DNA of 64,000 bases from Centroscyllium fabricii (taxonomy: Eukaryota), in the NCBI GenBank assembly GCA_051313645.2, contig JBNRSN020000003.1, positions 435,302,001-435,366,000 on the forward strand. Reading direction: 5' to 3'. The notes below the pieces were generated by a model. The model was not told the DNA's origin. It made no database searches and saw only the letters and a program-made list of their open reading frames with translations. Positions 1 through 64,000 of this stretch are shown in pieces (the stretch's first letter is position 1; every line of letters begins with the position of its first letter). The translations under genes and the position numbers were made by a program.

Positions 1-350
1 AGAGTTCCAGATTTTCACTGCCCTTTGTTTTAAAAAGTGCTTCCTGATTTCACTCCTAAATAACCTCGCTCTAATTTTAAGATTATGCCCCCTTGTTCTG
101 GAGTTCCACATCAGAGGAAATTGTTTTGCTGTATCTAACCTATCAAATCCTTTTGCCATTTTAAAAACCTTGATTTGATCACCCCTCAACATTCTAAACT
201 TAAAGGAATACAAACCAAGTTTATGTAACCTGTCCTCATAGTTTAACCCTTTAAGCTCTGGTATCATTTTGGTGAATCTGCACTGTACCCCTTCCAAGGC
301 CAATACTTGAGGTGCAGTGCCTAAAATTCTTGTTGCAGCTGTATAATATT
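1..350 (-). mobile_element. Decayed CR1 LINE 3' fragment
   Basis: Aligns by eye to the CR1 fragment at 51300-51620 (ttaagattatgccc...gatcacccctcaac...ggtgaatctg). Confidence 0.8.
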
Positions 351-1937
351 ACTACACGTACCAAAACTAAACAATCTAATCAAGTCAGTGTGGGCCCAGA
401 AAAAAATCGTCAGGGCAAAATCTTGGTGTAATTGGCAGGATGGCACCCGCCAGTGACCTCCAGCACTGCCCCTGTCAGAGTTTCTAGGGTTCCCCAACCC
501 CTCCTGCAAGATCCATAATTTTGAGAACAAACAAAAATGAACTATCCTCAGGCTCCAGGCTGCTTGTCTAACTTGGCCCCTCTACTCACCAGTGGGATGT
601 ACTTCTTCCCATCTGGCAGCCGGTTCATCGAATCTCACTGGGCATACCAGTCTCCAATACTACGCTGGATACTGAGAGTCAGGGTGTAGGGAACCAACTC
701 TGACCGGAGTCCCTTACCCACGGCTACCTTGTAAAGGACAGGTGGATGTTCTGCCCCTTACAAGGAATGCCTGAAACTGTGGAGACCTGGCACAACCAGG
801 TCACTGCCAGTTTACATAGTATTACACAGCCGGGCTCACCTGGCTTCCCGCTGCAGTATGGACATTTTTCTTTTTAAATGAAGATTTGTTTCACCTGGGC
901 AGTTACTATGAATGTTGACACTAAAACTAAAGGAAAATTTGAAAAACAAAACTCTGCTCAGCAGTAACACCACTATACAGGGAGAAACTGTCTGATCAGG
1001 TTCCCACCATTGAGAATAATACAGAAATGAAGTTAGAAACACAGATTCCAGAGTATGGTGTGAAATGCACTGGGCCAAGACTAGTCAATTTAGCCGTTGA
1101 ATCAATGGTTGCAATTACTGCATTTCAACACCAACAGGCAACCTTATAAATATTGCAAGTTTCTGGTATAGGATTTTTAAATCTGCCCCAACAGTAAAAA
1201 GTAAAAATCTTTTGTTATTTTTCCATATTGTGGCATCTGAATTAAATAAAAATATATTTAACCTCTGCAATCTTTCCTTCACTCCACACCAGTCAAGACA
1301 ACCACTGACTGCTTCTGGGTTTTGAATCCCTGCTGACAGTTATCCTTGTTAAAAGTTTAATGCTCTAGTGTAATGTAATTCCCCCCCCCACCCCGGCAAT
1401 CACCACCTTTCTCTCCAAGTTAACCTATGGCTCAGAGTAGACCAGTGACCTGTTCCCACACTCAACTCTCCGTCCCGTTTTTCCTGCCTTTTTCTAGGAA
1501 GGTACCAGTAAACTGTTAACGTTTCAGTTTCTATCTCCGCACCTTTCACTCAAGTCATAAGGGCCTTTGTCAGGAATATCACACTTACCACATAAATCAT
1601 TGATATCTCCTATTTAATTTTAAATGCGTCTTATGATGTAATTGGGATGGAAACTTTATAACTGTATTTCCAATTCTAATTTTTAGAATTTATTCTCAAC
1701 TTACTATAGTATTTTACCTGCTTTTCCAGAGGTTTGTTTATATAGCAGGGCTGCTTTGTACTCCGATGGGAATGAACTTATGATCCATATACGGTAGTGC
1801 GAGAAAGGAATGACATTCTACACTAAATCAAAGTTTAAATGAAGAGAATTGACCCTTCTGTTCCCATCGAAAGACAAGGTCCCAATTTGGTGAGAAGAGA
1901 AAATTGCAGAGGGAAAAAACGTTTGTAATTCTCTTAC

Positions 1938-2022
1938 CCGATTTCATTGAGGTAAGTGAACAGTTCAAGGGCCGAGCTGTGAGTGGTCTTGTCACCCAGG
2001 TTGGTGACCTTGACAGGGACAC
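1938..2022 (-). CDS. ASS1: Argininosuccinate synthase coding exon (85 bp): (G)[27 protein letters not shown](G)
   Basis: gctgcag|GTGTCCCT...GAAATCGG|gtaaga. Homologous to human [28 protein letters not shown]. The four exons splice into one open frame. Confidence 0.96.
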
Positions 2023-3163
2023 CTGCAGCAGAGCAAAAAAGGAAAGCATTTCAAGGCAAAAGATCTCTAACTTCATGGCTGGTGCATTAAATGGGGCTGA
2101 CATATATGAACTATGAATACACTCTAGTAACTAAGAGCACAGTGGGCCTTGGCTGAGGAAGCTGCACCAAGAGACATAAAAACTCCTTTCTTTTTGGCCG
2201 TGAAATCATGGCCAGGCCCTTTACTAATTAAATTTCACACTTCAGCATTGTGTATGCCACAGCACCTTCTGTCCCACCAGTACCTCATGCAGGCTGGACA
2301 AATGAGCGAATAGAATGGGCTTTTTCAGGCTGATAAATGGAGGGGAGCGCACACTGCACGGTCGGCATGCACACATGCTCCACATTATCCTGCCCTACAA
2401 AGGTGAATGTCTGTAGTAGTCCATCAAGGGGAATAACCCCATGAATTAATCATTGCCCAAAACAGGCAAAAAAAAGGAGATGTCATTGGCCTTCGTATTA
2501 GCTGCACGAAATGAGCAATAAATGAAACAGGAAGCAGTTGGGGGTGTGGAAGGAGGAGAAGCAGAAAGCCAGTCTCTAATCTCCTTCACATCCATCTGTC
2601 TACCTTATTAGCATTTAGCACAGCAATCAGTTGCCAATCAGAGTAAAATAGTCTTTTTAGCCTTTTCTCCATAAAATGTAAGCTCCACATTAATGATTAC
2701 TAAACCCCGACAAATTTTTGCGCCTGTTGTATTGTCCTCCACTGAGCCTCGCGAGCACCAACATAGTCATCCTGTTGTCCAAAAAGCTACTTAAGTCTGA
2801 AAATAGTTAATAATTAGATTAAAACTTCAAATAAATTAACTCTTAGATGAATAGTTATAGCAGGGGGGCTTAGTCCATTACAGCCATTAAAATGTATTAG
2901 ATTTTGGGGCATCTATTCCCAGACACAAAAGACGTTAACATAATAGGGCTGTAGAAAAGCACTGCATTGCTTCTCTGAAATAAAAACACAATAAAAAGTA
3001 GTGTTAAAAGGAAAAGCCTAATAATTTAACACTTTCAAGATGTATTTCTATTTGTGTTTCACATCACCAGCAGCACATTAACTTAACTATTCCAAAAGTC
3101 TAATTTTCAAAATAAAAGTTAATACTATAGTTTTTAGTCATAAAAACATATTTAATGGCAATA

Positions 3164-3732
3164 CAGTCCCTACCGCTTATAGTGGGTACATTGCGTCAAC
3201 GAGATTTGCCCCCATATACGCAGCGGACGTGTAACCAAGAAAACCCGTACAAGTGCGTCGGGGCCAGGGTCTACCAGCCACATGAAAACGTCGGGGCTGG
3301 GGTCCTCAAGCTTGCGTGCAAGAGTGTTGGGGCCGGAGTCCGGGGCAACTACGAGGAGCTCAACAAGCGTTGGAGCCAGGGTCCTCAAGCTTGTGTGAAA
3401 GTTTCGGGACAATGACAAGGAGCTCAACAAGCCGGCATGAAGAGCTTGCAGGAGTTCTCGAGTTGAGTCAGTGCGCGAGTTAAACAAACAAAATCTGATC
3501 TCTCACCTTGGCTTGTAATGCGTTAATTTTAACTTGTGAGAGAAAATAGGGAATGACCAGATAGTAAAGGGATTGCGTGAACAGCTGCTTGAAATGCCCG
3601 AAAGAGCTGGCGTGCTTAATTCGGATGCAACAGCACCTTTGTAAATGATGCCAATGGCAAATGGTCAGCGCCATTTGTCCGATATAGGCGGCTATCCTGG
3701 ATAAGAGAGGATGGTGTAAGTGGTGGGGACTG
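3164..3732. mobile_element. Tc1/mariner (pogo/Tigger-like) non-autonomous element
   Basis: Imperfect TIRs CAGTCCCTACCGCTTATA and CAGTCCCCACCACTTACA (rc), flanked by TA on both sides. Confidence 0.75.
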
Positions 3733-3734
3733 TA

Positions 3735-3973
3735 AACATAGAAGATAGGAGCAGGAGTAGGCCATTAGGCCCTTCGAGCCTGCTCCGCCAATCAACGAGA
3801 TCATGGCCGATCATCCAAACCCAGTACCCCGTCCCTGCCTTGTCCCCATAACCCTATCGAGCCTGCACCGACACATACCCCACCCTATCCCCGCAACCCC
3901 ACACATTCAATCCCCCTAACACTAAGGGTCAATTTATCATGGCCAATCAACCTAACCCGCACATCTTTGGACT
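3735..3973 (-). mobile_element. HE1-type SINE, 5'-truncated
   Basis: Same body and CR1-derived tail as the full copy at 55273-55672; the tRNA head is missing. Confidence 0.85.
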
Positions 3974-4092
3974 AATTCTCCTTCATCAAAAGTTACAAGT
4001 GTATTTATACATTCTTTTGTTTCAACCTCTGCTCCTTAACTCATGAATCCTCAGTGCTTTGCAGTCGACTCTCCAAGACAATGAAAAACTAT

Positions 4093-4961
4093 GGGGGGAA
4101 TTTTAGGAGGTCCCTGAGTGCGGGTTTCTGGTGGGCCCGTTTCAAAAATTCCAATCCGGCGGGCGGGAAGGTACCCCGCCGGATCCCCGCCCATTTGGGA
4201 TTTTTGTCGGGCGGGTTTTCCCGCCCCGCATTTCTTCCGCCGGAGGGGATACAGATTGAGGTCATTGAGGGCCCTTAATTGGATGGCTAATCCTATTTTA
4301 AGTGCCCTCAGCTATTTTAGCCCTCTTCACACCCAAAACCCGCCTGTTGAAAACCTGCCGTGAAAAAGGTGGTGGGAATCCAGGCGGCTGGGTGTCTGCC
4401 ACCTTCAAGGCATGGGCACAGCACCCACACAGCAGCTTGCTAGCCTCCACCATACTGGAGGTGCAGCTGCCACCCAAGGGTGAGAAACTTCAGAGCCCAA
4501 AACCTTGAAATCGCTCACCTTCATATCGCTCCTATTTAACAGACATCGCGCTGCAGCGCTGTGTCTGTGAGCCCAACTGTCAATCACCTAGGGGATCAGT
4601 TTCTGTTTACATTGAAACCACAAACAAACATGACTCACTTCAACTGTTTGTTTTGTGGTTTCAAGTGTTTCTTTCAAAGTCTGACTCACCCGGCTATGTA
4701 AACATAGGAACAAAGGCAACACTTCAGATCTGTTAATCAAGCTTAGTGAGTTCTTACTACTCAGGCCCAACTCAAACTGTGAATGTGAAGGGCTTTGCTC
4801 CCGCCAATTAGTGTGTATTGGGAGCCCGACAGTTCGGCGGGGATTTAATTGGCCACTTGAGCCAAAATCGCTCCGATCTCCCAGGTCCTTGGGCGGGCGG
4901 GACAGAAGACTGACCCACCCAAAACCCGCCAACTTCCCACAGCTTTTTAAAAATTCCCCTC
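4093..4961. mobile_element. Non-autonomous PIF/Harbinger element, family X copy A
   Basis: TIR GGGGGGAATTTT / AAAATTCCCCTC with 3-bp TSD TAT. Collinear with the copies at 13784 and 62460. Confidence 0.85.
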
Positions 4962-5109
4962 TATGTTACAGTTACAGTGAAAACCCTTCAGAACTCACTA
5001 GCAGGACATAAAAGCTGCTAAAATCCAATAATATGTAGACTGGAATGACATAAAGTACTACTATAATGTGCTAGAAGTAGTATAGCTCCAAGTATATCAA
5101 TATTGCAGC

Positions 5110-6530
5110 TCTGAAGAGCGCAGATGGTGGCAAGCTCTTCACCGACAAGGCTGAGATTAGCAGAGAAGGCGCTATCACTGATGACCCACTGAATAGACTA
5201 TCTATTATGTCATAGGATTTGTCCAGAGTCACACACGAACCAAAATATAACACAGATGAGATTCTCCACAATTACAGAGGTTAATGAAGATATTAAGGCA
5301 ATGAAGTCTGGTAAAGCTTAAGGACAAGGCAGGATTCCAGCGTGCAGCTGAGAGCTCACGGTCAGCTATATAAACCCTTCAAAATCACTTGATGACATCC
5401 CAAGAGCTAAAGCATGTGACAGTGACCATCACATACAAGCAAAAGAGCAGTTACAACTGTTGCTGAATTTCATCGGTTTCAGTGGCTGGGAAGTCACTCC
5501 GACGACTGTTCCTCAAGCACCCGCTTGAAAGCATGGTTCTCTCAAGTTCTCCCACAACCACAAATTTGGAGCAAACTACACCACCACGGACATGGTTTTA
5601 TTGCTTAGAAGATTCAAGAGAAATGTATAGAGCAACATAAGAACCTTTGCATGGTCTTCATTGACCTGACCACAGCTTTTGACACAGTCAGCCAACTAGG
5701 TCTATGGAAACTGTTTTCCAAGTCTCACTTCCAGAGCGATTTGGCCGGATTGTGCATCAGCGATAGAATGCATGATAGACCGAGTGTGATGGAGCTCTGT
5801 CCAAACCTTTTGCCATTATCAATGGGAGTTGAACAAGGGGGCATGCTTGCACGGAGTTTCTTTAGATTGTTCTTTGCAGCTATGGTAGATGATCTAAGAA
5901 GTTAAATGTGGGTATTCCCTTTCTGCACATCTAGGAAGTTGTTCACAGAAACACAGAAGATAGGAGCAGGAGTAGGCCATTCGAGCCTGCTCCGCCATTT
6001 TGATGAGATCATGGCTGATCATCCAAACCCAGCACCCCCCTCCTACCCTCTCCCCATATCCCCCAACACCCCCAACTCTAAGAACTATATCTCACACACA
6101 TACTCATGGGCAATTTTTTTAGTATCTCCAATTCACCTAACTTGCATGTCTTTGGGTGGTGGGAGGAAACTGGAGTAGCCGGAGGAAACCCACACGAACA
6201 CGGGGAGAACATGCAAACTCCACGCAGAGAGATCCCGGGCCAAGCAGGATTCGAACCCAGGAGCTCCTTATTGCGAGGCAGCAGTGCTAACCACTGCGCC
6301 ACCGTGTCGTCCTTGAGTAAACTACAAATCTCAACAGCATCACAGAGGAAGTTATGTGTGAGGTACCAACAAAGGTGGATCTGCAGCATTAAACAACTAC
6401 CCTGTACGGCTTTAATCACATGGCTGAAGAAAATGTTGGTCATGCTAGCCCTAGGAAAGTGCTGCACCAAACCAACTGTTATCATTGACAATGCTGAAAT
6501 AAAGTGGTCAGCAAGTTCATATGTATGGGT
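5110..6530 (+). mobile_element. Old RTE-clade LINE remnant, interrupted; resumes at about 7644-7725
   Basis: Translated pieces KSADGGKLFTDKAEIS, VFIDLTTAFDTVSQLGLWKL and GVEQGGMLARSFFRLFFAAMV resemble RTE/BovB reverse transcriptase motifs. Many frameshifts. Confidence 0.8.
5945..6312 (-). mobile_element. HE1-type SINE inserted in the RTE remnant
   Basis: tRNA-like head on the minus strand (GTGGCGCAGTGGTTAGCAC A box, GGGTTCGAATCC B box), V-domain-like core and CR1 tail. Confidence 0.9.
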
Positions 6531-6539
6531 AGAGTCATA

Positions 6540-7249
6540 GAGGGCTAAATTCGTCTGCACACGATTTCTGGCGCTAAAATGGGCGCCACGCTAAAATTAG
6601 CGCCGAAGTGCCCGATATTGGCATTAGCGCCAGCCTTGCAGATTTCGGCGCTAATTCAGGTGTTGCACGACTTCCGGGCGGCCAATTTTTTGCCGCTAAT
6701 TGCCGTTCCCGGGCACAGCGCTCCCTAACCAACTGCTTGCTTCCCCACGACCTCTGGAGCCGAATAGGTCTTAAAGGGGTAGGGGAAGCAGAGCAGCATG
6801 TTTTGGTCCCCCTCCCTCATCATCTCCCCGATCTCAGGCCGCCCGACCCCCCCTCCCCGCTCCCTCATCAACTGCTCGATCGCGGGCCGCCCGACCCCCT
6901 CCCCGCTCCCTCATCAACTGGCCGAACTCGGGCCGAGGAGGGAGGGTCGCCCTTTTAGCAGCGCTGCAGCGGCCACTCAAAGCCGCAGCAGAGCTTGCCA
7001 AAGCTGGCGCTGGCAGCGCAGGGCGGGGTGAACTGGTGCAGAAGCTAATTTCGGGTGCAGCCCGGCGGGCGGGTGTTGCACACGCATTTTAACAAGGATT
7101 GCTGATCGCTAATTAGCGTGCGCTAACATTTAACGCTGGCGCTGGCAAATTTAGCGATCGGCGCTATTTTTGGCACTAATTCGGCGCCGGCCCATTAGCG
7201 CCCATTTCCAGCGCGAATGGGTCAGCGTTAAGGCGCCAATTTCGTACCC
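6540..7249. mobile_element. GC-rich Harbinger-type MITE with TTAGCGC/GCGCTAA subterminal repeats
   Basis: Interrupts a CR1 tail (agagtc-ATA-[element]-ATA-gagttatacagc). Imperfect TIRs GAGGGCTAAATT / GGGTACGAAATT. Confidence 0.7.
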
Positions 7250-7643
7250 ATAGAGTTATACAGCACAGAAAGAGGCCCTTGCGGCCCATCGCATCCGTGC
7301 CGCCCATCAATCCCTGTCTATTCTAATCCCATTTTCCTGCACTTGGTCCGTAGCCTTGTATGCTATGGCATTTCAAGTGCTCACCTAAATGCTTCTTGAA
7401 TGTTGTGAGGGTTCCTGCCTCCACCACCTATTCAGGCAGTGAGTTCCAGATTCCAACCACCCTCTGGGTGAAAAAGTTCTTCCTCAAATCCCCTCTAAAC
7501 CTCCTGCCCCTTACCTTGAAACTATGCCCCCTTGTTATTGACCCCTCTACCAAGGGAAAAAGTTCCTTACTATTTACCTTATCTATGCCCCTCATAATTT
7601 TGTGCACCTCAATCAGGTCCCCCCTCAGCCTTCTCTGCTCCAA
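7250..7643 (-). mobile_element. CR1 LINE 3' fragment
   Basis: ORF 7428..7730 contains LEQRRLRGDLIEVHKIMRG...TRGHSFK...FFTQRVVGIWNSLP, the CR1 ORF2 C-terminus. Confidence 0.92.
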
Positions 7644-7739
7644 GGGTAATGTGTTGTTAAATGATACATCACTCATATTTGAAAAGTCAGCTCTGCATTC
7701 AGAAGACTGATATGCATGTCTTGCACACACTAAACAATT

Positions 7740-9809
7740 TTATATGAGGAGGAAAGGAAGGGCATCCAAAGCTAGAGCTCCCTGGAGGACTAAAGAAATT
7801 GAGATTGAATGAAACAAAAAAAGGCAGCTCATGATAAATGTCAGGTTCATAACACAGTAGAAAATCAAGCAGAATACAGAAAGTGCAGAGGAGAACTGAA
7901 AAAGGAAATAAGGGGGCAAAGAGTGCAAGAGAAAATATTAGCGGGTAATATAAAAGGGAACACTAATATATTTTATAAACATATAAACAGTAAAAGAAGT
8001 CAAAGGAATGGTGAGGCTGATTAGAGACCAAAAAAATCTTATTGAGGCAGAGAGCATGGCTGAGGTACTAAATCAATACTTTGCATCTGTCTTCATAAAA
8101 TAAGAGAATGCTGCCAATGTCACAGTAAGAGGGGTAGAGAAATTGGATAAGATAAAAAGGAGATACTTAAGATTGGCAGCGCTCAAAGTAGAAAAGTCAC
8201 CAGGTACAGATGAGATGAATCCTAGGTTGCCGAGGGAAGTAAGTAGTAGAAATAAGTAGGGCTCAAGCGACAATCTTTGCTTGGATATGGGAGTGGTGCC
8301 AGAGGACTGGAGGGTTGAAAATGTTGTACGCATGTTCAAAAAAGGAGGGGGATAAACCTGGTAACTACAGGCCAGTCAGCCTAACAGCAGTGGTGGGGAA
8401 ACTTCTAGAGACCATAATCGGGGACAAAATTGTCAGTTGGAAAAACATGGGTTAATAAATGACAGCCAACACGGAATTGTTAATGGCATATAGGGGGGAA
8501 AATGGGATTGCTTTACGCCTCCAGTTAGCGTTCTAAGAGGGTTAGGGTTAATGCTAAATCTTAGAGGGCGCTAGCATGGCGTAAAGCAACTAGCGCCCGG
8601 GCGCAGCACCACCCACACCTCCCACAAAATTCAGCGGGAGATTAGTGGCGACGCTAACCGGTAGCATCCCACGGTGCTAACTGGTAGTGCCCCGCTCACA
8701 CCCGGCCGCGATCTTCGGGAGCGTCCCGACTTACCGCCGGACGCCATGTTAGACAGGGGGGCCTACCTGCAACCAGACAGGTGCTATTTAAAGGCGAGGT
8801 GCGGGGCAGTCATTTTTGTTGCTGGCCCCCTGCCAGCACCTGCCTGCGCTCCCGTCCCCGGCCTCCAGATCAGCCCCCCACGGAGTGCCAGCTGTGCTCC
8901 AAAAGCCCAGCACTTCTCGAGTGCCGGACCCTTTTGCCGGTGCCCTGGGTCACGCTGTGCAAGGCCCCTCCCCTTTAAGGGGAGGAAGGCCTGCAATGCC
9001 ACGGCACGTAGCACCGCGATATTGACTTGCAGCGCCCCAAGAGGGAGGCGGGACGCTTCCAGTAGTGCCCCACTTCCATTGGGGCACAACCACTCAATTT
9101 CCAGTGCAGGGGTTCTAATTTCTCCGGGGCGCTAAACCCGGCAAAGTTAGCATCCCAAATGGGGCGCTACTCAATTTTTACAAACTTGATTGGACTCTTC
9201 AATAAAATAATGGAGAGGTTTGACGAAGGTAGTCCAGTTGATGTAGTGTATATGCACTTCCAAAAGGCCACTTGACAAAGTGCCACATAATAGATTTGTT
9301 AGTAAAATTGAAGCCCATGGGAGTAAAGGAGCAGTAGCAGCGTAGATATGAAATTGGCCAAGAAACAGATCGTAGACAGTAGTGGTGAACGGTTGTGTTT
9401 CAGATTGGAGTAAAGCATACAATGATGTCCCCCAGGGGTTGGTTTTAGGACCACTGTTCTTTTTAATATATATTATTGAGCTAGATTGGTGATATAGGGC
9501 CCAGATTTGGTGATATAGGGCATAGTTTCAAAGTTTGCAGATGACAGAAACCTCGGAACTGTAGTAAACAATGAGGTGGATAGTAGCAGACTTCAGGAGG
9601 ACAGAGACAGACTGGTGAAATGGGCAGACACATGGCAGATGAAATTTAATGGAGAAGTGTGAAGTGATACATTTTGGAAGGAAGAATGAGGAGAGGTTAT
9701 ATAAACTAAATGGTACAATTTTAAAGGGATGGAGGAATAGAGAGACCTGGGGGTTCACATATACAAATCTGTTGAAGGTGGCAGCACAAGTTGATAAGGC
9801 TGGTAAAAA
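7740..9809 (+). mobile_element. Older CR1 LINE ORF2 fragment, interrupted by a MITE and by a younger CR1; resumes at 12403-12531
   Basis: Decayed CR1 RT motifs (KSPGxD, NYRPVSL, DVVYMHFQK, PQG, KFADD). The sequence continues in register after 12402. Confidence 0.9.
8493..9179. mobile_element. Harbinger-type MITE, family Y, right end clipped
   Basis: Begins ATA-GGGGGGAAAATGGG, is collinear with 43525-44201, and sits inside CR1 coding sequence. Confidence 0.75.
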
Positions 9810-12090
9810 TTCCTAGAGTGTATACGGGATGGTTTCCAGGACCAATATGTCGAGGAACCAACTAGAGATCAGGCCATCTTAGACTGGGTATTATGCAATG
9901 AGAAAGGATTGATTAGCAATCTTGTTGTGCACGGCCCCATGGGGAGGATCGATCATAATATGATCGAATTGTTCATTAAGATGGAGAGTGAAGTAGTTGA
10001 CTCAGAGCCGAGGGTACTGAATTTAAATAAAAGCAAACTACGATGGTATGAGGCGTGAGTTGGCTAGGATGGATTGGGGAATGTTGCTTAAAGGGTTGAC
10101 GGTGGATAGGCAATGGCAAACATTTAATGATCGCATGGATGAATGACAGAATTTGTTCATCCCTGTCTGGCATAAAAAAAATAAAAAAAAGATGGCGCAA
10201 CCGTGGCTAACAAGGGAAATTAGGGATGGCATAAGATCCGAGAGGACATATAAATTGGCCAGAAAAAGCAGCAAACCAGAGGATTGGGAGCAGTTTATGA
10301 TTCAGCAAAGGAGGACAAAAGGATTAGTTAAGAGGGGGAAAGAGTATGAGAGCAAGCTTGCAGGGAACATAAAAAACGACTGTAAAAGCTTCGATAGATA
10401 TGTGAAGAGAAAAAGATTGCTGAAGTCAAGCGTAGGTCCCTTGCAGTCAGAATCAGGGAAATTTATAATGGGGAACAAAGAAATGGCAGACCAATTAAAT
10501 ACATACTTTGGTTCGGTCTTCACAAAGGAGGACACAAATAACCTCCCAGAGATGTCGAGGAACATAGGGTCTAATGAGAAGGAGGAACTGAATTAAATCA
10601 GCATTTGTAGGGAAATGGTGTAAGGGAAATTGACGGGATTGAAGGCCGATAAATCCCCAGGGCCTGATAATCTACATCCTAGGGTACTTAAGGAGGTGGC
10701 CCTAGAAATAGCAGATGCATTGCTGGTCATCTTCCAAAATTCTATAGACTCTAGAACAGTTCCCATGGATTGGAGGGTAGGTAATGTAACTCCACCATTT
10801 AAAAAAGGTGGTAGAGAGAAAACGGGGAATTATAGACCAGTAAGCCTGAAAGGTAGTGGGGCAAATGCTGGAGTCCATTATAAAAGATGTAATAGCAGAG
10901 CACTTGGAAAACAGTGACAGGATTGGACAAAGTCAACATGGATTTACAAAAGGTAAATCGTGCTTGACTAATCGACTGGAATTTTTTGAGGATGTAACTG
11001 GTAGAATAGATAAGGGAGAACCAGTGGATGTGGTGTATTTGGACTTTCAGAAGGCTTTCGATAAGGTCCCGCATAAGAGATTAGCGTGTAAAGTTAAAGC
11101 ACATAGGATTGGGGGTAAGGTACTAACTTGAATAGAGAACTGGTTGGCAGACAGGAAGCAAAGAGTTGGAATAAATGGATCTTTTTCCGAGTGGCAGGCA
11201 GTGACTAGTGGGGTACCGCAGGGATCGGTGCTAGGACCCCAGTTATTCACAATATATGTTAATGAACTAGACGAGGGAACTAGATGTAATATCTCCAAGT
11301 TTGCAGACGACACAAAGCTGGGTGGGCGTGTGTGCGGTGAGGAGGATGCTGAGAAACGTCAGTATGATTTGGACAGGTTAGCATCTGCCCAATGTGGATA
11401 AATGCGAGGTTATCCACTTTGGTGGCAAAAACAGGAAGATAGATTGGGAGAAGGGGAAGTGCAACGAGACCTGGGTGTCCTTGTGCACCAGTCGCTGAAG
11501 ATAAGCATGCAGGTGCAGCAGGCGGTTAAGAAGGCAAAAGTTATGTTGGCCTTCAAAGCGAGAGGATTAGAGTACAGGAGCAAGGATGTCTTGCTGCAGT
11601 TGTACAGGGCCTTGGTGAGACCACCCCTCGATTATGGTGTACAGTTTTGATCCCCTTATCTGAGGAAGGATGTTCTTGCCATGGAGGGAGTGCAGTGATA
11701 CCTGGGATGGCAGGAATGACGTATGGGGAGAGATTGGGTCGATTGGGCTTATATTCGCTGGAGTTTAGAAGAATGAGAGGGGATCTCATTGAAACTTATA
11801 AAATTCTAACAGGACTAGACGGACTAGATGCAGGAAGGATGTTCCCGATGGCAGGAGAGTCCTGAACTAGGGGTCACAGTCTAAGGATAAGGGGTAAGCC
11901 ATTTAGGACTGAGATGAGGAGGAATTTCTTCACCTAGAGAGTGGTCTTCTTCTTGTCGTATCTTCTTTCGAAGTGGTGGATGGAGTTTTTGACAGACCGG
12001 TTAATGGTCTGCCTTTTGACCGCGCGTTAGCGCCTCCTCCGTGGTCACTGCCTGCTATTGCACCTGGTCTTCCCCGATGGTCTCCCATCC

Positions 12091-12123
<33 letters not shown>

Positions 12124-12402
12124 CGAGGTCGACTTGGGATCGGGCGTTCTAGACTAGCAGGCCGGGGCTAGAGAGTGGTGAACCTGTGGAATTCTCTACC
12201 ACAGAGGGCAGTTGAGGCCAATTCATTAAATATATTCAAGAAGGAGTTAGATATATTTCTTAAAGCTAAAGGGATCGAGGGATATGGGGAGAAAGCAGGG
12301 ACAGGGTACTGGGTTTGGATGATCAGCCATGATCTCATTGAAAGGCGGAGCAGGCTCGAGGGGCCGAATGGCCGACTTCTGCTCCTATCTTCTATGTTTC
12401 TA
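9810..12402 (+). mobile_element. Younger CR1 LINE (HER1-like), 5'-truncated, with RT and 3' tail
   Basis: ORFs 10153-12435 carry KSPGPDNLHPRVLKE, SQHGFTKGKSCLTN, YLDFQKAFDKVPH, GVPQGSVLGP and KFADDTK. The tail (ctcctatcttctatgtttcta) matches the HE1 SINE tails in this window. Confidence 0.96.
11946..12167 (-). mobile_element. 5S rRNA-derived SINE (SINE3-type), 222 bp
   Basis: The minus strand contains CTCGGAAGCTAAGCAGAGTCAGGCCTGGTCAGTACTTGGATGGGAGACC (5S internal promoter region) and a GAAGAAG tail. Perfect 12-bp TSD CTAGAGAGTGGT at 11934-11945 and 12168-12179. Confidence 0.88.
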
Positions 12403-12767
12403 AAAAAGAAACATATGGGATCATCGGTTTTATAAATAGAGGCACAAAAGCAAGGAAGGTATGTCAAAGCTTCCTAAAATCACTGGTTAGGACTCAGCTG
12501 GAGTACTGTGTCCACTTCTGGGCACTACACTATATGCTATATAAATGCAAATTGCTGGTATTAATTTTAATGGACAAAAAATTGTGGGCAGTGCATTCCC
12601 AAAGTTCTGATTGTCACTCCCAGCAGGCGAATATCTAGGCCATTATGTTAGTTGATTCTTCAGTGAACGAGATACAAGGCTATGTTGGATCTTGCAATGT
12701 TGAAGTTTATTATGGCCCTACTGCTTCTTGGTTATAACCACCCCAAATGAAACAAAAAAATCCTTAC

Positions 12768-12858
12768 CATTTTTGAACTCAATCTCCAATTCGTCAGGAG
12801 TGCTTGAAGACTTCACTGGGTCAACTGTCATCATAAACATACCATCTGGTGCATGATT
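12768..12858 (-). CDS. ASS1: Argininosuccinate synthase coding exon (91 bp): NHAPDGMFMMTVDPVKSSSTPDELEIEFKN(G)
   Basis: ctgacag|AATCATGCA...AAAAATG|gtaagg. Homologous to human [31 protein letters not shown] with the same length and phase. Confidence 0.96.
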
Positions 12859-13439
12859 CTGTCAGGTTATTAAAAAAAAAAATCAACTTTTGATAGCATA
12901 TTTATACTTATTGTCAGGCCTCTAAAAACACTTCTATAATTTGACATTAAGATGTGCAGGAGCAAACCTGAGGAAGGAAGGGTGATTGCCTCCTTCTCTG
13001 TTTATTTTCCCATATTCTTCCTCTGTGGAAGGTGACATGAACCTATTTGGTTTATTCAATAAGATGCATTTGCATAACAAAAGCACAAAAAAAATTCCAT
13101 TCCCCAATACAGAGATCCGTAACATGATGTGGGTGGATTGCAAACGAAAAATCATGCTTGATCCCTTACTTAAATCATTTCCCACTGCCCTCCACCCCAT
13201 TTTGAAGTATGCCTGCAGTAATAATTTTTTTTCTTTAAAAAACAAAACAAAAGAGTTGTAAAGCAGATCCCCGTTGGTGGATCTGTACTAAAATTTTACT
13301 TAATTCAGCATTCATTTAAAATGATTTGCTTTGCGGTCCCTGGTTCCCAATTCCACACGAGGACCTGCAAACCAAGGCGTCGAACACTCCTCGTCGCTTC
13401 ACACAAAAAAAGAAAACTGTTTCTGAAGTCAGCACAAAG

Positions 13440-14766
13440 AAAGACTTCCATTTATACAGCGCTTGTCATAACCTCGGGATGTCCAATGTGCTTTACAGCC
13501 TACTTTTGAAATGCAGTCACTTTTGTAATGTAGGAAATGTGGCAGCCAATTTGCCACAAACAGCAATGTGAAAATGACCAATCATTTTTTTTAGTGATGT
13601 TGATTGAGGGATAAATATTGGCCGGGACACCGGGGATAACTCTCCTGCTCTTCTTCGAAATAGTGCCATGGGATTTTTAACGTCCACCTGAGAGCGCAGG
13701 CAAGGCCTCGGTTTGACGTTTCATCCGAAAGACGGCACCTCTGACAGTGCAGCACTCCCTCAATACTGCACTGAAGTACCATAGGGGGGGATTTTCGGAG
13801 GGCCGTGAGGGTGGGTTTCCGGCAGGGGGTAAAATCGCAATTCCGGCGGGCAGGAAGCCACCCCGCCGGATCCCCGCCCATTTGCAATTTTCCTCAGGCG
13901 GGTTTTGCCGCCCCGAATGTTTCCCGCCGGCGGGGATGCAGAATGAGCTCGTTGAGGGCCCTTAATTGGATGGGTAATCTTATTTTAAGGGCTCTCAGCT
14001 ATTTTAGCCCTCTTCCCACCCAAACCCACCTGGTGGGAACTCCGCCGGTGAAAGGCGGTGGGCACCCAGTCGGCTGAGTGTCTGCCACCTTCAAGGCATG
14101 GGCACAGCACCCACACAGCAGCTTGCTAGCCCCCACCATGCTGGAGGTGCAGCTGCCGCCCAAGGGTGGTAAACTTCAGGGCCCCAAAACATAGAAATCA
14201 CTCACCTTTAAATCCCTGCTATTCATATAGAGATCGGCATGCTGCGCTGTCTGTGAGCCAAGCTGTCAATCGCCCAGGGGATCAGTTTCTGCTTACATTC
14301 CATTGAAACCACAAACAAACAGTGAGTGAGTTCAACTGTTTGTTTTGTGGTTTTAGTGTTCTCTTTCATAATGTGACTCACAAAGGCTATGTCAACATGG
14401 AAACAAAGGAACCACTTGAGCACTGTCAATCACGCTTCGTGGTTTCTTACTACTCAGACTATTCAGGCCTGTCAATCAACAGCCCGCCCCACTCAAACTG
14501 TGAATGAAAAGGGCTGAGTTCCCACCCAATAGTGGAAGCCCAGCAGACCAGTGGGGATTTAATTGGCCACTTGAGCCAAAATCGTTTGGGCCTCCCAGGT
14601 CCTTGGGCGGGCGGGACAGAAAGCTGACCCGCCCAAAACCCGACAGCTTCCCACACCTTTTTAAAAATTCCCCCCCATAGATTTTTTATGCTCAAGTCTC
14701 TGGAGTGGGACTTGAACCCACAATCTTCTGACTCAGAGGCGAGTGTACTACCTACTGAACCACGGC
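13440..14766 (-). mobile_element. SacSINE1/Deu-domain-like tRNA SINE, split by Harbinger copy B
   Basis: 13440-13783 and 14677-14766 together are the reverse complement of the SINE at 21576-22050. Confidence 0.85.
13784..14676. mobile_element. Non-autonomous PIF/Harbinger element, family X copy B
   Basis: G7ATTTT / AAAATTC7 TIRs with TSD ATA. The clean interruption of a SINE defines the borders. Confidence 0.9.
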
Positions 14767-15329
14767 AAGTACAGCTGATGGAATAAATCTCATTTTGTGA
14801 AAAAAAACTTTGAATTTTTCTAATTAACTTGCTTGGCAATTTAATGGGAAAATCCTAACTGTTAGTTTTGAAGTAACTATCTATTTTGTGAAAATTTGAG
14901 CATCATGCATTCATTGTCCAGTCCTTAAAATGGATTTCAAAAATGGAACTTGCTGCATTCTCACTTTCATTTTTTCAGTTAACTGACTTCACATTCAGCA
15001 ATAGGTCTTCAAGTGCTGAGCAGTGACCTACACAAAACCTAAAGATTGGTATTAGAACCTGTGACAACGCAGGTTTATCAACAAGAAGCTTCCACTGTAC
15101 ACACGCCATTCAGTAGCCTTTCGTATCACTTGTGGTAGCAGTTGTACTCAAAATAGGACAAAAACAATGAAACAAAAATGGGAAAAAAGTATTTCTTGTA
15201 AGGTATTTATTTATTCACTGTTTTTATGCTCTAATTCTCCATGCATCACAGCCTCTACCAGTGTTGCTCAGTAACCTACATGCTGTGCCATAGAATGGTG
15301 AGATGCAGGTTCACATCTGCAGACGTAAT

Positions 15330-16991
15330 GGGCTGGATTTTATGAACCTTGGCGGGTCCCGACCCCGCTGCTGTCTCAATCCCGGCCTCTGAAATGAATT
15401 TACCTTGATTGGGCTTGTTAAGCCCACCCAACATGTTCTCCGGCCAATAAGAAAAAGCGGATCTGGTGACATCATATGATGTGTCATCAGCCAGTTTCTT
15501 TAAAAGGGACCATGGCCAACTTTCTTTTGACAGTTGTGCTGTCAGTGTTCTACAGCATTGAGGTGCTGCAAACACTGACAAGAACTGCACAGAGGTGCAG
15601 GGCCACACCCAGGTGCTCCCATAATTTCATCCAAATGCTTATGGAGCGAGGCACAGCACACAAGGAGGTCCTCTTCCCTTCCCATGGGCGGAGGAGACCT
15701 CCCTAGATCAACACACATTGCACAGGAGGGCACAAGCAGGGATGTCATCAGGGGGACCTGGCTGCTGCGCTGCAAACGTTTCAAAGATCTCAGTGGATCA
15801 CGAAACGTTAGTACAAAGCCACGCTCAACCTCATCCTGCTGTGCCTCTCATCACATCTATATCATTCCTTACTCACACTAACTTACCTTGCACCTCCACC
15901 CATTCCTCTCTATCTACATTATCACATCCCCATCTCAGTAGCCACCCCTCACACTCGCCCTCATCTTAGTGCAGTCATACCAACTAACAACACACAAGGG
16001 TAGGCACTTGGGTGTTTTAGCCAATGTACATGTAAAGCTTCTTTTAATGTGGTGTCAAACAGTGAAAACTTTATTTTCAACACTTTGTATTCTTGGACAG
16101 ATTTGTGTGCACCTTTGGAAGTGGCTTAGTGAGTTGCAGTGAATGGTGAGACATAACGGTACCCCCGCAATGGTGATGAGTGTGAAAGGAATGGCATTGT
16201 AGGGATGCTTTATGCTGTGGGTGTGGGGTAGTGCCAACCTGACGCATCATGTGGCAGCCAGGGTGTACAGCATCAAAGTGAAGTAAATCTGGCTTGGCAA
16301 GGCCATCCCTGGCCTCCCAGGCAGCAATGGGGTCAGGTGCTGATGCCCTGTGGCCTGTGCAGCATCAGGTGATTGTGGAGAAGGTTGGTGTTATTGTTGG
16401 TGCTGCTGGTGTGCCGGTGTTGGGGCCGATCGTGGTGGGATTCTGAGGGCCAAGGTGAGAGAGTTTCAAGCACACCTATGCTGATGGAATAGATGGTAGG
16501 TGAAGTAGAGATGACAGAAGCGATCTGTCAATGGTGGGAGAGGTAATGAGGTCAGACTGGATGGAGACTTGTGTAAAGACTTGCAGCATCCTGAATCTGT
16601 AGTGGAAATGCAGTTTAGAGAAGCGAGTGGTTACGGGAACATATCTCAATCAGCTGGGAGCTTGGACTTGACATTTGAAGCCGTCAACTAATCAACTGGT
16701 TCAATGGCCACTGACCTCCCGCCTCCGCATCACAGACGAGGTCTCGGCACAGCGGGAAACGGTGGGCAACCTGTCAAAAGCTGTGAAAAAAATTGATAAG
16801 TGGCTGTAAATAAGCCACTAATAATTTTAATTGCCTCTCCCGCCGCTGTGTGTTGGGTCTGCTCAGTGCCGACAGTCCCGACATTTGGTCAAGGCGTGTG
16901 GCTGCAGGTTCACAGCGGGGTCCTGACCCGCTGGGGAAAAAAAAAAACCGTTCCCACCCAAACCGCCACTAACCCCCGCAAAATCCAGCCC
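15330..16991. mobile_element. Internally deleted PIF/Harbinger transposon with a decayed Myb/SANT gene (+) and a probable transposase C-terminal remnant (-)
   Basis: Perfect 12-bp TIR GGGCTGGATTTT / AAAATCCAGCCC, flanks AAT/AAC. ORF pieces RATPRCSHNFIQML...HKEVLFPSHGRRRPP and GTWLLRCKRFKDL. The minus strand near 16290-16330 reads IAAWEARDGL, like a Harbinger transposase end. Confidence 0.8.
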
Positions 16992-17074
16992 AACGAGATG
17001 AAAATCTCAGCTTTCCCGTTGTGGAGAAAGAGTAAGCAGAGTCTGCAAGTTATCCCGTAGAGAAAAAGGCAAAA

Positions 17075-17360
17075 TCCAGAAGCTGGGGTGGGAAAAAGGA
17101 GAGTGAGAGAGAGGGATGGAAAAGAGAGAGAGATGGAAATGAGAAAGAAAAGGATGGAAATGAAAGAGAGAGAGAGAAAAATAAATGAGGGGGGGAGAAA
17201 GAAAGAGAGAGAGAGGGAAGAGAGAGCGAGAGAAAGAAATGAGAGAGGAGGGGGAAGAGAGAGAAAGAAAGAAATGACGGGGGGGGGGGGGGGGGGGAGA
17301 ATGAGAGAGGGAGGAACAGAAAGGGAGAGAAAAAAAAAGAACTGGAAAAAAAAGTGAAGA
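17075..17360. repeat. Purine-rich (GA) low-complexity tract with a G-run; duplicate at 27770-28055
   Basis: Visible directly as gagaga/gaaa/ggg composition. Confidence 0.9.
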
Positions 17361-17794
17361 AACACACCCACCCCAGGGCTGCTCGGCATCTCTTTAGCAG
17401 TGGGCTACAAAATAGTACTGGCAAAGTCTCAGTAGAATTGCTGCCCTTTTACTGAGACAGTCTGATCTGGAAAGCTTGAAGGAAATAATTATACACCTTA
17501 CAACAACCACCAAAATGGGGCTGGGGGGGAAACGGACATTTTGTTTCATTTACTGATTGAATCAATTACTGATACAGGTATTTAGGACCTAGTAACAAAT
17601 GCTTTTTTCCCCTCAGTTGAAGAGAAAGTTTTAGTAAATATGAAAGATGATGTGAGACCCGTAATTGCTGCAAAATAATAACCCTTCCCAGCCTAAATGA
17701 AATTAGGGTAAAAAAAATCCAAGTTGTTTTATTCAAAACAAAATGTTCTCTGTATTCCTAGGCTACCCATTTTCAAGATACTGTAGCTTTCAAA

Positions 17795-17998
17795 TGTAAG
17801 AGGTCTCACAACACCAGGTTATAGTCCTACAGTTTTATTTGAAACCACAAGCTTTCGGTGCGTTACTCCTTCACCTAATGAAGGAGCAGCGCTCCGAAAG
17901 CTTGTGATTTCAAATAAAACTGTTGGGACTATAACCTGGTGTTGTGTGACTTCTTACATTTGTCCACCCCAGTCCAACACCGGCACCTACACATCATG
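17795..17998 (+). mobile_element. Penelope-like element end with an inverted 5' copy (short foldback); duplicate at 28490-28693
   Basis: TGAAGGAGCAGCGCTCCGAAAGCTTG core and AATAAA. TSD TAGCTTTCAAA at 17784-17794 and 17999-18009. Confidence 0.82.
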
Positions 17999-20900
17999 TA
18001 GCTTTCAAAATAGAGATCAAAATTAAAAAATATTCCAGCTGTGTACTCTGGCTGTTGAGTTCTGCTTTTCATCCAGAACTTTGGTAGCAGGAACCCAGAT
18101 ATGAACTGTAAAAGGCAGTGGTCTAATAAGAGCAATCCACGCATTGATTAAACTGAGCTCCACTACAATTTTAGCTCCATCGGTTATGGTTCTTTTTAAA
18201 TTGAAACACAAGCATGCTTCTTTAAGTGTCGGAGGGGAAATAATTGTTGCAATAATTCGGACGTTACTGCAACTTGAAAACAATACTGTCGTATCCCTAG
18301 CGATTAGTACCATTAGGGTTAAACAAAAATTCCTAGTACTGTCTGCTTTAAAAACAATTAAAATAATTTTTTTTGAAAAACTTAGATCATCAACGACATG
18401 CAAATGTTGGTTCAGAGAACTTTTTCTTTCCCTGTAATTGTACTGGTACCTGTAGTACAAAAATAAAAAGCCTGTCTCAAGCTGAAAATATCATATCTGC
18501 TCCCAATGAATATATAGGTTTTTAAAATCGTAAAATAATTTGTTTCTTTACAACTGGTAACCTTGTGCCATAGTTAAAAATCATGCCTTTAATTCCCCAT
18601 AAGTTGATTTCATCTCATCCTTTGACACGTTCTCAGCTGGAGTTAGAGTAGTCTTAGAGGAACAAGTCAAGCAAGAAGCAAAGCCTGCAGTTGATATAAA
18701 ATGTGAGTTGATTTGGTATTGAATGAAAACCCATGCAGATCTATGACCTTGGCAGATGTCTGACCACCACACTTTATTTTTAAAAATGGGCACTTTGTGT
18801 GACTGTGATAGGACAGTTTAAGATGGAGCCATTTAGAGGACGATTCTGTGTCAATAGAATGCTTTATTTAAGGTACTGGCATTAATCACAGCATGGGGGA
18901 TGGTCCATCTTTAAAAAAAACTCTAATAGCCTGGCTAGATGGGAAGAATCCCCATTATAAATTGTGTCAAACATTTGCAGAAAACCTTAAATGTCTTCTC
19001 ATTAGCAACAGTGCAAATGAAATGAACGAGGGATAAGCAAAGCAACACAGTAACGGGAGGTAATCAGCGCGAGAGCAATTTATTTTGGGAATTTGTTTAA
19101 CAGCCAAAAATTGTCTTCACCGTAGATCAAAAGTTCGTATTTATAAACAAAATGACTAAAATGTTTAAAATGGATCAACCAAAAAAAAGCAGCTTTCCTC
19201 AACAAAATCTCAGTTTGCTCAAGTAGTTTACTCAGCAAAGGGAGTCAGAGGGAAAAAAATCAAGGCATTTACTTTTGACTTTATAGTAAATATGGTTCTG
19301 TAAAGTTGATCTTATTAAAAAAAGGTTTTGAAAAAGATCTCTAAAACAACCCTTCAGCCACCTGAATCAATTTTTGCTACTATGTAGCAGGGTGCTTTAC
19401 AAAACAGTCAGGAATCTCCTGTGCTGTTATCAGGAAATTATTCCTAGGAAACACAAAATTCCTATAAAAAGGCACAGAGACTTCTACAAGCATTAAAACA
19501 GTTGCCATACAGATGTACCTTAGTGTTAAAAAGGGCAAGTCTTAAAATTAAAGGAAAATAACCAGCTTGGAATGGGTTAGCAGAGTCACAATCATCAATT
19601 CATTCTCATACTGTGAGGGAAAGAACAGTTTTAATGCAATGTCATGGGACAACCAGTTTGGAGAATCACTACTTTTCTTTAAAAAATAAACCACCTAATT
19701 TGTCTCTACACAGGAAATTTTTACTTGGGATGAACCATAACACTGATTTTATCCATCCTCTCATGGCAAGTAAAACAATTTGGTCCAGTTCACCACATTA
19801 GATTCCTCATCTTTCCTTTGCCACACCATCGATAATTCTCTCGTCTACATTAATGAGGGAAGTAATTTGTCTGTATTCACCACAATTGTTATCGCGTCTC
19901 GGTTGTGTAATGCAAACAACCATAGTTGGCCACACCACCTTAGGTTTGTGTCACATAACAATAGGGCACATTAACTTGGAGGGGCTGGCTTTCAAGTTGT
20001 GGAAATATGATAGATCAACAAGAAATATATAAAATTCCACTATTTGGCAAGCCAATGGATCAAAGGAATTTTGCTTGGGTTGGTGTTGAGACCGTCACAA
20101 ATTTGCAGAACAATGGTGATGAATGTTGGATCACCAAATTACTAATCTCACCACTGCTGAGTGGAGGCCAGATGTTTCCTTATAAGTGAAAGAGCGAGGA
20201 GGAAACACACTTCAAGTTAAATGTCATGTTTTTTTATGTACATTACTTAATTTTCTTAATTAATGGTAGCTGCAGTCTTGATCTGAACAAAATCCAGCTC
20301 AGATTTTGTCATCTTTAGAAAAGATGACTTTAGCAAAATCAGTGTCTATAGGGCAACTCTCCCTCATAAAATAAGAAATGATATGGCATGAATGGATATA
20401 CATAAGATTATGGCATTCAACTTCGCTTCCCCCACCACATCCTTACAAATGTATATGATCTATCTACAAAAGTTTTTTGTTTGCGAGCACTGCCCAATGG
20501 CAGCCAGACACTACCCCACAGGAAGAGGCATTAAAACTGATTATTGTTCTCCTTAGAAGCTAGAATAGACCTATTGCACAAATGCATTCCCTTGCCTTTC
20601 TTTGCTGAAGCTCATAAGAGGGAACAGAATGGGGGGGGGGGGGGGCGGGGGGAAACAAAAGCCATGGTGAGCTCCAAATTACAGTTTTAAAATGTAAGTT
20701 AGACAGGAGGTAAAAGAAGCCATATGGGAAGAAAACCATTTTTATTGTCTTCCATTCTGAAGTTTCTTTAAATTGAGGCTGCAAACTTTAGGTTTGTAAT
20801 TGTTTTAGAAATTTCGGAGGTGAGTGATGACAAATCAGGTAGTGAATCGTCCACACACAGTTCTGAGACAGTGGTTAACAGCTGGTACAAAAGTGCCATT

Positions 20901-21575
20901 GTAATTTGGTTTGTGAACAGATCACCTACCCTCTTGGCCAGATAATGGTATGTTTCTGACTTCATTGCTGTTGATGAATTCCCTGCAACTGCTGAATTAT
21001 ATGTGAATCATGGAGTCTGTAACAGGATCGAGTAGGAGCTGTGCCCAATCTAGTTGTTGCTCATAAACAGAGCACATCAGACAACAGCCAGTCCAAATAG
21101 AATCAGACTTCTCTCTCTCGAAATTTTATGTCAATTGCCCATTCGATATTGAGCTTGGTTTCATAAAGTAACAGGTTAACAAATCAATGGTGTTCTTATA
21201 TGGTGAAATCTGGCCCACAAGATCATGTGTATAAGCGCCTCCTCTAATTTACAATTCATTTCAAAATATTTCTGAAAGATAGAGCAGCACATCAATCCCT
21301 CTTCAATATTTAAGGGGCATAAAAACCATGAATAACAGTGCAATTCATGCACAATATTTTACACTGTTCAAGAGGATAGGTTATTCATACACCTGGTCAA
21401 TTGAGGTCAACTCTTGTAACTAATCCAAGTTCCAAGATAAACTTTAACACAATCTAGCACTGCGGCAAATAAGATTCAATCTGAAATTTTAAGTTGGAGG
21501 GACACCTACTATTTTCAAAATCCAAATGTTATAAAGAATTATGATTAACTTTCTTCTTGTTTTATTCCACCCTTG

Positions 21576-22050
21576 AGTGTTTCAGCTGTGGCTCAGAGGG
21601 TAGCACACTTGTCTCGGAGTCAGAAGATTGTGGGTTCAAGTCCCACTCCAGGGACATGAGCACATAAAGCTAGGCTGACACTCCCAGTGCAGTGCTGAGG
21701 GAGTGCTGCACTGTCAGAGGTGCCGTCTTTCGGATGAGACATTAAACCGAGGCCCCGTCTGCGCTCTCAAGTGGACGTAAAAGATCCCTTGGCACTATTT
21801 CAAAAAAGAGCAGGGGAGTTATCCCCGGTGTCCCAGACAATATTTACCCCTCAATCAACATAACAAAAACAGATGGAATTTATCACATTGCAGTTTGTGT
21901 GCGCAAATTGGCTACCGCGTTTCCCACATTACAACAGTGACTACACTCCAAAAAAGTACTTCATTGGCTGTGAAGCGCTTTGAGACTTTTGGTGGTCATG
22001 AAAGGCGCTTTACTTTATAAATGTAATTCTATCTTTCTTTCTTTCTTTCA
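21576..22050 (+). mobile_element. SacSINE1/Deu-domain-like tRNA SINE, full length; duplicate at 32271-32745
   Basis: A box TGGCTCAGAGGG, B box GGTTCAAGTCC, Deu-like core (gagtgctgcactgtcagaggtgccgtctttcggatgagac) and L2-like tail (gaaaggcgct...tataaatg). Confidence 0.88.
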
Positions 22051-24993
22051 ACAGCAAACACCGAATTGGTAACATCACGGGGAAGGGGTTCTGGCTTGAA
22101 GGTATTGATGGCTTGTGTGGTAGTTCAACTCCATTGTATTGTCAGGCTCAGAAACAAGCTAGCTGAGATTGCAATGGTCATTAGTCATAATTCTTTGCAA
22201 AAAGTTTGCTAAAAAAAATGGTTGCAATAGTGAGCTACCCTCTAAATAACAGCATTAACTGGCACAGTCGGTCACAAAAAAGGTCAAACTTTTGAAAATC
22301 AAGGTGTGGTAGAAGATAGAATACGGGTTTATGTCTACAACTCTCCACAGTAAGTTCTTGACCAAAGCCATACAGCAAAGGGAGGTGCAGAACAGAGACA
22401 AGGTGCTCACTCTCCTGACCATTGGGACAGGAATTAACCATGGTTTGCATCACTATGGTCTGCTCTGGTTTCTCTTCGGATAGCAGGAAAAGCATCAACA
22501 GAGGCTTGGCTAGAAAACTGTGTGCAACACGGAGCAGGATAGTAGATACATTTCTGGACATAATAATTTGCATTTTTCCCCCTTCTCTAGGCTTCCCTTA
22601 CCCATAATTTGACAATGAGGACAGTCAAGTGATCAGTTCACAGTCTTATGTCAATATAGCTATGGACTGGTCACTAAGAGATGTGTGAAAGTAGCTATGG
22701 TACATTAGCTGCAAATTTCCCCTTCCTGCAAGGTAATAAATGGCTTTTACTCCCTGCTTCCAATGATAACCAATGCCAGGAATTTGTGTATAGAAACACT
22801 GGTGCCAACCATGGCCTTACCACGTCATTGCACAATGTGTTAAAATGGGACCCAAGCAAGTTTCTTACTGTTCCCAATCAGAGACTAGAAAATCAAATAA
22901 ATCAAAAAGAGCTCCAATATTATGCCTTGAAAAATAGCTTTCAGCTGAAATGCCATGCTGCTATGTTATATCTGCAGGTACAGTTCCACTGTGTAATTTG
23001 TCACGATAAATAGGTTTTTTTCTTCTGAGACTCTCGCTTCCCCATCTCAATCTGTTGACATTTTTGACACTATGCCAATTGCCGTAAGTTGCACAGTTAT
23101 AAAAACTGCAGCATACATGTTCAGTTTAGAAACAGAGTGGCATCATTTGTTTGTCTAAGGAAGTCAGGGAAAAACAAGGTACACAAGGGGGAAAAGCAGT
23201 TTTAGCAAACACTGTATATATAATAAGTCACGTGGCAGTATAATGAGTCAGGGACTAAGCAGGAGCATTACATCTTATTCAAAGAGCCCAAATTTTTGAA
23301 AGTTAATCTGGATCCTTTAGGCCATGCTGTGATTTCCATTAGATTATTCACTGTTTTACAGATTGTAGCAGGATGCTACAAGAGAATTACGTACTACGCA
23401 ACAATTTTTAAGTAGTGCTTAAAAAAACCACACAGAATGGCAATAAAGCCTAGAAGGAAAAATCATTTTCTTTATCGATTCGCTGGATGAGTTTGATGTT
23501 CCAATCTCTGTCATTTTGCGAATGACACATAATTACTATCAGTGAACTTCACTGGTAACTGTAGGGTTAATGCTAGCTACCATGTACTGAGCCAAGAAAA
23601 ACGAATTAAAGAGAACTGATGTGAACATATTGAACTGAAACATTAGACTTACTTTATATATATTTTATTTAAACACAATAACCAGTCTCTTCCTGCATAT
23701 AGAAAGTTTACTTAAATTATTTTTTTCTCTTTACCAAACATTGAAAGAAAAATTCATATCGTCTCCTATTTGAATCTGACCCCAACTACTTCTTAAAATG
23801 AAAATATACCGCTGCTCGATCAGCTTTCCTTGATTGCTCAGTGTTCTGCTTGCTGTAGTTCAAAAAAAACAAATCGTTTTGTACACTGTATCACTGCGTT
23901 CCATTTAGCCCTCACTGTAGGAGGCCAGACTGCAATGTCAGCCTCAGAGAATCTGAAGAAAGTCTACCCAGAAAGGGGTGAAGAGAAGAAATTGGAGGCA
24001 AATGGGCCGTGAACTAAACCATCATGTAGAGCTATCGATGCTGATAACATTTATTCAATCGCCTGATATTGTTGAGCTTGGCCTGAATGAAGTCTTTCAG
24101 GGTGCTGCATGAAGTTAAAGCAAGTAAATTTCTATCTTTTTCTGCATTAGCTGCCTCATTGCCCTTCAATCGGCCTCACAAAAGCAGAAAATGGTTATAC
24201 CATCTGCTTTCAATTCTCTGTAGCCAAATGTTCTTGTTGCGCCACTGCACACATTCAGAACAGTTCCCCTCCCCACCCCAGCAGCCCCCCCCCCCCTCCC
24301 CGCCACCATCACCACCAAGTATTAGCCTGCGGGCATGCCTAGAGCCCCGCTGCAAAGTAAATAGGCCTGATCAAAGAAGTTTGTGTTCATCAAAATAAAA
24401 CATTTTCTTTTTAAACTCTGATTTTAAGACCGATTACAATTGGGTTGATAAAAATATAAACAATTTAATTCCACCCCCTCACCCCAATAAGTGTTACAAA
24501 AATCACTAGACCTCGAAGCAACACAGACAAGGGCAGCAAAAGCAGCAGTTTCTTCAATTAAACAGGAACATAATTGTGTTAATTTGTACTTGTAGGACAT
24601 GTATGATTAGCTATTAATTAGAACTCTTCCAAATGTATAACTGTCAATTGCTTTTAATCTAAAAAAAATCCAAGCCAGTATGAATTAAAAAAACGATATT
24701 TACTGAAAGATCCCCAGGACTCAAGTTGCTGCTCTCTGGTAGTTACCAACAGTTCCCTATCACTAGGAAAGAAATAGCTTTGATTAGACCAGGAGTTATA
24801 GAAAAGTTAAAAAATCATAATTATATGTATTTAGGGTGTGCCATGAAAGATTTCTTAAATTTTACAATTATTTCTAGCAGCACAAATTCAGACTACCTGT
24901 TGATCTCACACCAGGACTAATTAGAATTGAACTACTGCACAAGAAACTGTTTACCAATTTCCTGTTCCAGCTCGACCTAGCTTGTTTCATGTT

Positions 24994-25520
24994 GGGGTAG
25001 AAATTCTCTGCATTGCACCAGTTTTGGGGCATAAAACATACCAATTTAGCAATGTGCACCTGCACTGGTCCCACTGCTAAATATGTGGAGCTCCAGTTTT
25101 ACGTGACTCCTTGACTATGTAAATAAGGGCCTCAACACCTGTTGAGGACCCCTTTCAGAAACTTGTCTCCGATGAATGTGGCAGGCGTCAATGCTTGCCC
25201 CACTCAGGAATCTTCAGTGTTCCCAGTGGCCACCGGAAGGTAGGTTGTGAAATTCTACTAATTAAAAAACGTTCCTGTGGAGCCACGTTTGTCCCCCGTC
25301 CCACCCGTAGCCCGCTCCAACTCCCTCCCCCCCCCACCCCCAATCTCGGGATTTACCAGTCTTCGCTTGGGCGAGTAGCCTTTCGGAGCCGTGACCAGTG
25401 CGGGCAGCTTGCGCCAAATATACTGAGGAGGCCAGAGGTTCAGTTTCTTTCGATCTTTGGCCCTCTTGCTTCAGGCATGCACTGATTGTGCAGTTCTGAT
25501 TCTCGACTAATTTCTACCCC
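24994..25520. mobile_element. Old Harbinger-type MITE; duplicate at 35689-36215
   Basis: Perfect 12-bp TIR GGGGTAGAAATT / AATTTCTACCCC. The TSD is not preserved. Confidence 0.65.
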
Positions 25521-25880
25521 ACTGCACTAAATCCCACTTTCCTTCGGGCGATCAGGGCTAGGGAAGGCTGAAGGCTTATTTGAGGTGCCTGGGGGGAGCA
25601 CTCCAGCTCCTCCTGGCATACAAGGATTGCTGAGACAGCTACTTACCTTGGCAAGCCGACAGCTCCTGCCTCCATTTCAGTGCAGGGTTTCCCGACCTCT
25701 TGGAAACCCATGCAGCAGTAGTAAATTTCAAATTGAGCTCCCAATTGTGCTGTGGGAGCCAGATTTAAATGTTAATTAAGCGTCCCACCTCTCCATGGCG
25801 GGACACTCAGATGCCCCGATATCTGCCGCTATAATAATGATGGCTGGCGCTTGTGCAGCAGATTAGGGTCGTGTTCCGCA

Positions 25881-26125
25881 CTTTTCACTTTTCCAAAGAG
25901 TGGTAAGAATGTGGAACTCGCTACCATAAGGAGTAGTTGAGGCAAATAGCAGAGTTGCATTTTAAGGGGAAGCTGGATAAGCATGAGGGCGAAAGAAATA
26001 GAAGGATATGCAGATAGGGCTGGATGAAGAGAGGTGGGAGGAGCCTCGTGTGGAGCATAAACACTGGCATGGACTATTTGGGCTGAATGGCCTGCTTTTG
26101 TGCTGTAAACTTTATGTTACTCTAT
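25881..26125 (+). mobile_element. CR1 3' end; duplicate at 36576-36820
   Basis: agagtggtaagaatgtggaactcgctacca...ttgggctgaatggcctg is the CR1 C-terminus plus tail stem. Confidence 0.8.
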
Positions 26126-26485
26126 GTTCACTTGTTGGGCACTTAATTCAAAGAAAAACAACATGTTTCAATTTACACCCCTTGATGTAATAATGATTGT
26201 GAAATGGTCAAAACAGTCATCAATGTCACTTCATGAGAATCAATCTCCCATTTGTACTACCATGACAGGGCAGCCACATCATCCAGCGCTGGGGTGGGGG
26301 GACAGAGGAAGTCATCAGTTTTCCCATCCCAGATCCCTGCCCAGAGATTGTCACAGTAAAATGTATGGCCATCAAGTGAGAATAGGATTGGGTTCAATGA
26401 TGATGCCATTTCCCCTTCCCCTCCTGAGGAAAGTCTTGCCTCCTTCCTAGGATTATATTTCCATGGGCCATCACATTCTTGTACC

Positions 26486-26685
26486 NNNNNNNNNNNNNNN
26501 NNNNNNNNNNNNNNNNNNNNNNNNNNNNNNNNNNNNNNNNNNNNNNNNNNNNNNNNNNNNNNNNNNNNNNNNNNNNNNNNNNNNNNNNNNNNNNNNNNNN
26601 NNNNNNNNNNNNNNNNNNNNNNNNNNNNNNNNNNNNNNNNNNNNNNNNNNNNNNNNNNNNNNNNNNNNNNNNNNNNNNNNNNNNN
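26486..26685. other. Assembly gap (200 N)
   Basis: Run of exactly 200 N. Confidence 0.99.
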
Positions 26686-29600
26686 CACACAAGGGTAGGC
26701 ACTTGGGTGTTTTAGCCAATGTACATGTAAAGCTTCTTTTAATGTGGTGTCAAACAGTGAAAACTTTATTTTCAACACTTTGTATTCTTGGACAGATTTG
26801 TGTGCACCTTTGGAAGTGGCTTAGTGAGTTGCAGTGAATGGTGAGACATAACGGTACCCCCGCAATGGTGATGAGTGTGAAAGGAATGGCATTGTAGGGA
26901 TGCTTTATGCTGTGGGTGTGGGGTAGTGCCAACCTGACGCATCATGTGGCAGCCAGGGTGTACAGCATCAAAGTGAAGTAAATCTGGCTTGGCAAGGCCA
27001 TCCCTGGCCTCCCAGGCAGCAATGGGGTCAGGTGCTGATGCCCTGTGGCCTGTGCAGCATCAGGTGATTGTGGAGAAGGTTGGTGTTATTGTTGGTGCTG
27101 CTGGTGTGCCGGTGTTGGGGCCGATCGTGGTGGGATTCTGAGGGCCAAGGTGAGAGAGTTTCAAGCACACCTATGCTGATGGAATAGATGGTAGGTGAAG
27201 TAGAGATGACAGAAGCGATCTGTCAATGGTGGGAGAGGTAATGAGGTCAGACTGGATGGAGACTTGTGTAAAGACTTGCAGCATCCTGAATCTGTAGTGG
27301 AAATGCAGTTTAGAGAAGCGAGTGGTTACGGGAACATATCTCAATCAGCTGGGAGCTTGGACTTGACATTTGAAGCCGTCAACTAATCAACTGGTTCAAT
27401 GGCCACTGACCTCCCGCCTCCGCATCACAGACGAGGTCTCGGCACAGCGGGAAACGGTGGGCAACCTGTCAAAAGCTGTGAAAAAAATTGATAAGTGGCT
27501 GTAAATAAGCCACTAATAATTTTAATTGCCTCTCCCGCCGCTGTGTGTTGGGTCTGCTCAGTGCCGACAGTCCCGACATTTGGTCAAGGCGTGTGGCTGC
27601 AGGTTCACAGCGGGGTCCTGACCCGCTGGGGAAAAAAAAAAACCGTTCCCACCCAAACCGCCACTAACCCCCGCAAAATCCAGCCCAACGAGATGAAAAT
27701 CTCAGCTTTCCCGTTGTGGAGAAAGAGTAAGCAGAGTCTGCAAGTTATCCCGTAGAGAAAAAGGCAAAATCCAGAAGCTGGGGTGGGAAAAAGGAGAGTG
27801 AGAGAGAGGGATGGAAAAGAGAGAGAGATGGAAATGAGAAAGAAAAGGATGGAAATGAAAGAGAGAGAGAGAAAAATAAATGAGGGGGGGAGAAAGAAAG
27901 AGAGAGAGAGGGAAGAGAGAGCGAGAGAAAGAAATGAGAGAGGAGGGGGAAGAGAGAGAAAGAAAGAAATGACGGGGGGGGGGGGGGGGGGGAGAATGAG
28001 AGAGGGAGGAACAGAAAGGGAGAGAAAAAAAAAGAACTGGAAAAAAAAGTGAAGAAACACACCCACCCCAGGGCTGCTCGGCATCTCTTTAGCAGTGGGC
28101 TACAAAATAGTACTGGCAAAGTCTCAGTAGAATTGCTGCCCTTTTACTGAGACAGTCTGATCTGGAAAGCTTGAAGGAAATAATTATACACCTTACAACA
28201 ACCACCAAAATGGGGCTGGGGGGGAAACGGACATTTTGTTTCATTTACTGATTGAATCAATTACTGATACAGGTATTTAGGACCTAGTAACAAATGCTTT
28301 TTTCCCCTCAGTTGAAGAGAAAGTTTTAGTAAATATGAAAGATGATGTGAGACCCGTAATTGCTGCAAAATAATAACCCTTCCCAGCCTAAATGAAATTA
28401 GGGTAAAAAAAATCCAAGTTGTTTTATTCAAAACAAAATGTTCTCTGTATTCCTAGGCTACCCATTTTCAAGATACTGTAGCTTTCAAATGTAAGAGGTC
28501 TCACAACACCAGGTTATAGTCCTACAGTTTTATTTGAAACCACAAGCTTTCGGTGCGTTACTCCTTCACCTAATGAAGGAGCAGCGCTCCGAAAGCTTGT
28601 GATTTCAAATAAAACTGTTGGGACTATAACCTGGTGTTGTGTGACTTCTTACATTTGTCCACCCCAGTCCAACACCGGCACCTACACATCATGTAGCTTT
28701 CAAAATAGAGATCAAAATTAAAAAATATTCCAGCTGTGTACTCTGGCTGTTGAGTTCTGCTTTTCATCCAGAACTTTGGTAGCAGGAACCCAGATATGAA
28801 CTGTAAAAGGCAGTGGTCTAATAAGAGCAATCCACGCATTGATTAAACTGAGCTCCACTACAATTTTAGCTCCATCGGTTATGGTTCTTTTTAAATTGAA
28901 ACACAAGCATGCTTCTTTAAGTGTCGGAGGGGAAATAATTGTTGCAATAATTCGGACGTTACTGCAACTTGAAAACAATACTGTCGTATCCCTAGCGATT
29001 AGTACCATTAGGGTTAAACAAAAATTCCTAGTACTGTCTGCTTTAAAAACAATTAAAATAATTTTTTTTGAAAAACTTAGATCATCAACGACATGCAAAT
29101 GTTGGTTCAGAGAACTTTTTCTTTCCCTGTAATTGTACTGGTACCTGTAGTACAAAAATAAAAAGCCTGTCTCAAGCTGAAAATATCATATCTGCTCCCA
29201 ATGAATATATAGGTTTTTAAAATCGTAAAATAATTTGTTTCTTTACAACTGGTAACCTTGTGCCATAGTTAAAAATCATGCCTTTAATTCCCCATAAGTT
29301 GATTTCATCTCATCCTTTGACACGTTCTCAGCTGGAGTTAGAGTAGTCTTAGAGGAACAAGTCAAGCAAGAAGCAAAGCCTGCAGTTGATATAAAATGTG
29401 AGTTGATTTGGTATTGAATGAAAACCCATGCAGATCTATGACCTTGGCAGATGTCTGACCACCACACTTTATTTTTAAAAATGGGCACTTTGTGTGACTG
29501 TGATAGGACAGTTTAAGATGGAGCCATTTAGAGGACGATTCTGTGTCAATAGAATGCTTTATTTAAGGTACTGGCATTAATCACAGCATGGGGGATGGTC

Positions 29601-32600
29601 CATCTTTAAAAAAAACTCTAATAGCCTGGCTAGATGGGAAGAATCCCCATTATAAATTGTGTCAAACATTTGCAGAAAACCTTAAATGTCTTCTCATTAG
29701 CAACAGTGCAAATGAAATGAACGAGGGATAAGCAAAGCAACACAGTAACGGGAGGTAATCAGCGCGAGAGCAATTTATTTTGGGAATTTGTTTAACAGCC
29801 AAAAATTGTCTTCACCGTAGATCAAAAGTTCGTATTTATAAACAAAATGACTAAAATGTTTAAAATGGATCAACCAAAAAAAAGCAGCTTTCCTCAACAA
29901 AATCTCAGTTTGCTCAAGTAGTTTACTCAGCAAAGGGAGTCAGAGGGAAAAAAATCAAGGCATTTACTTTTGACTTTATAGTAAATATGGTTCTGTAAAG
30001 TTGATCTTATTAAAAAAAGGTTTTGAAAAAGATCTCTAAAACAACCCTTCAGCCACCTGAATCAATTTTTGCTACTATGTAGCAGGGTGCTTTACAAAAC
30101 AGTCAGGAATCTCCTGTGCTGTTATCAGGAAATTATTCCTAGGAAACACAAAATTCCTATAAAAAGGCACAGAGACTTCTACAAGCATTAAAACAGTTGC
30201 CATACAGATGTACCTTAGTGTTAAAAAGGGCAAGTCTTAAAATTAAAGGAAAATAACCAGCTTGGAATGGGTTAGCAGAGTCACAATCATCAATTCATTC
30301 TCATACTGTGAGGGAAAGAACAGTTTTAATGCAATGTCATGGGACAACCAGTTTGGAGAATCACTACTTTTCTTTAAAAAATAAACCACCTAATTTGTCT
30401 CTACACAGGAAATTTTTACTTGGGATGAACCATAACACTGATTTTATCCATCCTCTCATGGCAAGTAAAACAATTTGGTCCAGTTCACCACATTAGATTC
30501 CTCATCTTTCCTTTGCCACACCATCGATAATTCTCTCGTCTACATTAATGAGGGAAGTAATTTGTCTGTATTCACCACAATTGTTATCGCGTCTCGGTTG
30601 TGTAATGCAAACAACCATAGTTGGCCACACCACCTTAGGTTTGTGTCACATAACAATAGGGCACATTAACTTGGAGGGGCTGGCTTTCAAGTTGTGGAAA
30701 TATGATAGATCAACAAGAAATATATAAAATTCCACTATTTGGCAAGCCAATGGATCAAAGGAATTTTGCTTGGGTTGGTGTTGAGACCGTCACAAATTTG
30801 CAGAACAATGGTGATGAATGTTGGATCACCAAATTACTAATCTCACCACTGCTGAGTGGAGGCCAGATGTTTCCTTATAAGTGAAAGAGCGAGGAGGAAA
30901 CACACTTCAAGTTAAATGTCATGTTTTTTTATGTACATTACTTAATTTTCTTAATTAATGGTAGCTGCAGTCTTGATCTGAACAAAATCCAGCTCAGATT
31001 TTGTCATCTTTAGAAAAGATGACTTTAGCAAAATCAGTGTCTATAGGGCAACTCTCCCTCATAAAATAAGAAATGATATGGCATGAATGGATATACATAA
31101 GATTATGGCATTCAACTTCGCTTCCCCCACCACATCCTTACAAATGTATATGATCTATCTACAAAAGTTTTTTGTTTGCGAGCACTGCCCAATGGCAGCC
31201 AGACACTACCCCACAGGAAGAGGCATTAAAACTGATTATTGTTCTCCTTAGAAGCTAGAATAGACCTATTGCACAAATGCATTCCCTTGCCTTTCTTTGC
31301 TGAAGCTCATAAGAGGGAACAGAATGGGGGGGGGGGGGGGCGGGGGGAAACAAAAGCCATGGTGAGCTCCAAATTACAGTTTTAAAATGTAAGTTAGACA
31401 GGAGGTAAAAGAAGCCATATGGGAAGAAAACCATTTTTATTGTCTTCCATTCTGAAGTTTCTTTAAATTGAGGCTGCAAACTTTAGGTTTGTAATTGTTT
31501 TAGAAATTTCGGAGGTGAGTGATGACAAATCAGGTAGTGAATCGTCCACACACAGTTCTGAGACAGTGGTTAACAGCTGGTACAAAAGTGCCATTGTAAT
31601 TTGGTTTGTGAACAGATCACCTACCCTCTTGGCCAGATAATGGTATGTTTCTGACTTCATTGCTGTTGATGAATTCCCTGCAACTGCTGAATTATATGTG
31701 AATCATGGAGTCTGTAACAGGATCGAGTAGGAGCTGTGCCCAATCTAGTTGTTGCTCATAAACAGAGCACATCAGACAACAGCCAGTCCAAATAGAATCA
31801 GACTTCTCTCTCTCGAAATTTTATGTCAATTGCCCATTCGATATTGAGCTTGGTTTCATAAAGTAACAGGTTAACAAATCAATGGTGTTCTTATATGGTG
31901 AAATCTGGCCCACAAGATCATGTGTATAAGCGCCTCCTCTAATTTACAATTCATTTCAAAATATTTCTGAAAGATAGAGCAGCACATCAATCCCTCTTCA
32001 ATATTTAAGGGGCATAAAAACCATGAATAACAGTGCAATTCATGCACAATATTTTACACTGTTCAAGAGGATAGGTTATTCATACACCTGGTCAATTGAG
32101 GTCAACTCTTGTAACTAATCCAAGTTCCAAGATAAACTTTAACACAATCTAGCACTGCGGCAAATAAGATTCAATCTGAAATTTTAAGTTGGAGGGACAC
32201 CTACTATTTTCAAAATCCAAATGTTATAAAGAATTATGATTAACTTTCTTCTTGTTTTATTCCACCCTTGAGTGTTTCAGCTGTGGCTCAGAGGGTAGCA
32301 CACTTGTCTCGGAGTCAGAAGATTGTGGGTTCAAGTCCCACTCCAGGGACATGAGCACATAAAGCTAGGCTGACACTCCCAGTGCAGTGCTGAGGGAGTG
32401 CTGCACTGTCAGAGGTGCCGTCTTTCGGATGAGACATTAAACCGAGGCCCCGTCTGCGCTCTCAAGTGGACGTAAAAGATCCCTTGGCACTATTTCAAAA
32501 AAGAGCAGGGGAGTTATCCCCGGTGTCCCAGACAATATTTACCCCTCAATCAACATAACAAAAACAGATGGAATTTATCACATTGCAGTTTGTGTGCGCA

Positions 32601-35600
32601 AATTGGCTACCGCGTTTCCCACATTACAACAGTGACTACACTCCAAAAAAGTACTTCATTGGCTGTGAAGCGCTTTGAGACTTTTGGTGGTCATGAAAGG
32701 CGCTTTACTTTATAAATGTAATTCTATCTTTCTTTCTTTCTTTCAACAGCAAACACCGAATTGGTAACATCACGGGGAAGGGGTTCTGGCTTGAAGGTAT
32801 TGATGGCTTGTGTGGTAGTTCAACTCCATTGTATTGTCAGGCTCAGAAACAAGCTAGCTGAGATTGCAATGGTCATTAGTCATAATTCTTTGCAAAAAGT
32901 TTGCTAAAAAAAATGGTTGCAATAGTGAGCTACCCTCTAAATAACAGCATTAACTGGCACAGTCGGTCACAAAAAAGGTCAAACTTTTGAAAATCAAGGT
33001 GTGGTAGAAGATAGAATACGGGTTTATGTCTACAACTCTCCACAGTAAGTTCTTGACCAAAGCCATACAGCAAAGGGAGGTGCAGAACAGAGACAAGGTG
33101 CTCACTCTCCTGACCATTGGGACAGGAATTAACCATGGTTTGCATCACTATGGTCTGCTCTGGTTTCTCTTCGGATAGCAGGAAAAGCATCAACAGAGGC
33201 TTGGCTAGAAAACTGTGTGCAACACGGAGCAGGATAGTAGATACATTTCTGGACATAATAATTTGCATTTTTCCCCCTTCTCTAGGCTTCCCTTACCCAT
33301 AATTTGACAATGAGGACAGTCAAGTGATCAGTTCACAGTCTTATGTCAATATAGCTATGGACTGGTCACTAAGAGATGTGTGAAAGTAGCTATGGTACAT
33401 TAGCTGCAAATTTCCCCTTCCTGCAAGGTAATAAATGGCTTTTACTCCCTGCTTCCAATGATAACCAATGCCAGGAATTTGTGTATAGAAACACTGGTGC
33501 CAACCATGGCCTTACCACGTCATTGCACAATGTGTTAAAATGGGACCCAAGCAAGTTTCTTACTGTTCCCAATCAGAGACTAGAAAATCAAATAAATCAA
33601 AAAGAGCTCCAATATTATGCCTTGAAAAATAGCTTTCAGCTGAAATGCCATGCTGCTATGTTATATCTGCAGGTACAGTTCCACTGTGTAATTTGTCACG
33701 ATAAATAGGTTTTTTTCTTCTGAGACTCTCGCTTCCCCATCTCAATCTGTTGACATTTTTGACACTATGCCAATTGCCGTAAGTTGCACAGTTATAAAAA
33801 CTGCAGCATACATGTTCAGTTTAGAAACAGAGTGGCATCATTTGTTTGTCTAAGGAAGTCAGGGAAAAACAAGGTACACAAGGGGGAAAAGCAGTTTTAG
33901 CAAACACTGTATATATAATAAGTCACGTGGCAGTATAATGAGTCAGGGACTAAGCAGGAGCATTACATCTTATTCAAAGAGCCCAAATTTTTGAAAGTTA
34001 ATCTGGATCCTTTAGGCCATGCTGTGATTTCCATTAGATTATTCACTGTTTTACAGATTGTAGCAGGATGCTACAAGAGAATTACGTACTACGCAACAAT
34101 TTTTAAGTAGTGCTTAAAAAAACCACACAGAATGGCAATAAAGCCTAGAAGGAAAAATCATTTTCTTTATCGATTCGCTGGATGAGTTTGATGTTCCAAT
34201 CTCTGTCATTTTGCGAATGACACATAATTACTATCAGTGAACTTCACTGGTAACTGTAGGGTTAATGCTAGCTACCATGTACTGAGCCAAGAAAAACGAA
34301 TTAAAGAGAACTGATGTGAACATATTGAACTGAAACATTAGACTTACTTTATATATATTTTATTTAAACACAATAACCAGTCTCTTCCTGCATATAGAAA
34401 GTTTACTTAAATTATTTTTTTCTCTTTACCAAACATTGAAAGAAAAATTCATATCGTCTCCTATTTGAATCTGACCCCAACTACTTCTTAAAATGAAAAT
34501 ATACCGCTGCTCGATCAGCTTTCCTTGATTGCTCAGTGTTCTGCTTGCTGTAGTTCAAAAAAAACAAATCGTTTTGTACACTGTATCACTGCGTTCCATT
34601 TAGCCCTCACTGTAGGAGGCCAGACTGCAATGTCAGCCTCAGAGAATCTGAAGAAAGTCTACCCAGAAAGGGGTGAAGAGAAGAAATTGGAGGCAAATGG
34701 GCCGTGAACTAAACCATCATGTAGAGCTATCGATGCTGATAACATTTATTCAATCGCCTGATATTGTTGAGCTTGGCCTGAATGAAGTCTTTCAGGGTGC
34801 TGCATGAAGTTAAAGCAAGTAAATTTCTATCTTTTTCTGCATTAGCTGCCTCATTGCCCTTCAATCGGCCTCACAAAAGCAGAAAATGGTTATACCATCT
34901 GCTTTCAATTCTCTGTAGCCAAATGTTCTTGTTGCGCCACTGCACACATTCAGAACAGTTCCCCTCCCCACCCCAGCAGCCCCCCCCCCCCTCCCCGCCA
35001 CCATCACCACCAAGTATTAGCCTGCGGGCATGCCTAGAGCCCCGCTGCAAAGTAAATAGGCCTGATCAAAGAAGTTTGTGTTCATCAAAATAAAACATTT
35101 TCTTTTTAAACTCTGATTTTAAGACCGATTACAATTGGGTTGATAAAAATATAAACAATTTAATTCCACCCCCTCACCCCAATAAGTGTTACAAAAATCA
35201 CTAGACCTCGAAGCAACACAGACAAGGGCAGCAAAAGCAGCAGTTTCTTCAATTAAACAGGAACATAATTGTGTTAATTTGTACTTGTAGGACATGTATG
35301 ATTAGCTATTAATTAGAACTCTTCCAAATGTATAACTGTCAATTGCTTTTAATCTAAAAAAAATCCAAGCCAGTATGAATTAAAAAAACGATATTTACTG
35401 AAAGATCCCCAGGACTCAAGTTGCTGCTCTCTGGTAGTTACCAACAGTTCCCTATCACTAGGAAAGAAATAGCTTTGATTAGACCAGGAGTTATAGAAAA
35501 GTTAAAAAATCATAATTATATGTATTTAGGGTGTGCCATGAAAGATTTCTTAAATTTTACAATTATTTCTAGCAGCACAAATTCAGACTACCTGTTGATC

Positions 35601-37180
35601 TCACACCAGGACTAATTAGAATTGAACTACTGCACAAGAAACTGTTTACCAATTTCCTGTTCCAGCTCGACCTAGCTTGTTTCATGTTGGGGTAGAAATT
35701 CTCTGCATTGCACCAGTTTTGGGGCATAAAACATACCAATTTAGCAATGTGCACCTGCACTGGTCCCACTGCTAAATATGTGGAGCTCCAGTTTTACGTG
35801 ACTCCTTGACTATGTAAATAAGGGCCTCAACACCTGTTGAGGACCCCTTTCAGAAACTTGTCTCCGATGAATGTGGCAGGCGTCAATGCTTGCCCCACTC
35901 AGGAATCTTCAGTGTTCCCAGTGGCCACCGGAAGGTAGGTTGTGAAATTCTACTAATTAAAAAACGTTCCTGTGGAGCCACGTTTGTCCCCCGTCCCACC
36001 CGTAGCCCGCTCCAACTCCCTCCCCCCCCCACCCCCAATCTCGGGATTTACCAGTCTTCGCTTGGGCGAGTAGCCTTTCGGAGCCGTGACCAGTGCGGGC
36101 AGCTTGCGCCAAATATACTGAGGAGGCCAGAGGTTCAGTTTCTTTCGATCTTTGGCCCTCTTGCTTCAGGCATGCACTGATTGTGCAGTTCTGATTCTCG
36201 ACTAATTTCTACCCCACTGCACTAAATCCCACTTTCCTTCGGGCGATCAGGGCTAGGGAAGGCTGAAGGCTTATTTGAGGTGCCTGGGGGGAGCACTCCA
36301 GCTCCTCCTGGCATACAAGGATTGCTGAGACAGCTACTTACCTTGGCAAGCCGACAGCTCCTGCCTCCATTTCAGTGCAGGGTTTCCCGACCTCTTGGAA
36401 ACCCATGCAGCAGTAGTAAATTTCAAATTGAGCTCCCAATTGTGCTGTGGGAGCCAGATTTAAATGTTAATTAAGCGTCCCACCTCTCCATGGCGGGACA
36501 CTCAGATGCCCCGATATCTGCCGCTATAATAATGATGGCTGGCGCTTGTGCAGCAGATTAGGGTCGTGTTCCGCACTTTTCACTTTTCCAAAGAGTGGTA
36601 AGAATGTGGAACTCGCTACCATAAGGAGTAGTTGAGGCAAATAGCAGAGTTGCATTTTAAGGGGAAGCTGGATAAGCATGAGGGCGAAAGAAATAGAAGG
36701 ATATGCAGATAGGGCTGGATGAAGAGAGGTGGGAGGAGCCTCGTGTGGAGCATAAACACTGGCATGGACTATTTGGGCTGAATGGCCTGCTTTTGTGCTG
36801 TAAACTTTATGTTACTCTATGTTCACTTGTTGGGCACTTAATTCAAAGAAAAACAACATGTTTCAATTTACACCCCTTGATGTAATAATGATTGTGAAAT
36901 GGTCAAAACAGTCATCAATGTCACTTCATGAGAATCAATCTCCCATTTGTACTACCATGACAGGGCAGCCACATCATCCAGCGCTGGGGTGGGGGGACAG
37001 AGGAAGTCATCAGTTTTCCCATCCCAGATCCCTGCCCAGAGATTGTCACAGTAAAATGTATGGCCATCAAGTGAGAATAGGATTGGGTTCAATGATGATG
37101 CCATTTCCCCTTCCCCTCCTGAGGAAAGTCTTGCCTCCTTCCTAGGATTATATTTCCATGGGCCATCACATTCTTGTACC
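26686..37180 (+). repeat. Direct duplicate of 15991-26485 (10,495 bp, offset 10,695)
   Basis: Every ORF in the track recurs identically at +10695, and both copies abut the N gap. Confidence 0.97.
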
Positions 37181-38611
37181 TCAATGTAGCCATTTTCCCG
37201 CGACAATATTTGTCTGTAGACTATTCGATCACAGGAGGCATCACTGCTGAACCCATTCCTGATCCCAGATAGGTATACTTCCACCAGCAATGTCTGCAGA
37301 CTTATCAGAAGAAGGACACTGGTTGATTTTCAGCTCCCCAACCGAGGCCAGAAAGTTCAAGGCCAGCTGCAGTGTTCCTGCAGCCTCATCTGCAAGGCTG
37401 AGCCAAAGTCAGATATCAATTGAGGATGGTGATCAACGCAGGACTGCTTTGAGAGTTCAATAGTCTACCATTAGAGCTCAACTAGCTGAGCAATCATGAC
37501 AGCATCCTTAAACCTATTAATGGGTTAATGCTTCCGTCAAAATAGCAGACCAAAGGAATTTATACGCTGCTATCACAGAGTGCAATTTCACTATATTGCA
37601 ACGCAGACGCTTTCATATTGCCAAGTATTAAAATTGTTAAAATAAATACCGATACCACCTTTTCATCAAATCACACTGCACAAAAGAAGCCCGATAAGTG
37701 TCACCAGCAACAAAAAAAAGAAGTGAAAATCTGTCATTTTCCCTATATTAGAGAGTATTGCACTCTAATGTGTTTCAAGGCAATAAAACATCTCAAGGTT
37801 GGGATGATGTTAAACCATCCAAGCTTCACTCTTGTGCTCTGTGCCATCACCTCAACTCAGAGATGCAGTCACCGTCTTGTAACATATTCCAGGCGGTGCA
37901 TATAAACACAAATACACTTCTTAAACCAAATGCTTTGCCGTTAATTTTTAAAGTGTGGCTGCACAGATCCACAAAGTGCAGCACACAGATGTAAAAACTT
38001 TCCTTAAATGTTTAATAATCAAAAGACAATATGTTACATCATTTGAGGTCAGCTTTAACCTTGTAAAATTTTCAAGCAAAGTTTCCTTACATCAACATGT
38101 ATTTCCCTCCAGATTATATAAAACCTATCAGTAGCTTCCCCCTCTCCAATATAAATGAGTAAACATGCTAGTAAAATCAGATAAAAGCCTGTAGTGAAAA
38201 CATGAAAATGGCTAATGGCAGTGGAAAAGCCAGTCTATTGGCTGCAACTGCATGGAAAATTGTATTAGTTCATGACCTTCGATCAAACAAGACCCTACAT
38301 TTCACAATGAGAGAAACCACTGCTGCAAGCTGCCAACTTTGAAGCGCTCCTCTGTGAATGTGGCTCATCTGTCTAATTGCTTCTTTATTGTTTCGATGTG
38401 ACATTGTATTGTACAATGTCACATAGAATGTTTCCCTCCCCATTGATCTCAGCAGCAATAAAAAGCTTTAAAACACAGATGATAATACTACCAGGGCTTG
38501 GCCTTGCCATTCCCCCCTACCCCCATGAAATTTCAAATTATGGGTCACACACATAACACATTATAAGCTTAATGGCATATTTGAGAGTATTTCAATGTCA
38601 TGAAATATTAC

Positions 38612-38642
38612 CTTGGGGTTTTCCAGGATCCCAGACTCATAG
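38612..38642 (-). CDS. ASS1: Argininosuccinate synthase micro-exon (31 bp): (S)YESGILENPK
   Basis: cccacag|CTATGAGTCTGGGATCCTGGAAAACCCCAAG|gtaata. It matches human SYEAGILENPK and its phase joins the 71-bp exon. Confidence 0.97.
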
Positions 38643-38769
38643 CTGTGGGAAAACATAAAAATCGAACAAGTAAACAACAAGAATAATATTTACTGGGAAA
38701 GAACCAGACTATATTAAGATGGCAAGAATTTGAAATGAGTAAATTACTCAGCAGAGATTAAAATAAAAA

Positions 38770-38980
38770 TGAATGCTGGAAATCTGGAAAGAACAGAAAA
38801 TTGCTGGAAATACACAGCAGGTCTGTTAGTATCTGAAAAAGAAAAGAACCAGTCATATTTTAGGTAGAGTCCAATTAGCAGACAGGTTTTGACAAAGGAT
38901 CTCCACTCAAAATGTTAAATTGTATTTTCTCTTTCAGATACTGATGGACCTGCTGTGGAGCTCCAACATTATGATTTTTT
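38770..38980. mobile_element. Decayed palindromic Penelope-derived element in the short ASS1 intron
   Basis: tgctggaaatacacagcaggtctg...cagatactgatggacctgctg...ctccaaca inverted arms around a degenerate ttgacaaagga...tcaaaatgtt core. Confidence 0.6.
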
Positions 38981-39012
38981 TCAACTACACCATTCAGTGT
39001 TCAGCTTCTTAC

Positions 39013-39083
39013 CTGATGTGCATGATGTTAGCATCCATACTCCAAGGGCTTTTGGGAGTGACGGGAACAGGGATACCATGTGC
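39013..39083 (-). CDS. ASS1: Argininosuccinate synthase coding exon (71 bp): AHGIPVPVTPKSPWSMDANIMHI(S)
   Basis: The minus strand reads ttacag|GCACATGGT...CACATCAG|gtaaga. The translation matches human [24 protein letters not shown], and the length equals the human 71-bp exon. Confidence 0.97.
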
Positions 39084-39491
39084 CTGTAATCAAAAAGGAA
39101 ATGTATGATAATTCGTGGAATTTTAAACCAACATTCACTAGATAGTCCTGCTAAGAGCAAGTTACATTCTGTACAATAAATGTGCCTCACAATTTCTGCA
39201 ACTCAGTAAAAGATGAAGAAACTGCTCACAGGGAAACAAAAGTTCAGATTTGTCTTCTGTTAAAATAGTTAGTGTCTAAAGCAGAGAGGAATTTCATAAA
39301 CATTTTACATTTTAGATATAACACTGTCGTGTCATTTCAACCTAAATGAGTATAATGAAAACGCATAGCTTTACATTTTTGTCCCATCTTTGTACTCGCC
39401 TCATTATATATCATTTCTTGCTATTGCTCATTTTAGAGTATCACCAGTGCCTTGAAGCCACAACCCTAACCCCCAAAAAGAAAGTTATTAT

Positions 39492-39735
39492 TACATGGAA
39501 TTTACAGCACAGAAACAGGCCATTCCAGTGCCAGTGACGTGCTCCACATGAACCTCCTCCCACCCTACTTCAGCTAACCCCCATCAACATATCCTTCTAT
39601 TCCTTTCTCCCTCATGTACTTATCGAGCTTCCTCTCAAATACATCTACACTATTCACCTCAACTACTCCATCTGGTAGCAAGCTCCAAATTCAACCATTC
39701 TCTGGGTAAAGAAATTTCTCCTGAATTCCATATTA
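39492..39735 (-). mobile_element. CR1 3' end
   Basis: Reverse complement of the 25881-26125 family. Confidence 0.78.
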
Positions 39736-40574
39736 TACAAAGACACCGCAGCTGGTATGTGCATAGGTTTGACATTGTACTTGCTGCACCTAGTTATTTG
39801 CTTTTCCACCTTGTAGAACTCTAACTGCCCGAACTGACTGGCCCCACTATATTTTTTTGTGGATGGTAGTTTTGACTAATTGTTTGGCATGTGCCATTTC
39901 CAGCTGTCAAATTAAGTCCTGCTTTAAAAGCCACACACTGCTCATCAATTTCCCCTCAAGGTTCACTGCTGCACTGGTTACAAACTAGTAAGAAATGATC
40001 TCCAAATTACAGACAAGCTCCAAGGACTGAACAAAAGATTACACGGGGGAACTTAATGGACTGAACAGTACATTAAAGAGGAATCTTCAATTGAATTATT
40101 TAATATTTCTAATACTTTCTGGTCATTTTTAATATACATACACAAATGTAAGGATAAATTTCAAGTTCCCAAGGGACAAGCCACATCTGTTTACAAGGAT
40201 GTTGGGGGAGGGGGTGCAGGGGAAGAGGATGAAATAAAGACATGATGCAGAGAAGATGAGTATCTATTCTTGTGAACTGATACGATTTCCCAACCTCCCA
40301 CTGCGGGGCTCCTCCTTCAGATCACAGACAATACACTGAAGCATAGATAACAAACAACATTATGAAGTAATTCATTACTCTGGCCCCAATTATCTCTAAT
40401 CACCGCAGCAGAACAGTACCCCTGGTGACCAGGGCCATCAGCTCCCAAAACCCAGTCTTGCAGAAATGCCACCAGCTACTGAGGCAGACAGAAAGAAAGC
40501 TTTAGTGTTGAACCTTCCACATGAAAACAAGCTCCAATGATGAATAACACTCAGACACTACTCCAAAAAAAAGG

Positions 40575-40920
40575 AAGAAGTCACACACCACCAGGTTATA
40601 GTCCAACAGTTTTATTTGAAATCACAAGCTTTCGGAGTGCTGCTCCTTCATCAGGTTTGTAAGAGAGATTCATTTAAACATAGCATATATAGAGGGAGAG
40701 AGCAGTGTAATCTTTCCAACATCACACCAGTTGTTGGAAAGATTACATTGTTCTCCCTCCTATATATGCTATTTTTAAATGAATCTCTCTTACAAACCTG
40801 ATGAAGGAGCAGCGCTCCGAAAGCTTGTGATTTAAAATAAAACTCTTGGACTATAACCTGGTGTTGTGTGACTTCTTGCATTTGTCCACCCCAGTCCAAC
40901 ACCGGCACCTCCACATCATG
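40575..40920 (+). mobile_element. Penelope-like element with a long inverted repeat and hammerhead-like cores
   Basis: Arms at 40575-40721 and 40732-40877, core CTGATGAAGGAGCAGCGCTCCGAAAGCTT, and 12-bp TSD CCAAAAAAAAGG. Confidence 0.88.
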
Positions 40921-41923
40921 CCAAAAAAAAGGTACGACTCATAAATCCCACTTTGAAGTGAAAAAGTTACTTCATTTTTTTTCAATTTTCAGAGTTATAC
41001 AATTCCATTCAAAAATACCTCACCAGTGCCTCTTCTAAATTCATTAGAATTTCAACAATAAAATTTACTCAGACACTTTGAGATTTTAATTCTTTTTAAA
41101 TTGGAAGTCAAGTTTGAATTCCCTACCCTGTTAAAGTTGAAACATTTCCACCCTACATATTGTGTAAGGAGTAGATTTACTTTTTAAAAACAAATTTAGT
41201 ATAGAAATGTTTATTCATAAGCCAAAAAACCCTTTAATGCTGCTGTTTGGAAAATTAATTGTTTTTTGCCTTGTGGCATTAAGAATTATATTCTTTCTGG
41301 TCTCTACTTGTGGTGCGCACCACCTCAACCAGGAGGGCAGACAGGCATCCGTTTTATTCTATAACCCAGTATGCAGAGGAGCCCATGGCATGTTGGTTAC
41401 AGCACAACAGCAGAGATCAGAAACCGTACAACCTTCCCAACTGAGACTGGCTAATTTGGCAGAGAACAAGCATCATACTTTGGACCCTCTCGTCTACACA
41501 GTTCAGTGCAATACACACTGCATTTACCCAATGAGCAAAGGTTTATTTTAATAACCAGGTTTTATTTTATTACATCAACATACAGATAAGAAAATTAACA
41601 CTGCTCAAGTGGAATACTCAGACTTCAGGTCCAAATCTGAATTTGGCATTTCTGGATCCTAACTTCAAGTGTCTAATACTGTATATATATATTAAAAATC
41701 CATAATTAATTTTTGGCAAATCTAAATTTCAAATTCAGCCAAACCCATATCTGAGTTCTGAATTGAGCCAATTTGGAATCCAAAACTATATTACAGTTCA
41801 AGCCTACAGTCATTTTGGGCAATAGTGAGACCATCAGATTTAGGCACAAATATGAAGCGGGTTCAAGTTATAAATGGTCACTAGAATGTTTCCATTACTT
41901 GGTACTTGTAAGAAAAGAAAATA

Positions 41924-42409
41924 CAGGTTGAGCACCGGAATTCTGGCACGGGCGGGACCAGGCCCATGCCGGGAAAGTGAAAAAAACGGTAGAATGAAGT
42001 CGGTCAGTGTGCATGCGCGCACCATTCAAAATGGCCGCGCGCATGCGCACAACATTGGAAATGGCCGCCGAACGTCTTTGTGGAGTCTCAGCTGCGGTTT
42101 GTGCCTCCTGATGACGACCAGCAGGCTGCTCCGGGGAACCGCGCACTTCACCATGGCGGGCGCTCGGGACTCGCACATTCAAAACGCGGCGCGGGCCGCG
42201 CCTTGACGCCACGGAAGGCCCGGCTCGTCTGGCGGCCGTTTTGAATGATCTGCGCATGTGCTCGCCGTTCGGCGGCGCATGCGCAGATCATTCGCCGAAG
42301 CCTCGATCGCGGCTGCCATTTTGCGCATGCGCAGTGCAGTCGGGGCAATTTGTTCCGGAAGACTGAAGTTGCCGGCGTTTCGGGTAACGGATTACCGGTG
42401 CTCAACCTG
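41924..42409. mobile_element. pogo/Tigger-like MITE (TIR resembling Tigger4/Zombi), copy 1
   Basis: TA-CAGGTTGAGCACCGG ... CCGGTGCTCAACCTG-TA. Confidence 0.9.
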
Positions 42410-42735
42410 TACTCTATACTTTAGTAATCTACAGCAGTGGTGCAATGACCTCACTGCCATGAATGGCGAGAAATATGCATTTCTAAAAAGGGAAAACTGA
42501 AGAAACACCGAAATACCAAAGGTTGCAGCAGCCAAGTTGACCCACGGAGGGATGACATTAGCTGGCCTGCAGAACACATCTCTGATCTGCAAAGTTAGTT
42601 ATTTTTTCCATGTTTCGAAAATGATGCCTTTCTAAACTCCAACAGCAATTCATAAGGAGCCTTGCTTCTTTTGAGTTCAGGACTCTATCATTGCAGGCAG
42701 AAATTATATTTCATAGCAGTACAGGAAAGAAAATA

Positions 42736-43404
42736 CAGGTTGAGCACCGTTTATCCGGTAACCGAAAAGCCGGCAACTTCAGTCGTCCGGCATAAATCGC
42801 CCCGACTGCCCTGCACATGCGCAAAATGGCTGCCGCGATCGAGGCTTCGGCGAATGATCTGCGCATGTGCTTGCCGTTCGGCGGCGCATGTGCAGATCAT
42901 TGACATGCGCAGGGCAGTCGGGGCGAGCAGACAGACAGGAGAGGACAGGCGAGAGAGAGCAGCAGAGCCCAGTCCAGCCTTTGATCAGCCAGCAGGCCCG
43001 GCACATTCACACTCACCGTCCCGATGGCATCAGGAGACGCCGACCCCATGGAAGGCAGCAGCGGCTTCAGCAGTGACTCAGGAGGCTGAGAGCTCCGGCG
43101 CCTCGGAGTCGCTGGGAGACGAGGAGGAGGCCTTCTCTGACCTGTCGAATGAAGAGCAGATGCCCGACATCGAGGGCCCAACTTCGCGGCGGCCATTTCG
43201 CATTATCTGCGTATGCGCTTGCCATTCGGCGGCGCATGCGCAGATCATTCAAAACTTCGGCGGCCATTTCCAATGTTGTGCGCATGCACGCGGCCATTTA
43301 GAATGGTGCGCGCATGTGCACTGGCCAGCTTCATTCTTCTGGTTTTTTTGGTATACCGGCGCAGGCCTAGTCCCGCCTGTGCCGGTATAATGGTGCTCAA
43401 CCTG
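42736..43404. mobile_element. pogo/Tigger-like MITE, copy 2, inverted relative to copy 1
   Basis: TA-CAGGTTGAGCACC ... GGTGCTCAACCTG-TA. Its subterminal sequences are the reverse complement of those in copy 1. Confidence 0.9.
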
Positions 43405-43524
43405 TAGAACAGTCTTGGACAAATAACACAGAATAAGCTGATCTGATAGCAGACATCAAGGAAAAGTTCTGCTTTTAAGATGTGCATTCACAGAAGAAAA
43501 GTTATTCCCCCTCACACATACATA

Positions 43525-44201
43525 GAGAGAAAAATTGGGTTGCATTGGGGCACTAACGGGAGTCGCAAAGCACTTCGTACCCGGGCGCGGCGCCACTAAC
43601 GCCTCCTGTGAAATTCAGCGGGAGGTCAGCGGCGGTGGCAGTCCGTAGCACCCCGCGGTGCTGCACCTCCGGCGATGACATCATTGCTGTGAGCAGCGCC
43701 CCGACCTATCGCCGGATGCCATGTCCAACAGGGTTTGGGTGTTGTGCTTGTGGCCGCAGCGGCGCAAATTAAAGGGCAGGTGCCAGGCAGCCATTTTTTT
43801 GGGCCGCCTACCAGCACCTGCCTCCTTTCGTCTCCTCCTGTGGGGTGCCGGCCGCCATCGGTCAACCCGGCACTCGAGTGCCGGACTCTTTTGCTGGCAC
43901 CCCACTCCCCGGTGGTCCAGCAGGGCTCCGGTGTGCACTGCGCTAGGCCCCTCCCCTATAATCAGGGGAGGGAGGCCTGTAATACCGCGGCACTATGAGC
44001 TGACTCGCGTGGCGCTGTTGCGCATAGTGCCGCAATATTGAATGGTAGCGCCCCAAGAGGGAGGGGGAGCGCTTCCAGTAGCACCTTGCCTCCTGCTTGG
44101 GGCGCTACCATTCAATTTCCGACGTGGGGGTGCTAACTTTTTCAGGGCACCAATAGTGCGAAGTTAACACCCCAAAGCGGGCGCAACCCAATTTTTCACC
44201 C
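43525..44201. mobile_element. Harbinger-type MITE, family Y
   Basis: TIR GAGAGAAAAATTGGGTTGC / GCAACCCAATTTTTCACCC, flanks ATA/ATC. Confidence 0.82.
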
Positions 44202-46699
44202 ATCGACTCTAAACTGGAAAGGCTTACTGTTCATACTTAGTTTTTCCCCCAAAAGCTATGGGCACTTGGTTAGTTCCGATCAAAGAAGATTGGGATCCTT
44301 GCACTGGATGCCATTGTTTGCACTGCTAAAACTGGCTCTCTTATCCCATAGCTAGAATTGTATGCCAATAAAAATGACATCACTCCCCTCAGTTGGGACT
44401 AACCAAATGTAAAAGTGCCTTATAACTCCTGTCACCTCTGGTACTAGGTCACTAAAATAAAATGAAAGCAATAAAACAAGCTACCTGCATTTAGCTTATT
44501 ACATGCATGCAAAGATTTAAAAAAGTCCTTTTGTTCCAACTCCGTGCTTGGTCTCCTCAAGCAATGTACAGTACCTACCACAGCCAACCAGAGCCTCTGC
44601 TATATCGCACCCGGACTGGGCATAGGAGTCGTGCAAGAGCAGTCTGATGATAGTACAGGTACTTCCTTGCCACTCACCCTGAGGAAGCAGTTGGCCTTTG
44701 CTGAGCATTACCAAGATTGGGAACTCCACAACATACAAAAAAATTGGTGAAGGAGTGGACAGTGGCAACAGGGAAAGAAGAAAAAAAAATGGTAGTAAAC
44801 ACACTATTTTACAACATCTCTAGATGGTGTTGTAACTGACAGCTCTACTGAAATAAGAACCAAATTTTGCAGGTGCCCAGCAGAAGCGTCTCACAACAGA
44901 ATGGGGGGGGGGGGGGGGGGGCGTGGAATGGCAGGGTAGTCCAAACTGGATGGTAACTCACACCTTTTGGTGGTTTTGACAAGAGGCCTGGAGGAAAGCT
45001 CCATGCCCAATTTCTCAGCAACAAAGAGAAAGCAGGCAGAGTAAACAGGAATAAATTATTTTAGAAATAAATGTGGTGAATGCTTAATGCAGTTTTCAGA
45101 ATTTTTTTTGCTTGCTATTTCCATTGAATGGATTTTATTTATCACCTTTTTTCCCCTTTATTGATACTTTTGTCTGGAATTCCTTTACCTGCTATTTTAG
45201 CAGAGGAAGCTTGGGTCCTTGGAGAGCAATGCCAAAACAGCATCCCTGCATTGCTGTCTTATTTTCATATTTGACATCTGTTGGCAGTCCAGTGCAGATA
45301 AATTGAATCCAGAGGAGGCTGTTCAAACCCAGATCTGGAGACTCATGAAAAGTGGGTCTTCACTGCTACCAGAACAACATAGGTTGGGTGATTTACACCG
45401 GGGAGCTCCTTCGACTGCACCAAGACTATGGAATTGACAGTACCACAGGAATACAAGAGTGCCTGGTGATTCAAGCTTCAGTGGTTCTCACTAGTTTGAA
45501 AGACTGTATAACTCACTTGCCGTTATGGGTCGTTTGCACTCATGAACCCACTCCTATAATAAACTGCAGCTGTCAGTAATATCCTATAGATTTGTTCTAG
45601 AATAAACATGAAAAGATAAGATCATTAATGGCTAATGAGTTGTTAATGAGTTGTAGTTGGACAAATGCAGTTGTGCATTATTGTTCCTCAACAATAAATG
45701 TTAAATTAGTAGCTATTTACTTGATGCTTTTACCTGGCCTGATCCTCCCCCCCCCCTCGAGCAGTTTTGTATCAGCCCTGAGTGGAGTCAACAGGTTACC
45801 CACTGTTACAAAGTGTCTTCCTCATGTCACAAGAAGATGGAGCAATTGTTAATGCTTGAGCAACCAAGCCACTGAATGGTTCATTAGGTTTCAAGAGGTT
45901 GTTTTTTCATTGAATGCCTTTTAGCTTCAATGGGCTGTTATCATTAGCACAGGGTGCAGCCCCACAGAGGTAGTCTCAGGTCTAGTATGGACACAGTCTG
46001 GGGCAAAGGCAGTTATTTCCACCCACTTTTGCTTATTTAAAATGGCAAATCGCAGCTCTTGTGATTTCATTTTTTAATGTTTTATAATCTGCGGGGACTA
46101 TTGTGATCTGCAAGTGTTTGACTCTTTATAAACTCCATGGGTATTTTACATTTGAAAAAAGGTCACAAATAAATCAAACTGGAAATAATAATTAAACTGA
46201 GTAATAGAAAACACTGAATTTTCATAAATGCATTTGAGTGCATGAATTCAGGATTTTAAAAGGCCCTAAAATTTGCATTCTCAAATTAAATTCTCTATTT
46301 CCCCGACACATTTGTCTATATAACAAGTGACTGTACTTCAAAATGAATAGGTGAAATGCTTTGTGACATTCCAGAGAGACACAATACATTAGAAATGGAA
46401 GCTCTTCATTTGAAAAATTAATTTTTTTTTACAAAAAAGATTTACGCATTTAATTGTGTTTCCATTATTGGGAAAAGTTAGTTAAATGAAAACTCTGCAC
46501 AAGTTTAGCATTGATCAATTTGTCTGTGCAGCAGTCACCTATTTTTATGGAACACAGACATCAATTATTATATAGGTTAAGTGCAAATCAAAAGGTGAAT
46601 TTCATCAAAATAGTAACGTGGTTTACAGACAAAAACTATCTAAAGTTGAAACAGAAACAGAAAATGCTGGAAACAGCCTCTCTGGCACTGAAAAATTAA

Positions 46700-47105
46700 C
46701 TTTTACAAGTGTGGAGTCTTATTCCTTCAGATTTTAATTACCGCTGGAGATTTTTATTTTAAATTTAATGAATTTTTGCTTTTTTTTTGGTCTCTTATCC
46801 CTCTCTCTTAATCCAATCTTTCTTTCCCTCTCTAATTCACTTTCCATACCCAAATGAATTCAATATTCTAACTGACACTTCCTGATTCAGACTCTGCACT
46901 GCTCATTAATGATTCTTCAATCCGATTGGTTAAGGAGATACACAATCTGCTTCCTTGTTGACACAGGTCCCAGGTGCCCTGTAGAGGGCGCTGCCCTTTT
47001 TGGATGATTGGCTGACAGCAACTTGCTGTGCAAAAGCCCACAGATCATCTACGGGCAACTGCAAGTCTAACATTTGGGTTCGCTGCTCAGGGCAAAATCT
47101 GGTCC
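46700..47105. mobile_element. Old repeat fragment ending in a Harbinger-like terminus
   Basis: Ends in gcaaaatctggtcc (rc GGACCAGATTTTGC). The left end was not found. Confidence 0.4.
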
Positions 47106-47978
47106 ACTTCATTTGTGCCCTTCTCCTCCAGATCAGGCAACCATGTGTAATGCATCTGCCATTCATTTCATTGACATAAATCCTTTGTATTCTAAACATG
47201 AATTTTATTACTATCAAGGATGTCATGATCTGATTTTTGTGTTATCTTTCTGCAGGCTGGCACTTAAGTTATAATTTTGCCAGTGTACAGACCCTAGCTT
47301 TCACTGATCTGCATAATGCATTCAACTGCACTTGATGGGCTAAAATATTAAAATAATACTGCTTTGACTTTTTCCATTGTTGGCAGGCCATAATATCCAT
47401 CAGCACATACAGAATACTCCTGTAATAAAGCACTTTTTTCTGGCATAATCAGTACATTGTTCCATTGCACCAGTGACATCACAGCGTCATTTCTCCATTT
47501 ACCTCATTTATGCTATCAATCCATTACCCAACACTTGGGATGTTCAGGATAGCGATTAACAGGGAGCACTTGTGATTTTTCCATCCCTGAAGTCAGTGAA
47601 TGCGTCCATACCTTTCCAATATGCACTGGTTTCTTTATTTAGACTATTATCCCATCTTGTCCAAAGTAAGGGGGTAACAAAGTACTAATGTTGAGGAGAT
47701 CCCTTGCCAACTCCTGTGAACAAGCAGCCAAACTAACTCACTGCCACATTTTCTACAATACCACCGACAACCATTCGTAAACACGCAGCATCATTTAGCA
47801 TGTCATAACATCATGACATTCTTTGCAAGAAAGAAAGTAAATAGGGTAGTGGCAGATCAAACCACATTTCTGGCAGTTTACTCAAGCAGTAATTATTTCA
47901 ATCACAGCTACTCATTTTCTACTGTAGGCTATTTATACATTGAGGTGAAAACTTATAAGAAAATTTAGAAAATACAAA

Positions 47979-48741
47979 GGGGGGGATTTCTGCGGGTCCA
48001 TGAGGGCAGCATTCTGGCGGGGCCTAAAAATCACAGAATGGGGGGGGGCCCGACCCACCCCCCGGCCGGCTTGTAAGTTTCGGGCGGCGTGTCCCACCGT
48101 TCCGAATCTTTCCTGCCCGCCACCAGCGGGGATGCTCCTTCAGGTAATTAAGGGCCCTTAATTGGACTGGATAATGCCATTTTAAGGGCCCTCACCTATT
48201 TTAAACCCTTTCCCACCCAAACCCCGCCATCCTGAAACCCCACTGATGAAACCCAGCGGGAGCACAGTGGCCTTGGTCACTTTCACCTTCAAGGCATTGA
48301 AGGACCTAGAGCAGAATGCTTTCCAGGCCTTCAACACCCTGGAGGTGTAAGCGACTCCCTTTTCTGAGGGCCATCTGTGGAGAAAAAAACTTAAGCAACT
48401 TACTTTGACAGATGGATTGAGAGACGGTCCCTAACTGTCAAAGATTTTCAGCGCGACCGTCCAACTGTCACTCAAACCACTTGGGCTTTGCGATTGGTTG
48501 CACTCCATTGTGATGTCACAGTGGAGTGTTTCCATGGCAACTGTCAACAAACAGCCCATACAACTGTCAGTCAAAGTCCTCGCTCCCAGCTGCAGCGCCT
48601 TGATTGCTCCCCGCACGTGGGGATTTAATTGATCAATTTAGGCAAATTTGCGTCGGGTTCCCAGGCCCTTGGGCAGACGGGACAGAAATCCGACCCGACC
48701 AATCCCCGCCAGGTTCCTGCACGTTCGGGAATATCGCCCCC
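47979..48741. mobile_element. Non-autonomous PIF/Harbinger element, family X copy C (diverged subfamily)
   Basis: G7ATTTC / GAATATCGCCCCC TIRs. Shares gggcccttaattgg, ttttaagggccctca and the right end with copies A, B and E. Confidence 0.85.
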
Positions 48742-49332
48742 ATAGTAATCTTTCATAATTTCTAATCACCTTGACAATTTTTAAATTGAAGAATGTTATT
48801 TCAACTCCTTGAAAACAATGAGAAGCATTATTAATGTTACTATTTGCTGATGATTGGTCATGTTTGTTAAGTGAATAAGAGCTATGCAGGTTAGTAGGTC
48901 CCATGCTCAATTTCTGGCGAGACAGTTAATCTCAGCCGGAGTGAATCACAGGCAAGGGGGAGAATTAGCTAGGAATCTTGTTCCTATTATGATCTGTTGG
49001 AAACTGTGCACTTATGCAGTGAGTGTTAACAAGCCGCTTTGCCAGCGACATCATAACCAAACCTGATGTCCAACTGCATCTGTATCACGATTGTGTTTGG
49101 TTGTGATGTTTCTCATGATCAAATTGCCAGCACTCACCGTCTAGGCTCACACAGGAAGAATAACTATTTGAGTGAGGGAATCAGTGACCACATACCACCT
49201 GTGAAACCCTACTCTATGGAGATGGGGAGAGGGTAAAAAATTATCATAGCCCAACCCAATCCTATCATGAACCAATGTCCTATGCTCATACTTTCAGCAA
49301 TCAGGAGTGGGAACAGTGACAAAGATTTTTTC

Positions 49333-49460
49333 CATAATGCGGAGGTGCCGGTGTTGGACTGGGGTGGACAAATGCAAAAAGTCACACAACACCAGGTTTA
49401 AAGTCCAACGTTTTATTTTAAATCACAAGCTTTCGGAGCTTTTGCCCCTTCGTCAGGTGA
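49333..49460 (-). mobile_element. Penelope-like 3' end without an inverted arm
   Basis: Reverse complement of 40797-40920, with core CTGACGAAGGGGCAAAAGCTCCGAAAGCTT. Confidence 0.82.
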
Positions 49461-49749
49461 AAGAGAAACTAAAGTCAAAGATCACACACATGGGGGAGGG
49501 GAGAAATTTGATCCCATACATCCAACCCTAGAGCACACAAGCATATTAGCATACCTTAACACCTCAGTCTGCGAACAATGGGGCACAATTGCAAAACACA
49601 GAGTGATTTTTTTCCCCTTCTTTAAAGCAAAAAAGACACATCAAAAGGGTGCAGTCACAGGGCCTAACGCTAGTCTGCTGTAAATCCCACAGAATTACTT
49701 TTTTTATATAAAAAAGATTTTTTCATCCAAGAAAGAAATTAAATAAAGA

Positions 49750-49885
49750 AATAACTTGCATTTATATAGCGCCTTTATTGACGTCAGGACATCCCAAACC
49801 ACAGCCAATGAATGACATTTTTTGAAGTGTAGTAACCATTGTAATGTAGGGAAACATGGCTGCAATTTGCACACAGCAAGGTCCA
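49750..49885 (-). mobile_element. SINE/L2 3' tail fragment
   Basis: aacttgcatttatatagcgccttt...ttgtaatgtaggg matches 13440-13570. Confidence 0.7.
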
Positions 49886-50130
49886 ACAACCGGAGAAGGT
49901 GGTTGGGGCTTCAATTTAATGTTGCACAGTTCACTGGTGAGACTACATTTGCCTATATGGTGCGCATTCTACTGTGAAAAAATTAATGTGTTGGAGATAA
50001 CTCAGAAAAGGACTAAAGTGATCTGGGGAATTAAAGTTCCAGGGTGTATGTTTTTCTTTTAATATTCAGCACAGCCAGCAGCACGCACATGTAGTGCTCC
50101 TGCCACCAACAGAAAACTATCCATATAAAA

Positions 50131-50712
50131 ACATAAGAACTTAAGAAATAGGAGCAGGAGTCGGCCATTCAGCCCCTCAAGCCTGCTTCGCCATTCAATA
50201 AGGTCATGGCTGATCTGATCTTAGTCTCAACTCCACTTTCCTGTCCGCTCCCCATAACCCTTGATACCCCTGTTTTTCAAAAAATCTGTCTATCTCCGCC
50301 TTGAATATATTCAATAACTCAGCCTCCACAGCTCTCTGGGGTAGAGAATTCCAAAGATTCACGACCCTCTGAAAGAAGATATTCCTCCTCATCTACGTTT
50401 TAAATGGGCGACCCCTTATTCTGAAACTATGCCCCCTAGTTCTAGATTCCCCCACGAGGGGAAACATCCTCTCTGCATCTACCCTGTCAAGCCCCCTCAG
50501 AATCTTACATGTTTCAATAAGATCACCTCTCATTCTTCTAAACTCCAATAAGTATAGGCCCAACCTGCTCAACCTTTCCTCATAAGACAACTCCTTCAAC
50601 TCAGGAATCAACCTGGTGAACCATCTCTGAACTGCCTCCAATGCAAGTATATCCTTCCTTAAATAAAGAGACCAAAACTGTACGCAGTACTCCAGGTGTG
50701 GTCTCACCAACG
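50131..50712 (-). mobile_element. CR1 LINE 3' fragment
   Basis: LVRPHLEYCVQFW...LEFRRMRGDLIET...QRVVNLWNSLPQ plus tail. Confidence 0.93.
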
Positions 50713-51091
50713 TCCTTGGAAGCAAACGTCACAAAGCACTCCTTCCTAATAGGCCAATTGGTCTGGTGGAGTGTTATTAAAAGAAATAGTGGGAGAGTGA
50801 GCTCGGAGACGGTGAAACACTCCAACCTAAAACAGTTAATTTTGTGTCAATTAACAGCTTAAAAAAAATAGTTGTATGAATATCCAGTTAGGAATAGAAC
50901 TGAGGAAGACAATACTTTTCAAAATGCTGGGTCCATGGAACTAGCATGCCAAAGGCAAGTGTCACAGGACTTATAATGGAGGCTGCAAGGAGAGACAGAT
51001 ACTTCGGGGGTTCACTCAATTTACCTTTGCGGGGAGAAAATGAAGGTCAGCAGAACCTTTCCTCTGGCAATTAAATGGGTGGAGTAGCATT

Positions 51092-51630
51092 CATAGGAAC
51101 AGGAGGAGGCCCTTCAGCTCCTCGAGCCTGTTCCGCCACTCAATTAGATCATGGCTGATCTGTACCTCAACCCCATTCACTTGCCTTTGCTCCATATCCT
51201 TTGATAACTCACCAGTTAAAAATCTATCGATCTCAGTTTTGAAAGCTTCAACTGACCCAGCATCCACAGCCTTTTGGGGGGGAAAGAGAGAGAGTTACGA
51301 ATTTCTACTACCTTTTGAAGTGCTTCCTGATTTCAATCCTCAATGGCCTGGCTCTAATTTTAAGATTATGCCCTCTTGTTCGGGATTCTCCACCAGATGA
51401 AATAGTTTACATCTACCCTATCGAATGCTTTTATCATTTTAAATACCTCGATTCGATCATCCCTCAACCTTCTAAACTCCAGGAAATGCAAGCCGGATTT
51501 ATGCAACCTGTCCTCATAATTTAACCCTAAACCCTGGTATAATTCTGGTGAATCTGTGCTGCACCCACTCCAAGACCAATATACCCTTCCTGAGATGCAG
51601 TCTCTAAAACTGAATGTAGTACTCCAGTGG
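51092..51630 (-). mobile_element. CR1 LINE 3' fragment (older subfamily)
   Basis: CR1 tail stem and decayed ORF2 end. Confidence 0.82.
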
Positions 51631-51812
51631 AGATATCTGGAGGCAATTCATGATACAGCAGTGTATATCAAAGAAGTGAGCTTGACTGAAACAGCCTTTT
51701 CACCTTCAGTGCTTTCTCATGTGCTTGTGTACACCCATTCATTGTGCATCAATGTTCATTAGGTTAGATTCAACCACATTACATCCCATCTACCATTCCA
51801 CAGCCGATTAAA

Positions 51813-52207
51813 AACATAAGAATAAGGAGCAGGAATAGGCCATACAGCTCCTCGAACCTGCTCTGTCATTCAATAAGATCATGGCTGATCTTCAACCTCA
51901 ACTCCACTTTCCCACCCGATCTCTATAATTCCTCGGGAGTCCAAAAATCTATCGATCTCAGCTTTGAATATACTCAACGACTGAGCATCCACAGCACTTT
52001 GCGGTAGAGAATTCCAAAGATTCACAACCCTCTGAGTGAAGAAATTTCTCCTCATCTCAGTCTTAAAAGGCTAGCCCCTTATCCTGAGACTATGCCCCCT
52101 AGTTCTAGACTCTCCAGCCAGGGGAAACAATCTCTCAGCATCTACCCTGTTAATCCCCCTCAGAATCTTATATGTTTCAATGAAACCACCTCTCATTCTT
52201 CTAAACT
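51813..52207 (-). mobile_element. CR1 LINE 3' fragment
   Basis: Collinear with 50131-50540. Confidence 0.88.
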
Positions 52208-53252
52208 TTTGCCCCATCTGTATACTAACGACAGCCTCCATAGCTTTCTGTCAACAGATTTTGTAAAACAGTCTACACCTGATAATTCAGGTTATTTTTA
52301 CACTTAAAAAAATCATTCAATACTTCAAATTATGCAATGTAAATAAGAGATCAAAATTTATTGCTAAAAATTGAATCATAATTTGAATTAGGCAGAAGAC
52401 TGTATTATAAGTACCCGCCTTCTTCCAAGCATGAATTGGGTGAACAAACTCTTTCACTTGCCTAATTTGTCCACCTCACCTGTGATATTGAATGTGTTCT
52501 GATCACATTGTGATTCAGTGAAACTTCGAAACAACTCATTATCCACCAGTTAACCTTATGTTAGTTAGTTAATTATTTTTGTTGCCATTAATAAGTTTCT
52601 ACTCAAACTGTGTCTGCCATTTCCTCTTCAGATGTTACATTATCTCTTACCAATAATGTTAGTCCTTTGCCTAGCTCAGCAGGACTGTCAAATATTCTAC
52701 ACTCTCCTAGTTCTTTTTCTTGTCCATCTTCTGCTTGTAGCCATGTCGTCTAGTTCAGTATATTTGCCTTCAAGTAATTTATAAACAAATATTCAATATT
52801 AGAAATTTACAGAAAATCTTTGCATCAATTAGCTGACAGAAACCCAATGTATGCACTTCAAAACTGTAACAAATGCCATTACTAAAAGGCTTAAGAGCGT
52901 GAAAGTCTAACAAAGCTAAAACAGACATACCAATAATTTTTTTAATAGTCTGAAGAAATAGAGTTATGGATATCTGAGAACGATTACAAGATTAATATAA
53001 TCAAGATGGTATATAGAATAATGAATACCTTGGAGCGAGTTACAAGTTATAATCCGATCATGGGTATCATGTGATTTATGCAGAAAATAATAGATACCCA
53101 AGAGTGATTGCAAGGCATTGTGTGAATTGTGCCAAACGGGAGAACAAAAGCATGAGCAGTTTACAATAATCAACTGAAATTACAGCCTTGAAATCACTCT
53201 CTATTGCTTATACTTTACATATACTTCCTATGCTTAGGCTCATCCACACATA

Positions 53253-54027
53253 GGGGGGGATTTTCATGTCCCCGTGAGGCGGGGTTTTCGACAGCCCGGC
53301 CGGCAAAATAGCGGAACCGGCAGGTCCCCCCCCACCCCCCGCCATATCCCCGCCGCTTTCTCATTTCCCCCGCCCAGATTCCCCGGCCCGAAACCTTCCC
53401 GCCGCCGGCCAGCGGGGATGGGTTGTCACCTCGTTAAGGGCCCTTAATTGGCATCTTTAATGCCATTTTATGGGCCCTCAGCCATTTTGCCCTGTTTCCC
53501 GCCTTAACCCCGTTACCTTAAACCCCGCTGGGTGAAACCCAGCAGGAGCACAGCGTTGGTTATAACTTTCTCCTTCAAGGTGCTGAAGGACATGCTGCCA
53601 AATGCTTGGCATGCCTCCAGCACCTTAGAGGAGTAAGTAACTCCGCTGTGGCTGCAGCAGCTGTGAGCAGAGACTGAGAAAACTCAGCTCTGAACATTTC
53701 CTCACAGCCGCTGCGAGCTGTCAAGAATTCTGAGCCCGCCCACCCACCTGTCAGTCACCAGCACTTGACCGTTCCCATTGTGATGTCACAGTGGAGTGCT
53801 TCCATGGGAACTGTCAACAACCAGTGCTGGAACTGTCAATCAAGCTGCTCGCAGCCCCGATGCAGCCCGACTCAATTGACCTAATTACCTCCCGCTGCCG
53901 CCGGTGTGGATTTAACAACCTAATTAAACTAAAATTGCGTGGCCTTCCCAGCTGTTTGGGCGGGTGGGACGGAGGCGGCCCAGACCAATCCCCGCCAGGT
54001 TCCCGCCCTTCCGGCGAAATCCCCCTC
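53253..54027. mobile_element. Non-autonomous PIF/Harbinger element, family X copy D (subfamily of C)
   Basis: G7ATTTTC / GAAATCCCCCTC TIRs with TSD ATA. Confidence 0.85.
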
Positions 54028-54235
54028 ATAGTTTTAATTTTAGCTGGGCACAGAATGTTAATTTTGGCACTTTTTGGTCTTAGCAGTAGTTGTACGTGCA
54101 CTCTGTAGACTGGATGGGCGGCAATGTGCACACTTGAGAATTAGTCCTTCTGATGTCATCAGTACAAATTTTGAGAAATAAATGAGAAATTCTACATTCG
54201 CTATATATCAACTAATAGTTAGGAAACAGATTACA

Positions 54236-55065
54236 AAACAACTTGCATTTATGTAGCACCTTTAACTAAATAAAACATCCCAAGACGCGTCACAGGATCA
54301 TGATTAAACAAAATTTGATACCAAACCACATAAGGAGACATTAGGACAGATTACCAAAAGCTTGGTCCAAGAGGTTGGTTTTAAGGAGCATCTTAACAGG
54401 AGGAAAGAGAGGTAGAGAGACAGAAAGGTTAACGGAGGGAATTCCAGAGTTTGGGGCCCAGACAACTGAAGGCAAGCCGCTAATGGCGGAGCGATTAAAA
54501 TCAGGGGATGCGCAAGAGGCCAGAATTGGATGAGCGCAGAGATCATGGGGTTGTAGGGCTGGAGGAGGTTACAGAGATGGGATGGGGAAAGGCCATGGAA
54601 GGATTTGAAAGCAAGGATGAAAATTTTAAAATCAAGGTGTTGCAGGACCGAGAGCCAATGTAGGTCAGCGAGCACGGGGTGATGGGTGAACAGGATTTGG
54701 TGAGCGTTACAATACGGGCGGCAAAGTTTTGGATGAGCTCCCAGTTTATGGAGAGTGGAAGATGGGAGGCTGTCCAGGGGAGCATTGGAATAGTCAAGTC
54801 TAGAGGCAGCAAAAGCATGGATGAGGGTTTCCGCAGTAGATGAGCTGAGGCAGGAGCAGAGATGGGTGATGCTACGGAAGTGGAAGTAGGTAACCTTGCT
54901 GATGGAGCGGCTGTGGTGGGAAGCTTATCTCGGAGTCAAATACAACATCAAGGTTGCAAACGGTCTGGTTCAGCCCAAGGCAGTGGCCAGGGAGCGATGG
55001 AGTTGATGGCTAGGGAACAGAGTTTGTGGCGGGTACGGAAGACAATGGCTTCAGTCTTCCCAATA
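54236..55065 (-). mobile_element. L2-clade LINE 3' fragment
   Basis: LADLHWLSVLQHLDFKIFILAFKSFHGLSP and ELIQNFAARIVT are L2 ORF2 C-terminal motifs. The tail is shared with the Deu-type SINE. Confidence 0.9.
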
Positions 55066-55272
55066 GAGGAAATTAACCAACTGGTTATTTAGGACACTTT
55101 CTAAGTGTTTAATTTGGCATGACCAAAAAAACACCCCCTTCCCTTCCCCTATTTAAAATACATTAAAAATAAATATGGAACATTATTATTGCTGTGAACA
55201 AAACCATTTACTGCTTGCAATTTTTGTGACAATAACTGTCAATTAGTGGAATATATCTGATGCAATTCCTGT

Positions 55273-55672
55273 ATAGAAACATAGAAACTAGGAGCAGGAG
55301 TAGGCCATTCGGCCCTTTGAGCCTGCTCCGCCATTCAATGAGATCATGGCTGATCATCCAAACCCAGCACCCTGTCCCTGCCCCCTCCCCACATCCCTCG
55401 ATCCCTATCGAGCCTGCACCGACACATATCCCACCCTATCCCCGTAACCCCACATATTTAATCCCCCTAACTGAGGGTCAATTTATCCTGGCCAATCAAC
55501 CTAACCCGCACATCTTTGGACTGTGGGAGGAAACTGGAGCACCCGGAGGAAACCCACGCAGACACAGGGAGAATGTGCAAACTCCACAGAGATAGTACCT
55601 GAGGCTGGATTTGAACCCGGGTCTCTAGTGCTGTAAGGCAACAGTGCTAACCACTATGCCACCGTGCCGCCC
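55273..55672 (-). mobile_element. HE1-type SINE, full length
   Basis: The minus strand starts GGGCGGCACGGTGGCATAGTGGTTAGCAC...GGGTTCAAATCC and ends in a CR1-type tail. Confidence 0.92.
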
Positions 55673-55771
55673 TATTCAGAGTGTTGACAGGATTCTCGGG
55701 GTTTGAGTCAGAAATGGCTGAGGTAAAATGGTATTCAGGAGAATATTCTCCATATGATGTTAAACATTTGA

Positions 55772-56227
55772 TGTGCATCACTGTCTGGTATGGTAATTGC
55801 ACTATCTCGGACCGGAAAACCCTGCAGCCGGTAGTCAAAACTGCCCAACGAATTACCGGTACACAGCTACCGTCAATGGAAAGCATCTACCTCAAACGCT
55901 GCTTACGGAGGTCTATGAACATTATTAAAGACCCCACACACCCCAGCCACAGTCTGTTCACCCCCCTGCCCTCCGGGAGACGCTACAGAGCAATTCGCAC
56001 CCGCATGACTAGATTTCAGAACAGCTTCTTCCCCAGGGCTGTCAGCCTCCTGAACTCTAAAAAGAAACTCCGGTACCTGCATGCCTGATAATGTACTTTA
56101 CTGTATGCAATTTGCATGTAATTTATTTATTTTATTTGCACTACTCTCGGGAGAGTCGAGTCTTCGTCTCGTTGTATTGTACTAGTACTCTGCAATGACA
56201 ATAAAACTTGAATTGAATTGAATTGAA
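55772..56227 (+). mobile_element. Rex1/Babar LINE 3' fragment
   Basis: CITVWYGNCT..DRKTLQ.VVKTAQRI...DPTHPSHSLF..LPSGRRYR...SFFPRAV, followed by AATAAA and a (TTGAA)n tail. Confidence 0.88.
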
Positions 56228-56267
56228 GAGAACAATCAGATTTGGTTTAGTTTCCTTTCACAATAAT

Positions 56268-57494
56268 TAAGAACATAAGAACATAAGAAATAGGAGCAGG
56301 AGTAGGCCAATCGGCCCCTCGAGCCTGCTCCGCCATTCAATAAGATCATGGCTGATCTGATCCTAACCTCAATTTTATTTTTACTCTCCACCCCGCCCAA
56401 ACCAATGTAATCACCTGGGAGAGGTGAAAAACCAGACATGGCCGATCTCAACCTAGCCTCACGTCCACTTACCAGCCCGTTCACCATAACCTCTAATTCC
56501 CTTTAATTCCAGGAAACTGTCTATCTCAGTTTTAAATTTATTCAACGTAGTAGCTTCTACAGCTCTCTGGGGCAGCAAATTCCACAGCCGCACCACCCTC
56601 TGAGTAAAGAAGTTCCCCCTCATCTCAGTTTTAAAATGGGAGCCCTTTATTTTAAGATTATGCCCCCTAGTCCTAGTCTCACTCACCATTGGGAACATCC
56701 TCACCGCATCCACCCGATCAAGCCCTCTTACAATCTTATATATTTCAATAAGATCGCCTCTCATTCTTCTGAACTCCAATGAGTAGAGGCCCAATCCACT
56801 CAGCCTCTCGTCATGTGTTAGCCCCCTCATCCCCGGAACTAACCTAGTGAATCTTCTCTGCACTGCCTCGAGAGCAAGTATGTCCTTTCTTAAATAGGGA
56901 CACCAGAACTGCACGCAGTATTCCAGGTGTGGTCTCACCAATACCCTGTACAACTGCAACAAGACCTCCCTGCTTTTATACTCAATCCCCTTAGCAATAA
57001 AAGCCAACATTCCGTTGGCCTTCCTTACCACCTGCTGCACCTGCATATTAACTTTCTGTGTCCCCTGCACCAGGACCCCCAGATCCCTTTGCACTGAAGT
57101 ACTTTCCAGTTCCTTTCCATTTAGATAATAACTCGCTCTATTATTTTTCCTGCCAAAGTGCATAACTTCACATTTTCCAGTATTATACTCCATCTGCCAA
57201 ATCTCTGCCCACTCACTTAGCCTATCTATGTCCTTTTGCAGGTTTTTAATGTCCTCCTCATTCATCACCCTCCCTCCCATTTTTGTGTCATCCGCAAACT
57301 TTGATATGTTGCACTTGGTCCCTTCTTCCAAATCGTTAATATAGATTGTAAAGAGTTGGGGTCCCAGCACCGACCCTTGCGGAACACCACTAGTGACTGA
57401 CTGCCAGTCTGAGAACGAACCATTTATCCCAACTCTCTGTTTTCTGTTAGAAAGCCAATCCTCCACCCATGCCAGAATATTACCCCCAACCCCA
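56268..57494 (-). mobile_element. Young CR1 LINE, 5'-truncated, with an uninterrupted ORF2 3' part
   Basis: The 364-aa ORF 56459..57553 contains GVPQGSVLGP, KFADDTK and LVRPHLEYCVQFW. Confidence 0.96.
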
Positions 57495-57637
57495 ATTGTT
57501 AAGAACAAATCAAAATATTGTTTAAGAAAAATATTTCCATTTCTGTAAATCAATGGCTACTAATGGATTATTTGTAGCAACCAGACAACTAATGTCAAAA
57601 TGTGGAATTTATACAAAAGGTACAAGAGGGAGACAAT

Positions 57638-58305
57638 GGCCCATATTTTCTGATCCCTATGGGTGTGTACGAGCTGTGTACACACCCGTAGAGACCTCGC
57701 AAGTGCCGGTTTCAGGCATGTGAAGCGCATTCGCTGAAAACTGGCACGTCTGGTCTGTCAAAAATCCTCTTGACAGATCGGACGCCTGCCCTGGAGAAGG
57801 GCCTCTGCGGGTGGAGAGTTCCACTTTCTGCACAACTGCCCGCTGAAAACTTTTAAAAATCTTACGCCTGGTAAAAACAGGCATAAGGTCCACTTTTACC
57901 AGCATAAGAGTTTTAAAAAGTTTAAAAAAATGCTTTTTCACTCATTTATAATTTTTTAATACCCTGTACTTTAAAAGGTAAGTTTATTTTTAGCCCCATA
58001 GAAAACTTTAAATTATTTTGTTCAAAAAGTTTAATTTGTGTTTAAAATATAATTTAATAGTCTACCTGTCAAAAGTATGAAGGGGGAATTCCCCAATCCC
58101 ATTGGCTCGCCTGGCCCACGGGATCCCAGGGACGCTTGCGAATCACCTGCGCCCCTGGGATACCTGGGCCTCTGCACGCGCACGCACCAGGAAAGACCCG
58201 GGATCGGAAATGGCCGGACCTCAGGAGCCCTCAGGTAAGGGCGTAGATTTTTTGCTGAAAGGAAGCATCCGCACGCAGGAAGCCTCCTATCGGAAATTAC
58301 AGGCC
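57638..58305. mobile_element. Harbinger-type MITE with an AT-rich centre
   Basis: TIR GGCCCATATTTTCTGAT versus GGCCTGTAATTTCCGAT (rc), flanks AAT/ATT. Confidence 0.7.
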
Positions 58306-58723
58306 ATTATTTTGTCAGACCCAGGTCTTCACCAGATAAATATATTATCAAATGATTTTCCCAAAATATTGTATCAAATGATTTCCCCTTTGTATCATGG
58401 GTATAAGAATGTCAGCAAACAGATAAACTAACATGGCATTTAGGATATCTTTTCTAAGTGGTGAAAATAAATTGGCTCCATCACTGTTGTCATGGTCAAG
58501 ACTACAGGGACCATTTTAACTGGGTGGTTTACGTCTTCTATACTTTAGTGGCATTGTGACTAGCTGAGTGCTTGTGCTGAGCACATGATTGTATCTGTAG
58601 CATGCAAATAGAAGGGAAAGGACAACTAAAGTTAAAAAATGCAGCTTTCTGCCAGGCCCATGGGTGTTATCGAATGGTTGGCCCTGGTATAAAGAAACTG
58701 TAACAGCAAAGCAGCAATGAATA

Positions 58724-59392
58724 CAGGTTGAACTTCGTTGATCCGGCAGGGTCGGGACCAGGCCCGTGCCGGAATGCTGAAAAAACCCAACGAATGAAGC
58801 TGTCCCAAGCGCATTCGCGGACCATTCAAAATGGCCGCGCGCATGCGCAGAACATTCGAAATGGCTGCAGCACGCGCAGACCAGTGCGGGTGGAGGCAGG
58901 GCACAGAGCACGGGGCGATTTCCGGGTGGAGCAGTACAACTCCCCGCGGCTCGCGGGTGGAACAGAGCAGAGTACGGGGTTGGGGGGGCACTCTGCAAAA
59001 TGGAGCTCTGTAGCTCGCCAGTAAAGCAGTCTGTGAGGCCTCAGCGGATTGGAGCACTCGATGGGGACACGCCCCAGAAGGTCAGGCATGGTTGTGGACA
59101 CGCCGCAGGTCGGGTGCTGCTGAAGCCACGCCGTCGGGACACGGCCCGGAAGTTCGGGTGCAGCTGAAGCCACACCGTTGGGACCAGTGCGCATTCGGGA
59201 AAGGTCCCGGGAGAGAGCCTGGTCCAACACTTCATGGGGCCCGAGCTTCATGTCAGGTACGGGGGGACGGTTTGTAAAGCGCAGGAAGCATCGAAGAGCG
59301 CTGCTGCGCATGCGCAGGCCAGTCGGGGATATCTGTGCCGGACGTCTGAAGCTGCCGGTTTTTCGGGTGCCGGATCAACGAAGTTCAACCTG
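58724..59392. mobile_element. pogo/Tigger-like MITE, copy 3 (sister subfamily)
   Basis: Perfect 25-bp TIR CAGGTTGAACTTCGTTGATCCGGCA with TA TSD. Subterminal regions are homologous to 41924-42409. Confidence 0.92.
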
Positions 59393-59488
59393 TACAAGCA
59401 AGTCTATTGATGAGTTCAAGCGTTATGAACTAGAAGAGCAGTTTATTGTCACTTAAACCAAGCTGAGATCTTCATCATATACATTTCT

Positions 59489-59845
59489 ATAGAAACATAG
59501 AAGATAGGAGCAGGAGTAGGCCATTCGGCCCTTCGAGCCTGCTCTGCCATTCAATGAGATCATGGCTGATCATCCAAACCCAGTACCCTGTCCCTGCCCT
59601 GTCCCCATATCCCTCGATCCCTATCGAGCCTGCACTGACACATATCCCACCCTATCCCCGTAACCACACGTATTCAATCCCCCTAACACTAAGGGACAAT
59701 TTATCCTGGCCAATCAACCTAACCCGCACATCTTTGGACTGTGGGAGGAAACCGGGGCACCCGGAGGAAACCCACGCAGACACGGGGAGAATGTGCAAAC
59801 TCCACACAGATAGTACCCGAGGCTGACTATGCCACCGTGCCGCCC
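59489..59845 (-). mobile_element. HE1-type SINE with a deletion in the tRNA head
   Basis: Matches 55273-55672 but lacks the B-box segment. Confidence 0.9.
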
Positions 59846-61671
59846 GATCATACTTTTGTGCAATATACATCAAGAATAAGATCTGTGTTATTTAACATAA
59901 TTACTGAAGATTTAAATTGTGATTAAAGTAATTTAATCTGCAGTGGAGAAAAATCATGCCACTCACTCTTCATTAGTCCTTCCCTTGTACAATTTCATGT
60001 TTTCCCACAAACCTTGTGTGCCCTCTTGTGACTCTCAGCTCTTATTGCAGACATAGTAACTTGGCCATTTTTTCCCCACAGCTACAGTGAAATGTCTCCC
60101 GTGTACATGGCTGCTGTGTAGTAACATATTTTTTGTTGTTGACTGTTTTTAATGTTTTAAAGAATAGTCTGTTAGATTTAACAATGCAACTTGATAACTT
60201 ACTCACTGTTCAATTAAATTCAATGGAAACTGACTGCTAAAATGTTTTCAATGGTTTTGTGCCATAAATAACTGGTAATTTAGGTTTGTGCCTACATTGT
60301 GTACATACCTCTACATGCACTGTAGTACTCCAAGTTTTGGAGGAAAGAGGGCCTTCCAATACATGTAATGAGAATAACATGGTAATTCTATTTATGGCAC
60401 ACAGTCTACCAGCTTGGGGGTGGTGGCAGGTCTGCAGGTATACTGCATTCTCAGTATGCATCACTGGAGCCAATTTAGAGCAATAAGAGTGCCAATTAAG
60501 GTAGGTCCTGGTGAAGGTAATATAGTTGACTTGGAGATATGCAGTTTCAATGCAATTTTGCTCGGCTACAAATGGTTCTATAACAGGATAAAAATTAGAT
60601 TTAAATCAGAGTAGAGACTGAAGTCACTCCCAAATATGGTCAGTAGATAAGGTTTCGATGGATTTAAGAATATTTTTGCAAGTGCTGATGACACAAGGGA
60701 TGAGGACAAACTACAATGCAGGCTACATACCCAAAACATCATGGGCTGTCTTCTCTCCCTACAGATGCTGACTGACTGCTCTGGAGTTCTGCTATGAGAG
60801 GTACTAGCTTAGAAAGGTTATTCAACCCAAGAGTGTGAAACCTAATTAACACACACTTGATGGTTAATCATGCTTGGTTTTAGGACTCTCTTTACAGCTA
60901 CTTACACAGTACTGCCAGCTTTTGTTGCATGGCTTCCGACCAGCTGTAAACCCCAAAGTAAGCTTGCCTGATTTGCTAAAGCTGGAACCTGGAGAGTCAC
61001 GGCTATATAAAAAGCTCTTCCTAGCCACCCGCTTTAGTGAATTGGGCAAGTTTACATTGAGGTTACCACTGTCTGCACAAGTCTTGCGCACCAGGAGCCA
61101 ACAGAACCAAATTGGTAATTAATCCAAAATAAAGGCAGCTTAAAGCTACAATATAGCTCCCTTGCATTCAGGCTCAGTAATTCTTTTGAATTAGGACATT
61201 AAACTGTAACATCCAAAATCTTAGCTTAACCAATATTCAACAATTAACTGAAATTGAAAGAGCAAGAAGGGCTATTGGTTGACATTTTTACCATTATTTG
61301 ATTTTAAAAGTAGAAAGAGGAATTTCTGATCAATTAAATTCATTGTTTTATTTAACAATCAGTAATAGAAAGTGTATGGTGACTAGAACCCCTATAATTA
61401 GATTGGAGTTCAATTTTTTCACCCTTGGGACAAAATTTTCCCGGAGGTGCGGGCAATTGTCGGGTCAGGTTTCTGACCCGAATATTAAAGTTGCTGGGCG
61501 ACCCACGCAATTTTGGCTTAAGTGCCCAATTAATTCCCCGTGTGTGGGAAGCCTTCCCAATCAACTATTTCCAGTCAGAAAGTCGCACAATATGACGTCA
61601 TCGTGCCTGGTGCTTTTAATGCAGACAGCAAGCCTGCCTTACTCTTCAGGCTTCTGCAAACGTCCAGGAGG

Positions 61672-64000
61672 ATGTCACAGCAACATGAAGCTGCTGCGGC
61701 CAGCAGGAGGGCCCGAACCTCACCCAAATTCGACGAGGCATCATTACAGGCATTACTGGATGGGGCTAGGGCCCACAGGGAGGTTCTCTTCCTCCCTCTC
61801 AGACCAAGGCTGCTTGGCTGCAGGTGTCTGAGGGGGTTAACTCCGTGGGCCTCACACCATGGTCATGGATCCAGTGCAGGAAGAGATTCCATGACCTACA
61901 TCAGACTGCAAAAGTAAGTATGAAGTTTCTATCACCCTCAATCTGATTCCCATCGCCTTTCCTCACCAGCACTTAGCTTCACCAATCCCTTCCTCCACAT
62001 CCCACTTCACACTCACATCGATGCACCCTTACCCATTCCCTCTCTCTCTATGCTCACATTCACAGAACTATTTGACCATGCAGCCCTCACACTCTGATGC
62101 TTTGACCACAACTGACAGCACACAGGGAGGGCCCTTGGTCTTGCAACCTCACTCCATCTTTGTCTCCCTCCAACTATCTATACTATTCACACTCTGCTCA
62201 CACTCCTTCATTCTCACTCAACCTCCACTTGTCTCCCTCATTGCAGGAAAAGAGAGCTAACAACAACCGCGCGAGAGCAAGGACAGGAGGAGGCTCACCC
62301 TCCATCGCGCACCTCACCACCTGGGAGGAAGGAGTCCTTCGGACAGTCGGAGATGCAGAGGCGGCAGAAGTGGGAGAAAGAGAGACAGGGTATCCTCGCA
62401 AGCTGGTGACAGAATCGTTTTACATCTATCTCATTGCCATCGCATGACTCGCAGATAATGGGGCGATTTTCCTGGGTCCGAGTGCGGTTTTCCGGCGGGG
62501 CCTAAAAATCGCAATTCCGGCAGGCGGGAACCCACCCCGCTGGATCCCCGCTGATTTGCCATTTTCCGCGGGTGGGTTTTCCCGCCCCGAATGTTGCCCG
62601 CCGGCTGCGATGCTCAATGAGCTCGTTGAGGGCCCTTAATTGCCTGGGAAATCCTATTTTAAGGGCCTTCAGCTATTTTTGCCCTCTTCCCGCCCAAAAC
62701 CCGCCTGGTGGGAACACCGATTGAAAGCTGGCGGGCACCCAATTGGCTGGGTGGCTGCCACCTTCAAGGCATGGGTACAGCAGCCACACAGCAGCTTGCT
62801 AGCCTCCACCATGCTGGAGGTGCAGCTGGCACCCAAGGGTGCAAAACTTCAGTGCCCAAAGAACTTGAAATCACTTTACTGCATATGCGTCCCAGCCATT
62901 CAAAGACATCGTGCTGCGATCTGTGTCTGTGAAGCAAGCTGCCAATCACCCAGGGGATCAGTTTCTGTTTACATTCCAATGAAACCACAAACAAACAGCC
63001 AGTCCACTTGAAGCTGTCACTGTTAGATTTGTGGTTTCAAGTGTTGCATTGGGATTGTGATATCACCAATGCCTCTTTCAACATTGAAAGAAAGCAACCA
63101 CTTCACAACTGTCAATCAGGCTTTGTAGTTTCTGAGCGACTGAAACTCTTCAGGCCTGTCAATCAAAGGCCCGCCGGTTATTCAGAATCTGAAAGGACGC
63201 CCCAAGCTTCCTGACTGAAAAGGGTGTATTCAAAACGGCGCTGACCGACGGGGATTTAATTGGCCACTTGAGACAAAATCGCGCGGGCCTCCCAGGTCCT
63301 TGGGCGGGCGGGACAGGAACCCGCCCCAACCAATCCCCGCCAGGTTCCCGCACCTCCAGGAAAATTCCCCCAATAGATTCTGAGGCTACATCATATGGAC
63401 TTATGATCATCTGCAAAATGCTATGTGCATGTAACCTTGCCATCACATCTCTCTTTCCTTTACTCCCCCACAGGACCATCAAGAGGACCCGTCCCCATTG
63501 TGGAGGAGGAAGAGGCGGAGGAGACCGACTCCTCAGAGGAAGCTCCTACCTCCGAGGGCGCAGCATCAGCAGTATTCAGCACACCCCGCACCAGCGCAGA
63601 CACCCACACCTCGGTGGGACCGTCGGGACATAGAGTAGTGTTGTCACCTGGTGTATCACAGCTCACAAGTGAGCCCTAGCAGATTGTGGAGACAGGGACA
63701 GCACTGGAGAGTCCTAGTCGGAGGGCGCAGGACTCTCCCAGCTCAGCTCAGCTGCATGTCGGCCCTCTGCCTCTGGGTCCATCCGAAAGATCCGAGGTGA
63801 TGGAACTCCATGCACAGATGCAGGAGTCTCTGGCAGGTTTGGTCTTCAGGGTCGCTGCGAGTGCGGAGTGAATGGAGGAGTCCGTAGCGACCATGAGTAG
63901 AGCCTTTGTGGAGTCATTAGCGCATCAACACGGAAAGGATGGCAACCTCCGTGGAAAGGCTGGCTGCAGCCATGGAGGCAGTAAGTTGCCGGAGTGAGGA
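61672..64000 (+). pseudogene. Harbinger Myb/SANT-like DNA-binding protein gene, 3 exons (about 61672-61913, 62247-62405, 63474-end), frameshifted
   Basis: Exon 1 reads SPKFDEASLQALLDGARAHREVLF / QTKAAWLQVSEGVNSVGLTPWSWIQCRKRFHDLHQTAK|gtaagt. Exon 2 reads ttgcag|EKRANNNRARARTGGG. Exon 3 is acidic then coiled-coil-like, with stops. Confidence 0.82.
62460..63371. mobile_element. Non-autonomous PIF/Harbinger element, family X copy E, nested in intron 2 of the Myb gene
   Basis: TIR GGGGCGATTTT / AAAATTCCCCC with TSD AAT. Confidence 0.88.

Follow-up and report, generated by a model that had tools for sequence, protein, structure and literature searches.

A long hairpin in one branch of a non-autonomous Harbinger family, a candidate minus-strand RNA structure next to a promoter-like core and a predicted splice site

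The 64,000-nucleotide stretch of Centroscyllium fabricii DNA analysed here (the window) contains five copies, A to E, of an interspersed element termed family X. An initial annotation described in all five a 64-nt core forming a length-invariant hairpin with compensatory substitutions, maintained probably as minus-strand RNA with the geometry of a Drosha substrate. In the present study, we asked how far this hairpin extends through the family, and whether it was shaped as an RNA structure or by the way in which palindromes mutate in DNA.

Family X and its copies in the window

All five cores were found (Table 1), and the assignment of family X to Harbinger was borne out. The elements are 760-930 bp long with G-rich terminal inverted repeats (TIRs), and each core lies about 315 nt in from an end. 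An identical 3-bp target site duplication (TSD) flanks 29 of the 76 elements with both TIRs located, compared with a mean of 5.8 and a maximum of 15 in 1000 shuffled pairings. It is perfect in four of the five window copies; in copy C the flanking triplets are AAA and ATA, with one mismatch. Identity to autonomous Harbinger elements of about 5.7 kb is 68-79%, the left 300 nt matching their transposase-side end and the right 130-165 nt their Myb-side end. These elements carry convergent genes, namely a transposase (PF13359, E 2e-12) and a Myb-like open reading frame on the opposite strand. In PMC9179366, Harbinger elements are described as having TIRs, a 3-bp TSD, and a partner with a DDE transposase and a Myb-like open reading frame; since family X has TIRs, a TSD, and ends in common with autonomous loci, its elements are Harbinger by that definition. 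They are non-autonomous (median 811 bp), and their open frame has no Pfam match and thus no coding capacity.

Table 1. Features of family X in the window (positions count from the first letter of the window)
Feature	Position	Strand	Remarks
Copy A	4093..4961		TSD TAT; core 4400-4463; no significant long hairpin
Copy B	13784..14676		TSD ATA; core 14086-14149; no significant long hairpin
Copy C, non-autonomous Harbinger	47979..48741		G-rich TIRs; core 48284-48347; ends homologous to autonomous loci
Copy C, left end	47979..48275	plus	70-78% identical to transposase-side end of autonomous elements; contains TIR and co-varying inverted repeat 48148-48192
Copy C, CNNC motif (CCAC)	48267..48270	minus	17 nt past predicted 3p cut
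Copy C, long hairpin	48276..48355	minus	about 34 pairs; A.A mismatch at stem position 8 and C.A mismatch at 14, both invariant
Copy C, predicted 3p product	48287..48308	minus	more conserved arm; 13/11 cut
Copy C, predicted 5p product	48321..48342	minus	would result if Drosha cuts 13 nt from base
Copy C, predicted 5' splice site	48398..48406	minus	AAA/GTAAGT in copy C, AAG/GTAAGT in consensus; 54-56 nt from the core of the hairpin
Copy C, promoter-like core	48492..48541		CCAAT box, palindrome centred on CRE-like TGATGTCA, RFX X-box-like motif
Copy C, right end	48617..48741	minus	homologous to Myb-side end of autonomous elements
Copy D	53253..54027		TSD ATA; core 53570-53633; long hairpin 53562-53641; splice donor lost in D subfamily
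Copy E	62460..63371		TSD AAT; core 62759-62822; no significant long hairpin

An autonomous-type Harbinger begins at 61430 (window 61430-64000) with its Myb-like gene, into which copy E has inserted. Beyond the window, the transposase of the same element is disrupted by a LINE whose 5' part consists of units of about 190 bp in tandem. Elsewhere in the window, 10,495 bases are letter-identical across a 200-N gap (15991-26485 and 26686-37180), probably an assembly duplication, and a 5S rRNA match on the minus strand (12049-12162, 58.7 bits) is probably the head of a 5S-derived SINE.

Distribution and evolution of the long hairpin

The 64-nt pattern gave 32,918 exact matches in the 7.2-Gb genome and its reversed control 4. 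A 63-nt form gave 13,089 (control 2), which brings the two patterns together to 46,000 exact matches (controls 6), and the typical prefix of a 65-nt form matched 2,557 times. Because the 63- and 65-nt forms are abundant, the constant length is an accident of the five window copies. Length invariance is therefore false, and it is also uninformative on structure: a subfamily named Z has the identical core length and lacks the hairpin.

Flanking bases do lengthen the stem beyond the core, to about 34 pairs in copy C. Window copy C folds at -50.2 kcal/mol on the minus strand (z -8.2) and at -40.5 on the plus strand (z -6.0); the corresponding values for copy D are -44.7 (z -7.7) and -41.8 (z -8.3), with no shuffle among 200 as good in either copy. 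Clustering of 204 distinct copies gave 20 consensuses from groups of at least 3, with singletons and pairs left out; consensus ties were set to N and treated as A for folding. All 12 consensuses of the branch to which C and D belong (the C/D branch) fold on the minus strand (z -5.9 to -9.5), in 9 of them better than on the plus strand by more than 2 kcal/mol and in 3 tied with it. RNAalifold of 13 real C/D copies gave -45.2 kcal/mol on the minus compared with -22.7 on the plus strand, with 94% of cells paired over the 34 pairs. The claim that A, B and E still fold did not hold. Their minus-strand z values are -2.2, -1.6 and -0.7, the best folds being two short hairpins; RNAalifold of 11 copies of this type did not find the long hairpin, and the 8 A/B/E consensuses range from -0.1 to -3.5, the latter attained only by the 65-nt type. 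Copies of this type make up 13 of the first 30 listed matches of the 64-nt pattern. A wider search added the subfamilies Y and Z (30 loci each), which keep the cassette described below, its splice donor and the length, and have no long hairpin (z -0.4 and -0.1). The long hairpin is thus real only in the C/D branch; it is optional, and sister branches were amplified without it. Because the tree is unrooted, loss outside C/D is possible as well as gain within it.

Two explanations of the C/D hairpin have to be weighed. The one that we favour, tentatively and at somewhat less than even probability, is that it is a selected minus-strand RNA structure resembling a pri-miRNA, which the Drosha-DGCR8 Microprocessor would cut. 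The other, a strong rival though somewhat less probable, is that the hairpin is a DNA-level by-product without RNA function. In master copies, template switching or palindrome repair would have extended and homogenised two short palindromes 42 bp apart, as in Y; alternatively, the hairpin would act as single-stranded DNA in transposition or gap repair. Each arm is a quasi-palindrome, and Y has in place of the hairpin two short palindromes, one of them perfect over 18 bp, as the DNA explanation would have it. The dispensability of the stem in three branches also suits this explanation, and under DNA energies, too, the minus strand is the better-folding one as single-stranded DNA. Stems of this kind are known to arise by template switching (PMC10710096). 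On the other hand, the changes in C/D favour the long stem at the expense of the local palindromes, which they destroy.

The three two-sided changes reported between C and D are present (core pairs 2/63, 14/51 and 23/43, in a shifted register), and for each of them an unpaired intermediate exists in an amplified subfamily, which speaks against the DNA explanation. Their number is not above chance: 6 of the 34 pairs changed on both sides, compared with a mean of 5.6 in shuffles, 290 of 500 of which gave as many. Percent paired and the covariation score were not reached by any of 500 shuffles, both values being inflated by the kinship of the copies. In addition, two other inverted repeats of the element co-vary across subfamilies, one of them with a 2-nt, DNA-like centre; since they do so too, covariation alone is not diagnostic of RNA, and their covariation without wobble pairs suits the DNA explanation.

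In the C/D stems, new wobble states give minus-strand G.U at five pairs (-7/72, -5/70, 7/58, 17/48 and 25/41) and plus-strand wobble at one (14/51), where it is transient; copy-private neutral decay in 97 copies splits 26:26 between the strands. The bias toward minus-strand G.U that had been reported is seen in direction; with so few independent events it is a tendency that is not significant alone. All 12 C/D consensuses retain the mismatches at stem positions 8 and 14, which counts against the DNA explanation.

Subfamily Y was compared with consensus 25 of the C/D branch. The two differ at 12 positions in 84 nt, none of them in the 17-nt top, and all 12 are in Watson-Crick pairs in 25 and unpaired in Y; subfamily 23 has 10 of the 12 states of consensus 25. 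Among the pairs of Y that are not Watson-Crick, 11 of 13 minus-strand mismatches and 1 of 4 minus-strand G.U pairs are Watson-Crick in 25 (Fisher p 0.05), and two of the spared G.U pairs sit between corrected sites. Stepwise selection on a minus-strand stem predicts this pattern, whereas a single template-switch tract would not be expected to spare G.U pairs inside the corrected stretch. However, 9 of the 12 differences are complement swaps, compared with 36% elsewhere (p 0.006), an excess that hints at palindrome-templated mutation. Of all differences between consensuses, C/G or A/T swaps make up 36%, transitions only 34% and the remaining transversions 30%, a spectrum that departs from ordinary neutral decay.

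Parsimony on a tree from the flanking blocks gave 0.37 changes per site in the stem, 0.71 in its top, 0.76 in the left 140 nt and 1.2, about three times the stem value, in the 50-nt spacer between stem and splice donor. The promoter-like core, at 0.16-0.28, is the most conserved part of the cassette. A lower stem divergence within subfamilies was set aside, because the copies had been chosen by their core pattern. The minus-strand preference and the slow change of the stem agree with the earlier proposal that the structure is maintained as minus-strand RNA, as far as the C/D branch is concerned; for the family as a whole the proposal does not stand.

The cassette and predicted processing signals

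Family X consists of autonomous Harbinger ends and, between them, a cassette of a promoter-like core, a minus-strand 5' splice site and the hairpin. Read on the minus strand, the core is followed by a short exon-like stretch, the 5' splice site, 45 nt, the hairpin and the left end. The core contains what we take to be a CCAAT box, a CRE-like octamer, an RFX X-box-like motif and several Pbx/Meis-like sites. Its motif has 17,384 exact matches in the genome, and the hairpin adjoins it in 27 of 30 fetched loci, the other 3 being broken by insertions. The donor AG/GTAAG is kept in 12 of the 20 consensuses, takes GT/GC variant forms in 2, is unclear in 1 and is lost in 5, namely four D-type subfamilies and subfamily 1; the D clade retains the hairpin. 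Elsewhere, including Y and Z, the donor persists inside the fast-changing spacer. The minus-strand donor and the promoter-like core are independent support for reading the element on the minus strand, and the conserved donor points the same way as the strand bias of the fold, which counts against the DNA explanation. Against an RNA reading stand the dispensability of the stem in Y, Z and A/B/E, the covariation of the other inverted repeats and the loss of the donor in D.

We also considered whether the cassette derives from the interior of an autonomous element. This was rejected, as BLAST of the cassette against 14 long autonomous loci, 30 transposase loci and 30 Myb loci gave no match. At 48375-48403 on the minus strand, C/D copies have a pyrimidine run ending in CACAG 27-29 nt past the donor (a normal intron needs to be longer); in most subfamilies it overlaps an E-box-like CAGCTG. 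The tree of left ends disagrees with that of the cassette: subfamilies swap ends and retain the cassette, and the swapped ends are sometimes nearly identical to those of an autonomous family (Y).

Long stems with unstructured flanks and an apical loop occur only in C/D, being absent in Y, Z and most A/B/E. The resemblance to a Drosha substrate thus survives for the C/D branch, is weak in A/B/E and is absent in Y and Z. According to PMC7668254 and PMC8865264, a pri-miRNA stem has about 35 bp, with an mGHG motif at stem positions 7-9; the positions of the basal UG and CNNC motifs were taken from PMC11100773. The 34 pairs of the C/D stem fit the length given in PMC7668254. Of the mGHG motif, the mismatch at 8 and the C-G pair at 9 are as expected and position 7 is U-A, not G (two of three); the position-8 mismatch is symmetric and so present on the plus strand too. 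The basal UG at -14, an optional motif, is absent from C/D (AG in 12 of 12 consensuses) and present in 7 of the 8 A/B/E consensuses. A CNNC motif is at 17 on the 3' side in 6 of the 12 C/D consensuses, at 15 in 4, and is absent in 2. Changes per site are 0.36 in the predicted 3p arm, 0.29 in its seed and 0.59 in the 5p arm, and there are three different 3p seeds among the 12 C/D consensuses.

Searches for known small RNAs gave no relative of the hairpin. Rfam has no match at the locus (best E 0.19, MIR9486, 18.8 of 100 bits). The arm motifs were not found in published shark small-RNA lists (supplements of PMC3789328 and PMC6048248), a weak test with short exact motifs in different species; the single match, to miR-133 in the supplement of PMC3789328, is by chance. 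Full-text searches of the literature with the arm motifs returned unrelated papers only.

Possible functions and known systems

A predicted promoter and a predicted splice signal lie just ahead of the hairpin. It is therefore probably transcribed into RNA, which the microRNA machinery may cut. Under the reading that we favour, the promoter-like core would fire a right-to-left transcript, the RNA would fold into the 34-pair stem 55 nt past the splice site, and the Microprocessor would cut the stem 13/11 nt from its base. Microprocessor cuts can end transcription. The most likely use of the stem would accordingly be in cis, with the cut ending the transcript before it could exit through the left end, and the promoter would keep the element open to transposase in the germline. 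Such a role is favoured over a microRNA with conserved targets, since the seeds change from subfamily to subfamily and the stem is lacking in three branches; the release of a working microRNA is possible and less supported.

A different origin, which we consider unlikely, is that the hairpin is a remodelled relic of a structured transposase 5' leader, read antisense, whose 5p product would repress the autonomous transposase mRNA in trans. For the predicted 5p products of the C-type subfamilies 18, 26, 20, 34 and 36, the best duplex on the plus strand of the 5.6-kb autonomous element is at one site in this leader (-25.5 to -32 kcal/mol, 0 of 60 shuffles each); these subfamilies are related and not independent, and the match was first seen by eye. 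The hairpin is also collinear with the leader, and pairwise similarity to the leader has p 0.005-0.05 for two of four leaders. However, a profile search detected no homology between hairpin and leader (E above 8), no perfect 7-mer seed site for the C-type 5p was found at the leader position, and the arms of D, Y and A/B/E pair much worse with it. Besides, the 5p arm is the faster-changing one, and a non-autonomous element needs the transposase. The match between 5p and leader may reflect shared descent, chance or targeting. As a separate observation, in one autonomous family (L123-L151) the 5' leader of the transposase, at about 520-590 nt from the left TIR, forms a hairpin of its own that favours the plus strand (-44 compared with -33 kcal/mol); the related L311 and L319 fold less clearly.

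The boldest version, which we think quite improbable, would make of family X a mobile microRNA gene with a germline promoter, a splice site and a stem built stepwise, present at about 30,000 loci, whose 5p would brake the partner transposase through its 5' leader. That the core is a protein-coding remnant whose length reflects a reading frame is very improbable: the 63- and 65-nt forms, which shift the frame, were amplified to thousands and largely refute it. In several consensuses an open minus frame does span the core, but it has no Pfam match, variable sites occur at each of the three codon positions, and the plus frame has a stop in common subfamilies.

If processed, and only then, the hairpin would work like two known microRNAs borne by DNA transposons. 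The miR820 hairpin of rice CACTA elements is processed through the plant DCL1 pathway and targets OsDRM2 (Nosaka et al. 2012, PMC3459959). The X hairpin is likewise of miRNA type and has been multiplied by the cut-and-paste DNA transposon that carries it; unlike miR820, it belongs to a vertebrate Harbinger derivative with tens of thousands of copies and is a candidate for processing. The hsa-mir-548 hairpins of Made1 MITEs (Piriyapongsa and Jordan 2007, PMC1784062) are also animal miRNA-like hairpins within a non-autonomous DNA transposon. However, their stem is made of the two TIRs and they need host transcription, whereas the X stem lies inside the element, 300 nt from the TIR, and is accompanied by a promoter-like core and a splice site that belong to the element. 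Monttinen et al. (2023, PMC10710096) described miRNA hairpins that arose de novo at single loci, with 35-bp stems formed from quasi-palindromes in one template-switch event; the X pattern differs in that it looks stepwise, spares G.U pairs and lies in a transposon master lineage. Vertebrate PIF/Harbinger elements are alike in TIRs, TSD and a DDE and Myb partner, and no internal cassette of promoter, splice site and hairpin is described in the available part of PMC9179366.

Mu killer of maize is a deleted transposon derivative with one long inverted duplication that gives siRNAs. Family X would share with it a hairpin RNA related to the 5' end of the autonomous element, the link to the transposase leader being marginal in X, and differs in that its stem is short and miRNA-sized. 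Our literature search found no description of family X or of a vertebrate Harbinger-borne miRNA; it did not cover Repbase, Dfam, miRBase and MirGeneDB, and because the repeat databases lay outside it, the element may have a Repbase or Dfam entry.

If the C/D hairpin is a Microprocessor substrate, the birth of a pri-miRNA can be read from fossil subfamilies, with no hairpin in Y, an intermediate in 23, a full one in 25-36 and further compensation in D. A gene-less DNA transposon would then have been selected for RNA structure although it moves without RNA. The family would also allow a direct test of whether miRNA stems originate de novo in single template switches or through selection in steps. 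It could, moreover, uncover a control of transposase encoded by transposons amid the tens of thousands of Harbinger copies in this 7-Gb genome. If the hairpin arose at the DNA level, it cautions against taking covariation in palindrome-rich MITEs as evidence of RNA structure.

A first look at the whole genome gave 72,583 candidate Harbinger transposase and 50,745 Myb-like loci, in several distinct families. Family X was also present as contigs in presumed RNA runs labelled as other organisms, two from one organism and two from another; no joint or loose end fell at the splice donor in the part of the contig alignments that was listed. One of these organisms has arm variants intermediate between the C and Y types, and the family is therefore probably shared between species. 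Copies of family X are frequently paired in opposite orientation, 1-2 kb apart, for example at 8011470 and 8012611, 10270782 and 10271850, and 24094208 and 24095325 of G000:C1.
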